The notes: generated by a model from the sequence alone, not told the origin. A stretch of 64,000 nucleotides of DNA from Sphagnum compactum (GCA_965153455.1 OZ234494.1:8308001-8372000), one strand, 5' to 3'. Positions 1 to 64,000 are shown, counted from the first letter of the stretch. Made by a program: numbers and translations.

Positions 1-692
1 TAATAGCTGATTCTCCAAACTGAACAGCCAACCCCAGAGCAAGTTTCCAGAATAATATATTCATAAGTACTGAGAAAATTTCTCAATGCTTTAGGATTTC
101 AGTCAACCTGGAAAGAATTGAAGAGATGACATTGACAAAAGCTTATGGATATTTCAGATCTTACAAACAACCCAGTAACAATCAACACGCATGAAAAAGA
201 AGAACACCCCACTGTAAAGAAAAGATGAAAACAAGAACCACGTGACAGAATTGAGGACATCTTGAACGACAGCAACAATTATACACATCTTCATGGACTT
301 TCAACAGCAACAATGCATATGGCATTGACCACCTACAATAACATACTTCATCAGTTGTCAGCAATTGGTGTAGTTCAATGTCAAGCATTAAGCAACATAC
401 TGAGATTCTGTCACAAGGGACGCGGTGAGAACAAAATTCAGCCATCATGCTGGCAAGCTCAAAAACCCTAAAAGAGAAAAAGAAGACCCAAGAAAACCCC
501 AAAAAGAAAGAGGAACACAGAAAGAGAAAAAGAGGTCAGGAATGGAAGAAGGAAAAACAAACATTAACAAATGAAAAGACCAAAAGCAGAGAGAAGAAAA
601 GAAGAACTCCGGGACAAGAAGAGAGAATCTTCTCAAATAAAAATCCAATGCCTTGATGAGTATGGGAGTGTGAATTCCAGCAGCATACATAC

Positions 693-1040
693 CAGCTCTG
701 ATGTAGTACCAGTCCCCATCATAAGGAGCCAGCTCTTTGAACGTTGCTGTTTTGACAAGATCGGACCATGCTGGAACCTCAATCTGAAAAGCAGCAGCCG
801 AAGCACAACAACAAAGACATCAATAAGGGTGTGCTCTGCTCGCTACACCATACCACACATATTGTTCACTATAGAAAACCGCAGCTTGCATGCAGACAGA
901 CATTTGCGCAGCAGTTTGCATCGACACTGATCTTCGATTTCAACGTGACTGACCTTTCCGGAGCGCTTCAAATGGGCTGCATAAGCACGAACGAAGTCAT
1001 GGGAAGGCACGTCCTTCACTGTCTTAGCGGTACTCGCCAT
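693..1040 (-). CDS. RPS19: 40S ribosomal protein S19 (eS19), 5' part; exons 1040-954 and 783-693, remainder probably left of the window
   Basis: Spliced translation [59 protein letters not shown] matches eS19; canonical GT-AG sites at both exons. Confidence 0.95.
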
Positions 1041-1387
1041 CGCTGCTGCTGCTACGGCGGCCGCTTGCACTCTCCTTCTCTTGTCCCACTCGCACTCTCC
1101 AAAAGAAAAGGCATGTGGACTCACAAGCGAGCTTTTAACTCTAACCCTAATCCAGACTACCATCGCACGGCTCTCGTTGAGGCGACTTCCATCCCACGGC
1201 CCAAATTAAAAACTGTCGTGGATCTGGCGGCCATGGCTGTGCAGAAATTAGGGTAGGCGCTAGGGTTCGATCTTGCTTTCGGTCTGTTGAGGTTTGCGAG
1301 CATTTGCTCCTGCGCCATCGTTCCTTGCATTGGTGGCGAAGGAAGGGAAAGAGGAGACGGGGGTGTTGTTGAAGGTTCTATTGCAAG
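1041..1387. promoter_or_regulatory. Compact bidirectional promoter/5' UTR region shared by RPS19 and RPL36
   Basis: 347 bp between divergent ATGs; telo-box-like AACCCTAA (~1143), TTAGGGT (~1248), TAGGGTT (~1261) and site-II-like GGCCCA (~1198), typical of plant ribosomal protein promoters. Confidence 0.6.
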
Positions 1388-1723
1388 ATGGTGGCGGCTG
1401 CTGCAATGGGGAGCGGCATTGCCGTGGGTTTGCACAAGGGTCATGCCGTGACGAAGCGGGAGATGGCCAAAAGGCCGTCGGCTAACAAGGGGAAGCTGGG
1501 CAAACGCACGTCGCTTGTGCGCAAACTGATCAGGGAGGTGGTTGGATTCGCCCCATACGAGAAGAGGATCACGGAGCTACTCAAAGTCGGAAAGGACAAG
1601 CGGGCACTCAAGGTGGCCAAGAAGAAACTGGGCACCCATTTGCGAGCTAAGCGCAAGAGAGAGGAGATGACCACTGTCCTGCGCAAGATGCGTGCCACTG
1701 GTGGCGCTGACAAGAAAAAGTAG
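1388..1723 (+). CDS. RPL36: 60S ribosomal protein L36 (eL36), intronless CDS
   Basis: [10 protein letters not shown]...[52 protein letters not shown] is the eL36 signature. Confidence 0.97.
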
Positions 1724-2945
1724 TGAGCTTTTCTCTTTGGAGGTTTTTGCTGGCGCAGAGAGAGGAGTGGAGCTGCTTTTACTTGCAGCAGAAATTCTTT
1801 ACATTGTAGTTCTTTTCTTCATTGGAGGCATTAGGGTTTCTAAAATGTATGTGCTCTATTCTCTCCTGCGGAGTAGAATATTGATGAGTTTTGGAATGAT
1901 GAGTTTTGCTTAGGGTTTGCTATGATTTCACAATCTCTGAGTTAACAATCTTGAACATTCTTCTTCCAGGATTTGCATGTTTTTGGATGTTGGAATATCA
2001 CTTCTGCCCCGTTGGATTTGCTTCACAACACAGCCCCCCAAAGGGCTGGCTCATAGAGTATTGCTTGCACAAAATTCATTGCTAGGGTTTGCTGCAGTTA
2101 TTAGGGTTTACGGCACCATCCTCTGTAACTCTCTTGCCTAGTTGTTATATTATTGTCTTTGCTTTGCTTGCTTTCCGCATGTTCCTCATGTGCTGACATG
2201 TTGAATCAAGAAGAGAAGCCTTAAAAGGAAGCTTTCTTAATGGTGTACTAGGGTACAATTTTTTTGGATCTTGATATCTTTGCACGGTTTTTGCCTTTTG
2301 TTTGTTTGTCTTTTCATTCTGTATCTATCTCAGACTGTCCATTGCAGCATCGGACTTGGTCATCTGTGTTTTGAAGGTAGGAGAAGACACATGAGATACT
2401 TGCCCCTCATGTAAGTTTCCTTTGAAAAATGCTGTAGTGATACTTCATGAAAGGGATGCTAATTCAGTATCACTTAGTCAAGCTTCCTGCTGGCATTTCT
2501 TCTAAGTGTGGAAGTCATGAGATGATTTCAACTTTGCTATTTCTGCAATCTGTGGGGATGAGAAAGCACTGTGGGCCCTTTCTTCTTGCAGGTGCTGGGT
2601 TGTGGAATCTGCTGCTTTCTCACCTGCTTGCTTTGGCAGGCACCATGAATGAATGTGTGCTTTTGAGTAAACTCCTAACAACACCAGGGGATGGATATCC
2701 AGTGACATGCTGGTGATACATGTAAAATGTGAATTGCAGGATTTGCAAATGATCAACATTTCAGAAACCAGCTGTGCAGGTAAATTATGCAAAACATGTT
2801 TTAGATCTTGCTGAAGAAGCCAGCTTTGGGCAATTTGTCAAACTGGAGAAATGATGACATACATAGTTGTGATTAGGACTAGTTTTGCAGATAGACTGGT
2901 ACAGAAGAAGTAACCAAGCCCCAGCAAGCCACCATGAGTAGATGT

Positions 2946-4466
2946 CTACTTGAACCCAAGCAGAGCAGCTAAAAGTGGCCAAGAACTAACCAACAGACCA
3001 GCAGCAATGGTGGTGGCAGATACTGTCAAAAAAATTCTTCCTCTCTCAAAGAAAGTCTCAAAACCTTTGAAGATCATGAGGCAAAGTGTCACAAGACGCA
3101 ATCGGCTTCTTTCTTCAAGCTTGCCAAAGAATGTCATTGGCTGCAAGACTTGTCTGAGAGTAAAAGCCAGGAAAAGAGATGACAGCATTGAAGGCAACAA
3201 TTGCCAGGAAGGGTTCATTGTTTGCCAAGTAAAATAGCTCCAGCATGCACCAAGTCCTTGAAGAGCACCAAGGAAGAGCAAACCCTTTCTGAAGCCCAAA
3301 ATGGTCATCTTAAGCTCTGCCAAGGATTGACGAACTTCATGTGCCAATGGTGATGTATCTCGTTCCACTGTTGGTCCCACTATCTCCTCATGCTGGAAAT
3401 CGTCTAGTGTTTTGCTTCTAGGTTCTTCTTTTTCTTGTTCTTCTTTCTCTTGATGTTCTTCCTTTGGAAGCCTTTCTTCAATCCCTGCAGTTGCATCCAC
3501 TGCTCCAGGTGCTGCCACTTTAGTAGCAAAACCTCTGCAATGAGCCAATGTATCCACAGAAGCACTTGAATCGAGCAAGAACTTCATGCCAGTCCTCACA
3601 TGATGCAAATCGCCAACTCTGCAATTGAGTTCAAATCTGTTGCTGCAAACCTTTGTAGTGTGAGGAGGAGCTGCAATGCTGCTGCAAACCTTTGCAATAT
3701 GAGTAGATACAATAATGCTGTTGTTGACATCTTCAGGCCCAAAGCTGCAGGTCTTTCCAAAGAAACTGCTCCTGTAGTTTTGGATGTTGCAATCCCACCA
3801 AGACAACAATCTCTCTGGCAGCAATGGAAAACAGCCACTTCTGATGTCTGCAGTTGAGTCTGTTCCTACAGAGCACCTCCCCCCCACACACACACAAACA
3901 ACATGACTAGCTCACAAGTGGAATCCACCCAAATGAGCAGTGAAGCTTTGAAGCAAGAAGAAGCATGTCCTACTGAAAGCAAAGCTCAGATTGCAAGCAA
4001 GCTCTTGAGTGGCTTTGGAGAAGTTTGTAGCAAAAGATTAGACCTAAAACTCTGCAACAGTATCAAACAGGGAACGGAGATGAGAGTGCAAGCAAGCATT
4101 CATTCCTTCATGCAGGAAGATCTGAAAGAACTAGACAAACAGGAAAAGAGGAGCAGCACAAGAGAGCTGCTTCCCCGCCTAGGAGAGAAAACATTTACCA
4201 CATTCTTCTTCTGTTCTCCATCTGCTGACGCCCATGCCGGCTTCTCCTCCTCCTCCTCCACCGGGTCGTTCAAGCTGGAAGCTCGATGGTGGTGTTCTCC
4301 AGCTGCTCTGATTTGTTGTTGCGTCAGAGGAGGAGGAGTTATAGAACCCATCTGCAAAACTGCCTACAAAAGGGCGAGATGACTGTGAAGAAGAACAAGA
4401 ACAAGACCGTGAAAGTGTAGCCAGAGTATTTTTTGACAAAAGAAGTTGCAATCTTACAGTAGCCAT
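2946..4466 (-). CDS. Uncharacterised ~395-aa protein with transit-peptide-like N-terminus and C-terminal transmembrane segments; exons 4466-4199 and 3865-2946
   Basis: Phase-1 GT-AG intron (G|gtaaat...tgtag|GA) joins the two ORFs in frame; Ser/Arg/Leu-rich N-terminus; DFQHEEIVGPTVERD block followed by about 3 hydrophobic helices. Confidence 0.75.
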
Positions 4467-4649
4467 GGCTTTTTCTGTTGCTCAGCTCAGATATGGAGGA
4501 GGGGCAAAAGCAGGAGGAGGAGGAGTAGGAGGAAGAGGAATCAAGTGTTGGGTTGTCTTTCTAGGGTTTTTAGAGTTTAGCCCATGCCCTTGTTGTGAGA
4601 GAGACGGAGAGACTAGGGTTCAGGACAGACCGCAGGATCCTGTTACAAC

Positions 4650-5106
4650 ATGGGCTCCTCCTCTTGCTGTCTTCTGCTTCTTCACCGTCTTCCATTCTCA
4701 CCTCCTCTCTCTCATCATCATCACCCACACCACTACCACCATCATCCCAATTCCTTTCCCATTGCTGCTGCCACCACCAACAAGTTGTCGTCTCTTCTCA
4801 CGAGCTCTTCTTCTGCTGGTACTTCTTCTTCTTCTTCTTCAGCGTCGACAGGAAGACAGAAGGTTCAAGGGAGACGAGAGTTACTGGGTGGGCTCATTGT
4901 GGGTGTTGCTATACAAGGATCTTCTTGTGCATTTCTTGCTGGATGTAGGCAAGCCACGGCTGCAGAAGAACAACAAGAACAAGAAGAACATCTTCCGGAG
5001 GTGGGATTGATGGAGGGTCGTTTGAGAGGATGCAAAGGCTCTGCTCCTTGTGTTTCCACTTCGGCATTTCAGAGTCCTAGTCGCTTCATGCCTCCTTGGG
5101 TTGTGA

Positions 5107-5166
<60 letters not shown>

Positions 5167-6556
5167 CTTGTTGCATTTCTTTTATCTTTATAGAACTGGA
5201 AACACAGAGATTAGATTTCTGCAACAGAAAACAAATTCTGTTTTTGCTACATGTTGGATTTCTTTCTGCAACAACAACAGAAGCAGCTGCCACCATTTGA
5301 TCATCATCTTCTGCAGATCCTTTCTCTTGCAAAATGTGTATATAAAAAGCATTCATGGGACGATGTTGTTGGGATTCATGGCAACAGAAGCATTTGAGCT
5401 CCAGCAGTCATATCCATTGCAATTCTGTAGATTGATGATGATGATGATGATCCACACCAGTGCTATATTTGATTTTGGGAGTTTTTTTGGGGGGGTAGTA
5501 TTTGGGAAATCAGGATGAAGCATACAATGCCCTCAAGAAAGCGCTGGTTCAAATGGTGAGCTGATTTCCTCATTGTTGGTTTTGATGCTGCTACATTTGT
5601 TGCAACTAAGAATACTCAAAACCTGGTTTTTTCTTCTTTGTGGTGAATATGTTAGCTGTTTCTACTACAGATTGTTGCTCAGTTTGTTTGAATTTGATTT
5701 CATCATTTTTTCGAGAGTCGTTCAACTCTTGTGAATTATCTTTTTTTTTTCAAATTGTTTCCAACAAAAAAATTGAGCTGCAAAATTGGAATGGGCAGGG
5801 TGCCAAAATTGTGACAGATGATGGGAGCCGTTACATTTATGCCTTCCTTCCTTCAGGGAATTCAAGAGTGGATGATGTTGATGATCTTGAGTTCCTTTTT
5901 GTTGTAAGTATCAAAATTAGCAAATCCCACCCTGAAATCAAGGAGAATGAAATTAAGTAGCAGGCTTAGCATTTGTCTCGTCACTGTCACAAGTGTCGCA
6001 TGATCTTGAAGCCCCATTACATTTATACCTTTCCAGGAATTCAAAAGCAGATGTGAATAATCTTGAGTTCTGATTTTTGTTTTAAGTGGTACAATTTGCA
6101 GACTTTTCTGAACCTTTGTTTCAAGGAGACTGCTCAAAAATTGAAGTAGGCTTAGCTTTTTTTTCCCTCATCAGTGGGCCACAATGTTACATGATCTTAA
6201 AGTTTGGTAGACTGGAGACAACACAGTTACAAACAAGAAGATGCAATTTGCGCAGGGTAATGCAGTGTGCTACAGATCAGTGTCAAGGGTGACTATTCCT
6301 GATCCACCATTCTGTTGGTGGCCTGGCTGCATCAATGGTACGTACACTCTTGAGTTCCGGACAAACCACAATCAATGATACTGAGCTGGCTGTACAAACA
6401 TGTTGTAGGGAAGTTAGTATTCTAACAAAGTATTGGCATATCTATATTGCAGGACCTAGAAATCGTGGAAGGTTGGAGCATCTGAGAGATGAGCTTGGAT
6501 GGGTGCCTCTAGAAACTGATGAGGACAAGCATTGGGTTCCTCTTCTCTTGCATTGA
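4650..6556 (+). CDS. DUF1499-like chloroplast thylakoid-lumen protein; exons 4650-5102, 5499-5555, 5799-5903, 6256-6337, 6453-6556
   Basis: Transit peptide, twin-arginine-like RRELL plus hydrophobic stretch, then LRGCKGSAPCVST, PW, VDDLEFLF, YRSVSR, NRGRLEHLRDELGW; all junctions GT-AG and in frame. Confidence 0.8.
5111..5163. repeat. (CT)n microsatellite in intron 1
   Basis: Perfect CT dinucleotide run. Confidence 0.95.
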
Positions 6557-8436
6557 TGACATTTCTGTCAAATGGAATTTGAAATGATCTGTTTGAGGTT
6601 CACCAATTTTTGGTGAGCTTCTTCTCAGATCTAAGTGAAGCAAAAGACAAGAAAGTTGGTATGTCTTTAGAACTAGAATGCAATGCAATGAGCAAAGGTT
6701 CTGCAAAACTAGTTCATTGATGTATTATAAGGACAGGAGATGCAAGTTTGTATGCAAGATTAGGTGGTAAGAGTTGCATCAAAATACTAATAATGTTGAC
6801 CAGTTCCAGAGAGATTTGACACAAAAATTGCAAAGCCCATAGCATACGTAGGTTTCTTGTATATAACAGGTAGTCTCTTTTTATGACATGTGAGGCAGAC
6901 ATAACTGTCAAGGTCTGGAAGGAGAATGAGAAAGCACACCTGAGATGCACCTTGTAAAACTTCCATAAGAGAGGCTATGTTTCTGACCTTTTGTTTATGA
7001 CCTCTTTCCATGGGGATCTTGTGACAGAGCCTGCAAGCCATCTGGAGTATTTGGGGAAGGGAAAACACACACTGATCAAACAGGTCTTGACACAGCAGAA
7101 ATGAGCAAGGTACCTATTTGTAACATTGTGGGAAATAGCCTGCCTCAGAAACTTTCTCTTACTGCTCCTGAGTAGATATTTCCAGCTGTTAACTGAGATT
7201 TGGAGAATTGTTTTGTTTTTGCTGAACTGAGAATGAACATTTGGAAAAGCTCATCACATTCTTACATGAGCTGGTGGAATTCAAAATGTTCCGTTGGAGC
7301 ATGCTGGTTACCATGACTAGTTGAGGTGAGACATGGTAACCTGCACCATCTGACCAGTTACCTAGTGCATAATGTGATGATGTTCTTGGGTTGTAACTTG
7401 TGTGTAGTTGCAGGATTGTTCTTGTAAGGTTTGATGTGATGCTTGTGGGCAGTGATACTGATGGTTACAACAGCAGATTGGAATCTGTTGCTTTGACTCC
7501 AAATGTTTCACATTTGAGAATCATACCAAAATCCCACTTTGCTCATGGCTTTCAACTCTGACTTCCTCCTGCCTTTCAGAAAGATGCAATTTTGGAATAG
7601 TCATAACTGTGATGAAATCCTGGAGTGACTGATTTAGCTGTCTGTGTAGTTCACAGATCAGGACTGAGGTAAAAGAAAGTTAAAGCCCTCTTTGTTTGTT
7701 GCCATGAAGAAGGCGTGGGAAGCATGGATTGTTGCCTACAACAACAGTGTTATTCATGCTGCCACGCATCATGGTTTTGCATTTGCAACAAACCTAGGCA
7801 CCAGTCAGGCTACATCACCCACACAGAACAACAGCTATTAGTATGTCAATTTTGGGTTATGACTACCAAAAAACCTTTGCGATGTGATGAAGCTGATGGT
7901 TGTGTTCTTTATCGAGAAAAATGTTTACCAGGAATTTTCAAAAGTGATCAGAGGTTCTTCAATTCAAAGGAATGTCCAAACAATCAGAACTGAAGGTTCT
8001 TTGATTTCCAATACTTTGTAGAAACTGAAACTGGAGGTTATTCCAAAAAAAAACTCAGATAACTGCCCAACACTGCCATGGAAATGAGCATCTTATAAAC
8101 AATCCTACCACATTCCACGCAGGGCTCTGCTGTATTTTGGGGTGAGTACAAATGATGCACTCAAACTTAAACAGAGGTGATGAGCATTGCCACTTGTTTG
8201 CCTCCTTCTCTAGCACTTTACTTGCAATTGCATCCTTCTCAAGCTTTTTACATTCAATTTTGATTCATGTGATTTTTGGGCTGGACAAGCTAGGAATTGG
8301 GCAACTCTTGCTGCATGAAATCTTGTTGCTGTGAGACCCTCCTCTTTGATAGGTAGCCTTATGTGATGTGTTTAAGCTTGCAGGTTTCTGGCGGTGCAAG
8401 CATGTAATTTTTGGTGTAGGGTGAAGGCAGTATCAG

Positions 8437-8461
8437 GTTTAGGGTTTAGGGTTTAGGGTTT
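8437..8461 (+). repeat. Short interstitial (TTTAGGG)n telomere repeat
   Basis: GGTTTAGGGTTTAGGGTTTAGGGTTT. Confidence 0.85.
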
Positions 8462-9004
8462 CACCGGTGTTAAGGGCCTGCATAAGGTGATAGCAGACCC
8501 GTGCAGACCTGATTCTGGCAATGCCCTTGTCCAAGGGCCTTACCCATCAGGGAGAACATCCCAAATCATATGAACCCTCCTTGAAATGAAATGTACAACC
8601 CTCTCACTTGTTATCGAAGTAAATTATGCTGGAAAAATTTGCCTCCGTTTTTAAACTAGGAAATTTCTCTAAGTGCTTTATGAGAGTTTAGATGCATATT
8701 ATGCACATCCATAGGATTCCATGCTTTGTAAGTGTATCTCCAAATACACTAAGAAAATCCTGGAAGACTTTTAGGTTATCCTTGAAGTCCTACTCAGTTC
8801 AACCCTTACCTATTTCATACCTTGTTCACCCCCCTATTTGACTTTTCGACTCCCACTTTTGTTATGTAGAAACTCCAAAAAAGTGATGAGCAAATTGAAA
8901 AACTTAACATGGGCTTGCCACTGTGGGCACTAAGCATAATTTGTTTTTCAATTATGAGTTGTCCAGACATTTAAGTCGATACTATGAGATTTTTAAGTTG
9001 TACG

Positions 9005-9760
9005 GACCTTAGGTTATAGGCTTGAGCATTTAAGATTTGGATTTTAGGGTTTTAGAATTAGGGTTTGGGTTGAGGTTTTAGGGTTTGGCAGTTAAAGTTT
9101 TAGAGTTGAACTTTTAGGGTTGAACTTTTGGGGTTGAGATTTAATTGTGAAAACATTTGGGTTTTAGGGTTTGTGTTATGGTTTAGGGTTTAGGTTTCAA
9201 AATATAAGTTTCAAAGTTTGGGGTTTTAGTTTTTAAGGTTTAAATTTTCAGGTTTAGTTTTTGGGTTTTGGGGTTGAGGTTTTGGGGTTTAAAACCTAAA
9301 GTTTTATGATTTAACTTTTAAAATTGAGGTTTGGGCATTTTAGGGTTTAATTTTTTGGGGTTTTGAACTTGAGGTTTTAGGGTTTTAGTTTTATGGTTTA
9401 AGGCTTGGGGTTGATTTTAGGGTTTCCTTTTTTTTTTGGTTGAAGTTTGGGCCTTTTAAGGTTTTATTTTTGTGATTTTGCATTTAAAGTGTTAGGGTCA
9501 CAATTTTTAGGTTTAAATTTTTGGGTCAAATTTCGGCCTTGGGTTTAAATTTTGTTAAGGTTGATGTTTGTGGCTTTGAAGGGTTAACTTTTAAGGTTTT
9601 AGGGTTGGGGTTTTAGTGTGTAGGTTTCAAACACGTTTTATGAAGGTTTGTTTGAGATTTTTAGGGTTATGTTTGGGCTTTTTTTTGAAGGTTTCAAGTT
9701 TTGTTTTAAGTGTTTAAGGGTTAGGGTTTTGGGTTTAAGTTTAGGGTTTTCTAACTAAGG
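9005..9760 (+). repeat. Degenerate telomere-like G/T-rich tract (~750 bp)
   Basis: Many TTTAGGG, TTTTAGGG, TTTGGG and TTGAGG variants, all on one strand, with few C. Confidence 0.85.
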
Positions 9761-11786
9761 TGTGATTTTTTAAGTTTAAAGATCGAAGTTTCCATCAAGT
9801 TTGGGATCCTGAAAACAACTGGTGTGATGCTGCTCACCACCAAACACATGTATACAGGAAAGAATGTTTCAGATTTTGGCACAAGAATTGTGTTGCAAGC
9901 AGCAAAGATGGGAAGAGGAAGGCAAGAGTGCCCGCATCCTTTTGACATGAAAGTGCTATTCTACCATTCAGTGTTTAACTTTCCACTGAGTTCTCCATTC
10001 AACCATGGGATAGGCATAATAATTGACTCTTCACAATTCTACTTGTCCAGCATACATCCTGTTGAAACCACACTTTTAACTGTCAAATCAATTCAGCATC
10101 ACAAGCTATAGAAATTCCAAATTTCAGAAGTTCAGAATTGATATCACACACCAAAACACATCAGTAAGCATGCACAGCAAAGCAACATAGCAGTGAAAAG
10201 CAAAGCAAAGGTTCAGGAATCACTTACAGAGAACCAAAGAGTATCACAAATCCTGTACATCCAACCAATTGTTACTTCGGGCAAACATCACTCTACCAAC
10301 CCAATCCTCATTGTTCCAACTTTTCAACCCTCCTGGCCCCTGGCATTGTATAATGCATTTAGAGACCAAAAGTCTTCAGCAATTTGTATGTCCGTGAGCT
10401 ACCGCCAACTTGGCAACAATTTTATGCAGAAAAACAGTGATAAATACATGTTTCTTCACATGGCCACATCTTCAAGACATGCAGCCACAAAAGCATTTTG
10501 CTTATTTTCAAGCAAGCATAGCCAGCCACTAGCAAGGACACATGTTCAAATCAGGTCACGTAACCAGACCACACAACCCAATCCCCAAAAGTGTGAATTA
10601 CATTGCAAAACAAAATCATCCTGACAATATCACCCTTGATCAATAGGGATGGGGCTTTCAAAGAATCCAAAGGATGAATGTAAATGATGTGAAGGTTAAG
10701 TGGCAGGATGTCCGCATCTCCAGATAACATTTGCATGAAAACAATGCTCTCCAGCAATGTCAACAGACAGTCTAGATGAGGATGATGACTCATCTCATCA
10801 GACTGCTTCCAAGCTGTAACAGACACAGACTGATGCAAGAAGTAGGGGCATTGAAAATTTTCACATCATGCTGCTGTCCAACTCGTGGGTATTTTCATGC
10901 AGTACCCACAGGCACTCCAACTCAAAACGCCCCTAAGGACTCTGCATTTATGCATGCAGAGCCAAGTAAAGTAACCTTTGATGATAGATCATGTTTCAGC
11001 ATACTGAAAGCATGGAACCCAAACAGGAAGAAGGCATGGAGAATACACACACTCTCTGTCCACATGTAGATGATATAGCTGCAGGAGTATTGTTTCAGAA
11101 ACTCACACTGGTGTCAAGGTTATATTCATGTGAAGCTTACATTCTAATAAAAAGCTGCCATTAGAGGGAAGAACAAAAAAAGGGGTCCAACCCGAGAAGT
11201 AGCCATCACACAAGGAGTCCAAGTTTTTGAGCTAAGCCTACAAAAAAATTGTGTCTTTCTTGATTGAAATACATTCCCTTGGGACTAGAATGGTTCACAA
11301 GCTGGAGATGGACATGACAAACATTCGGCTTGGTAACAAAGCTAGTAGACCATGAAACAACTTACTGGAACTGCCTGCCTACAGATGGAGAGGGTCTCAC
11401 AAGGTCAGTCAAACTGAGTCCTTCAAAGGCTCTTTCTTGAGGAGCGGTGGCGGGAAGCACCAACCCCAGTTGTCGATTCTATCGCACAGTAGAAGCAGAG
11501 ACTGATTTTCACCCCCATCACAAAAAAAGCTTTTACCTCTTGGAACGTTTCAGGAAAACGCATGCCACAAAGAAAGCCCCTTGAAGGCTTTGAAGTGGAC
11601 AGCATCATCATCCTGTCTCCCTTCCAAGGACAACACTACACCCGAGTACATTGAAAAAAAAACCGAAATCACATAGGGCTCTATAACCCTAATCCGTACA
11701 ACGATACCCCAAGGACAAGAGCTTCCCCTCACTCAAGAACGCCTCAAGCTTCTTCAATGAACGGAAAGAAAAAGTATCTCCTTCCT

Positions 11787-12428
11787 TTAGGCATTGGCTG
11801 CTAGGGTGCAATCCCTTGCAAGATGCCCAGACTCTCCACAGTTGTAGCAGTTGCGTGTACCACCACCGCCGCCACCGCCACTCTGTCTGGCATTACCTGT
11901 GGACTCATTAGGGCAATCTCTAGCAATGTGGCCTCCCTCACCACAGTTGTAACATGAGCGGTCGCCTCCGCCGCCGCCACCAAAGCCACCACCTCCTCTG
12001 GGTGCACGGCCTCCTCTGGCTCTTATCCCTACAGGTCCGCCACCACCGTAACCACCAGAAGCCCCCCCAAGGCCACCACCACTACTACGACCTCCTCCTC
12101 CTCTTCCGCCACCATAGCCATCGCGGCGATAAGAAGCGCCCTGCACAAAAGTGCCGCCCGGGCCGGTAACATCCAACGCCTTGGTACGTCCGTCGTCACT
12201 GGACTCCACGGAGAACTCCACGGACTCGCCTTCTCTTAGAGACCGAAAACCCTCGGCATGTATGGAGGTTTGATGGACGAAGAGATCTTCGCCGCCATCG
12301 TCAGGGGTAATGAACCCGAAACCCTTGCTGCTATTGAACCACTTCACGGTCCCGCTCTTCTTCTTGCCAACAACAACAGCAGCAGCTCCTCCAGGAGCTG
12401 CTGCTGCTGCTGCTGCATCTTCGGCCAT
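11787..12428 (-). CDS. CSP: Cold-shock domain protein with Gly-rich linker and two CCHC zinc knuckles (CSP/GRP2, Lin28-like), 213 aa, intronless CDS
   Basis: [15 protein letters not shown] and DLFVHQTSI (CSD RNP motifs); [14 protein letters not shown] and [14 protein letters not shown]; first ATG at 12428. Confidence 0.95.
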
Positions 12429-12879
12429 CCCCCAACAGCGATGGACAAAAACCTCCACGGAAGAAAGAAGAGCCTCTCCACCCGTCCACCCGCCCCTGTT
12501 CCTTCCACAAAATCCCAACTCCGCTGCTTCTGTTCTTCCGGTCACTATTTGTTTTTAAAATTTTCTCTTACCCTCTCCTGCAGCTACTTCTTACGTACTC
12601 CCAACTGCTTCTCGGAATTCGAGAAGAAAGACACCGCTGCAGAGCGTAGCGACACAGAAAGAGAGGAGCAAATGCGGATGGGTGTCGTGGGCAGAAGACA
12701 CGAGACACAAGAGGAGAGGGACAAAAGAGAGAGGGAGGGGGTGGGGAGGGCAGGGGGGATCTCGAAAGGCGCAAATGCGCTTCTTCTCACATATTGCGAT
12801 TGTGGTGCGACAAAGGCGATGGCCGCAGCAGCAGCAGGCTGATGATCATCGGACGGCAAGAGACGAACCCGGTGCTGCC

Positions 12880-13150
12880 AACGGCCCCGATAAGCTCATC
12901 TGAATAATCGGACGGTCGTGAGTGCAGGAGACGTATTAGGGTTTGCACATCATCATCATCATGACGAGTATCGCCAGTGACTCGGGCGATGAGGCAGGGC
13001 CCGGGGGGGCGATGGAAAACCCTAATACGTGCGTGGCCGTGGCCGGCCCTGACGTGACGGCGCTTGCCGTATTACGGCAGAAGAGAGCACCGGATCACAG
13101 ACGGTGATACGGCAGGTGTAAATTGTACGTATTATTGACGTATAAATACC
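12880..13150. promoter_or_regulatory. GC-rich upstream region of the CSP gene with telo-boxes
   Basis: TTAGGGTTT (~12936), AAAACCCTAA (~13016), GGGCCC and TGACGT motifs; abrupt switch to AT-rich DNA after ~13150. Confidence 0.45.
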
Positions 13151-13164
13151 TCGGAGTATATTCG

Positions 13165-13645
13165 TATTATGTTTCCATATGATTATTAATAATTTATCAT
13201 TATTTATGTCAATCTCAAAATTAATTTTAATTAATATAAATATCATGAACATTAAAAAAAAAATCGTTAATTTGTCTTTTCATACTCATGTTGGTGGGTG
13301 GGTAAGCAAGGGGTGAAATAGTCATAAGGATAAGAGATAGTTATTAAGAAATGAGTAAAATAGTTATTAAAAAAAAAAAGACAATTACTAGGAACCAAGG
13401 TAGTTAAGATTGGAAATAAGGTAATTATATTTGAAAATGTTTCTGAATTGTCTAGGGATAGTCATATGAAAGATTATACAAAATCAATAAAGAGTCTACG
13501 GAAAATAACTTGGGCTCCTCAGACTACTAATGACACTACTAATGACAACTTTCTTTCTTATTATGTTTTCATATGATTATCAACAATTCACCATTATTTA
13601 TGTCAATGTCAAATTTAATTTTAATTAATATAAATATCATGGTGT
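13165..13645. repeat. Two copies of an ~80-bp dispersed repeat segment (13165-13250 and 13560-13642)
   Basis: TATGTTT-CATATGATTAT...TATGTCAAT-TCAAA-TTAATTTTAATTAATATAAATATCATG occurs twice; related reverse-complement sequence at ~53010-53060. Confidence 0.7.
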
Positions 13646-16600
13646 TTAAGTTCATCATAACTTGTTGACAAGTTAAACTTAAACTCTTGTAAACCACAAG
13701 GTGAAGGAGGAGGCTTCTTACACCTACATCCTTCGGAGTTGAGAAATAAATGCCACTCTCAGAAAGTATGCATTAGGTAGATCTCTTCTCATTTCTAAGA
13801 GGGATATTCATGAATATAAGGTGCCATCCAACTACACTAAGAAATTTCTGTGAGTGCTTGATAAAGTGCAAGGGGGAGGGCATTGTTTGAAATAAGGGCT
13901 CACACGAAGTGGTAGCTGAGCACTGCCCAACATCGGTAATGTCCTTGCTTGTGGCTTTACCCAGTGTTGAGATCAATCTTGCATTTTTAAATTTCTTTTC
14001 CTGTGATACCCAGTAGGGTTTAGGTACCCTAGGTACCCAGGAAAAAAATGACACTAAGCTTTACCAAAACAGAATGCCCACAAGACTGGAACTTTTCAGT
14101 TTTCAAAAGCCCAAAGAGATTTTATGCCGCGCAAGGCACTCTGTAGATACACTAGAGAAATCAGAGGAGGTCTTTAGGTATTTGAGAACAATGGGTTTCC
14201 TTTGAACTTGCCTGTTGCCAAATAGTCAAGAGATCACCATGCCTTCATCATGTTCAATAGGTATTTATGTGCATAAGTATTGAGTCAAACTTGAAAGGGA
14301 ATTGAGGGTTTAGGTTACCTCATGGTAAAGGCCATGGATATTTCAGATCTGATCACATAAGAGCGACCCATCTTCATGGATCATGAAAAACAAGAAACCC
14401 AACTCAAGAGAATAAATAAATAAAATTTGGGAAGTGGTTTTGTAATTTGACATAGCTAGACTATTACCTATGTAATTATTTAACGGTTAGGTTAGGCGGT
14501 TTACTTATTAATAAATTTTCATAATTTAATTATGATTTGGTCATAGTGCTTGACTTTCACATGATAATTCATATGAAAGTTTTTTGGCACATTACGGTGC
14601 ATTGACTTTCACATGACAATTTATGTGGAAAGTTTTTGGCACATTAAGGTGTATTGACTCACACATAATAATTTATATGAAAAGTCTTTATCACTTTATT
14701 ACACATGTGAAATCGCATTGGGAACCATGTGATGTGTAGACTTTAGGAATTTTTTTGTTTAGTTTTTTTTTGGTTAATATATAAATGGGTGTTTGTGACT
14801 TGTGGAAACATTTTCACTTAATAAAAATAAGTTGTTGTATGATATATAAAACTTCATGGAATAGAATTGTGAAGGGAATTGAGATTTTAGTTTTGAAAGG
14901 TTTTGATATAATTTATATGAAATCCATGGTAGGAGAATGGTGTGGCATACTAATTATACATAGACAATAGAAAGGTGAAAAAACATTTATACAAACGTAT
15001 ATTTTCATAGTTATATAATAAACATACATGTTTCGGTCCTAAACCCGCTTATGATTTATAGTTTGATCTTTGAACAATATAGTTTTCCCAAAAGTCATCT
15101 TGTTTTCACCTTAACTTTGGGCCTCCTTTCACCACCTATCCCTTTTTTGAGTGAGGGTCTGTAAAGTAATGAAATTTTATTAAATCTAGGTATTTAATGC
15201 ACAAGGTTCGAAAGTAATTATAGTAATTGAAATTACATGTAGTAGCAGTGAAGGCGTTCCAAAAAAAGGAAAGAGGGGGTCAAAATAGGATGAAACTCAG
15301 TTCACCACAATAATAAATGGTGTTTTTAAGCTTCAGCCATAAATAGTCGGTTGTATAGGGTAGGTTTAAGACTAATTCTATGGTTTTTTAGTACTATTAG
15401 TCAAAGGTCCCAACTTAGAACCAATTCTTTCATTTTTTGAAAATCACTAGTAAAGGGTTCATACACCCAACCCATATCAACTAGTTCTTTATTAGGGCCA
15501 CAGTGAATCAGCACCCACCAGTGCACCATCCAATGGATGCCAATTATTACTCAGTTGTGGATGAACTTCAACTGAATTAATATTTGGTTTCACCTAGGTA
15601 ACCAATTTTGTAAGAAATAAGTCTTCATATATATAGGTAGAAAAATAGGTAACTATTAGGTAAGTGAATGTTAATATAATAATTATATATAGTAAATAAT
15701 TTAATATATTTGTATGAGTAGGGTGTGAAACATACTATTCTCGAATCTTCAAGTTGGCATTAACCACCCAATTTCTTATTAAATTGTAGTGTAATTTGGT
15801 GTAAGTTTTATGATGATGAATGATCATGGTCTCTGTTTGGTGGGGGTGTGCCCCAAGAAGGGGTAAAAATAAGACAACCTCAAAAGAGAACAAGTGTTGT
15901 GTTTGGATTTCTTATATCAACATGCAAACCTCTCCTTTAACTAAAATATGAAAACCCAAGTCTAAAAAAAAGGAAATCAAGGTAATTGTTTCATATTAGG
16001 TCAGTTGACTTACATGAAATATTTATATCATGAAGATTCTAAAAACTGGCAATGTATTAGAATTTTACTTGGAAAAAAAAACTAATGTTGCATTACTATT
16101 TTTTTTCCATTTGATGTTTTAAAAGGTGTTTTGCCTTGTTTTTGGACAACAACAAAATATAGTAATTTGTACACGTTAATTGTGATCAGATTCAAGGTGT
16201 TTCACAATTAACTTTTGTACATAGTTGGTCATAGTCAATTTTTGGTGGGCAACAAGTAGATTATGTAGTTTTTGTAAGTTTTGTTACTAAGTTTCAGCGT
16301 TTGTATTTTTTTTGAAATTTATGGTTAAACTTGTTCATGGCCCCAACAAGAAAATAGCACAACACCGATGTTTATTGTGGGGGTAATTGATGTGCAATAA
16401 AGATGTTTGGTGTTATATTTGAATGGTCTATAGTGAACATGTATGAAAATTATGATGTGGTTGGCAATGGCTTTTTAAAATATATACATTATGATCTCAC
16501 ATATGCATCAAGGTATCTTACAATAGCTTTGATAGTTGGTTCAACTTTTGTCACTATTTTTTTTCCATGACTCAATGTTGGGTGATACATACTTATTGCA

Positions 16601-19529
16601 AATTTTAATGTTACCTTTCAAAATAAGTTTGAAAAATGTGATGTGTTGAGATTTGGGTCAACATCAGCAATAAAACCAACTGATCCATTTCCAGTTAGCT
16701 TGCATTTTGTTGTCATTCATACCATTTAAACTTTCATCTAGGGGTAAGATTTGGAAGAATTCAAAATCCTAAAAATGGTTGTCATAAGGATATATGACAG
16801 ATGTATAAAAACCTTTATTTTGGTTGTATAAACAAGTTAAGAGCTAATGATACATAGACATTATCTTTTTACCCTAAGTTTTACACGCAGTATGTGCAAT
16901 TGGTAAACACATATAGTAATGGCATGCATGTTACACTTTTGGTCAAAAATATCAAAAGTGCAATTTTTGGGGAACAACAACTTGTTACAAATTTTTCAAG
17001 TGTGTTTGTAATCCCTACTTTTGAGCATGCAATTGTTGATAGATAGTCTTAGCAAAATGCATATTAAAAAAACTAAAGGATAAGTCTTTGCCATAAATTT
17101 TGAGTTATTGTACGTATGCATTTTTTTAATTCATTTTTTAGTTTGCTTATAGAATCAGTATTTAGGGCTCACATTTTTGGGCTGTAGGTTGTCGAGAAGT
17201 TGATGATTGTTATTCAACAGTTTTCTTTCAAAAACATATGCACAAAACACCATTTGTTTTCTCTAACCAATCGAGATGGTGGTTTGTACTGCTATGGTTG
17301 TAAGTGCATGTCCATCCTAAAATTCAAGCTTAGATTTCATGCAAAATAAAATAAAACAGTGGTGACAAATATGATTGCATGTTATGTGATCCTTAGATAA
17401 AATCTTTCTTGGGACACAAAATTGTTAGTCTTGAAAATTTTAGACCAAATAGGGGTTTTTTTTTTGTCTTTTCAAGAACAAGAAACTTGAAGGTTGTTTC
17501 ATTTTAAGTTCTACCACAAAAGTTGTGGGCTAGTCAACTTTAAAAACAAATTAGAAGATGAAAAAACTAGAAGAACAAATATTGTTGGTATGTGTATTAG
17601 TGTTTTGGCTTGAAGTTTTGAAGACATTGTTATACATAGTTATGCAACAATTTTGAATCTTGGGTTTTTGGTGCGTGTTTTTAGGACAAATTTTCAACAT
17701 ACAATTTATTCCAATTTTGGATTACAATATGTACATAACATTTCTACACATCTTATAAATGAAAACAATTTGGTCTTGTGGATTATTATGTTGACTTTTG
17801 ATATTGGAAAATTTACATATTGATTATTTGGAGTTTTTTTTTTGGGCTATGGAAATGCACTTGAATAATGGGGATTTTTTTCCTAGGCAAAGGTGAATGG
17901 ATAGGTTTATTGGGTTTTAATTTTTCAAGTGATCACAATTACAAGTTATATTTAGTTTTTATATTTCAGCCAAAACACATAGCATCTCAATGAAAAAAGA
18001 GCTATAAATAGTGAATTTTTAAAATAAAAATATTGAATAAAAAGTATACATTTTAGATACATTATAAAAAAACAACTAAAGGAATTGCAAATTATATATA
18101 TATATATAATTCAGTAATATAAACTTGTTTGAAACTAAACCCCAAATAAACTAGTTTCATTATAATGGATGGATATTGACAAAGAATAAGATAAAATCGA
18201 ATTGCAAAGAATTACCAACTTCCATTATGGTGTTGGTGAATTATTTTTGATGCAATAACATATTTGTTAAAATATTCAATAAATTTAAAAATGATTCGCA
18301 AAAATAGTATGGTTCATTTATAATAATGTTTAATCTTAGGACACTAAAAACATTAAAATGTCATACATGTGAATTAAGTTATGAATTTCTACATGATTTA
18401 CATCATGGACAAAAAAACGAAAAATGGAAAGAAAATATCAAATGGAATCCACAAGAAATTGCATTAATATTCATCCATCGATATCCACATTTGGGTTTAT
18501 CCACGTCATGCCAAATCAAATGACATTTAAAACATCTTGATGCCCAAAACCAAAATAACACCAATAAAATCCATATTTTTTCAAAAGAAAATGAAATAAT
18601 TGCTTTCAACATACTGCAAAATTGTCAAAATTGCTTATTGAAAAATAGGGAAAATAATCAAACAATTATTCACAAAACAAATCTTCAAATGTTCCATTAT
18701 TAGTACTAACCAATATTGATTAATTTTCCATTGACCATAATATTTTAAATAGTTAGGTGTTGAATGATAAACATAAAAATTTCCAAACACAAATTGGATT
18801 AGAAATTGATTTGAAAAATGACCATAGTTCATGGAAAAATGCATATTTAAATGAAAAAATAACATTGAAAAACTAAAAAAAATTAGGTGTACAATTTCAA
18901 TCCTACTAACAAATATAATGATGAATGTGATAAATTACAAGCAAAATTACAAAAATACACAAAAATTCATGAAATTGATGGATAGGAAAACCTTCCTCAT
19001 GATGACACAATCATTTTTGCAAATGATGCACACATAAGACATTATATACTAATGTTAATAAAATTGAATAATACAATTTAGCATATGAAAACAATTCAAC
19101 TACCAAAACCCATAAAAAAATTTAAACATTAATTTGTAGTGAATTTGAACAAATAGACAAACACATATCATATGAACAATTTTCTTGAAACATGAAAAAC
19201 TAAATAAAACATGTATTTAGTTAGTTTTGGATTAAATTGTCCATTATGGACTTTTTTTAACCTAGTGGTTGGGATCAAGTTTGAGACAAAACATCATTAA
19301 CATTTGTTTGTTAGATCATTTAGTGAGGCAAAACATTATTAATATTTGTTGTTGCATCATTTGGTGGCCCCCAAGTCAAAGTTTCTCTTTAATTTTCCAA
19401 CCTCCAAAAGGTCAATTATTAATTTTGAACTTTTCAAAAGTCCATAACTAACTAAATACATGATATAATGAACAAATGATCATTGTAAATGATATTTTAT
19501 ACAAAACAAACACCCATCAAAACCTCTAC

Positions 19530-20240
19530 ATCTTTTTTTAACAAGAAGTGTAGGCATAACTAGGGAAAACATTCATGCTCATGTGTATCATGCAAAACAT
19601 GTTACAATATAAGACAAAGGTCAAATGTTGATATTTAAAACCCAAAAATTTGAAATTGGCATACACAAAGAAAGTTGCATTCAACATTAATGGTACAATA
19701 ATACATTATGCACTTGCCATTCCATTAAACAAAATTTGCAATGAATTCAAAGCAATAAATGATGAAAACATGACACTTTAATTAGAACCTATGATCAATT
19801 ACAAATGTTAATAATATATGACATATCTTTAGTAGGTAATAAAATGTTATCATTTATTGACCATAAATTATGTGATATAAAACAAGCACACAACAAATTA
19901 TAGGTGGTCATGATGTTATAATGACATGTGATTCATACCAAGTTTCATCAATTTAAGATTCATGGATTTTCAAATTAAAAATTGATGGACTCAATATCCT
20001 TGGAACAACTTTTTTGCAACACAACATAAAATGTTATGAATTAAAACAAGTCATGTGCCAAAATGATTTCAAATTCATTAATATTTTAAATAGGTTTCGA
20101 ATAACATCACATATTTCCAAAGATATTCATTTTATTAAATTAAGCAAAAATTCTAGATTTAATTCACATTGATGACACTCCAATGTTTGAGGTGTACCAA
20201 TTGTTAGACATTTTTGTAAATAACACATGTTATTTTTTCG
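19530..20240 (+). pseudogene. Degenerate PIF1-family helicase (Helitron/Helentron-like rolling-circle TE relic)
   Basis: Ordered motif remnants across frameshifts: Walker A-like GKTF (~19563), AYTKKVAFNINGTIIHYALAIPL, LIIYDISLVGNKMLSFIDHKL, GGHDVIMTCDSYQ, YELKQVMCQNDFKFINILNRFR. Confidence 0.72.
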
Positions 20241-21524
20241 GATTGATTCTGAACTTATTGAATAAATTATAAATATGTTATTGAATCAAATAAACAATCT
20301 TCTACTTTGTATTCAAAATTTTGAACTTGTTGCAAACCATGTTTGGCTAATTCAATATCTATGCTCATTATGTGTTATTTCCAAATTTCAAATTGATTAT
20401 CTTTAACTTTGAATTTTGAAATTTATGTGAAATTTATCTTTGCAAATTGATATAAAACCAAATGAGAATTGAAATCAATCTAAATTTTCTGTAAAAAAAA
20501 TCAATTAAAAGTTGACCTAATTTTGCTTTAAATATTTTACTCCACCTAATTTTTTCAATTAAAAATAATTTTTGAGATAAATTAAATAAATCTAGTTCAA
20601 AATATTAAAATCTTCACTTGAATTTTAAGAACTTTTTATTTTTATTTTATATATTTCAAATCAATTTCAAACTTTAATTGCAAAATATATTTTATAAATA
20701 TTTTATTTTATTTTATTTTATTTTCGGTTCTTGTAATTAGAATATTTATTTATTTATTTTTATATAGATTTTTTTTTCCAATTTTAGCTCAATTCTTCTT
20801 TTTAATGTTACGTAAACAATTCAAATATTATCTTTAAAAGTTTAATTCTATAGATTATTTGTTTATCAACTTTTTTGAATTTTTATAATATTTTGATATT
20901 TAAAAATATTAATATTTTGAAATTTCACTATCAATGAGAGGGTTTGACTTTCAAATGAAGTTTTCCAAATTTTTCAAAATAAGGTTTTAAATCATCAAAT
21001 TACATATTCAATCAAAATTTCCACAAAAATTTATAGATTCAAACAAAGTTCCAACTTCAAAATAAGTTATAACTTTTAATATTTTAAAATTTTAAAATAT
21101 GAATATTTGAATATGAATTGTTTGAATTTTCTTTGTCAATGAAAGGGTTTGATTCGTATTTGATTAAATCACATAAACAAATCACAATAGACCCCCAATC
21201 AGTCCTGGCCAAAAAGCATGCCCATTATGCAAGTGCAAGAAAGAATTCAAATCAAATTCAAATCAAGTTGCAAGTTCTTCAAATAAGTTCTTGAATCCAA
21301 GCTCTAATTAAAACAAAACCAACTTCAAAACAAGTTATAATAAATACATATTCAAGTTTTAGTTGCAAGTTCAAGTTGTAAATTTTCAAAAAAAATAAAT
21401 TACGTACATACAAAATATGTACAATAAGTTCTTGTTCACAAAATGAACAATACGTCAAATTGTACAAGTGAAGTTTCAAAATGTGATCCTCTAACTAAAC
21501 TATATACACTACAACAACAGGGGG

Positions 21525-22110
21525 CTATTTTGCGATCCACTTATCATCGCAAACAACAAAGAAAGAAGTTTCCGAAAACCCGCATTTGCGAACCATAACT
21601 CCTCGCAAACTGTTAAGCCTTTGCGATACCATAACATTTGCACCCATACAATCGCAAGTCCTTCACAACTCCCGAACTTGATACAATCGCAAAACTTTTA
21701 CGATTATAACTGTTTCTATATACAGTTTGCGATTAACATTACATTGGAAACTATTTGCAACAAACCCATCGCCGCAACGACTTAGCGAATCGATTCAAAA
21801 GTCTATCGGTTTCCGAAATAAGATCTATCGCAAACCCTTAGCGGCATTTTGAGAATCCCAACAAGTTTGCGTTAGATCTTATATCGGAAACCGATAGGCT
21901 TTTAAGATCTCACGCAAACGTTTTGGGATTCTCAGAATGCCGCTAAAAGTTTGCGAAATCTATGATTTCGCAAATGTGTTCTGGAATGATTTTACCCCCA
22001 AGAGTGTAGCGATGTCTGTGACATGGTATTATTGGTCTTTTGGCTTTTGCAGTGTTGCGAAGAATTATGACTCGCAAATTGTTTTGAGATGCACTGTGTA
22101 TCGCAAGAGC
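21525..22110. repeat. Left subterminal repeat array (TTGCGA/TCGCAA in both orientations)
   Basis: About 14 copies counted by eye, plus TTTCCGA-type variants. Confidence 0.85.
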
Positions 22111-22246
22111 ATGGCACTGTATTCTTATTTTGGAAGCAGGGTTTATTTGGGTCACTTTGGGCCGCAAAAAAAAAATCTATATCAAAATTTCAAAATTTAC
22201 AATGTAAAAGGGTTTGCAACCCTTGGGTATCTAACACACTAGCTGT

Positions 22247-24037
22247 CTATCTAGACTTCCTTCCCCTCTTGGATTTCTTCCTTGAATCTTTCTTCCTAGT
22301 GTTCTCTGGTGGAGGGGGAGGCTGCTCATCCTCCTCCCTCTCTTCATCGTCCCCCTGCCCCTCCTCCTCCTCCTCCTCCTCCCTATTCTCTTTATCTTTG
22401 CCCCTTGCAGAACCTTCATTTCCACTAGCAAATGAATTGGGTCCACTGCTAGTGGTAGCACTGGGAGCAGTGCTACCTGCTCTCTCCTCCTCATCTCTCT
22501 CCTCCTCATCACTGCTGCCCTCGGAGCTCTCACTCTCACCCTCAGATGCCTGCATTTCAACATGCAAAGCTTAGTCAACACCATAAATGAAAATCTTGAT
22601 TCAAATGAAAACAATTTCAACACAAACAGAAATTGAATCCCAACCAAACCCACTCACCAATAGTGCATCAACATGTTGAAAAAGATGCTCCTTGCCATGC
22701 TCCTGGCCCATATTCATTTCTGCAGCTGTGATCTTCCTCTTGTACCTCTTGTACTGTCCCCATAATACAACAGGTAAAAAAAACGCATAAAGAATCTATT
22801 CAAGTCTCCGACCACTTTTGCGAAGCGCAGACCTTCGCATACTAACACTTGCGAAGCAGCTGGCGAAACAAATCGCATCGTATCTACTATCGCAACCCAA
22901 AAGGCCAAAACTCCATATACCTGTCTTTGCGATGCAATTCGCATCGCAAAGGTATCGCAAACAGTCCAGTTTGACTTGACTAAAACTCACAAGCATGTGA
23001 GTCTTTGCAGGAAAGAAATGGAGGAGAGGGTTTAGGGTACTTACAAATGCTGCTTTGAGGCCAGGAATGCCACCTTGCCCTAGCCTGTGGATGGTGTTTG
23101 GAACCATTTTCACTCGCTCTGCTGCCTTGAGGAACTTCAATGGTGGATCACCAACCTCGTCCACCACTGATTGGCATTCAGCAAGCTTCAGCTCCAGTGC
23201 CTTCAGGTCACGGTCAGACCTCCCAAACTCTCTTGCCTTCTTGGCCTTGGCTAGCTGCTCTGTGATCTCCTTCAGCTGCCTTACTGCTTTCAGCTGCACC
23301 TCAGACTGGTAGAAGGCATTCCAGATGTCTTCTGAGAACTGAAGTGGCCTCTCCAAGTTCCTGTACACATTCAGGTCTCTCAGGTGAGCACGAATCTTCA
23401 TCCTGTCATGGTATCTTGCTTGAGACATTGAATTGGAGATCTTGTTTGCAATCCACTGTGAATCAAGCTCTCCTCCATTTCGAAATGCTCCCTTGACCTG
23501 ATTTATCACTCTCTTCTGCTCTGCCTTTGAAAGAGTGCCCCACTCAACTCCTCGTGCAAAGTTGGTGGAGACAATGTGCCTAATGGTGCTCTTGGCCCCA
23601 GTGTATGCCAGCTCGGTTGGAATTCCCTCCTCTGCCAATGTTATCAGAGGGAGCTTCTTCCTCTCCTCCTCCTTCTTCTTCAGGTCGAGCTTCTCCTTTC
23701 TGATGGCATCCCTCTCATCCTTCCTCCTTTTCTTCTCGAGAGTTTTAGGTGAGAGAGCTCCTGTAGTTGCTCTCTCATCTCTCTTTCTCTTCTTATCTGC
23801 TGCCTTGGCTTCTGCAGCCTTCCTTGCCTCCTCATCTCTTTGTGCTTCCCCAGCAGTCAGCCCTGCTTGTAGTGCTTGACCTAAAATGGCTGTCAAGGAT
23901 GCCAACCCTTCAGGTGTCCTAGTATCGATTACAGAGAGTTCTGAAGCTCTCAAGTGATCAGCAATCATCTTCCTCAACCTTTCCTCATTGTTGTCACCTC
24001 CTCCAGACCCAGAACCCCCTCCACCAGTCCCAGCCAT
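22247..24037 (-). CDS. TnpA-like accessory protein of the CACTA element (~463 aa, intact); exons 24037-23045, 22753-22658, 22549-22247
   Basis: Phase-0 GT-AG introns give an uninterrupted frame; WGTLSKAEQK..., P.QFSEDIW and HRLGQGG loosely resemble the Ptta/En/Spm Transposase_24 pattern; coiled coils, acidic tail, basic NLS-like end. Family call is an inference. Confidence 0.7.
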
Positions 24038-24670
24038 TGCAATCCGCTCTGCCCAAGCTTTCCTTCGACAATTCTCGAACAATGCCGAGAATGAATTCAA
24101 ATTCCGACGTCATTTCACTCTAGGACCCCAGAAAGATTTCACTACACCTTCAAGGGATTCCGTTTCACTACACCTTAGGCACTTTCGGCAATTCAGGGCT
24201 TGCGATGTAACCCGCATCGGAACTTGCGATACGGGTTTTATCGCAAAGGCCGTGCAATGCTGTTACTTTCGCAACGTTGGAGGGTTGCGAAGTCGGGGCC
24301 TTCGCTAATGTAAGAAGAAGTTTTAGGGTTTAGGGCTTTGGTGCGAAGACGGATGCGATGGTGGGGGGTTCGCAAGGGGTTCGCAAAGTTTTAATTTATT
24401 CTGGTTTTAACATTTCGTTGTTTTTTTTTGCATATGCCAAAGGGTTTTTACAGTATTGCCCCCTACTTCGAAATTGGTGTTGGGATTATTTAAGCAACCA
24501 GTCCTATAGGCATTGTTGAGCCCACATTGGATGCAGGTATGCATTTCTTTTTTGTTTAGGTTGTCTCAATTTATGAGTAGTCAAGGGTTTATATTGTTGT
24601 ATGACATGATTTTTGAAAGTCTAATCTGGTCTTTGCCTTACACTTGTGCCGTATTAATGTGACAGATGAT

Positions 24671-24901
24671 ATGTCTTCCTCCTCCGTTGTCTCCACTAGT
24701 GACTCATCCTCCTCAAATGAGGGCACATCAGCTCATACGCAGGCAGAGGTGTCTCATTCTCCTCGTGGTCCACCTCGGCAGCTTTGCCAATGCACCAAGT
24801 GTGTTGGTCAGATTTCACAAAGGTCATATGTTTGTGCTCAACACATTCAGTGATTTGGGCGTCATCGTGGTCTTACTCCAAGAGCTTCTTGATCTCATGT
24901 G
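24671..24901 (+). pseudogene. First coding exon of the transposase unit, with a zinc-binding transposase-associated-like domain (CxCxxC...H)
   Basis: MSSSS...LCQCTKC...VCAQHIQ*FGRH; two in-frame TGA (24851, 24890) consistent with CGA>TGA; phase-0 donor GTG|gtaagt. Confidence 0.7.
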
Positions 24902-25017
24902 GTAAGTGTCATTTACCATTGTCATTTTTTCCTCTTTGATACATGTTATTTTTCATGAAATCCTCTTTGAAACTATTTTCACTTCCATGGTTTGTTGTGG
25001 TTTTTTGAATGTAATAG

Positions 25018-25817
25018 GGTTCCCGTATGAAACCACCACCCTATGTTCTATCACAAGGGGTTTTAGTTGCCATAGGAAATGCACTTTCGCAGGCATTTGC
25101 TGTAGGGATTGGTACCTCTCATGAGGCCAATAAGCCACAGCATGAGGCAAGGCCACGTGTGCCCTCCGTTAGACAGCGATCCAAAGCACAACATCCAAGT
25201 GAGGGTAATGTTAGGACTATTGTTGAGGGCAGATGGGGTATGTGTGAGTTCATTGGCAAATGTGCCAATATTATCCAATCATGGAACCCTGCAGTTCTTG
25301 GGTTGCTTGATAGTTTGCCCTATGATGAGGAGGTTGTGGTTTGGGGTAGACGATGGATTGTTAACACCTCTACACTTGGAGAGAGGCATGGCTATGGAGT
25401 ATATGCTTGTGAGGACATCATTGTAGAGGATTCAGCTAGATGTTGTAGAGAGGGTCCTACTTTGTTCCCTTATGGTGGGCCTATCTATAAGAGAAGACAT
25501 TGGAACAGGATCCTCACACAACATCCTGAGTGGAAGACCTTTGCTCTTAAGATGGACACCTTTGCTGGTAGCACTAGGAGGCATAGTGATGTGAGGGTGA
25601 TAGATGGAGACCCCATACGTTCTGGAAACATTGCTGGTTTCATCAACAGTACAGTGGGGACTCATCCTAAGCGTAGGGCTAATTGTGAGTGGGTTTTTGT
25701 TGAGGGACCTCCTCCAGCACCATATGGCCAGACTTATCATGAAGACCATTGCCTGTTATAGCTACTAGGACCATCAGATCAGGAGATGAGTTGTTTACAC
25801 ACTATGAGTGGAGTTAG
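25018..25817 (+). pseudogene. SET-domain (lysine methyltransferase-like) exon inside the CACTA element, with a 1-bp frameshift near 25755
   Basis: STLGERHGYGVYACEDI, LFPYGG, VIDG...GNIAGFINS, ANCEW, then in the shifted frame VIATRTIRSGDELFTHYEWS* (TAG 25815-25817): the four SET motifs in order. Confidence 0.85.
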
Positions 25818-25963
25818 GATTCCACCATTTCTGAACTATGTACTTTGTTTAAGACATAACATACCATATCTATATACATGCATTTTGGCATTTTTTATTT
25901 ATAATGTAATATGCAACTATGTTTGGTATATAGTTAAGATCTTCTAGATTTGGTATTGCATAG

Positions 25964-28900
25964 AATATTCGGCCTTCTGAAGACATGCTGCCACGGAGGT
26001 TGAGAGCAACATATCGGGAAATGGGCATGCCACACAAATCAGATTCTTCATCAACTCATTCTTCATCAAATGACTTGTCTGCTCATGATGAAGGTGTCTC
26101 TCAACCAGTTCAGGAAGCACCACTGCCTGCAAACCAAGAACAAGCGATGGATGACTTCATGGTTGACTGGTTTGGACTTGACATAGTTGATGATATGTCT
26201 GGCAACCCACATGATGAAGGAGCCAATGCAGATGTTCCACATCATCAACATACTGCCCAGGGACAACGGCAGTGGCAAGAGGCGGAGGCACATGCTCAAA
26301 CACCTATTTTTCAAGGTGCAAGGTTAAGCCGTTTAGCAGCCATACTGGGGTTGTTAAACATCCAAGCAAAACACAAGGCAAGCAATACTATGTTGTTAGA
26401 CATTTTCCAGTATTGTCATAGCCTCTTGCTGCCTGAGGAAAATGTTTTGCCAGGATCTTGGAAGGAGGCTAAAAAGATCTTATCCTCCATAGGCATGGAG
26501 TATCAAATTGTCCATGCATGTGTTAATGACTGCATGCTATTTCATGGGAACAATGCCCATTTAACGGAGTGCAGTACATGTGAAGAGGCTCGATATGATC
26601 CTCACATGCTTACAGAAAAGGTGCCCAGGAAATCAGTAAGGTGGTTTCCCATTATTCCTCGCTTGCTGCACATGTATCGATGTACAGACTTGGCCGAGTT
26701 AATGGTTTGGCATAAGAAACATCGATCAGAGCCTGGTGTTATGAGGTTACCGGTTGACTCTCCTGCTCACAAGCATGTGGAGTCAACATGGCCAGAGTTT
26801 GAGCGTGACCCTAGGCATGTGAGGTTGGGGTTAGCATCAGATGGTGTTAGTCCACATTCACTTGGAGGAAAGGGACGACCTACCTCTGTTTGGCCAGTTG
26901 TTGTCATGAATTACAACCTTCCTCCATGGTTGTCTATGAAAAAAGGATTTTTGCTACTTTCTCTTATTATCCCAGGGCCAAGTAAGGTGAAAAACCTAGA
27001 CACCTACTTAGCACTAATGGTCGATGAGCTCAAAACGTTGTGGGATGGAGTATGGGCATATGATGGGAGGAAGACCACTGGAGGAATACCACGTGTATTC
27101 AAGTTGAGGGCAATTTGCATGTGGACAATGCATGATTATCCTGGTAAGAAATCATGCACATGCCTCTATATATTTTTTTAATATTCTGTTTTGTGATTAT
27201 TTGTTATTCTAATATTCAGCTCTTCTACAATCAGGGTTTGGTTTTGTAAGTGGGCTGCAAACTCAAGGCTACAAGGCCTGCTCTACATGTGGCCCAAGTT
27301 TGGAGGACATGGTTAAATACTCAAGCCATCTTCGCAAAATTGTTTACCTTGGCCATACAAAGTTTCTTCCACTGGGACATGATATGAGATCAGACCCACT
27401 TTTATTTTCATCTTTTGACATGCCTTATGGTGATGAGCGTGATATTCCAGAAGCTACCACTTTTGCATATTGGAAGGATGTGGCCAATAGAGTTATTGAC
27501 CCAAATGATTCTATGGTGTTTGAGGGTAGTGGATTGACAAGGTGGGGTATACTCAACAGCTTGCCCTATTGGGGTGAGTTGAAAATACGTCATCTCTTGG
27601 ACCCCATGCACATTGAGGGAAATGTGGGAAAGGCTATCATAAAACAGCTCTATGGAGAGAAGGATAGTAACTTTAGGGAGGCCTGTGAGGATTTTGAGAG
27701 GCATCCCGATGTGTGGATTACTATTGATCCTAACACAGGTATTGAGCAGCGACCATCAGCTCCATGGACACTTACTACACAGGAAAGAAAAGATTTTCGA
27801 AATCGCATAGGAGAGATGCGATTCCCTACAGGTTTGAACTTTGATGGCAAGGGTTGAATTTAGAAGTACTCTGTTGCTTTTATTTATATTTAAATCTGTA
27901 TGCCTTATACTGGAAAAAGAGTTTAAAATATAGTTAGCTATCTGTTGGATGTCTAGAATACTTTTGTATAATTTTATGGATCCTTGTTGCAGGTTATGGA
28001 GCTAATCTTCAAAAAGCTTTTGGTAGGGACGATGACCACAAGTGGCCAAGGTATCTGAAGACACATGACTATCATCGTTTACTGTAGCACATATTGCCTG
28101 TGGCAATAATAGGCTTAGCCAGTGCAGAAGTACAAGATGCTCTTTGGTCATTGGGATATCTGTTGAGATGGGTATGCTCAAAGGAGTTATTTGTAGAGGA
28201 GATTCCAAGAATGAGGGTAATAGCAACAGAGGTGGTATGCAAGTTGGAAAAGGCCTTCCCTCCATCATTTTTTGATTGTCAAGTGCATTTACTAGTTCAC
28301 CTTGTGGATGAGATAGCCATTGCTGGTCCTGTGCATTGTCGGTGGATGTATTGGCTTAAAAGATATATGGCAATATTAAAGGGTTATGTCCGTAACCATG
28401 CACGAGTGGAGGGAAGCATGGCAACAGGACACTTGGCAGCAGAGAACATGTTTTATTGCACCAACATCTTGGCCACTATAGATCCATCATGTCTTCATGT
28501 CTGGATGGAGGAAAAAGAAGAGGAGGAAGACCGTTTGACTGGTGCCATCCAAACACGTATGTTATTACCTACAGAGTTAATTCAGCTGACCACATTCATG
28601 TTGAATAATAGCAATGTCATGGAAGAGTGGAGGAACTTCTATGAGAATGCCAAAAGTATGAGTGAGAGATCAAAGATTTTTCTTACGTTGCATAAGTACA
28701 TGAAAGAGAAGTTGGCTGAAGTGGATCAATTGTTGGCACAAGGAGAAAGTATATCATGTTTTCCAGAGATCACAGATGATGTTTGCACCATTGTTCATGG
28801 ACCACAGAGAGTTGTGACAACACGTTCAGCAATGTGGACATAAGGAAGACATTTCAGGTATTTATTTTTTCTATTTCATTAGGCATATTAACTCATCTTC

Positions 28901-29494
28901 ACATTCCAGACAAGTTTTTTAGAATGTTTTAGGATGATTTTTATGGGCATGAAGTTTCTATTATCATATAAGTTGTTGACTCACAATGCCTAACACAATA
29001 TTAATTTCAGGATTTCCACTTTGGATGAAAAGAGGGGCCGCACCTTTGACTGTGGAGTTCAAGGGCAATTCATTCAGGACTCTAGAAGCATTCGGCATGA
29101 CAGGAATATTGTTCGAGATATTGTCCCACATTATGGAAAGCTGGAAGAGATCTTGGTGGTATCTTATGATGCACATTCAAAGTTTGAAGAGTATGTGTTT
29201 AAGTGTAAGTGGTTTAAAGTGAACTTTGCTGGTGCAAATTGCACTGTAGTTCAGGATGAGTGCGGACACACACGGTTAAAGACATCTGCCACCAGTTATC
29301 AGCCATCTCATTGGCAAACTTCAGAGCCATTTACTTTTCCCAGTCATGTAGAACAATGTTTTTATCTTCCTTATCCCCCAAACCCAGAGGAGTGGTCACT
29401 TGTTGTCACATATGTGCCACGGTCCCGTTCTATTCTAGGTGAGAAACCAGAGGTTGTGCTTACAACCTCTGAGGTGGATGATGACCACGTATAA
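25964..29494 (+). pseudogene. CACTA TnpD-type transposase (Transposase_21, DUF4218- and DUF4216-like regions); exons 25964-27143, 27235-27831, 27993-28857, 29011-29494
   Basis: HACVNDCMLF, RHVRLGLASDG, YNLPPW, MHDYPG, LDPMHIEGN, LKTHDYH, FPPSFFD, HLLVHL, GPVHCRWMY, YGKLEEI, FKCKWF, EPF; premature stops TAG 28085 and TAA 28841. Confidence 0.93.
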
Positions 29495-29699
29495 TGTACT
29501 ACTCATTATTTTTATGCAAATTGCCATTAAGGCTTGTGGTTCTATATTACTCCACAATGTTCATTGTGTCAAAGTCTTTAGCGAATTTCAGCCTTTATAG
29601 CTCCGGGAGTAGGCCCTTTGGGAACTTTGTACTACTCTCCTTTGCACTACCGCATGTACTACCTCAATGTCACCGAGATTTTATGCGACTTAAAAAAGG

Positions 29700-30195
29700 C
29701 CGTGATAAATCAGATGACATTGCGAAACCTTTTGCGAAACTTCCTTCTCCAGGATCCCTTTTACTACTTTGCGAACTAACGCACAACGCAACTTGCGATA
29801 CGTCCAACACTGGAAACTTTTGTTAAAATTTGTGATGAGGTTTGCGATACATATTCAAACGTAAAATGCGATGCGCCGAATAACGCAAGATTGCGATTTT
29901 TTATGAGTCTCAAAGTGTTTTGCGATACTTTGTGTATTTTAAAATTTGCGATGTTGTGAGTATGATTAAGAGGTGCGAACTGTGGAATATCGCTAGCGTG
30001 CACGGAAACTGAGAGGGTCGCAAAGTTTTGGTTGTGGTATATGTCGCAAAAGTGCTGTGATGATTTAAGGTACATTATATATTAGCGATGGTTGGTGAAC
30101 CACAAGGTGCGATGCGTGTCACATCGCAAATATGGCAGGTTGTTTTTGCTTCGCAAACCCTTCCAGTTTTTTGTTTTTCCCTTCGCAAAAAGGCA
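29700..30195. repeat. Right subterminal repeat array (TTGCGA/TCGCAA)
   Basis: About 13 copies counted by eye; orientation switches from TTGCGA to TCGCAAA near 30000. Confidence 0.85.
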
Positions 30196-33100
30196 CAATA
30201 TGTAGTAGTGATAGGCAAAGGAAAAAACCTTGTTTTGATTTGAAATCTTTAGGATTGATGAACTTATGTCCAAGCAATGGCTCAATCCATGGGTCACACA
30301 ACATGATGTTAAATTCTTCATTGTTGACCTACTTGATTTTGCAAGCAATGTGAGGTTGAAAATTATCAGAAACCATACACTTACAGACCTAACAATAGTA
30401 ACCAACGTCTCTATTTGTGAAAGATGGGAGATGACATTTCTCACAAACATTTTCGAAGCAAGTTGCACCAATTGGGATTATCAATGTCCCCACACTTATA
30501 ATCACAACATTAAAAGCCATGGAATCAACATATGTAACTCACTTCATTGTTTTTATTTCTCAATAAAAAAGTTTTCAACACATAAATATTTCAAATTTGA
30601 ACATACCTTAAAGTTGGTTGCGAAATCTTGACCTTCTATCCTCTTATTATGGATTTCAGTCAACCTTTTAACAATTATAGCATCAAGAACAGGAATCACA
30701 AAGATGGTAGCATAATTAATTACCAATTGTTGTTCACCAAATTAAGAACTTTCAATGTTTTTGACCAACATTGTTGCAGGGTTGCTACATCTTAACCAAT
30801 CGCATGTATTGTGCAAAGAACTCAAGATAAAATGACAATGCATGTGCATCATTACTACCCAACCCATCTATAACTACTAAGATAAAAGCCTTGGCAGATC
30901 GCCCATATATCCTTGTGACCATTAACTCCATGGTTCCTAACTCTTCTTAATACAAATTCCCAATTTCCTCTCTCAAACCTATTTCTAAAAGTGACCGCAA
31001 AATTGAGCACCCATATGAAGGAACCCACCTTTAAATGAGGGGGAAAGGTAGAAACAAAACTAGACCTTATAATTAGAGTTAGTCAAATATCCAAGTGGAT
31101 CTACTAAATCATAATGGATATATTTAAACCCACTTCTAGGGACATTTGCAGACCCATACCTGCTAATAATGTAACCTTCAAAACAAACACCAAACATTTT
31201 TTGTTGCACGTTGATGATGCTAACAACATTCATAGGTGCAGTTCTTTTCATGCTTGGGCTAGGTACTAGTTGAGCCATACAACACAGTTCACAAAGTTCC
31301 CAAAAAACAACCTATATACAAACAAAACAAATTGTTTGTATATTTTTCACTATAATATGCATAATTGATAGAAAGTTTACATATATTTTGCACTTTAATA
31401 TACACAAAAAACTAAAAACTAAAAGTTTTATGAAGCCAAAACTCAATGTAGTTATGGAGCACTTAGATATCTATGGCAAACAAAAAATGTGTCTGTCTTT
31501 TACACTATAATATACACAAGAAATAGAAAATAGAAAACCTTATCAAACTAAAATCCAATGTAGTCATGGAACACTTACAGATGTGTGGGGTGTTATGATT
31601 TGTTGAAGTGCAAACAAAAGCCTTTAAAAGACTTCAACAATTCAAAGAATAAACAAGTGAGCAAATAGAAAAAAAACTTCAAACATAGCTTAAATCATGG
31701 GTCTCAAATGTCACAAAACTTGCAGAGCACAAACTAAACAAGATGCTAGTTTAGAAAGTGCTCCTAGAATAGAACCAAATAGCATTATATAGCAGCCATG
31801 ATAACCCATGACCTCCGTAATAAGTGTGTTGAGGTGTACAAAATTAGGGTTTAGATTTAAATTAGGTTTGTATTAAATCTAGGGCTATAATGGATTAGGG
31901 TTATATAGGTTCACAACTACATTTAAGTCTGTAATGGATTAGGTTTATAGTATAATTTTCAGGGTTCCTTGCCACTTGTCCCTATACCAAACCTTAAAAT
32001 ACTCTAGATTAGCAATAACCTAAGTTGAGACCTAACAACAAATTACGGCTATTAATTAAAGACCTATTAAATAATTGCATGGATACAAATAAACAAGGGG
32101 CATGGGCTACATCTGACACATAATCATATACTTCAAAATTAAATATTAAACTAATAAAAAAGAAAGCACATTGGGTCATTAATTAGTAATCTCTTCAACT
32201 TATGTGTAGAAAATGCATAGTGGGATTATATGAGAATTGCAAGGTATGACACTATAGGATATGTTTGGCAAATTGAATGAGGGCAAATTATATACCCTGC
32301 AATGTCATACCGACATTTTCATACCTACATTTTCATACCTACAATCAAACATACTTGGGCAATGACATATGCAGGGTATGAATATGAAGTTGTACCATTA
32401 GAGTCTACCATGAAGGTGAATCAATTCAAAAATTCTAGTTCATGTTCAAGTGGGTCCTGCAAACACAGAACATGCATTCTATTTCAATTGGCTAACTTAT
32501 TAGCAATAAAGTAAACAAGATTCGAATAAGGTAGAATTCGGTCCAACAAAAGCACTAAGAGGAAGCAAAAGAGCACAAGTTGAATACAAAACATGTATGA
32601 GAAGTCACAAAAATATATAAGTTGAGTTGCCTATCCTAGATTCCCATTGTATAATTCTTAAACATCTTCTCCAATAAAAATGTCATGGAACAATGAGCAC
32701 ACACATCAACCAACTATGAATTTTTGGGTTAAGGCACCAATTGTCTCATCTTTGATGAAGAGACCACGCTTTAGATGCTCATAGATATTGTTGAGCACTA
32801 GATTATTCATTTGTTGGAACAATGGTACCTGCACAATTGACAGAAAAACAACTTTGCCAAAAACAAGACAAAGCAAGGCAGAGGTCGTGCTTTATGTCAC
32901 AATGAAGGCCCTCATGCAGGTTTTACACAATAGCCTCTTCATCTATACCACAAATTGTTGCCCATTTCACAAACACGTAGAAATCACCTCCAAGTTCATA
33001 CAATATTTCCTAAGGGGCAACTTAAAACAACAAAATCCAATGGCACAAAACTCAAGACTTTGTATTTTGAGCTATAGTGTAAGAAAAAAAACCATCTCCA

Positions 33101-33949
33101 AACCAAAAAAAAATTTCCGACACAACAAGATTGTTACAATTAGAAAAATTAGAAATAAATAAACTACTGAACTTCCACATGAGAAACATCATCACACAAA
33201 TTTCCAAAGACAAGGGCCATTCTTAAAGATCCAAGGTCCACTTCCCAGCACTTTGAGTCATTATCAATATCACGTAAGGAATTTCAGCAAAATCTGTGGA
33301 GTTGATAATTGTGCTTTAACCACATCCAAAACATGAGGAGAAACAATTGGGCCCAATTTCTTTAGCCTTCTCCAAACTATTGAAGCCTGTATAGACACAT
33401 ATGTAGAACTCTCTACATCATTCTCAAGTCACTTGAACAACTACACTCATCTATGCAGACTCACTTAGCTTTCTCAGGGAATGCCCAGTTTGTGCAATCA
33501 ACTTCACTTTCTTACAACACGAGTCCATGACAAGAATGTGAGGTCTACATCTTTAGGACATATTGTATGAGACACATTGACACATCTACGTTTCTACTGG
33601 AATAAAATATACTTCCTCCAATAATTTCTACATATATCCAAATCAACTACTGCAAATATTACATAACCTTGTGAGAATAGGACTCAAAGCTCAAACAAAC
33701 ATACATCTAGTTTTTTAAGATGTTCCAACAGAGCATATGGTAGGTACCTGGATCAATGCAAATATGTTAAAAGTTGTGTAGTGGCTTTGCAGTAGCACAA
33801 CTTGGCTATAATTAAGTTCTCTTCACACCTTTCAAATATGCATTATTGAATAGATATTAAATAGAACCATAGTTTTTGTAGTCTATTTTAGAAACTTTCC
33901 AAGTCTGCAAACAAGGCTTGTAAAACCTACAAGCTTAAGAAAGTGTTGC

Positions 33950-35460
33950 CTACCTTGGCAAACATTTGTTATGTCATGCAACTGGGTAGTGTCTACATTT
34001 GATGAGACACTAGTCCTTATCATGTTTTACACCTTCCAGCATACAATTGTGGCATCTATGGAGAGGACAAGAAAACTTTGCCAAGCCTTGTTAGATGTGT
34101 GAAGCCAGATCTTGGTGCTTAGGACCTACAACAAGTAATTTAGCCATAGTTAGGATGGTAGAAATGTTGGCAAGCATGAGCTCCACAAATAAAGACCTAG
34201 ATGCAAAAGCCCACAACATTAGATGAACACTTAAATTTCCAACTAAAAAGGAAAAAAAAAACTTTAGGAGATAACTATTTACAAAGGGCCAATTTGGAGT
34301 GTCTAATAACCCTTAATTGATAACAAAAGAGCATTAAAGTAATGACATTCCGATTGCAAAATTTAATAAGAAAAGCTTATGTAAGGTATACTAATTACAG
34401 AGAAGGGGTGAACTATTCACTATTATATAGGAAGAATGAGTAGCTTAAAAATTACACCTTTCTTAACCTTGGATCATGAAACAAACCTGCAAGTTTTTTG
34501 CACCCAGCTATATAGAGAGAGACAAAGACAAAAAGAAAAAATGGAAAGGAGAATGAAGGGTTTAGTCACCTCTTGAGATTACTTGTTAGAACTTCCAAGC
34601 TTACCACAGACAAATCATTGGTGCATCTTGTACTTCCAAGATGCACGAAAAAAACCATCTCTTTGCATAAGCATGATATTGAATCAAAACTCCCATTTCA
34701 GACCATATGGAAAAGGTTTACCCTTTATGTCCTCTATTTAAGCACCATGAACAAAAAACAATATTGAATACAAAACAATTGCCTCATAAATTTAATCAAC
34801 CAAACAACCAAATTTGTAGCTAACAAACCTACTAACACAAAATAGCACAAAGCCTTGTTGCTCCTACAAATTGTATTTATCCAAAATCTGAAGATTCACC
34901 TCCACCACCTTTGGTGTGTGTGATCCACACTTGGTTTGAGCCCTTGACATCTTTGTTACATGGAAGGACCGCATGCATAAACCGTCACAATTACCAGTTC
35001 ACATAAATATTTTAAAACAATAAACAAAATTAACTTCCAAATTTACAAGGGAAAATGCATGAAGATTTTAGTATGGCTCTAGAGTTCCATCTAACAAGTT
35101 TATTATCATTGGATGAATAAAAAAATAGATTCATAATCTACATTATGAAGTCCATCATTGCACTATTAGAACACGAACTTGCTGTAGTATAGAGGTTTAT
35201 TTAGGGACAAATTTGAGAAATCAGTAAGTTTGTCACCTTTTGCAACCCCATCATCACAAAAGGTACAAACATCTAGCTCATAAATCCAGTCGAAAGGAAA
35301 TACATTTTTCCCATTGTTTGGGAATCCCTCTTTTGTTGCAGTGTCATCCATGGCTTCAAACACCACTTCGTCATGAGATTCCACATGAGGTCTCTTTTGA
35401 ATGGCCATATCATGTTCTTCATTTTTCCTCTTAAGAGCTCCATTGTTTTTTTGACCCATC
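33950..35460 (-). pseudogene. Decayed multi-exon gene with EDM2/NSD-type PHD fingers; may extend ~32.7-36.7 kb
   Basis: DVCTFCDDG (~35270), CDGLCMRSFHVTK (~34970), VFICGAHACQHFYHP (~34180), FSCPLHRCHNC...IKCRHYPVA*HNKCLPR (~34070-33955), in the order of the EDM2 PHD array; in-frame stops. Confidence 0.7.
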
Positions 35461-38400
35461 ACCTCTTAACCCTACCATAATACAAAAGTACAAAAAGCCA
35501 GTGAATGAACTCATTCCATTACTTGACTTATTATACATGCTTTTAGTAGATTATTATTAGGAACAAGAAGGTGTAATTCCATGACTTGCACTTCTTTTTT
35601 AGTGAAAATGCATTGATGTTTCCAGGGCTATTATCCAAAAAATGCAATTGAAACAATATTGATCCTGACAGTCCATGTAATAGCTATTGCCACTCATGGG
35701 TTCATGGCTATTATTTACTATTGCATGCATTGATTCCAAATCAATGACTTCACTCACTATAAGAACATAATAAAGTCCAACAAAACAAATCACACAAGGA
35801 TTTTTCACAACTACAAACACTTAGGGGCTTCAACAAAATATATGATATTTGAGTCTCCCTTCCTACCTCATCTTGTTGTTGAGATAATAGGTTTCTAGGG
35901 CATGATGTTGATCTTCCACCAAAAATGCACAATCTTTGTTCAATTGCAAGCTAATCATTTCCCAAAGAAAAAAAAATAGTAGTTGCCACTGCAGATTGCA
36001 AGATAAGTGTTTCCTGGACTTACTACCACTGTTAGCACCAACACCATCAAAATGGCAGTTGGAACAACATCGTCATTCCAATTGGTCATTTTTACATCTA
36101 GATTGGCACAACCATTATGTCTAAAAATTGGAGTCCCATGACTAGTTTTAGTAGTTAGATTTGAGTGATTCATGCCATCCTTAAGCTTGTTGCCATCCTC
36201 CTCATCCTTCTTGATGGTAATATTCTCCCAATGCATGATCAAGTGTTGCGAACCCCTGGTCTAGTGGCCAACAACTTACATCAAAGAATCAAAAGACAAA
36301 AAACCTTTTGTGGTGAACTATAGTATGTGCAATCACATGCACACATCTAAAACCAAAAAAATTGACTACTGTTTATATCCATGGAGTCACAAGGCAATTG
36401 AAAAAACTATTATAGACAAAAGAAGCCAAAAAATCAAATGTGAAAATATCACCCCATGAAAGAGAAAAAGTCATAAAATTAAACACAAATTCTCAAATTG
36501 TCAAAGAAAGTAGCAAAACACAACCAATAACTTCACAACTAGGACAAATGGACCCCATTATGAAAAGAATTTTTCTTCTACAAAGAAAAGGTCAAATCAC
36601 AAGAATGACACAAAATCAGGAGCTGTTGGAAATCAATTCACAAACAAGTTTACAATGTAATTATCGCACCTTGGAAAACGTTCACGACGAAAGGTTGTCG
36701 TCGTGCAGGTGATGTTTCGACAACATCATCCAAATTAGCTCCTATAAGATCCTCCAACTTGTCTAGCAATTGAATCAGATCCTCTCTCTATAGGGGGCCA
36801 TAATTATGAAGAAGTTCTTTGAATCTGACACCTCCCTCCCGAACAATAGTAACAACAATGGCCGTGTTGCTACTCCGCAGAATCCACGTGAGATAAGAAT
36901 CTTCATTTCTAGTCTCTTTCACTCCTTCCACAAAAGTGCATGACATCCCCCTCCTACATACTCGACCTCACTACATAATCTTTCAATCACTAAAAGTAGC
37001 AACACAAAAACCTATTGTTGAACATGGGAAAAAAACATGATATGTGTCTTGCATAAAGGTTTCTTTCCTAGTTGAGTATAGAAAATTTCCAATGATAAGC
37101 ATTTTTGTCCTGAGTGATATGAGATTCTTTAGATCAGTCCTTCAATCCCATTAGTCAAGGACAAATAATAGATAAATAAAGCAAGTTTGGGAAGTCCATC
37201 TTACACAAACTTCCTAAACTTAAGATGGATTTATGAGACTTACCTAGGATGAAGCTGCGCATTCCACCCCTTCATGTTAAAAATGGCAAACCTCTTCCTT
37301 CTATTCCCCTTGGTTTGCTCTCCCATGAAAGCGGTCAACATTTCATCTATTCTTGTTCTTGTCAATCCTCCCTTTCCCCACAAAACACAAATGCCACATC
37401 AATTGGGAAAAACCAATGTTGACCAAAGGAGGAACAAAAACCTCAATGGCAAATTTTAGAACCACAAAAAGTTGCCGCCACCACCTTTTTTTGCTTTTTA
37501 AAAAATCCCTAAAATTTCCCACTTAATCCATTTGTTGTGTCACATTCTAAACATTAGAAACAAATTGTTTCAATCTAAATGGTCTAAACATTGTCATCAA
37601 ATAAACCAATTTATTTAATGTGAAACCAGTTCCAATAAAGTAAAAGTTGCAAACTTTGGATCGAATGTGACAGTCCATGTCCCTGTGGGGGCAAGGCCAA
37701 ATAAAATGTCTTTACTTTGCCGATACCACTAAAAGAAGGGAAAGGGGGTGAAAGGAGGCCCAAAGATAGGGTGAAGACTGTTTACTTTATAGATAACTCT
37801 AATGTGTTAAGTACAATTTAGTGTGCAGGGATTAAAATTAGATGATTTTATGAAAGAAGGAGACATGAATCCAAAGCTATGTTCTTCAATTATCACAATT
37901 TGTCAAATATGATTTCCTTTTAATATGTGTTTCTTATTTCATTCCATTAAGTTCTTTCATGTGCATGAAAATAAAATTTAACTTTTGCGAAAACTGAGTA
38001 ATGTTTCAAAAGCACAAAAAAGATTCCATTGCACTTATTTGAAGTTTAAATTAACTACAAATTTAGGTGTTGCTTTATTACATGCAATCGTACAAAATAG
38101 GATTTAGTAAGATTAAGTTTTTGTTCATGAATTTGAAAACAAAGACTCCAAGCCACCACCTATTAAATTTGTTAACAAATATGAATTTTAATTCTTGTAT
38201 TTCATTGGAACCATTTCATACGTATCTAAAAATATATTAATCCAATACATGTTTCTTATTGAATTTTTTTTTTATGAAAACAAACATGTCAATTTGCTTT
38301 TGATGTCAATTTCATTACCAAAATATGTTTGTGTTTTGATGTATATGGGTTTTTTTCCATGAATAAATAGGTAGTGCATCCAATTGTGTTTCATTGCATG

Positions 38401-39749
38401 TTATATGCCATTGTTGTATTTGATAGCTAATAGGCAACTAGGATCTAGATTGTGCACACTGCTAATGTTTTTCCTTTGGCACCAAATAATTATAGATTTG
38501 TGTTTAGGATATGTGGAAGGACTCTTGTGTCTTGGGGAAATATGTTATGTATGTCTCTACATTTTTGTTCATGCATGTCCAATAGTATTTTGTGTTGAAA
38601 TCTCTTCACCTTTCGCAATATCAATTAGAATTCTTACTTGATTAGCTTTAACATGAATGAAATTGAGAGATTCATTTGTGTTTGGCTCCTCTTTCAATGC
38701 AACAATTTCCTCCCACTTTCTCCCACTTCTTCTTTGTGTTTGCTATTGCAACATGTGAAACCTCCTTTGTTTTTTCTTCAAATTAATAGTCTGAGTTTTT
38801 TTTCTTGCTAATATGAATTCTAATAATCTTCTTAACACCACTTAAAATACAAAAGTGACAAATATATTTTTCCCTAAAAACCCTGATAGTTTTTAGATTG
38901 GAGGCTCTATCATTTGAACAATGGCAATAACATTCATATAAAGCTCTTCAAAAACCTTACCATGACTAGTAACAATGTCATAGTAATTGGTGATGTATAA
39001 CCTATAACAATTCACCTAAAAATATGGCAACATTTTTAAACAATCATGGTAATTTGTAGAAATTGCTTGACTATGAAATCAAGTTTGTAATCAAGTATTT
39101 GACTTCATTGTTAAGAAGAAGTTTATTGAAGTTGGCAATTCAAGTTTAAAACTACGTGTTCATTAATCACCACATAGGAACAAGGTAGAAATGGTCAACA
39201 TGAAATTACATTTGGGTTTTCAATTGTTTTGATATGGTTTCTAATTTGTGTTTTAAAGCCTATGAAAACATCAAAGTCATCATTTAAATGCTGAAAAGGT
39301 GGATGATTTGGGGTTGACAACATTGAAAACACATCAAACATATATTGTAAAATGATTGCACTAAAGGTTAATTATTTGGACTTGAAATGAGGGGAACATG
39401 CCATGTATTGAAAAATTAACCAAGTTAATGGCAATAATGTCAAAGATGGAATTAAATACTTGGGGTCACATTAGGTTGTTGTGCAATCTATAAAATGATT
39501 ATCAAGCAATTTGGGTCTTTGTTTAGATCCCCACCATCCTTGGATATCATTAGGTTGAAATGTTTTAACTTGATTAATTTAATGAAAATGCCATAATAGA
39601 TTCATTAATGAAAATACGCACATTAAAATAAATATTTGAATCCATTGGATACCTTGTATGGATTGTTTTGTAAAAAAAATTAATTTTTAACTACCAATGA
39701 AACAAAAGGAATTTTGAATATGCAAACATTGAAAAGGCATTTTAAGATT

Positions 39750-40350
39750 TGTTTTACACAAACTCATTAAAAGACGAAAACAAGGCTAATGTAGAAAAAA
39801 TGCAATGACAGTGAAGACCATTCAATAAAGTGTGGGATGAAGCACAAATTGTATAGATATGGATTTGATTATGGAGATTTCTATGATTAATGTTCTTGTT
39901 GTTATGATATGTTTTATGTGATAACATTAAATTTCATTAGCACTTATTGCACATTATACAATTTCAAGGACTAACTTATCTACTAAACATATACATGGCG
40001 TGAATGTCATTGATGGTTATCACATCCCACTAACTAAAAAATAAAATAGAAAAATGCATTCTTGCAATGTTACATTATTATGAATGAAAAAAAATTCATA
40101 ACATTGTGCTCTAAGTTATATGTGATTTATAGAAGATGTTTTAAAAATGTTTGTGATGGGGAACTTGAGTAATTCATGATAGAGGTTAATTTAAAAAAAT
40201 TATTTCAATATATCTTACATGAAGTAAAGGTTATTGTTAAAGGCAAGATGCTGACATCTATATTTTTTGGTGGTTTTATTTGTCTAACATGCACTTATTT
40301 ATAAATAAATAAAAGTCACATATTTTGTATGTCTTGCAAGAGGTTACTAT
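39750..40350 (+). pseudogene. PIF/Harbinger transposase relic (DDE_Tnp_4-like)
   Basis: NVIDGYHIP (~40003), KFHNIVL*VICD (~40093), an HD remnant (~40175) and YIFG (~40259), in Harbinger motif order; heavily decayed. Confidence 0.55.
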
Positions 40351-42295
40351 ACAAGACAATGTAAAGTTGATTTCAAATTTTTTTTTGCTAAAAATGGTGA
40401 CACCTATTTCAAAATATAATATAAACAAAAACATTGTGTTCGCTACTAGTCTACATTGGATAATATATGATTCAAACACACTAACAATAACACCATATAA
40501 TTACTAACTAACAAGATTAATGTTGAACACTTACACATACATATGCAAATGTCATGCAATAGCTAGACAATAAATGTTGTGGGCTTTTCACAGAAACATA
40601 TGTGATCGATATAACATTTGGACTCAATCTAGAACAATTTTTTATGATGTGTCATAAATGTGATAACATTTGCACAACAACATAAACAATAAAAATATAT
40701 CTCCATTCCCCAAGACAAAATTCATGACAATACAATCCTTTAATATTTGATCTTTAAAATCAAAATTTCAAAACATTATAATAGATTCAAATTTATTAAC
40801 ATTCCACATTTTTGTTTAAATGAAACAATAAAAAAACACCAAAATCAAGAAATTTACAATAAATTATCAAATAAGTTCAACATTTTATGATGCTAAATTT
40901 TATATGAAACAATATATTATATAATCAAATAATATCCAATTTCTCATAAACAAGTTCCATAACAAATTCAGGTGTTGAATTCATTACTACATTTTTTAAC
41001 AAAAGCATATACACTAAAATTATATTTAATTGCAATTTATAAACTACCTAAAATTGATTTGTGTTCCATTTTGTAAACCATCATTAAAAAGATGCCTAAA
41101 TGCTCCAACAATGTATAATTGAAGATTTCAATGTTGATATGTTAACAAAAGAAAATAAATCCAAAAAATTACACAATTTTAGGACCAAAAAATATATATG
41201 AACTTAGCTTATTAAAACATACAACAATTAATGGGACACAAATAGTCATCAACAATTTTGATGTCAGATTTTGTCACATTATAGACATCTTAAATAATAA
41301 AAATTTCTCACCCAAGGTGACTTTGCTTCTTGATTTATCACATGTTATTTTTTATGTTTGTAATTTAATATAATGATTAACTATTTAGTTCAAAAATTGA
41401 CATTGTCATTCAAAATTATTTACATAAACTAATGATCTCGCTATTGCCTATTCTACTAGGTTTGGTGCGCAGTTCACCTCATTAGGCTTGCCAATGACCT
41501 TATCAAGTAGATTAGGCAATAACAAGACCATTATCTAATACATATATCATCACAAATTTGGCCCGTTCATGTATTTGTGCTTTTATAACATTTTTATCAC
41601 ATTTATATTACAATGCCATCATAACATCATATCGACGATTATATATTGAACACTTCATTAACACTTAATCTTAACACATTATTAAAATGTTATAAACGCA
41701 CAAATATATGGAGAGGACAAGTTTGTGACAATGAACAAATGGCAACTATACAACAATGTCATTCAAAATCAACACAAGCTTATTGGACAAACCCTGAACC
41801 TATATACCTCAAATTGCAAGAATATGGCCCTCAATTCATAACACACCATTGATTTCTCGCTATAATAATAATATACAATTCATATCACACCATTGATTTC
41901 TCGCTATAATATATGATTTATAATATTAAATTTTATTATTTATCATAATCCATAAAGGTGCAGGGCATGCATGCTCACGACACCTTGTTCCGCTCCCCTC
42001 TTTTTTCCTTTCTTCCATGTGTGCATTGTTTTCATCTTGACTTTTTGATTTTCGCCCCCAGTTTTGACAGAACTGGGGCTGAATCTGATTGATTACCCAC
42101 CAAAACACATTAAATAAAGCAAAGTGTCCCTTACTGCAGACAACACAAAAGTACTCTCTAATTCCCTTTTTTTTCCCATGGCTGCCCATTTGTCCGTCCA
42201 AGATGTGTCTGGAGATGCCCAAATACATTTTTGGTGCTGGCAATTATAGACTTTTGGGTGTTGCCATTTATACCCTCCGGTTATCATCTCGGGGT

Positions 42296-42855
42296 GTATA
42301 TTCACTTACCTGATCAGGGTGAATTTTTGTTTTTTGTTTTTTTGGGAAAAACTGATTTTAGTATGGAACTTTGAATCTTCATTTTTTTGGGGAAAATTTC
42401 CAAAAACTGCCTTCCAAACTGCCCGGTTCTTTCATGAAAACTGCCAGTTCTTTAATGTTTCTGGAATAACTGGAACGGGCAGTTCTCCGATTCTGAAATT
42501 AGAAAAAAAGAAAAAACCAAAAACTGACGGTTCTTTGATCCTGACATTGTTAAGGAATTGGAACAACATTGTTCTAAACCCAGAGATACCCAGCGGTTAT
42601 AATCCTGGGTAATATACTCACTTACCTGACTGGGGGTGATTTTGTTTTGAAAAACTGGTTTTAGTAAAATAGAACTTTGAATTCTCATCTTGTTTTGAAA
42701 AGTTCAAAAAACTGCCTTCCTACCTGCCGGTTCTTTCATGAAACCTGTTGGCTCTTTGATGGTTCTGGAGTCACTACCGGAACCGGCGGATCTTCGGTTT
42801 TGAAGCGTGTACAAACCCGGAACTGACGGTTCTTTGATCCTGAAAATGTTTTTGG
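42296..42855. repeat. Diverged tandem duplication of ~310 bp upstream of RFC1
   Basis: CACTTACCTGA...AAAACTGCCTTCC...CGGTTCTTTCATGAAA...AACTGACGGTTCTTTGATCCTGA at 42303-42544 and 42619-42843; related fragment at ~7988. Confidence 0.75.
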
Positions 42856-43661
42856 AACGTCCGGTTATTTAAATATCAAATCACCGCACCACATTGCTCT
42901 TAAACCCTAAAACCCTGCGCTCCATTTCCTCGACCGGGGGAGCGCAGAATCGATCCAGGCACGAGAAGAACTACGACTACGAGAAATCCAGAGTCTAGTT
43001 CGCAGTAGTAGTGCAGTCTCGTGCTGCGGACTAGTGATGTGGGGGCCGAAGCAAAATTGTGTCTGACGTTAGACAGAGATGGAGCCGGCGGTGTAGTGGC
43101 AGGTAAGCGTTTTGTTGCAAGAATGACCTAATTTTTGTTGTATTCACAGTTTGTGTGGTTTGCAGACATGTGTTGCAGTCTAGTCTCTCCTTCTGCTGCT
43201 GCTGCTGCTGATGAAGAGAGACGCGGAGAACAGATGCAATAAATCTCACTTGATGTCAGAATGTATGAACGGAGATGCCACAGTATACAAAGCGTTTGCT
43301 GGTTGGTTGTCGTAAGAATGACCTAATTTCGAGTTTTCTTTTGCAGTGTGTGTTTCTGGGAGATGCAAGTCTGCCATTCGTGCGGGGCAGTAGCGCTGTG
43401 GTTGTTGTCCCTCCCTTGAGTACTTTTCTGAACAACCCAACATCTAAATTTCTTTGGTTTTGGTTTTTGGGTCTTGTTGGACGTGCTTGTGAAGCTGTGT
43501 GGAATGATAATGTGCGGTGGTCCGTGCGTTTCTTCTGTGCAATGGATGGGGCTATCTCTTGAAAAAGTGACTTTGCGGGATTTCTGAAATGTTCTCTAGT
43601 TCATGGGTGTGGGGCCAGATTTTCTGTGGGAAGAGTGAATTTTAGTCGTAGGGTTTGGAGG

Positions 43662-46600
43662 ATGGCAACACAAGGGGACTTGAGGAAATGGTTTATGAAG
43701 CAACCTCAAAAGAAAGAGGCGGGCACCACGACACCATCGCCTGCTGCAACTGCTGTAATGTGCTTGAACCTTCTACCCAAGTTTCTAGGGTTTGAGATGT
43801 TTGAAGCATCTCAATGGTAATTTGCTTTGTGGAACAATGTGGTTTGGATCACAGAACATGGATAATCCCTTCATTTGAGATCTTGATAAATAATTTTGCA
43901 GCAGGCAGCAAAGGCAAGTGTGAAAAGTGCGGAAGATGGAGGCAAGAACACAAGCAAATATTTCAGCAATAAGCCTCCTGCTGACATTTTAAAGCCTGTT
44001 GCCAAAACTACTCCTGCAAAACCAAGCCCTCAGAGAGGTAAGAGGCTCAGCAGCAGCTTCCTTGAGGAGTCTGATGAGGATGAGATCAATGTGCCCTCTC
44101 CAAAAATTCCGCGAGCTTCAAACAAAGGACATCATGCTTCTGGTTCAACTCCCAATGGAGCAATCAAGGATAGCAAGGACAATGTGGTCTCAGGAGGGAA
44201 GGGGAGGGGGAGAGGGAGGGCAGGGACCAGTTCCAGTCTGGATGAGGATTTTGATGAAGCTTCTTCTGGAGTGGGGAGAGGCAGGGGAAAGGGGAAGGGA
44301 GCTATTGCCATGACCAGCACTACTACTGATGCGGAACTCAAACAGCCAGTCTCTCGAGGAAGGGGAAGTGGTGAATCCCCCTCAAAGCAGACAGATACCA
44401 AAGCAGCACCATCTGGAAGAGGAAGAGGAGGTGGGGGTGGAGGTGGCTTTTACATACCTGCGAGAGTACCCCCTCCTCATAAAGGTGAAAAGGTATGGAT
44501 AAGCTGCATTTTAGTGCTGGATTTGGGTGCCTACTGCACTTCCACCAGACTGGCTCAGAAAGAGCTTGCCATGAAAGCATGACATGTGTTATCTGATGCT
44601 TCAATTCCTGTGTGGAGGGATGGTGAGAAGGAACTTCCAGAAGGGGCAGAAGACGCATTGGCGGGTTTGACATTTGTTATCAGTGGAACCTTGGACAGGT
44701 TTGTCCATCCCAGTGCCTCCACCCCCCAAACATATCACTGTTCATGTTTGCCTTGTTGTACATATATGTATACACAATGGTTTCTGTTCATGATCTCTAT
44801 GATCTGTTGGAAGTACTAACCAGATTTGCAAGGGCCCTAGGTCCCTAGTTGATGGAGGCTTCCCCTTGATTGCAGGTTTTCTCTTGGTTAGTTTATATAA
44901 TGTTTGTGGTGATGGAGTCATGTGCAGCTTGGAGAGGGAGGAAGCCGAGCATCTCATCAAATGTCATGGTGGACGTGTTACAACTTCAGTCAGCAAGAAA
45001 ACGGTTTGTAAATCTATGACATTCGTAGGTCTAAATTCTCAGAGCTCTGTCTTGTCCATGGTTTTCAAGGGGGCTTACATTTGTCCCTATCTGTCTGGAT
45101 GCAACATTCTCAGACATTCCCAGTGGTTCTTAATGCTTTGAACTTTTGTGATGTGTTTTTGATTCCAGACATGCATGCAATCCCTTTGTCAGTGCATTTT
45201 GGTGATGGCTTTGAAGTGTCCCATGCATGGACTTTGGATGCAGTCTGATGTGAGATTATCCATGAAAAAAATGACAGGATTATTTGTTAGCAGATGAGGA
45301 CGTAGGAGGACGTAAATCTCAGAAGGCGAAGGAGCTTGGGTAATACTTATTTTCTGAAATGGTACTCCTGCATATAACAATAGCTTGGCAGTTAAACCCA
45401 TGTCTTGGCAGTGACTTCACTTCTGCAGCCATGGGCCTGGTCATTGCAATATCTTGGGTGTTGTGCATGTGGGATGCAGAGTGAAGTTCTTGACAGAGGA
45501 TGGGTTGTTCAATATGATCCGTAAATCCAAGAAAAGTAGTTCATCAGCCTTGAAGGCACCACCACCACCACCACCACAGAAAGCTCCTGCAGAAGGTTCA
45601 TACACCTTGCATATGTCGTGCAATTTCCAATCTTTGTTTGTTGCCTATGTGCTAGAACATGATGGGTATAACCCATGAGGGAAAAGCGGGGGGGGGGATC
45701 TCACATCAACTTAGCTTGCTGTAGCTGAAGTTTTTGAGACACTTTGGTCATTAGCCTGTTGTTACTCTGATCCTTCTTGCATGCTCTGTCTGGATCTGGC
45801 ATCTTGCTTGGAAGGTTAGTAGTTCAATCTGCACCTGTGAGTAGTTTATTGCAAATGTTTTTCCTGCCCATCATCGTCACCATGAACTTGAGAGATTACA
45901 ACATGAAGTTTTCTCTTGCTTCCCTTCTCCTAATTTTTATGCAGCAGCATCTGAAGAACAAATGCTTAAATGGCTAGAACCACAACTCATGCACAAGTTT
46001 TGTTTCTTGATGGCAGAACCAGCTATAAAGAAGGTCAAACTTGCAACAGCAGACAGGAATGGGACAGGGACACAAAAGGCTGACAATCGAGCTTCCATTT
46101 CAAATGCTCAAGGAGCAGTGCAACCAACAGAGACTGATTCCTGGCCCCACAAACATCGCCCCCAATCCACAAATGATATCATAGGGAACCAGTCCATTGT
46201 ACCCTCTCTCACTCTGCAACCCAACAAGAGAAAAACTACAGTGCTGTCATGGGGTTGTTTCTTCTACAGTATGATCTGCAGTATGATTGATTATTACAAC
46301 ACCCAGTGAGACTAATTTAAAGTAAAACACAATACTATGGGAAATGTGGCAGGTAAAGCAAGTACGGGATTGGCTACTGCAATGGGATGCAAATCATGGC
46401 TCAGTGGAGAAAGGGAAGAAGTCACGTGGCAACACTAGTAGTGCAATTAAGAAGGCTGTACTGCTAAGTGGTCCACCAGGCATTGGGAAAACAACTACTG
46501 CCCGCCTTCTCTGTCAAGAGCTTGGGTTGGAGGCCCTTGAGGTGCTCTAGCTCTCTCCAAATATGAATTTCTTTCAGAACACTACACATAGAGCTCCATT

Positions 46601-49600
46601 TCTTGAATGCTGCTATTATATATCTCACTTCAGTGGCAAACCATACATGAGGAGGTGGAGTACCTCTAGGAGTATACCATTCATCTACATTGTGTCTGTT
46701 GTGGTTGGAAATGGAATTCAATTCTAACTTGGGGTGCCTGAGTCTCTCAACAGGTAAATGCAAGTGACAGCCGTGGAAAAGCAGATTCAAGCATAGGCAA
46801 AGGGATGGGAGGCAGCACTGCCAATACTATCAAAGAGATGGTCAGCAATGCATCATTGAGTTTTGGTGGCAAGTCAAACAGGTGGATTTGCACCTTCAGT
46901 AGTGTTGGGGACACTTTGTAGTCCTTTTTCTTTGAAGTGATCCTGCAATTTCTTCTACTTTGTTGCCAATGCTGAAGTTACATGATGGAGGATCATTTTG
47001 TGCTAAGGCTTTGCATCACTCCTTGATGTGCAAGCTTAGCCATTATACCAACTTCATTTGATTTTCGCCTTCTTCCCCACCCTTGGGGACAAGTGCAGGA
47101 AGGCAGTGTTGATCATGGATGAAGTGGATGGTATGTCTGGTGGTGACCGAGGAGGAATCGCTGACTTGATTGCTAGCATCAAAGCAAGCCACATTCCCAT
47201 CATTTGTATCTGTAACGACCGCTACTCCCAGAAGCTTAAGAGTCTCATCAACTATTGCCTGCCCTTGCCTTTTAGGAAGCCCACAAAACAGCAGGTAGGC
47301 TGCTGCTCCCTGTTCTTCCTTTCAAAGGTGACAGTACCACTGGAGTCTTTCCTGTGACTTACATGCTGTGAGTAGGGGTTAGGGTAGGGTTTAGGGTTTG
47401 TTGAATCCTGACACCCCACAACTATTGAGACTACTATGAGTGTTTTGTGGTTACAGTTTATGTGCTATGACAAAATCCCTGCAATGAGATTGATTATGAA
47501 GATCTGCTGTCTGCTTCCACATGAGAATTATCATAACCCAATAGTAATGCTTAGGCTCTTGTATCTGTAGATGGCAAAGAGGCTGCAGCAGATTGCCAAG
47601 TCAGAAGGCCTCCAATTTGCTGATGTGAGAGTCTCCACAACCACTTTTGTGGTTTTCTTTCTGTTGTTACTCTCCATTTGGTGTTATTGCAAAGACTGCA
47701 GTAAAGTTATCCTCTGGTTCTTATCTAGTCTGCAGATACAGTCAGTCTCACTGTTGCTGAAGTGCTTGTTTTTGCAACCCTGTTGCCTGAAATTCTGGCC
47801 ACTTTACTATCTGACAGTGTGGTGGAAGTGGGAATGAAGTTGGCACTGGAGGAGCTTGCTGACCAGGTGAAGGGAGACATGCGAATGGCACTGAATCAAA
47901 TGCAGTATATGAGTTTACGCTCCCCGATTGTGAACTATGCAGATATGCGCACACGCCTCATGATGAGTGCCAAAGATGAGGATATGTCACCATTTTCTGC
48001 TGTTGACAAGTTAGTCTCTCTCTATTGGCTCCAGATTTCTTTATCCAATCCCCTGAGCAGTATAAATTTTGCTAGCAGGACTTGTCCTCTAGGCTCTTTC
48101 TCTCTGACTTCTATCTGAGCTTGTGCTTTGATGGTGCAGATTGTTGGGCTATGAAGGTGGGCGTTTGCGCATGGATGATCGTATGGATGCTGCGATGTCT
48201 GATATGGATTTGGTGCCTCTACTCATTCAGGTTCTTACTTACATTGTTTCTTGTTTTCTCAGTGTGTCAGCTCAATGGGATGAGAGATCACTTACATTCT
48301 TGGCCTTGATTCATGTTGAACTTTGCAGTTCCAATTTTTGTTAATGACTGTTACAGTTTGAGAGTTGTCTTGTTTGAATGCATCAGGAATCTATATGCAG
48401 TTTTGAGATCGGGTTTTGTCCCGTGTTATAGTTCATGTGGACATAGGACAATAGAAAGAGGGCAAGATTGTCCTTCTAAGTCTAATGTGAAGCCTTAGTG
48501 CCAAGGAGTTTCGAAGATGGCAGTCGCAATGTGCTATACTTAACCCCTGCAGAATGGTCTATCTTCAGGAGAATTATCTGAATTACCGTCCCAGTGCAGC
48601 TGGGCGTGATGATAATGGAGTAGAGCGAATGGATTTGGCAACACGCGCTGCTACAAGTATAGCAGATGGTGATGTCGTGAATGTCCAGATTCGAAGGTTT
48701 CGGCAGTGGCAGCATGCCCAGATGGGGGCTTTCATGTCATCTATCATCCCGTATGTAGTTTCCACGCTTTCTGAATCCATTGTGTGGGATCCTACTAACT
48801 TGAAAAAAATGGTTGTGATATATAAAAGCTCACTTATTCAGACCCAATTACTCAATAGCTTATTTTAACAGACTGATTCTCAATATTGTCCATTTTTTCT
48901 TTTGTTAGTACTTTGATGGATTTGTTTGTTTATGAGTGACCTGCACTGGCCATGGGTAGAGGTCAAATTTATGTGGCTTCCACTTTGTTGCAGTTGGGTG
49001 CCTGTCCAAATGTTTCTCTATTATGATACTCAGAGTCAAATATCTAACATTACTCCTGGATGTGATGCTTGAAGAGCTGCATTGATGCGCGGGCAGCGAG
49101 AAACCTTTGTTCCGGTAATTAATGTTCCTTCTCCACTGTCAGTATTGTTCCCTGTAGTTCCCTGTAGCTATGTTGCTCGAGAGCTAGCTGATATCAGGAC
49201 CAAGTCTTATGATTGCTCCTGGAAATGTCAAAGAAAACTCTGGACAGGTTTTGTATACCTGCTTACCCAAAATTCTGGAGAGGTTGTTATATCCTTCTAC
49301 ACCCACTGTTGGGAGCTGATATAGTCAGTGCAGAGTCTTATGCAAACGGTCAATCATACTCATGGAACTGAATTGCTCTTGCAGGGTGAACGCAATTTCA
49401 ATAGGTTTGGGGGATGGCTAGGGAAGAACTCAACATATGGCAAGAAAATGCGCCTGCTGGAAGATGTGCACGTACACCTTTTGGCTTCTCATGCTTGTGA
49501 GCCAACCAGGTATACAGTTTGCATCCAATACATCTGCATGTTTACAAGCAGCAGGTTTTGAAGCGTTTCAAATTTTCCTCATGAACTGTGGGACTTATAG

Positions 49601-51360
49601 TCTGGTTGTGTTCACTTGTGAAGAGAGGCGATTCGGTTGGACTATGTGCCTCTTCTCTCTCTGCAGATGACACATCCCTTACACAATTTGCCCAAGGTTG
49701 GTTTCTTGCATAATCTTCTTTCTGCGTGCTGGCAGGGTACAATGCGTCTCTTCATGTCTTTCGCTTTTGCAGATGTTTTTTTTGACTTGGTTTCCTTTGG
49801 TTGGCAGGAAGAAGCAGTGAACAAAGTGGTGGACACTATGGATGACTACTCGCTTACTCAGGAGGACTTTGACACCATCATTGACCTTTCTAAATTTCAG
49901 GTGGGTCTGCCCTATTTCAATCAGCCCTGTGAGGTGGTCATCTTGGGTCTCTGTACACATTGCCCCTTTCTCAGTTGATGTGACAGTGGTAAATGCACTG
50001 CTGTAAGTATTCTTCAGGAGCCAAGAAGTGTTCAAAACACATTTGCCAAAGAACTGCCTTTTTGTGTAGAACGGACTGGGTGAATGGTTGTGGCAGTTGA
50101 CCAGGATTACTCTCTTTAGTTTGAACAGTTGAGGGGAAAGAAAAATCATATAGCAAATTATCTGGTATAAGGACTCACTAATTGGTGTTGCATGAACAGG
50201 GCCCTAGTCTGTTGGATGGGGTGCCATCAGCTGTAAAAGCAGCCTTGACAAAGGCATACAAGCAGCGTGAGGGTGAACGACGTGTTCGGTCTGCTGACCT
50301 TCTTCCTGTCCTGAGTTTGCCAGGATTGAAAAAAGCACCTAAAAAGCCTGCACGTCTCCGTCTAATGAATTTTGAGGATGCTGAGAATGGTGACTCTCCC
50401 AAAGAAGAGCTGGACAGTGGTATGGATTTTTTTTTCAAACTTACATGTGGACATATTAAACACACAGTTAGAGATGGGGAGGAGTTACTTCGATGCATGG
50501 CTATGTTACTTTCAATTCCTTCCTGTGATAGGTTTTAGGGGTCCAAGACTGTTAGCTGTATTTCATTTGGCTGAAAAAATAGAAGGATTTGCTCATAATA
50601 GACCTGTAAAAATTATTCACTAATGATGTTTCGATTTGTACAGAGGAAGTGGAAGAACAGGACTCTGAGGAGGCAGAGGAAGAGGAGGCTGATGATGAAA
50701 ATAAATTAGGTTCTACTTCTGCACTTTCTGCACCACCCATTCCTCTTTTGGCACTAGGATACAAAAACAGATGCGTTATATATAGCCTTGCTATTTTACA
50801 TGCTGATGGGTACTTCACTTGAGATTTCTCAAGTTGCAAGCCACAGATGTGTTGGTGAATGGGTCAGTCACACTTTCTTCTGAAGGCTCTTGCATGATAC
50901 AAGGAACTTCAGGCAGAAGTGTCTGACTAAGAACATGATTGAACTTTGTTTGCAGCTGTGCTGAATGAGTCTCATACAGGGGGAGTAACAGTGACTCTTG
51001 AAGAACCAGGATCCAAAAAAGGTTTGTGTACTTGGAACTTTCTGGTTTTTAACCAAAGAAATTTACGGATGCTATGTTCAATGACCCACAAGGCTTTACT
51101 GTTTCATAAGTCCTGAACTCAATCATGCCATACTTAAATTCATTGATCACACATTCTTGCTTTAATTCTTGTAATTTCAAGTGTGTCAGGCTGTAATTTT
51201 CCATTGAATAATACTGTGATACTTTTTTGTGCTTGCTGTCACAGGGCGTGGCAGAGGTGGGAATAGCAAGACACCTACTAGTCAAACCAAGGCAAAGCCC
51301 AAGAAGTCAACTAAAGCCCAAGATCCTAAAGAGAACCAGGCTGCAAAACGGAAGAGGTAG
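43662..51360 (+). CDS. RFC1: Replication factor C subunit 1, about 22 coding exons
   Basis: DLRKWFMK N-terminus; BRCT ([32 protein letters not shown]); Walker A SGPPGIGKTT; Walker B IMDEVDGMSGGDRGG; PIICICND; GDMRMALN; QENYLN; WLGKNS; VKAALTKAY; stop TAG at 51358-51360. Confidence 0.96.
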
Positions 51361-52664
51361 GTAGGGGATTTATGCACAGGTGTAGAGTCTGGTCAGAGTA
51401 ATAGTGAGCATCTTTCAATATTGCGTCTCACTTTTTTGGGTTATTAAGACTGTTGCAGTTTGCACAAAAAGTTTTCTCTGGATGGATGGAGAACCCTTAA
51501 ATTCACTGTAATCTATTGGACAATTGTATTTATGTTGTGGGAGGCTGCTGTTATCTGAAAGGGATGCTGTATTTGAAGCTATTGGTGTGTTATTCTGGTT
51601 GTTTGCCAAGGTACCCCATGTGTATATATGTTTGGTCTTTGGCATGGACAACTTCCAGGTGCAGTGACAATAGAATGATGCATTCCAAGCTGTAACTCCA
51701 AGCTGTAACCACTGCTTTGTTTACATGTTTTAAAGTGGTAAATTAAGTCCCTAAACACTAAATCCTTTTTCCTTGGGGTTGTGTGAGGGAACTTTTAGAC
51801 TCTCTAAGAATTTGGATTTGGGTGACATTATGATAAATAGCATCAATTGCACCTCCAACCTGATGGACGGAGTTCACAATTGGCTACTACTAATGGGATC
51901 ACATATTAATATGCATGGATGAGTTTGATTTATGGAGACCATTTTTGGGTGGTGAAACTTTGGATCCAACCTTCAGGCTGCACATGCATGGTCCTTCATG
52001 AGCTCAATCTGACTTTGTTTTCTCATCATCCTTGCTTGATTTGGGTTGAATTTGTTCCCAAAGACTTTTTGAGGGTGTAAACTTTTAATCCAACAGCTTG
52101 TTTTGTTATCCTGCTCAGGGATGCATAAAATGGACCAAGGCTTAGCAAGATGTAAATGGAGAAAAAAAAGGTTTTAGGTGCTTAAGACATGTTTTTGAAG
52201 ATAATCCAAGAGGAGGGTAAGAAATTTTTCATTTCAAAACACACAAAAGAGTTTCAATCTGGTTGTTTGTAGCATTTGCTAAACATGAAATAATTTTTCA
52301 AAACCTTTGCAGTCTTCTAAATTTCAGCCACAAGACAAAGCTCTAATTCTGTTCACTTGCATCTCAAAACAGAACAACATCAAGACTAAAGCCATTGCAA
52401 ATTAGTACACAAATGTGCATGCTTTGCCACCCAAACATAAGCTCTTTCTGCAACCTTCCATTCCAAAAACTCCAATCCCCTCTAGTGGGACCTCCCTCCC
52501 CCGCTTTTATCCTTTGTACCACACTTGGGCTCTCCCCCAGTGCACATGGTTTTTCTCTCCTAGAAAAATCCTCCAACCCATATTTTAAAAAACCCAATAA
52601 TCCTAGAATTGATTTCTTTCTAAGTTTCCTAAAGAACTTAGGAATTCAGGCTTGTTTGTCATGT

Positions 52665-54150
52665 TGAGCTCTCCCAAACCAAACCATGACACCTCTTGCC
52701 ATGCTCTTGCTACCATTGGAAAGCCCTCGATGAGTAGGGCTGCATCCGGCGGTTTCATATTGTTTTGACTTTCGGTGGAGAAGTTATTGAATATTGAACA
52801 AGTTTTTCACTGAAAAATCATTTGAAATTTGGACACCCTCTTGGTATTGTTGGAAAGCCCTTGACAAGTAAAATTTAATGAAGGTGATTTGGAAATTTAT
52901 CTCCCACCTTTCTTAATAATTACCTCCATTTTATAACTACCTCATTTCTTTTTCCTATTCATCAACATCGATATAAAAAAATAAATTAACATATGTCTTT
53001 TCATGTCCATGAAATGTATATTAAATTTGACATTGACATAAATATATGAAAACATAAGAAAAAATTAAAATAGTTGATCCTCACTAGTAGTTTGCAACAA
53101 CATGGAGCTCAAATCTATCTATTAAGGAAGGTATGTTGTTTGTTTTGTTTCTCAAATTGAAAATCTCCCAAACCACAGTGGCCCCCATCATACTCTTGGT
53201 ACCATTGAAAAGCCTTCAATTAGTAGGGTGGACCAAGGTGGTTTCATAATGCTTAGACCTACCTCGTACAAAATCCAAACTGAAAATTTTAGGGAAATTG
53301 AGGCAAATTTCTTAGTACAAATATAAAGCCATAGATGAGTGGGATTTCTTGGAAGTGATTTTGTAATTTTAAAAACCTAAGGTGAAATAGATATTGAATT
53401 TTGAGTAATTTTTCTCACTAAGAATTAATTTCAAACTTAAAATGATTGTATCACTATTGGCTCCTATCATTAAGGTCTTGTTCACACTTGGACCAACAAC
53501 ACAAGTGACACTAGTTCTTATGAAATCTTTGCCAATGGACAAATTTCATTATTTCCTTAATGTGCTCAAGTTTTGACATTCATTGATCAACGACGAAAGC
53601 TAATTGATATCTAGCCCAAGTGTGAACTCCTCATCCAACAAGTTTTTACTTTCAAAACCAGTTTTTGTAATTTAGTTGAATTTTCAATGGCAAAAATAAC
53701 TCAAAACTCAATATCTCATGCATCTCAAGTCTAAATTTCACAAAATTACCTCCATAAAATCCTATTCATTGAGGAATTTCCAACAATACCAAAGCATACA
53801 TAAATTTCCTTAAAAAATATAGGTCTCATTTTCTTGAATTTTCGATGACAATGTCGTTCAATATGCAATAACTCTCGCATTACATGTCTAAACTTTATAA
53901 AATGACCTCAATACACATGTACCCATTGAGGGCTTTCTAGCAATACCAAGAGCATGCTCCAATTTTTTATAAATATTTTATTTTGATTTTGATATTGTTG
54001 ATTTGTTTTGACAAAATTGTTCAATATTCAATAACTCTTGCATTGTAACTACCTCAATGCATCACTACTCATTGAGGGCTTTCCAATGGTATGAAGAGCG
54101 CAGCAATTGTGGTTTGGGAAATTTCAAGGTGACAAACAATCTTCCTTAAT
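52665..54150. repeat. Cluster of copies of a short dispersed non-coding repeat in both orientations
   Basis: CTCCCAAACCA...CTCTTG-TACCATTG-AAAGCC...AGTAGGG at ~52670 and ~53165; reverse-complement copies at ~53700-54140 and ~63000-63400. Confidence 0.7.
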
Positions 54151-55899
54151 TAATAGATGACTTCTTCCTATTTATTCCAATGAGTTTGGAATATTTGGGC
54201 TTATATTATTGGACCAATATTTAGTGACAACTAGTTTTCTTACCAATTTTATGTGCCGAGATAGATCAACTTTAACTATAATCTCTTTTGCTCACATTCT
54301 TTCATTGATTCAAATTAGGTGAACTTTTTAAAGTCATTTCATCACTATCTCAAATAGATTAGTTTTGTTGGTTTTCCACAAGAAAGAAATATAAGGTTTA
54401 TTTAATGGACTTCAACCATCTTGTGGGGACATTGACATAGTTGCGAGCTAAGGTGCATTTTGATGTGGTATACATAGGCTTGGAACAAAGGAAATAGGCA
54501 AAGAGATTAAGAGCCTGAAAAAAATTACATGCAAAAGCCATGGTTACTATAGTGTCAAAATGAACTTTCAAATGTATAAAGAGCATTGATGAGAAGGGCA
54601 AAGATTATGCAAGAGAGATTCTTTAGGTTTAGAACAACTCCATCCTATCTTGCACATTACATTTTGGATGGAATACTACATATAAATATTGGTTTGAGTC
54701 AATAGATGTTATTAGGGCCAACACAAATCCACAAAGGATCCAATAAAACTAAATGCCCTTGCACATCAAGGGCACATTAAAATGAGTGTTGTTCATTGGT
54801 CAATGTAATGATTGGCCCAAATGTCACACTTAAATTATCTCTCACCTTTACATTGTCCCATTTTCATGTTTATGGGTGGGAGTTGAGAATTAATTAGTAC
54901 CCCTTTTGGATATAATAAAGGTATCTACAAGCCCAAATAGGGGGTGTGGGTGGAGTTGCTCTTAGTATAATCGAGTTTCCAACAATTGCAATTGTCAACT
55001 TTAGGGCACAAACATGGAGGCTTAGCTTCAATGTCATTGTATTTTTCTTTTACACACTTCACCCATGCATTGTAGGAGCATGTTTTGAAAGGAGATAATA
55101 AAACCTTGTTGGTTTGGTTTTTAAAAAATGGTTTTGATGCATCATATTCGTATAAGATGCGATGATTAGCAAAAGTTATTGCATAATTTAAATTCTATTG
55201 TGGATTGGATAGATTGTTTGATTGGTCCCCATGGCACAATCGCCCATTGTTGTTGATGGGTCAAAATATTCGATTGGTCCACTTGCTTTGCTATTAGTGG
55301 TTCTTCGTTTTTTTTAACAATCTCACCTTCAAGTTTATGGATGGCGTTTGGGATATGTAATTAAGTGATAATTGCTAGTTGTATTCTCTGTGATTGTAAT
55401 TCTGGAGTTAGGCTCAAGAAGCGATGGCAGTAGCAACGGCTGGTGGTGGTGTCATCCAAAAAGAGGAGTACAGAGAGGAATCAATGGATGAGAGAATTGT
55501 GAGGAAAATGCAGAAGCACTAGGAGGGTTTTAAGCGGCTGTGGTAGAAGAGGGAAAATGAGTTACAACCATAACTGACGATGGAGAAAGGGAGAGTGGGG
55601 AATGGTGCACTTGGGGGTGGAAATGTGTTGTTGAAAAGATAGTGGAGTGAAGTGTGGCAACGAATGATAGTGGGAAAATTATGATGAATGCCATGACTAG
55701 ACCCGCCAATTAGCTCCTCAATTCGCAAGTACGTATTCTACTATTGTGTTCTTGCATCATCTGGGCCCACCATCCCTAATGAACTCCTACAACGACATGA
55801 AAGTATTTCTTTTTAGGAAAGTAGTTTTGGGGGGGGGGGGAGATGCTTGAATTTTTGCTTTTTAGGGGTTTTGGGTGTAATAGTTTTTTAAAAAAAATT

Positions 55900-58800
55900 T
55901 AATGGTTCCTTCTTTGTGTCCCCCATTAGTGCAAATACCCCTTGTCTTCATTGTTCTGGCCTTTACACTTCAAGCGGCCTCTCAAAGCATGTCAAAAGTG
56001 CCCACCTTCCTACTAGCCTCGTTTCCTAAGTTAGCCGAGTTTTTTTTTTTTGCAAGTGTATTCCCCTTCTTGTGCTTCTCCTTGGTTTTATTCTTCTTGC
56101 TTCTTGGGGTTAACTTCGAATTCAGTCTAGCTCCATTTTGGGGTTGTTTGAGTCTCGCTTCACATGCCCTCGTTTGTTCTGCAGGATCCCTCAAGCCATC
56201 CAAGACGAAGTCAGGTAGGCTTTTTGTTTACCCCTTGATTGAATTGATCGAGACCTAATGGATGAATCGACATGGTTCCTTTTCCTCTTGTTGCCTCATT
56301 GGTGTTTGCGCTATACTCAAGGGGATCATTCAAGTCATCAAAAAAATTGTGCTCATTTCAAAAGGTTTATGGCGAGTGTCTGGTCTTCTCATGTGCACCA
56401 TGTTCTCACCACTCATGGGAAGATTCTTCGGCCACTCATTTTCACCAATCTTTAACTTTAGGGAAAACCAATGAGTATAATTACATGGCTAAAACTCTCC
56501 AACCCATGACACCAATTATTCATTTGGAAAACATTATTGTTGCCCTGCACCAATTGCACCCCCTTCCTTTAGACCTTGTCCTTCCACCTATTTTTGATTA
56601 TTAGCCTATGCACACCTAAATAGGACTCTGTTTGCCCAAGCCTTAACCATTGTTCCCCATTTATCTTCAGGTGGGTTTTCTGGGATGGTATATGAGCATT
56701 TCTCAGGATGCTTCATACAAAAGGACCCATCCTCAAGGTTTTCGGAATTATTCCAAACTGTTACTATTGTTACTCGTGGGGATATCCCTAGGTTGGTGGC
56801 CTTAATGTTGGGAGCTAGATTGTTGGCAATGGCAAAAGACATTGGTGGTTTTCTTTTATTACCGTAGGCGAGGTGTTTCTTCAACTTATTAGTCGTTCCA
56901 TTGTCCTACAACTTTAAAGGCCGTTTCAGGAGCACTTATCCCCCCATCAATTTAGAGTATCGACCCTTAAAGGTTGTGAGGCCATCCCTTTTGGTGTCCA
57001 AACCCTCTTCGACCTACACCTTGATTGGGCTGTGATGCAAGTCGACATCGAAAACGCTTTTAATAACGTTTCTTGAGTTGCTATTTTTAAAAAATTATGT
57101 GATGTTGGAGGGACCTTTAACGAGCATTGTCCCCTTTACTAAGTTGTTTTATGGCACTCATTCTCCTTTTTACTACTAACACAGGCGGCATGTGGAGGGG
57201 GTCACCATTATTGAATCATCTTCAAGCATGAGGCAGGGTGACCCCCTAGGATGTCTTTTATTTGTTTTAGCCCATTATCGAGTTCTTTCATATACCATCA
57301 CGCAGGCCCCCAAATGCGTCTTTCCATCCCTAGCAAATGATACCCACATCATGGGGCCTATGAATGAAATTTCCCATGCCTTTGACCACCTTTCAACCCA
57401 ATTAGCCCAAGTTGGGCTTAAGGTCAAAGTGTCAAAGTGTAAGTTTTGAAGTCCATCAAGGATCTCTCCAGGAATAAAAATTCCTTAGTGTTACACTTTG
57501 GTCACAGATGGCTTATGCATTTTGGGTGTGCCAGTGGGTTTTCAGGACTTTACCACACATTTTTTGGATGAAGCTTTATTTTAAGACGTGGCACATATTG
57601 ATGATTTTCCTCTCCTGGGAAATGCCCAGGTTGCTTTGGGCATTTTGTCCTCATGTGTAGCTCGTCAACCTTCTCATCTCACAAAGATAATACCTCTTTC
57701 TTCTTCCTTCCTATCTCTTTTAGCAGGTTTCAATAGGAAAATTATGCAGGTATGTGAAGACATTATGGGTCCAGGATCGTGAGAGTTTTTTCAAGGCCCC
57801 TTAGTGAGGTGTCAGGTTCGACTATCGATATCCTTTGGTGGCATAAGCCTTCTCTCTATGGAAGATTGTGCCCCATCTACTTTTTTAGGGAGTTGGGCTT
57901 TGGTGGTTTTGTATTTGTGTTCCAAGTTTTGTATTTTCGATAGGCCCATTTTGGAGGAGTATGTTTCTCAGGTTGAGGGGGACCCACATCTGCTTTAGTC
58001 ATGCTTACGTGTTGTGCGAAATGGCCTTCCTCATGCAGCTAAAGAGATGCACCCTTCTTTTGAAAGCTTGACTATTACTGGCACCCCAAGTCTACAAGCT
58101 TCTTTGATGAACATCCACCACAACACATCTTTTAAGTATATTTTGGAAGATGATTCCATCTCCTTAGCATCCAAAACTCGCATTCGTTCTTGTTCGAGAA
58201 AAAGGGCAAGGCTATGGTTGATTGTTGGGCCATCTATTTGTTCATTTTGCATCGCACATTCTACTTTCACCTTAGCATTCCGTTTTCATCTCGATTTGAT
58301 TCAACCCTCGGCATCTAGTTTTTTCACATGTGAGTGTGGACATGAATTGGACGCATCTTGCATGCATTTAGCTTGTTGCCCATTTGGGTCAGCGGATAGC
58401 CGCACATGATGCCATTCGAAACGCCATGTATGCCTTCATTCGAAAGAATGGGCACACTATATGGAGAAAGCGCTGGTACGCCCTTACATCAAAAGTTTCA
58501 TTATGAGTCAATCTTTACATGACCCGAAAGGACAATGTATTTATTGCCGATGTGGTGGTTATTGACCCGACGCGAAAGACAGTGACTTCAAGCGTCATTA
58601 GTCAACCAGTAGGTGCAATTGCAAAATTTAACGTCATTGCTAAGATCTGCAAATATAAAGGGCTTTAGGAGGGCACCATTTTATTTCGATGGACATGGAA
58701 GTGCCTAGCGCACCCGAGCATGATATGGATCGTTTCATCAAAGAGTGTGCTCATCTTTTTTCCACGATAGACAATTGAGAGGTTATTTATCTTTGTCTTT

Positions 58801-59110
58801 TTGCATTGAATTTTTTAAGCAACGTGTTAGTATTGCTCTCCAATGTGCTTTAGCCTCTACTATAGAAAGGAAGATTGCTTTGGCAGGCGATGTTTATTCT
58901 AGACCTCCCATTACTACTAGATCTCACGATTTGCACGCTAGCAACATTAGAGGGGTTGTGGATGAGATAGCTTCCTACCATGAGAGACACCAACTCTCTC
59001 CCTCTTTTTGGGCCCTTTGGGCTATTCGTCTTTTGGCCTTTCTTTGGGCTTCCCTTTTTGTCTCCACGGGATGGTTTTGGCCATCGATTTTTTTATTGAA
59101 TTTTTGTTTA
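55900..59110 (+). mobile_element. Decayed non-LTR retrotransposon with RT, zinc finger and restriction-like endonuclease (CRE/NeSL/R2-type)
   Basis: QVDIENAFN, RQGDPLG, LANDTHI (YxDD position), LGVPVG, GGISL, CECG...D...HLACC followed by HD, DVVVID, FFKQRVSIALQ; many stops and frameshifts; boundaries approximate. Confidence 0.85.
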
Positions 59111-59369
59111 TCTATTAAGTGCTAATGGATGTGAAAAATATTGATGCAAGCCTAGATACCCAATATGTGTGGAGATGCTCTAATAATGCACCTGGACTTT
59201 CATTTGAAATGTATTCAAAGGACATGCTTACCACATATGAAAAGGTGCCACCCTATCTGCTAATCTCTCCTTGGGCCTCTTAACTTTTCAGCCTCTGTTT
59301 TTCCACTTTTGATTAGGTCTATATGCCAACAAGTTGTGTATTCTCAAGAAAAGGACATGGAGCATAAGA

Positions 59370-61034
59370 ATGTTGCCTTTGATGCTCACTACACTGCTGT
59401 TGCTTGCAGCTGCCTTGTTTCCTCCAGTGGGTGGACCCAATTTTGATTTCTACTTTTTTGTGCAAATGGTATGTATATTCATCATTGAGAAAAAAAACCC
59501 CCCCAATGTCTTAGAGAATCATCAAGTATGGAGCAAACCAGATGCTGATTGTTAATGCCAGCTATGGGGTGTCTGAGAGAGGATTTCAGCACACTTGCAT
59601 GGCGATTAGCAATTACCTCAATCTAACAAATAGATCAAAACATATCAAATAGATCGGGCTTCCAAAACTAAGCCACATATTTGGTTTTTGTCAAGACCCA
59701 TTCTGTGCATTATTGGCTGTGATTTTTGCAGATCTCTATATTTCAAAGTTTGGTACTAAAACAGTGATGGTGTATTGATATACAAAACAGTGGCCAGGAT
59801 CATTATGTAACACTTCAGGAGGGTGCTGCTATCCAAGATCTGGGAAGCCAGAATCAAATTTCCAAATCCATGGGTTGTGGCCAAGCCGGACTGATAGCTC
59901 CTATCCATCAAAGTGTGGTGGAAACTTTGTGTTCGGCGAAGTACTCACTGCCTCTTTACTATGATCACATTTACATACTGCTCTCTTCATTGGCTGTTGG
60001 TTTGTGGTTTTGGTACTCCAGATTTCTTTGAGTCTCAGTGGATTTTGGGTCAATATGTTTTAGACCTAGATTTTGGGCTCATTAGTCATTCCACTACAAG
60101 AGAATGTGGTTTTTCTCACATAAATAGCTGCAGCTCATGACACATGTGTGAGGTAACCCTTGTGGTTTCATTCATTACAATGTACAAGATGTGGTGTTTA
60201 TTGTGGCATAGATTACATTAAAATAGCAATTTGGCATTAGGTAATGGCACATGTAAGACAAATGTAATGGATGAAACCACAAAGTTTACTGGACACGTGT
60301 CATGAGCCACAGCTTTTTGTGTAAGAAAAACCACATTCTCTTGTAGTGTTCATTCATACAGTGCTGATAGTTCAACAGCAAATCAATCAGACAGAAAGAG
60401 AGAGTGGGGTTTTTCTATGGGGCTTCTTCACTTGTGTGGCAGATAAAGGATCTCACCGAGGAATTGAACTTACACTGGAACAAATTATCATGCCCATCAA
60501 GCAACAACAGTCCATTCTGGAACCGTGAGTGGTCAAAGCATGGAACATGCTCAGGATTGACAGAACATGCATACTTCAAAACTGCTCTTAATCTTTACAC
60601 CGCATACAATCTCACTGCAGCCCTTGCATCTGCAGGTAGGTGCTTTCTGAAAATTTGGACCTAAAATTTCACTATAATTTATGCCCCCACATTCTGATTT
60701 CCTAATTGGCAAAGATTGAGCTGCTTGCAAGATCTACTGTTTCTTCTTTTGTGCCCTAAATCCTTCTCCAGGGGCACAACTAATGTGGAGTTCTGAGATG
60801 ATTGCAGATATTCTACCAAATGGGCAACTGTACACTTCAAAGCTTATATTGAAGGTGTTGACTACAGCCCTGGGGCAGACCCCGCTTATTGAGTGCAATA
60901 GGTCTGCAAAATTGGGTTACAGCCAGTTTTATCAGATCTATATGTGTGTCGATAAAGATGGCAAGTCCCTCATCCCATGCCCCGTTACCATCCCCAATCA
61001 GTGCAGAGCAATTGTCTACTTTCCACCTTTCTGA
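59370..61034 (+). CDS. Secreted RNase T2 family ribonuclease; exons 59370-59468, 59791-59940, 60443-60635, 60809-61034
   Basis: Signal peptide, FDFYFFVQMWPGS, CAS-I FQIHGLWP, CAS-II FWNREWSKHGTC, conserved Cys and C-terminal FPPF. Confidence 0.93.
60092..60348. mobile_element. CACTA MITE (257 bp) in RNase T2 intron 2
   Basis: CACTACAAGAGAATGTGGTTTTTCT...AGAAAAACCACATTCTCTTGTAGTG; imperfect inverted repeat extends ~85 bp; TSD TTC on both sides. Confidence 0.92.
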
Positions 61035-62879
61035 AACTTTACTTCAAGATCACCAGCTAGACTGGCTGCCCCAACAACTTCAACACATAACCTTCGTGTG
61101 TTTTGGTCCCTCCAAATTGAACACCTAATGGGTCACTTTTAAAAACTGGTTTAGATTTTGTTTCAATTCTGTTGAATCTTTTCTGCTGATCTGCAAACCA
61201 ATCTCAGCTGAACATGACAAAGACTTGAGAGCCCAAACTCCCCCTGTCCCATTCCATTGAGCAAATCCCCAAATGGAGTTTCTGTCTGTCATGTTCATGG
61301 CAATCCCGACTTTAAAAACTTGGGCTCTGTGCTGCTGTGCACTACCAATCAACCGATGGAAAAAATGAATTGATTTTGTGAAAATTGAGTTCCATTCAAA
61401 TGAAAATATTGAATGACATTTCATTGCAACTTGAATTCAATTCATGGCAATCCCTACTTACAAAATTTCTATAAGTTCAATCTCCCAAGTGGATGACGAT
61501 CCTTTGCAACTGCAAATTGAACAGTTCCTTCCCCAACAGGCACTTCTGAAGCCCCAAAAATCTTCCTGGCAAAAGAAGACACTGGACAAGCCTTGTGTAC
61601 AATCTGCAAACCATAGTTTCAAGTCCACAGGAAGGATACCTCCTGTTGAGGTCAACTCACTGTCTACCGAATTAAAACATTGCTTCCTGCTGGTCGGGTT
61701 GTTGAATCCTATGTTTCCATCACTGATCTAAATTATGGAATACCATTTGCTCGGTTGTTTTGCCATGTTGCCAAGTATACGAGCTCTAAAAATCTCAAAT
61801 TGCTCTTGAAACATGGTTCAAAAAAACTCCAGAGGCTAACTTGAAAGGGTTAATCTCAAGCTTCAAGGAAAATCAAATCAAACATTAAAAAAGTTTGAGC
61901 ATATTTTTAGGCAACTTGAAAATTGTTGGGTTTTCATTTTTGGGTAGAAGTTTGGGAAGCCTGTAATCTTTGGGAATTTCATGTATTAAAGCAGCTTGTA
62001 ATCTTTTTTAATTTTGGGCAGTTTGAAGAGCATTCAAACAATTCGCAAGATGAAATCAATTTAGTGACCTGGCAATGTCGCATTGCTGATGTGAAGTTGG
62101 TGATTTGGCAATGTGAAGTTGATGATCCGGCAAAGTGGTAAAGTGGATTGATGACTTAGCATTTTGGCACAGTGGACTTGATAATATAGAAAACGTCAAC
62201 TCTGCAAAATAGCCAAGCAAACAATATTCCATATATTACAGTCTTTTTGTTGCATTCTATCATATTTCACACAATCTACTAAGAAGAATTATGAGGTACA
62301 ATAGGTTACCAAATAGCATGCATTCATGTCCATGCTGAGTAGAGAACTAATTGAGTGTACTCCATGAACAGTATTCAAGTCTACAACCTGGAACCTGAAC
62401 CATCAAATCTGATTTTGCCAAGCTTTTTCCACACTTAGAACTGCTATATTTGTAATCTTGTGATGAAAGAAAAACCTTTGCAGGTTTCGCATTGTGCAGT
62501 TTTAGCAATTCACAACTATACCAGAATTAATCAGTGACATGAAGGTAATAAGTTGGAGTGCATTCCAATCACTTTACAAGCTGTGACACATAACACTTGA
62601 ACACGGCGGAGAATGTTCACCTTTCTACCTCATGATCTAAGCAAACAACATAGCATTTGAGATTATTACACCTAGTTGTGGAGAACATAAACCCTATGTC
62701 CCAAAAGGATTTCATGGAAGGACTCTCCATCAAGAAAGAAGTGAAAATCACATTCTATGATTATTATATGCATAGCTGTAAACAAATAGATAATTTTTTG
62801 GAAAGATGGAGCCTCATGTGCAACTGAGTCTTAGCATTAGTGCACTCTAACCTATGCAGAGTCGTTCTAGAGAATTACT

Positions 62880-63400
62880 TTTTTTCTTTTATTGATGACT
62901 AGTGTAGCTTGTGTCATTGGCCCAAATGTGAACATATTCCTTAGTTTTCAGAATTGAAAATTTCTAAATTTGGCAATGTAAACACATTGAGGGCTCAACT
63001 GATTTTTCTTTCTGAACCCAATTTTTGCAATTTGTTTGAATTTGCAGAACAAAATTCACCCAAAAATCAATATCTTTCACGCCTTAGCTCTGAAATTTGT
63101 GAAATAAACTCTATGAAATTTAACTTGTCAAGGGCTTTCCAATAACACCAAGAATGCCCCCAAATTCCAACACAATTTTCAGTTTCGATTTTATTTAAAT
63201 TTTATTGAGCAAATTATTCAATAATCAATAGCTTCCACACCGTAGCTCCAAACAATCTCAAACCAAGTTGATGCACCCCTACTCATCAAGAGCTTTTTGA
63301 AGATACCAAGAACACAACATAAAGCACCATGGTTTGGGAGATCTCAACGTGACAAACAAAACAAACAAAACAAAACAAACTATTTTGTTTCATAAATAAA
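62880..63400 (-). repeat. Copy of the same dispersed repeat family as 52.7-54.1 kb
   Basis: GGGCTTTCCAATAACACCAAGA, CCCCTACTCATCAAGAGCTTT, TGGTTTGGGAGATCTC and GTGACAAACAA resemble the 53-54 kb copies. Confidence 0.7.
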
Positions 63401-64000
63401 ATTTTCATGAAAGTCATCTTATTGTTTGTTGTGCAATAGAGGAGAAATGAAGCACCTTAAGTTTTCCCATGTGAAATCAATAGTAAATTCTCAACTTGGC
63501 AATAGCAAAATTATGCAAACCTTAAGCATGCAACTAAAACAATAAGCAAAACAATAAACTTCATAGCATGTAATCACAATAACACATGTTGCAACAAGTG
63601 TAACAATGCTTTCATTATTAATAATATTTTAAGTGACCTCAAATGTTGTGAAAATGACATAATCAACAATAATTTTGTATGCATTCACATGTTAATACAA
63701 TGTGACAATTTTTTGTTAGGGTATTTTTTGTCATGAAAAAATCAAAGATAAAAAACCCATCACCTTTTGTAATTAATGTCAATTTGTCATAGCATCTAAA
63801 ATAAACAACCCATTGCTTTCTAAGCATCACCTAAATGGGAAGGTATCTTTCCTTTATTGTGGTTGCACTCCATCTACAGTTCATGTGAAGTCAATTGCAC
63901 AAACAATTTTAAATGGTTATTAGGGTAATTAAATTTGGGTCACAAACTTATCACAAATTCACATTGGACTTGCCATCACCCAAACTTTAATAAGAGTCAC

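Follow-up and report, generated by a model that had tools for sequence, protein, structure and literature searches.

The 64-kb window analyzed here, the whole stretch of DNA in which positions are counted, carries a dead, decayed copy of a CACTA (En/Spm) DNA transposon that is present in many copies in Sphagnum, and within this copy a SET-domain exon is nested between the zinc-finger (ZnF) exon of the transposase gene and the rest of that gene. Judged from the sequences of this and related copies, the nested, shared-exon architecture of one ZnF exon, SET and transposase is real and conserved; this layout had been proposed in a first-pass annotation and was confirmed here, and its ZnF-intron-SET part recurs in the sister locus L015. 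As the best explanation of the whole we favor, with moderate confidence, a CACTA family in which one ZnF exon can be joined either to SET or to the transposase. A ZnF-SET product is likely, as evidenced by gene models and by a continuous reading frame in the relative P0104; that a single promoter yields both products is a proposal.

A decayed CACTA element and its coding parts

The element and its parts, in order along the window, are the following.

21504–21506: left target-site duplication, ATA, the same at both element ends
21507–30210, plus strand: whole CACTA/EnSpm element, decayed, 8,704 bp
21507–21521, plus strand: left terminal inverted repeat, starting CACTAC
21530–22106: left subterminal TCGCAA/TTGCGA cluster, 14 copies
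22796–24109, minus strand: open frame of 437 codons from the ORF list; second gene of the element, oriented away from the ZnF gene
24110–24536: region between the divergent genes, ending in the plus-strand 5'UTR exon; probable promoter
24537–24665, plus strand: 5'UTR intron (GT..AG), 66.7% A+T, from an RNA-contig joint
24666–24901, plus strand: ZnF exon with ATG at 24671, 77 codons, CxCxxC-x13-H and a phase-0 donor; broken in the window copy
24902–25017, plus strand: intron 1 (GTAAGT...TAATAG), 116 nt, 70.7% A+T
25018–25817, plus strand: SET-domain exon closed by a stop codon of its own; 266 codons long in the family majority state, 1 nt missing in the window copy
25818–25963, plus strand: A+T-rich spacer ending in acceptor 2 (GCATAG)
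25964–27143, plus strand: transposase exon A, acidic linker and start of the tnp2 domain (PF02992, E 5.9e-40); donor G/GTAAGA at 27143/27144
27235–27831, plus strand: transposase exon B, its 3' boundary taken from the RNA joint 27831>27993 (run X4 only, depth 4)
27993–28857, plus strand: transposase exon C, DUF4218 (PF13960, E 3e-32)
29011–29494, plus strand: transposase exon D, DUF4216 (PF13952, E 3.4e-07); natural stop at 29492
29720–30188: right subterminal TCGCAA/TTGCGA cluster, 13 copies
30196–30210, minus strand: right terminal inverted repeat, ending at 30210
30211–30213: right target-site duplication, ATA

The terminal inverted repeats open with CACTA (CACTACAACAACAGG at 21507 and CACTACTACATATTG on the reverse strand), and the element is flanked on both sides by a 3-bp target-site duplication. 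Its transposase is of the tnp2 type (TnpD-like) according to the matches to PF02992, PF13960 and PF13952, and short subterminal repeats are clustered at both ends. The repeat motif TCGCAA/TTGCGA is found 41 times in the element, at 4.7 per kb versus 0.24 per kb elsewhere in the window, a 20-fold enrichment, and seven instances lie at 24200–24386, between the two divergent genes. The edges are those at which sister copies align: five sister loci begin at 21504–21507 on the left, alignments of sister loci reach 30210–30211 on the right, and the depth of RNA-library contigs falls to 0 beyond 30228. No further copies of the element were found within the 64-kb window. The minus-strand frame of 437 codons matches no Pfam family, and its Atlas scores are all below 0.9.

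The window copy can make neither ZnF-SET nor ZnF-transposase. Its lesions affect three parts: the ZnF exon has two in-frame TGA codons (24851–24853 and 24890–24892), SET lacks 1 nt, and transposase exon C contains two nonsense codons (TAG at 28085 and TAA at 28841). At the two TGA positions most sister copies read CGA and TCA, and four sister copies read CAG or CAA at 28085 and CAA or GAA at 28841. Transposase exons A to D keep the frame over a summed length of 3,126 nt, with the two nonsense codons as their sole lesions. Because one base is missing after 25754, the last 20 or so residues of SET (the ...GDELFTHYEW tail) are encoded in another frame.

For the exon first annotated at 24671–24901, the CxCxxC...H motif (beginning at 24785), the ATG and the phase-0 donor all stand; its start has to be moved to 24666, behind the 5'UTR intron, and it is not open, given the two TGA codons. 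The spliced 5'UTR joint was seen in two RNA-library runs. In run X4 a single contig joins 24536 to 24666, with 26 letters on its shorter side, and in run X6 a contig has a loose end at 24536 whose 15 letters equal 24666–24680. The RNA thus starts upstream of 24536, because the spliced joint has its donor at 24536/24537.

Splice sites and the probable zinc finger of the transposase

The ZnF exon ends in GTG/GTAAGT at 24901/24902, in phase 0. Acceptor 1, TAATAG/GGT, opens the SET frame at 25018, and acceptor 2, GCATAG/AAT, opens the transposase frame at 25964, both in phase with this donor, and the two claims that these acceptors are in frame are therefore confirmed by the sequence. Note that the upstream limit of the SET reading frame, as of the transposase reading frame, is the in-frame TAG of its own acceptor. 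Two in-frame acceptors would arise by chance alone in about one of nine cases, and the weight against chance comes from conservation in other copies and lineages.

Such conservation, which the first-pass annotation had named as a check for both acceptors, was found in a sister set of 36 metagenome loci with 92–97% identity to the window copy, except for L015 at 73%. The donor GT is kept in all 21 loci and the full GTAAGT in 18 of them, TAATAG of acceptor 1 is present in 26/29 loci, and the AG of acceptor 2 in 19/20. In the family majority state both the ZnF exon (231 nt) and the SET exon (801 nt) are open; among the sister loci covering the respective exon this holds for 9/18 and 5/17, most copies being decayed. 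In the subfamily represented by L015 both exons are open, and the splice signals at the corresponding positions read GTATGT and TAATAG. The contig of this locus ends in ...CATAGAATATG, and a global alignment of the L015 spacer did not place this terminal CATAGAATATG on acceptor 2. Acceptor 2 is probably kept in L015 as well, a match that rests on our reading of the contig end.

We infer that the zinc finger is the transposase's own N-terminal finger, similar to Transpos_assoc, and that it is spliced to the transposase, based on a SET-less relative, homology to the Transpos_assoc domain of angiosperms, the presence of a single finger in the element and matching spacing. The SET-less relative, P0051, is a tnp2 transposase with a continuous reading frame of 1,135 aa on a 3,879-nt contig; it carries the same zinc finger at residues 8–34, followed by tnp2, and this finger aligns without gaps with those of the ZnF-SET proteins. 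From the first Cys to the I/L-F/Y-x-G-A motif there are 157 residues in P0051 versus 153 in the product that splicing would give here. The N-terminus of P0051 matches PF13963 (Transpos_assoc) with E 0.0056 and 17.3 bits, below the cut-off of 27.7, and P0001 and P0017 show no match to this family at E ≤ 1. In a profile comparison with hhalign the moss finger and angiosperm N-termini gave a probability of 62% and E 7.6e-5, with Cys and His columns aligned, and PF13963 is present in 13/17 named flowering-plant matches, as listed. In all six frames of the element the CxCxxC motif followed by H...G occurs only once, and a second zinc finger of this motif was not found.

The junctions themselves, 24901>25018 and 24901>25964, had been named as the check on dual splicing, and this check gave a negative result. 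In contigs of four RNA-library runs, at 90% likeness, neither junction is among the 14 joints listed, the joints recovered for the ZnF-transposase gene being limited to the one in the 5'UTR and a single one in the transposase. Unspliced contigs run through 24697–25088, including intron 1, in 4/4 runs, and in run X4 also through 25177–26122, spanning the spacer. Contig depth is flat from one terminal inverted repeat to the other, so that DNA carry-over is possible. As contigs drop rare forms and DNA may be present, the absent joints neither support nor refute the splices.

Unlikely, in our judgment, is that the ZnF exon serves SET only and that a transposase lacking the finger starts at ATG 25985, either driven by a promoter within or close to the A+T-rich spacer or translated from read-through RNA that stays unspliced. 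This in-frame ATG does lie seven codons after acceptor 2, some angiosperm homologues are listed without PF13963, the X4 contig is continuous from SET into exon A, and a ZnF-transposase junction was found neither in proteins nor in RNA contigs. No predicted protein joining the finger directly to the transposase was found, and a search with the finger (P0001 residues 1–80) against proteins of 602–2000 aa gave no match, which is weak evidence; the only models with both ZnF and transposase, P0006 and P0178, include a portion of SET and leave it at internal donors that differ between them. Against a transposase without the finger stand the relatives that do carry it on their transposase, the in-phase acceptor 2 with its retention in sister copies and probably in L015, and the agreement in spacing with P0051 in an element that has no second finger to offer.

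The SET exon and its relatives in bryophytes

The SET exon is predicted to encode a SET-domain protein resembling lysine methyltransferases. The window's own SET frame has no Pfam match and nothing meaningful against PDB sequences; only its frame-shifted tail of 24 aa matches PF00856, with E 0.052. Intact relatives straddle the cut-off of 22.4 bits for this family, P0001 (22.9) and P0040 (24.9) lying above it and P0017 (21.7) and P0045 (13) below. A profile of the SET family gave E 1.5e-5 against PDB over the whole core (profile positions 104–254). An AF2 model of P0002 from a 48-row alignment reached a pLDDT of 84.4, superseding an earlier, unusable model of P0001 with a 13-row alignment (pLDDT 37.3). 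With this model, Foldseek returned 259 matches at E ≤ 0.001, the best being 5czy (E 4.9e-07); the matches listed, about 40 in ranks 1–50, are all SET enzymes, and the nearest solved relatives among them are LegAS4, SET8 and MLL. The modeled fold, the Foldseek search and the profile comparison together confirm a SET fold.

The motifs of the domain are invariant across the aligned family. The GxG and C-terminal ELxxxY motifs appear as conserved G(Y/L)G(V/L)FA and GDELFTHY, the ELFTHY part being out of frame in the window copy. The canonical SET motif is NHxC-x-PN. The family reads (F/Y)INS...N, in which the canonical His of NHxC is absent, and LegAS4, with YINFS...DN in the HMMER alignment, likewise has no canonical His.

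The best protein matches to the locus come from Sphagnum. Gene models of 343 or 348 aa that join ZnF and SET are found in S. fallax, S. jensenii, S. troendelagicum, S. balticum and S. compactum, and further ones in two liverwort genera, Calypogeia and Riccia, with an identity of 30–62% across the three genera. In P0104 both domains form one continuous ZnF-SET frame of 423 aa on a 2,141-nt contig. ZnF-only reading frames from other clusters have a Val (GTN) after SSSxx in 9/10 cases, as expected from read-through of a conserved donor. The protein search yielded 115 matches among 1.84 billion representatives, and all named proteins looked up by name or source are from Sphagnum, Calypogeia or Riccia, so that no host parent gene of SET is seen.

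Downstream of SET, the first-pass annotation had pointed to an A+T-rich stretch as a possible 3' end, and its A+T richness is borne out: 25818–25963 has 72.6% A+T, versus 51–55% for the exons and 67–75% for the introns. No AATAAA is present in this spacer, which may be either the SET 3'UTR with the poly(A) region or the tail of a long intron, 24902–25963.

That SET is a cassette and not a terminal exon, left through internal donors so that ZnF, part of SET and transposase form one long SETMAR-like fusion, is improbable. P0006 (S. jensenii, 404 aa) and P0178 (Riccia, 625 aa) do combine the finger with a SET portion and the N-terminus of the transposase, and P0053 (Riccia) joins the SET C-terminus to transposase, but these three models leave SET at three different places and two of them lose the ELxxxY motif. 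Each is a single-member cluster with the look of a prediction that maximizes the reading frame on a decayed copy, and the SET stop codon is kept in the family majority state and in L015.

Between L015 and L003, a locus with an intact copy, dN/dS is 0.58 for ZnF and 0.45 for SET, at a dS of about 0.48. Within the young family the nonsynonymous to synonymous counts for SET are 109/36 for shared changes and 106/33 for singletons, where 2.76 is expected; shared as well as singleton substitutions look neutral and are therefore uninformative on function. A passively captured host gene fragment without a role (Pack-CACTA style), with chance acceptors and artefactual models, is very improbable: capture of host exons by CACTA elements is known, the substitutions within the family look neutral and the window's SET has no Pfam match, but the same layout recurs in lineages of 30–62% identity from three bryophyte genera, dN/dS between subfamilies is below 1, the motifs are invariant with a confident fold, and among the named protein matches looked up no host parent gene is seen. 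The proposal that SET is integrated into the element rather than passively captured is thereby upheld by the L015 layout with its open exons, the dN/dS of 0.45–0.58 and the presence of ZnF-SET in three genera.

A zinc finger proposed for two enzymes

In the mechanism that we propose, one plus-strand transcription unit would comprise the 5'UTR exon, the 77-codon ZnF exon, a gap of 1,062 nt and four tnp2/DUF4218/DUF4216 exons, and the 266-codon SET exon with its own stop would lie inside this gap, 116 nt after the ZnF donor. Joining the donor to the near acceptor would give a ZnF-SET protein of 343 aa, and joining it to the far acceptor a ZnF-transposase of about 1,118 aa. The same finger would then be placed on a chromatin-type enzyme and on the transposase and could target both proteins to the element, where SET might, as a guess, mark the element's own chromatin against silencing. 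More tentatively, and with considerable doubt, there may be a bryophyte-wide CACTA clade with a chromatin writer inside its transposase gene, in which the choice of the 3' splice site puts the finger on SET or on the DDE transposase.

Full-text searches, in a library without subscription journals or Repbase Reports, turned up no account of such an arrangement. In maize En/Spm, a single element gives rise by alternative splicing to two transcripts, 2.5 and 5.8 kb long, with the tnpD frame in intron 1 of tnpA (PMC2613891). The moss element shares with this tnpA/tnpD system the CACTA termini, the 3-bp target-site duplication and the tnp2 transposase. Unlike in En/Spm as described there, an accessory SET exon lies inside the first coding intron of the transposase gene, the products would share the coding ZnF exon through the proposed alternative splicing, and what appears to be the second classical gene is a separate frame on the minus strand, pointing the other way.

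SET genes on transposons are described for HarbingerS, Phytophthora MuDR families and Helitron captures (PMC12730594; bioRxiv 10.1101/2025.02.11.637652). As in these cases, the accessory coding capacity of the moss DNA transposon includes a predicted lysine methyltransferase of the SET type, but in what these sources present the moss element differs in being a CACTA element of a bryophyte host, with SET not as a gene apart but as a nested exon proposed to be spliced to the N-terminal exon of the transposase. Plavaka, an EnSpm/CACTA element of the red alga Bostrychia, has an accessory gene, PAG2, that combines a DNA methylase with SET (bioRxiv 10.1101/2025.02.11.637652). Both elements belong to the CACTA/EnSpm superfamily and have a SET-containing accessory coding part; unlike PAG2, the moss SET has no methylase domain, and the accessible text presents PAG2 as an accessory gene with no mention of an exon in common with the transposase.

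In primate SETMAR, a host SET is fused to a dead mariner in a single domesticated host gene. Here too a SET domain and a transposase would be tied in one locus through splicing, as we propose for the moss, but the moss SET exon closes with a stop codon of its own and occurs in hundreds of mobile-element copies. VANC of the VANDAL (MuDR) elements is a transposon-encoded anti-silencing protein for which an action on the chromatin of its own element has been proposed (bioRxiv 10.1101/2025.02.11.637652; PMC12730594). Like it, the moss SET is an accessory protein encoded by a transposon and may act on the element's own chromatin, but it bears no relation to VANC in sequence or fold.

Epigenetic enzymes on transposons are rare, and how such enzymes find their element is mostly unknown. 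The gene layout suggests an answer, in that enzyme and transposase would share one N-terminal zinc finger via splicing. Since mosses and liverworts share this layout and some copies are intact, the idea is directly testable. For annotation it means that hundreds of Sphagnum gene models named 'SET domain-containing protein' are transposon genes and not host chromatin genes. If the proposal is true, an enzyme that methylates histones or other proteins could reach the same DNA sites as the transposase, with resistance to silencing or the marking of element ends or targets as possible uses.

Structure of the element and state of the window copy

The locus, whose best protein matches are annotated Sphagnum proteins, lies in an element that we assign to CACTA/En-Spm because its termini (CACTACAACAACAGG; reverse strand CACTACTACATATTG) and ATA flanks are hallmarks of that superfamily.

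Features of the window copy
21507-30210: element, 8,704 bp, ATA on both flanks
22796-24109, minus strand: ORF of 437 codons, divergent from the zinc-finger gene, Lys/Glu-rich in its mid-part
24666-24901: zinc-finger (ZnF) exon, ATG at 24671, 77 codons, motif CQCTKC...H
From 25018: SET exon, 247-codon frame behind acceptor 1 (TAATAG/GGT at 25017/25018)
From 25964: transposase exon A, 405-codon frame behind acceptor 2 (GCATAG/AAT at 25963/25964)
25964-27143, 27235-27831, 27993-28857, 29011-29494: four-exon transposase model, 3,126 nt, in frame

The first-pass annotation had proposed that a single ZnF exon can be spliced in frame to either SET or the transposase, and its donor (GTG/GTAAGT at 24901/24902, phase 0), both acceptors and their phases were confirmed in the window sequence. 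The upstream ORF limit of both the SET and the transposase frame is the in-frame TAG of the respective acceptor. The copy itself, however, is not intact, all three coding parts being broken. The ZnF exon is interrupted in frame by TGA at 24851 and again at 24890, codons that are CGA and TCA in most sister copies. The transposase model has just two interruptions, TAG at 28085 (CAG/CAA in four sister copies) and TAA at 28841 (CAA/GAA in the same four). In the SET frame one base is missing after 25754, a point at which the RNA-library contigs of sister copies have an additional G, so that the tail (...IATRTIRSGDELFTHYEWS, then stop) is shifted to another frame; a Pfam search with the window SET ORF returned no match, and the shifted 24-residue tail alone matches PF00856 with an E-value of 0.052. 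Three of the four nonsense codons are C-to-T changes (CGA to TGA at 24851, CAG to TAG at 28085, CAA to TAA at 28841), the first at a CpG site, which agrees with a methylated repeat undergoing decay. At 24666, 5 nt upstream of the main ATG and directly at the 5'UTR acceptor, a further ATG in another frame opens an overlapping 80-codon frame across the entire ZnF exon (24666-24905) that is present in the close family and absent from the divergent sister locus L015.

Downstream of acceptor 2, Pfam identified Transposase_21 (E 5.9e-40), DUF4218 (3e-32) and DUF4216 (3.4e-07). Preceded by the ZnF exon, the four-exon model yields about 1,118 residues, near relatives having 1,050-1,135, and A+T contents of 51-55% in exons and 67-75% in introns and the post-SET spacer agree with it. 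The minus-strand ORF, which matches no Pfam family and lacks a convincing neighbour in the Atlas, may be a second, TnpA-like gene. The hexamer TCGCAA/TTGCGA occurs 41 times in the element, a 20-fold enrichment (4.7 against 0.24 per kb outside), with clusters at the element ends (21530-22106 and 29720-30188), at 22818-22955 and between the divergent genes (24200-24386), a distribution that would suit a putative binding site common to termini and promoter. Elsewhere, an 82-nt inverted repeat pair (52809-52890 / 63102-63183, 78% complementary, 10.2 kb apart) may delimit a further element, and positions 1-14000 and 42000-52000 are richer in G+C.

Probable proteins joining the ZnF exon to SET or to the transposase

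That the family produces ZnF-SET is highly probable. Proteins of 343/348 aa with the joint ...GASSSHV/GSRM... are annotated in S. fallax (two models), S. jensenii, S. troendelagicum, S. balticum and S. compactum, and their 90% cluster comprises 360 members. Two liverworts, Calypogeia fissa (P0017, P0043) and Riccia sorocarpa (P0123, P0118, P0100, P0134), have annotated proteins of the same build at 30-62% identity. All of these are gene predictions. In P0104, from a 2,141-nt Logan contig, zinc finger and SET follow each other in one continuous 423-aa ORF. Nine of ten short ORFs that hold ZnF alone and belong to other 50% clusters have Val (GTN) directly behind SSSxx, exactly as expected from read-through of a donor conserved there.

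The argument for a ZnF-transposase is comparative, and neither the protein searches nor the contigs of four RNA runs contained the ZnF exon joined directly to exon A. P0051, which shares 42% identity with exon A, is an uninterrupted ORF of 1,135 aa on a 3,879-nt contig; it starts with ...LCPCKKC...HVEKWG and passes directly through a linker into tnp2. Its zinc finger aligns without gaps to those of ZnF-SET proteins, the three Cys, the His and the Gly being retained in 90% or more of 21 sequences. Its N-terminus resembles Pfam Transpos_assoc at an E-value of 0.0056, under the cut-off; in hhalign the bryophyte ZnF matched 15 angiosperm N-termini with a probability of 62% (E 7.6e-5, Cys and His columns aligned), and PF13963 is listed for 13 of 17 named flowering-plant matches to the transposase. 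The motif CxCxxC followed by H...G occurs once in the six frames of the element, and with 24901 joined to 25964 the first Cys would stand 153 residues before (I/L)(F/Y)xGA, compared with 157 in P0051. From P0051, the Transpos_assoc likeness, the single motif and the spacing, the ZnF exon would most simply be the first coding exon of the transposase, with SET nested in its first coding intron. We regard a ZnF-transposase as a likely family product; a transposase without ZnF, made from a start of its own, seems unlikely.

Choice between the two acceptors in one transcription unit would then give ZnF-SET or ZnF-transposase, and we lean modestly towards a family that makes both in this way. A cassette-type fusion of SET with the transposase, as found in the gene models P0006, P0178 and P0053, is improbable.

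Sister copies and RNA contigs

One metagenome scan yielded 36 sister loci, 35 of which are 92-97% identical to the window in the overlap, the remaining one, L015, reaching 73%.

Conservation among sister loci covering each site
Donor GT: 21 of 21
Donor GTAAGT: 18 of 21
Acceptor 1 TAATAG: 26 of 29 (other three TAATAA)
Acceptor 2, AG retained: 19 of 20
ZnF exon open: 9 of 18
SET exon open: 5 of 17
Transposase exon A, first 147 nt open: 17 of 19

Both acceptors, whose conservation the first-pass annotation had named as a check, are kept in most copies, but at so low a divergence this says little. L003 alone is open in all three coding parts, and the per-column majority state restores an open ZnF exon of 231 nt and a SET exon of 801 nt with a single terminal stop. 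Nonsynonymous/synonymous changes in SET (109/36 shared, 106/33 singletons; expected ratio 2.76) look neutral within the family.

The comparison with L015 is more telling. Its ZnF exon is open and ends with ...SSSQM/GTATGT, its acceptor is TAATAG and its SET frame is open over 262 codons, followed by about 225 nt of unalignable A+T-rich sequence and the contig end ...TTGTTCATAGAATATG, which by reading matches CATAG/AATAT of acceptor 2, a pairing not made by global alignment. Between L003 and L015, dN/dS is 0.58 for ZnF and 0.45 for SET (dS about 0.48, intron distances about 0.40); the decay of L003 inflates dN, and the ratios indicate moderate purifying selection. Passive capture of SET is more improbable still than the cassette-type fusion.

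Some copies differ in structure. Seven loci (L007, L010, L012, L023, L028, L033, L035) are about 260 bp longer than the window at 24444-24448, in the putative promoter, which points to two variants of this promoter within the family. In L022 some 2.5 kb (2238-4719) are inserted into the ZnF exon, close to window position 24700. L009, L014, L016, L028 and contigs of all four RNA-library runs part from the window after 29571 (29571-29614), L028 with about 1 kb extra (14854-15861); this difference is a 3' non-coding rearrangement or a deletion in the window copy.

Of 24 listed runs 14 are recorded as RNA, the best holding 0.35-0.47 of the sampled words, and contigs of four were compared. Run X4 contains a GT..AG joint 24536/24666 with 26 letters on the shorter side and a weak joint 27831/27993 at depth 4; in X6 a loose end at 24536 continues with 15 letters equal to 24666-24680. 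No joint from 24901 was present among the contigs of the four runs. Unspliced contigs span intron 1 in all four and, in X4, also the passage between SET and exon A; as depth is even over the whole length, DNA carry-over and pre-mRNA are indistinguishable.

Nature and putative role of the SET domain

The SET of this family is a true SET domain. Intact P0001 barely passes the Pfam cut-off of 22.4 bits with 22.9, P0040 scores 24.9, and a 48-sequence profile matches SET structures across the whole core (best E 1.5e-05). The AF2 model of the family member P0002 (pLDDT 84.4) gave 259 Foldseek matches at E <= 0.001; among the matches listed all are SET enzymes, headed by LegAS4, SET8/KMT5A, MLL1 and ATXR5, and the closest solved relative by both profile and fold is Legionella LegAS4, before SET8, MLL and ATXR5. 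The family conserves GxG and ELxxxY, and (F/Y)INS stands where the canonical NH motif is expected; in the HMMER alignment LegAS4 reads YINFS opposite the family's YINS, likewise without His. With 115 of 1.84 billion representatives matching at E <= 0.001, the family is small and isolated.

Two proteins from one promoter by splicing are classical for En/Spm (PMC2613891), and transposon SET genes are known from HarbingerS, Phytophthora MuDR, Helitrons and red-algal Plavaka (PMC12730594; bioRxiv 10.1101/2025.02.11.637652). In the full-text literature searched, which did not take in supplements or Repbase Reports, though these may be relevant, there was no description of a SET exon that lies within a CACTA transposase gene, shares its ZnF exon and is kept across bryophytes. 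In such an arrangement the zinc finger would target both ZnF-SET and ZnF-transposase to the element, where SET may counter silencing.
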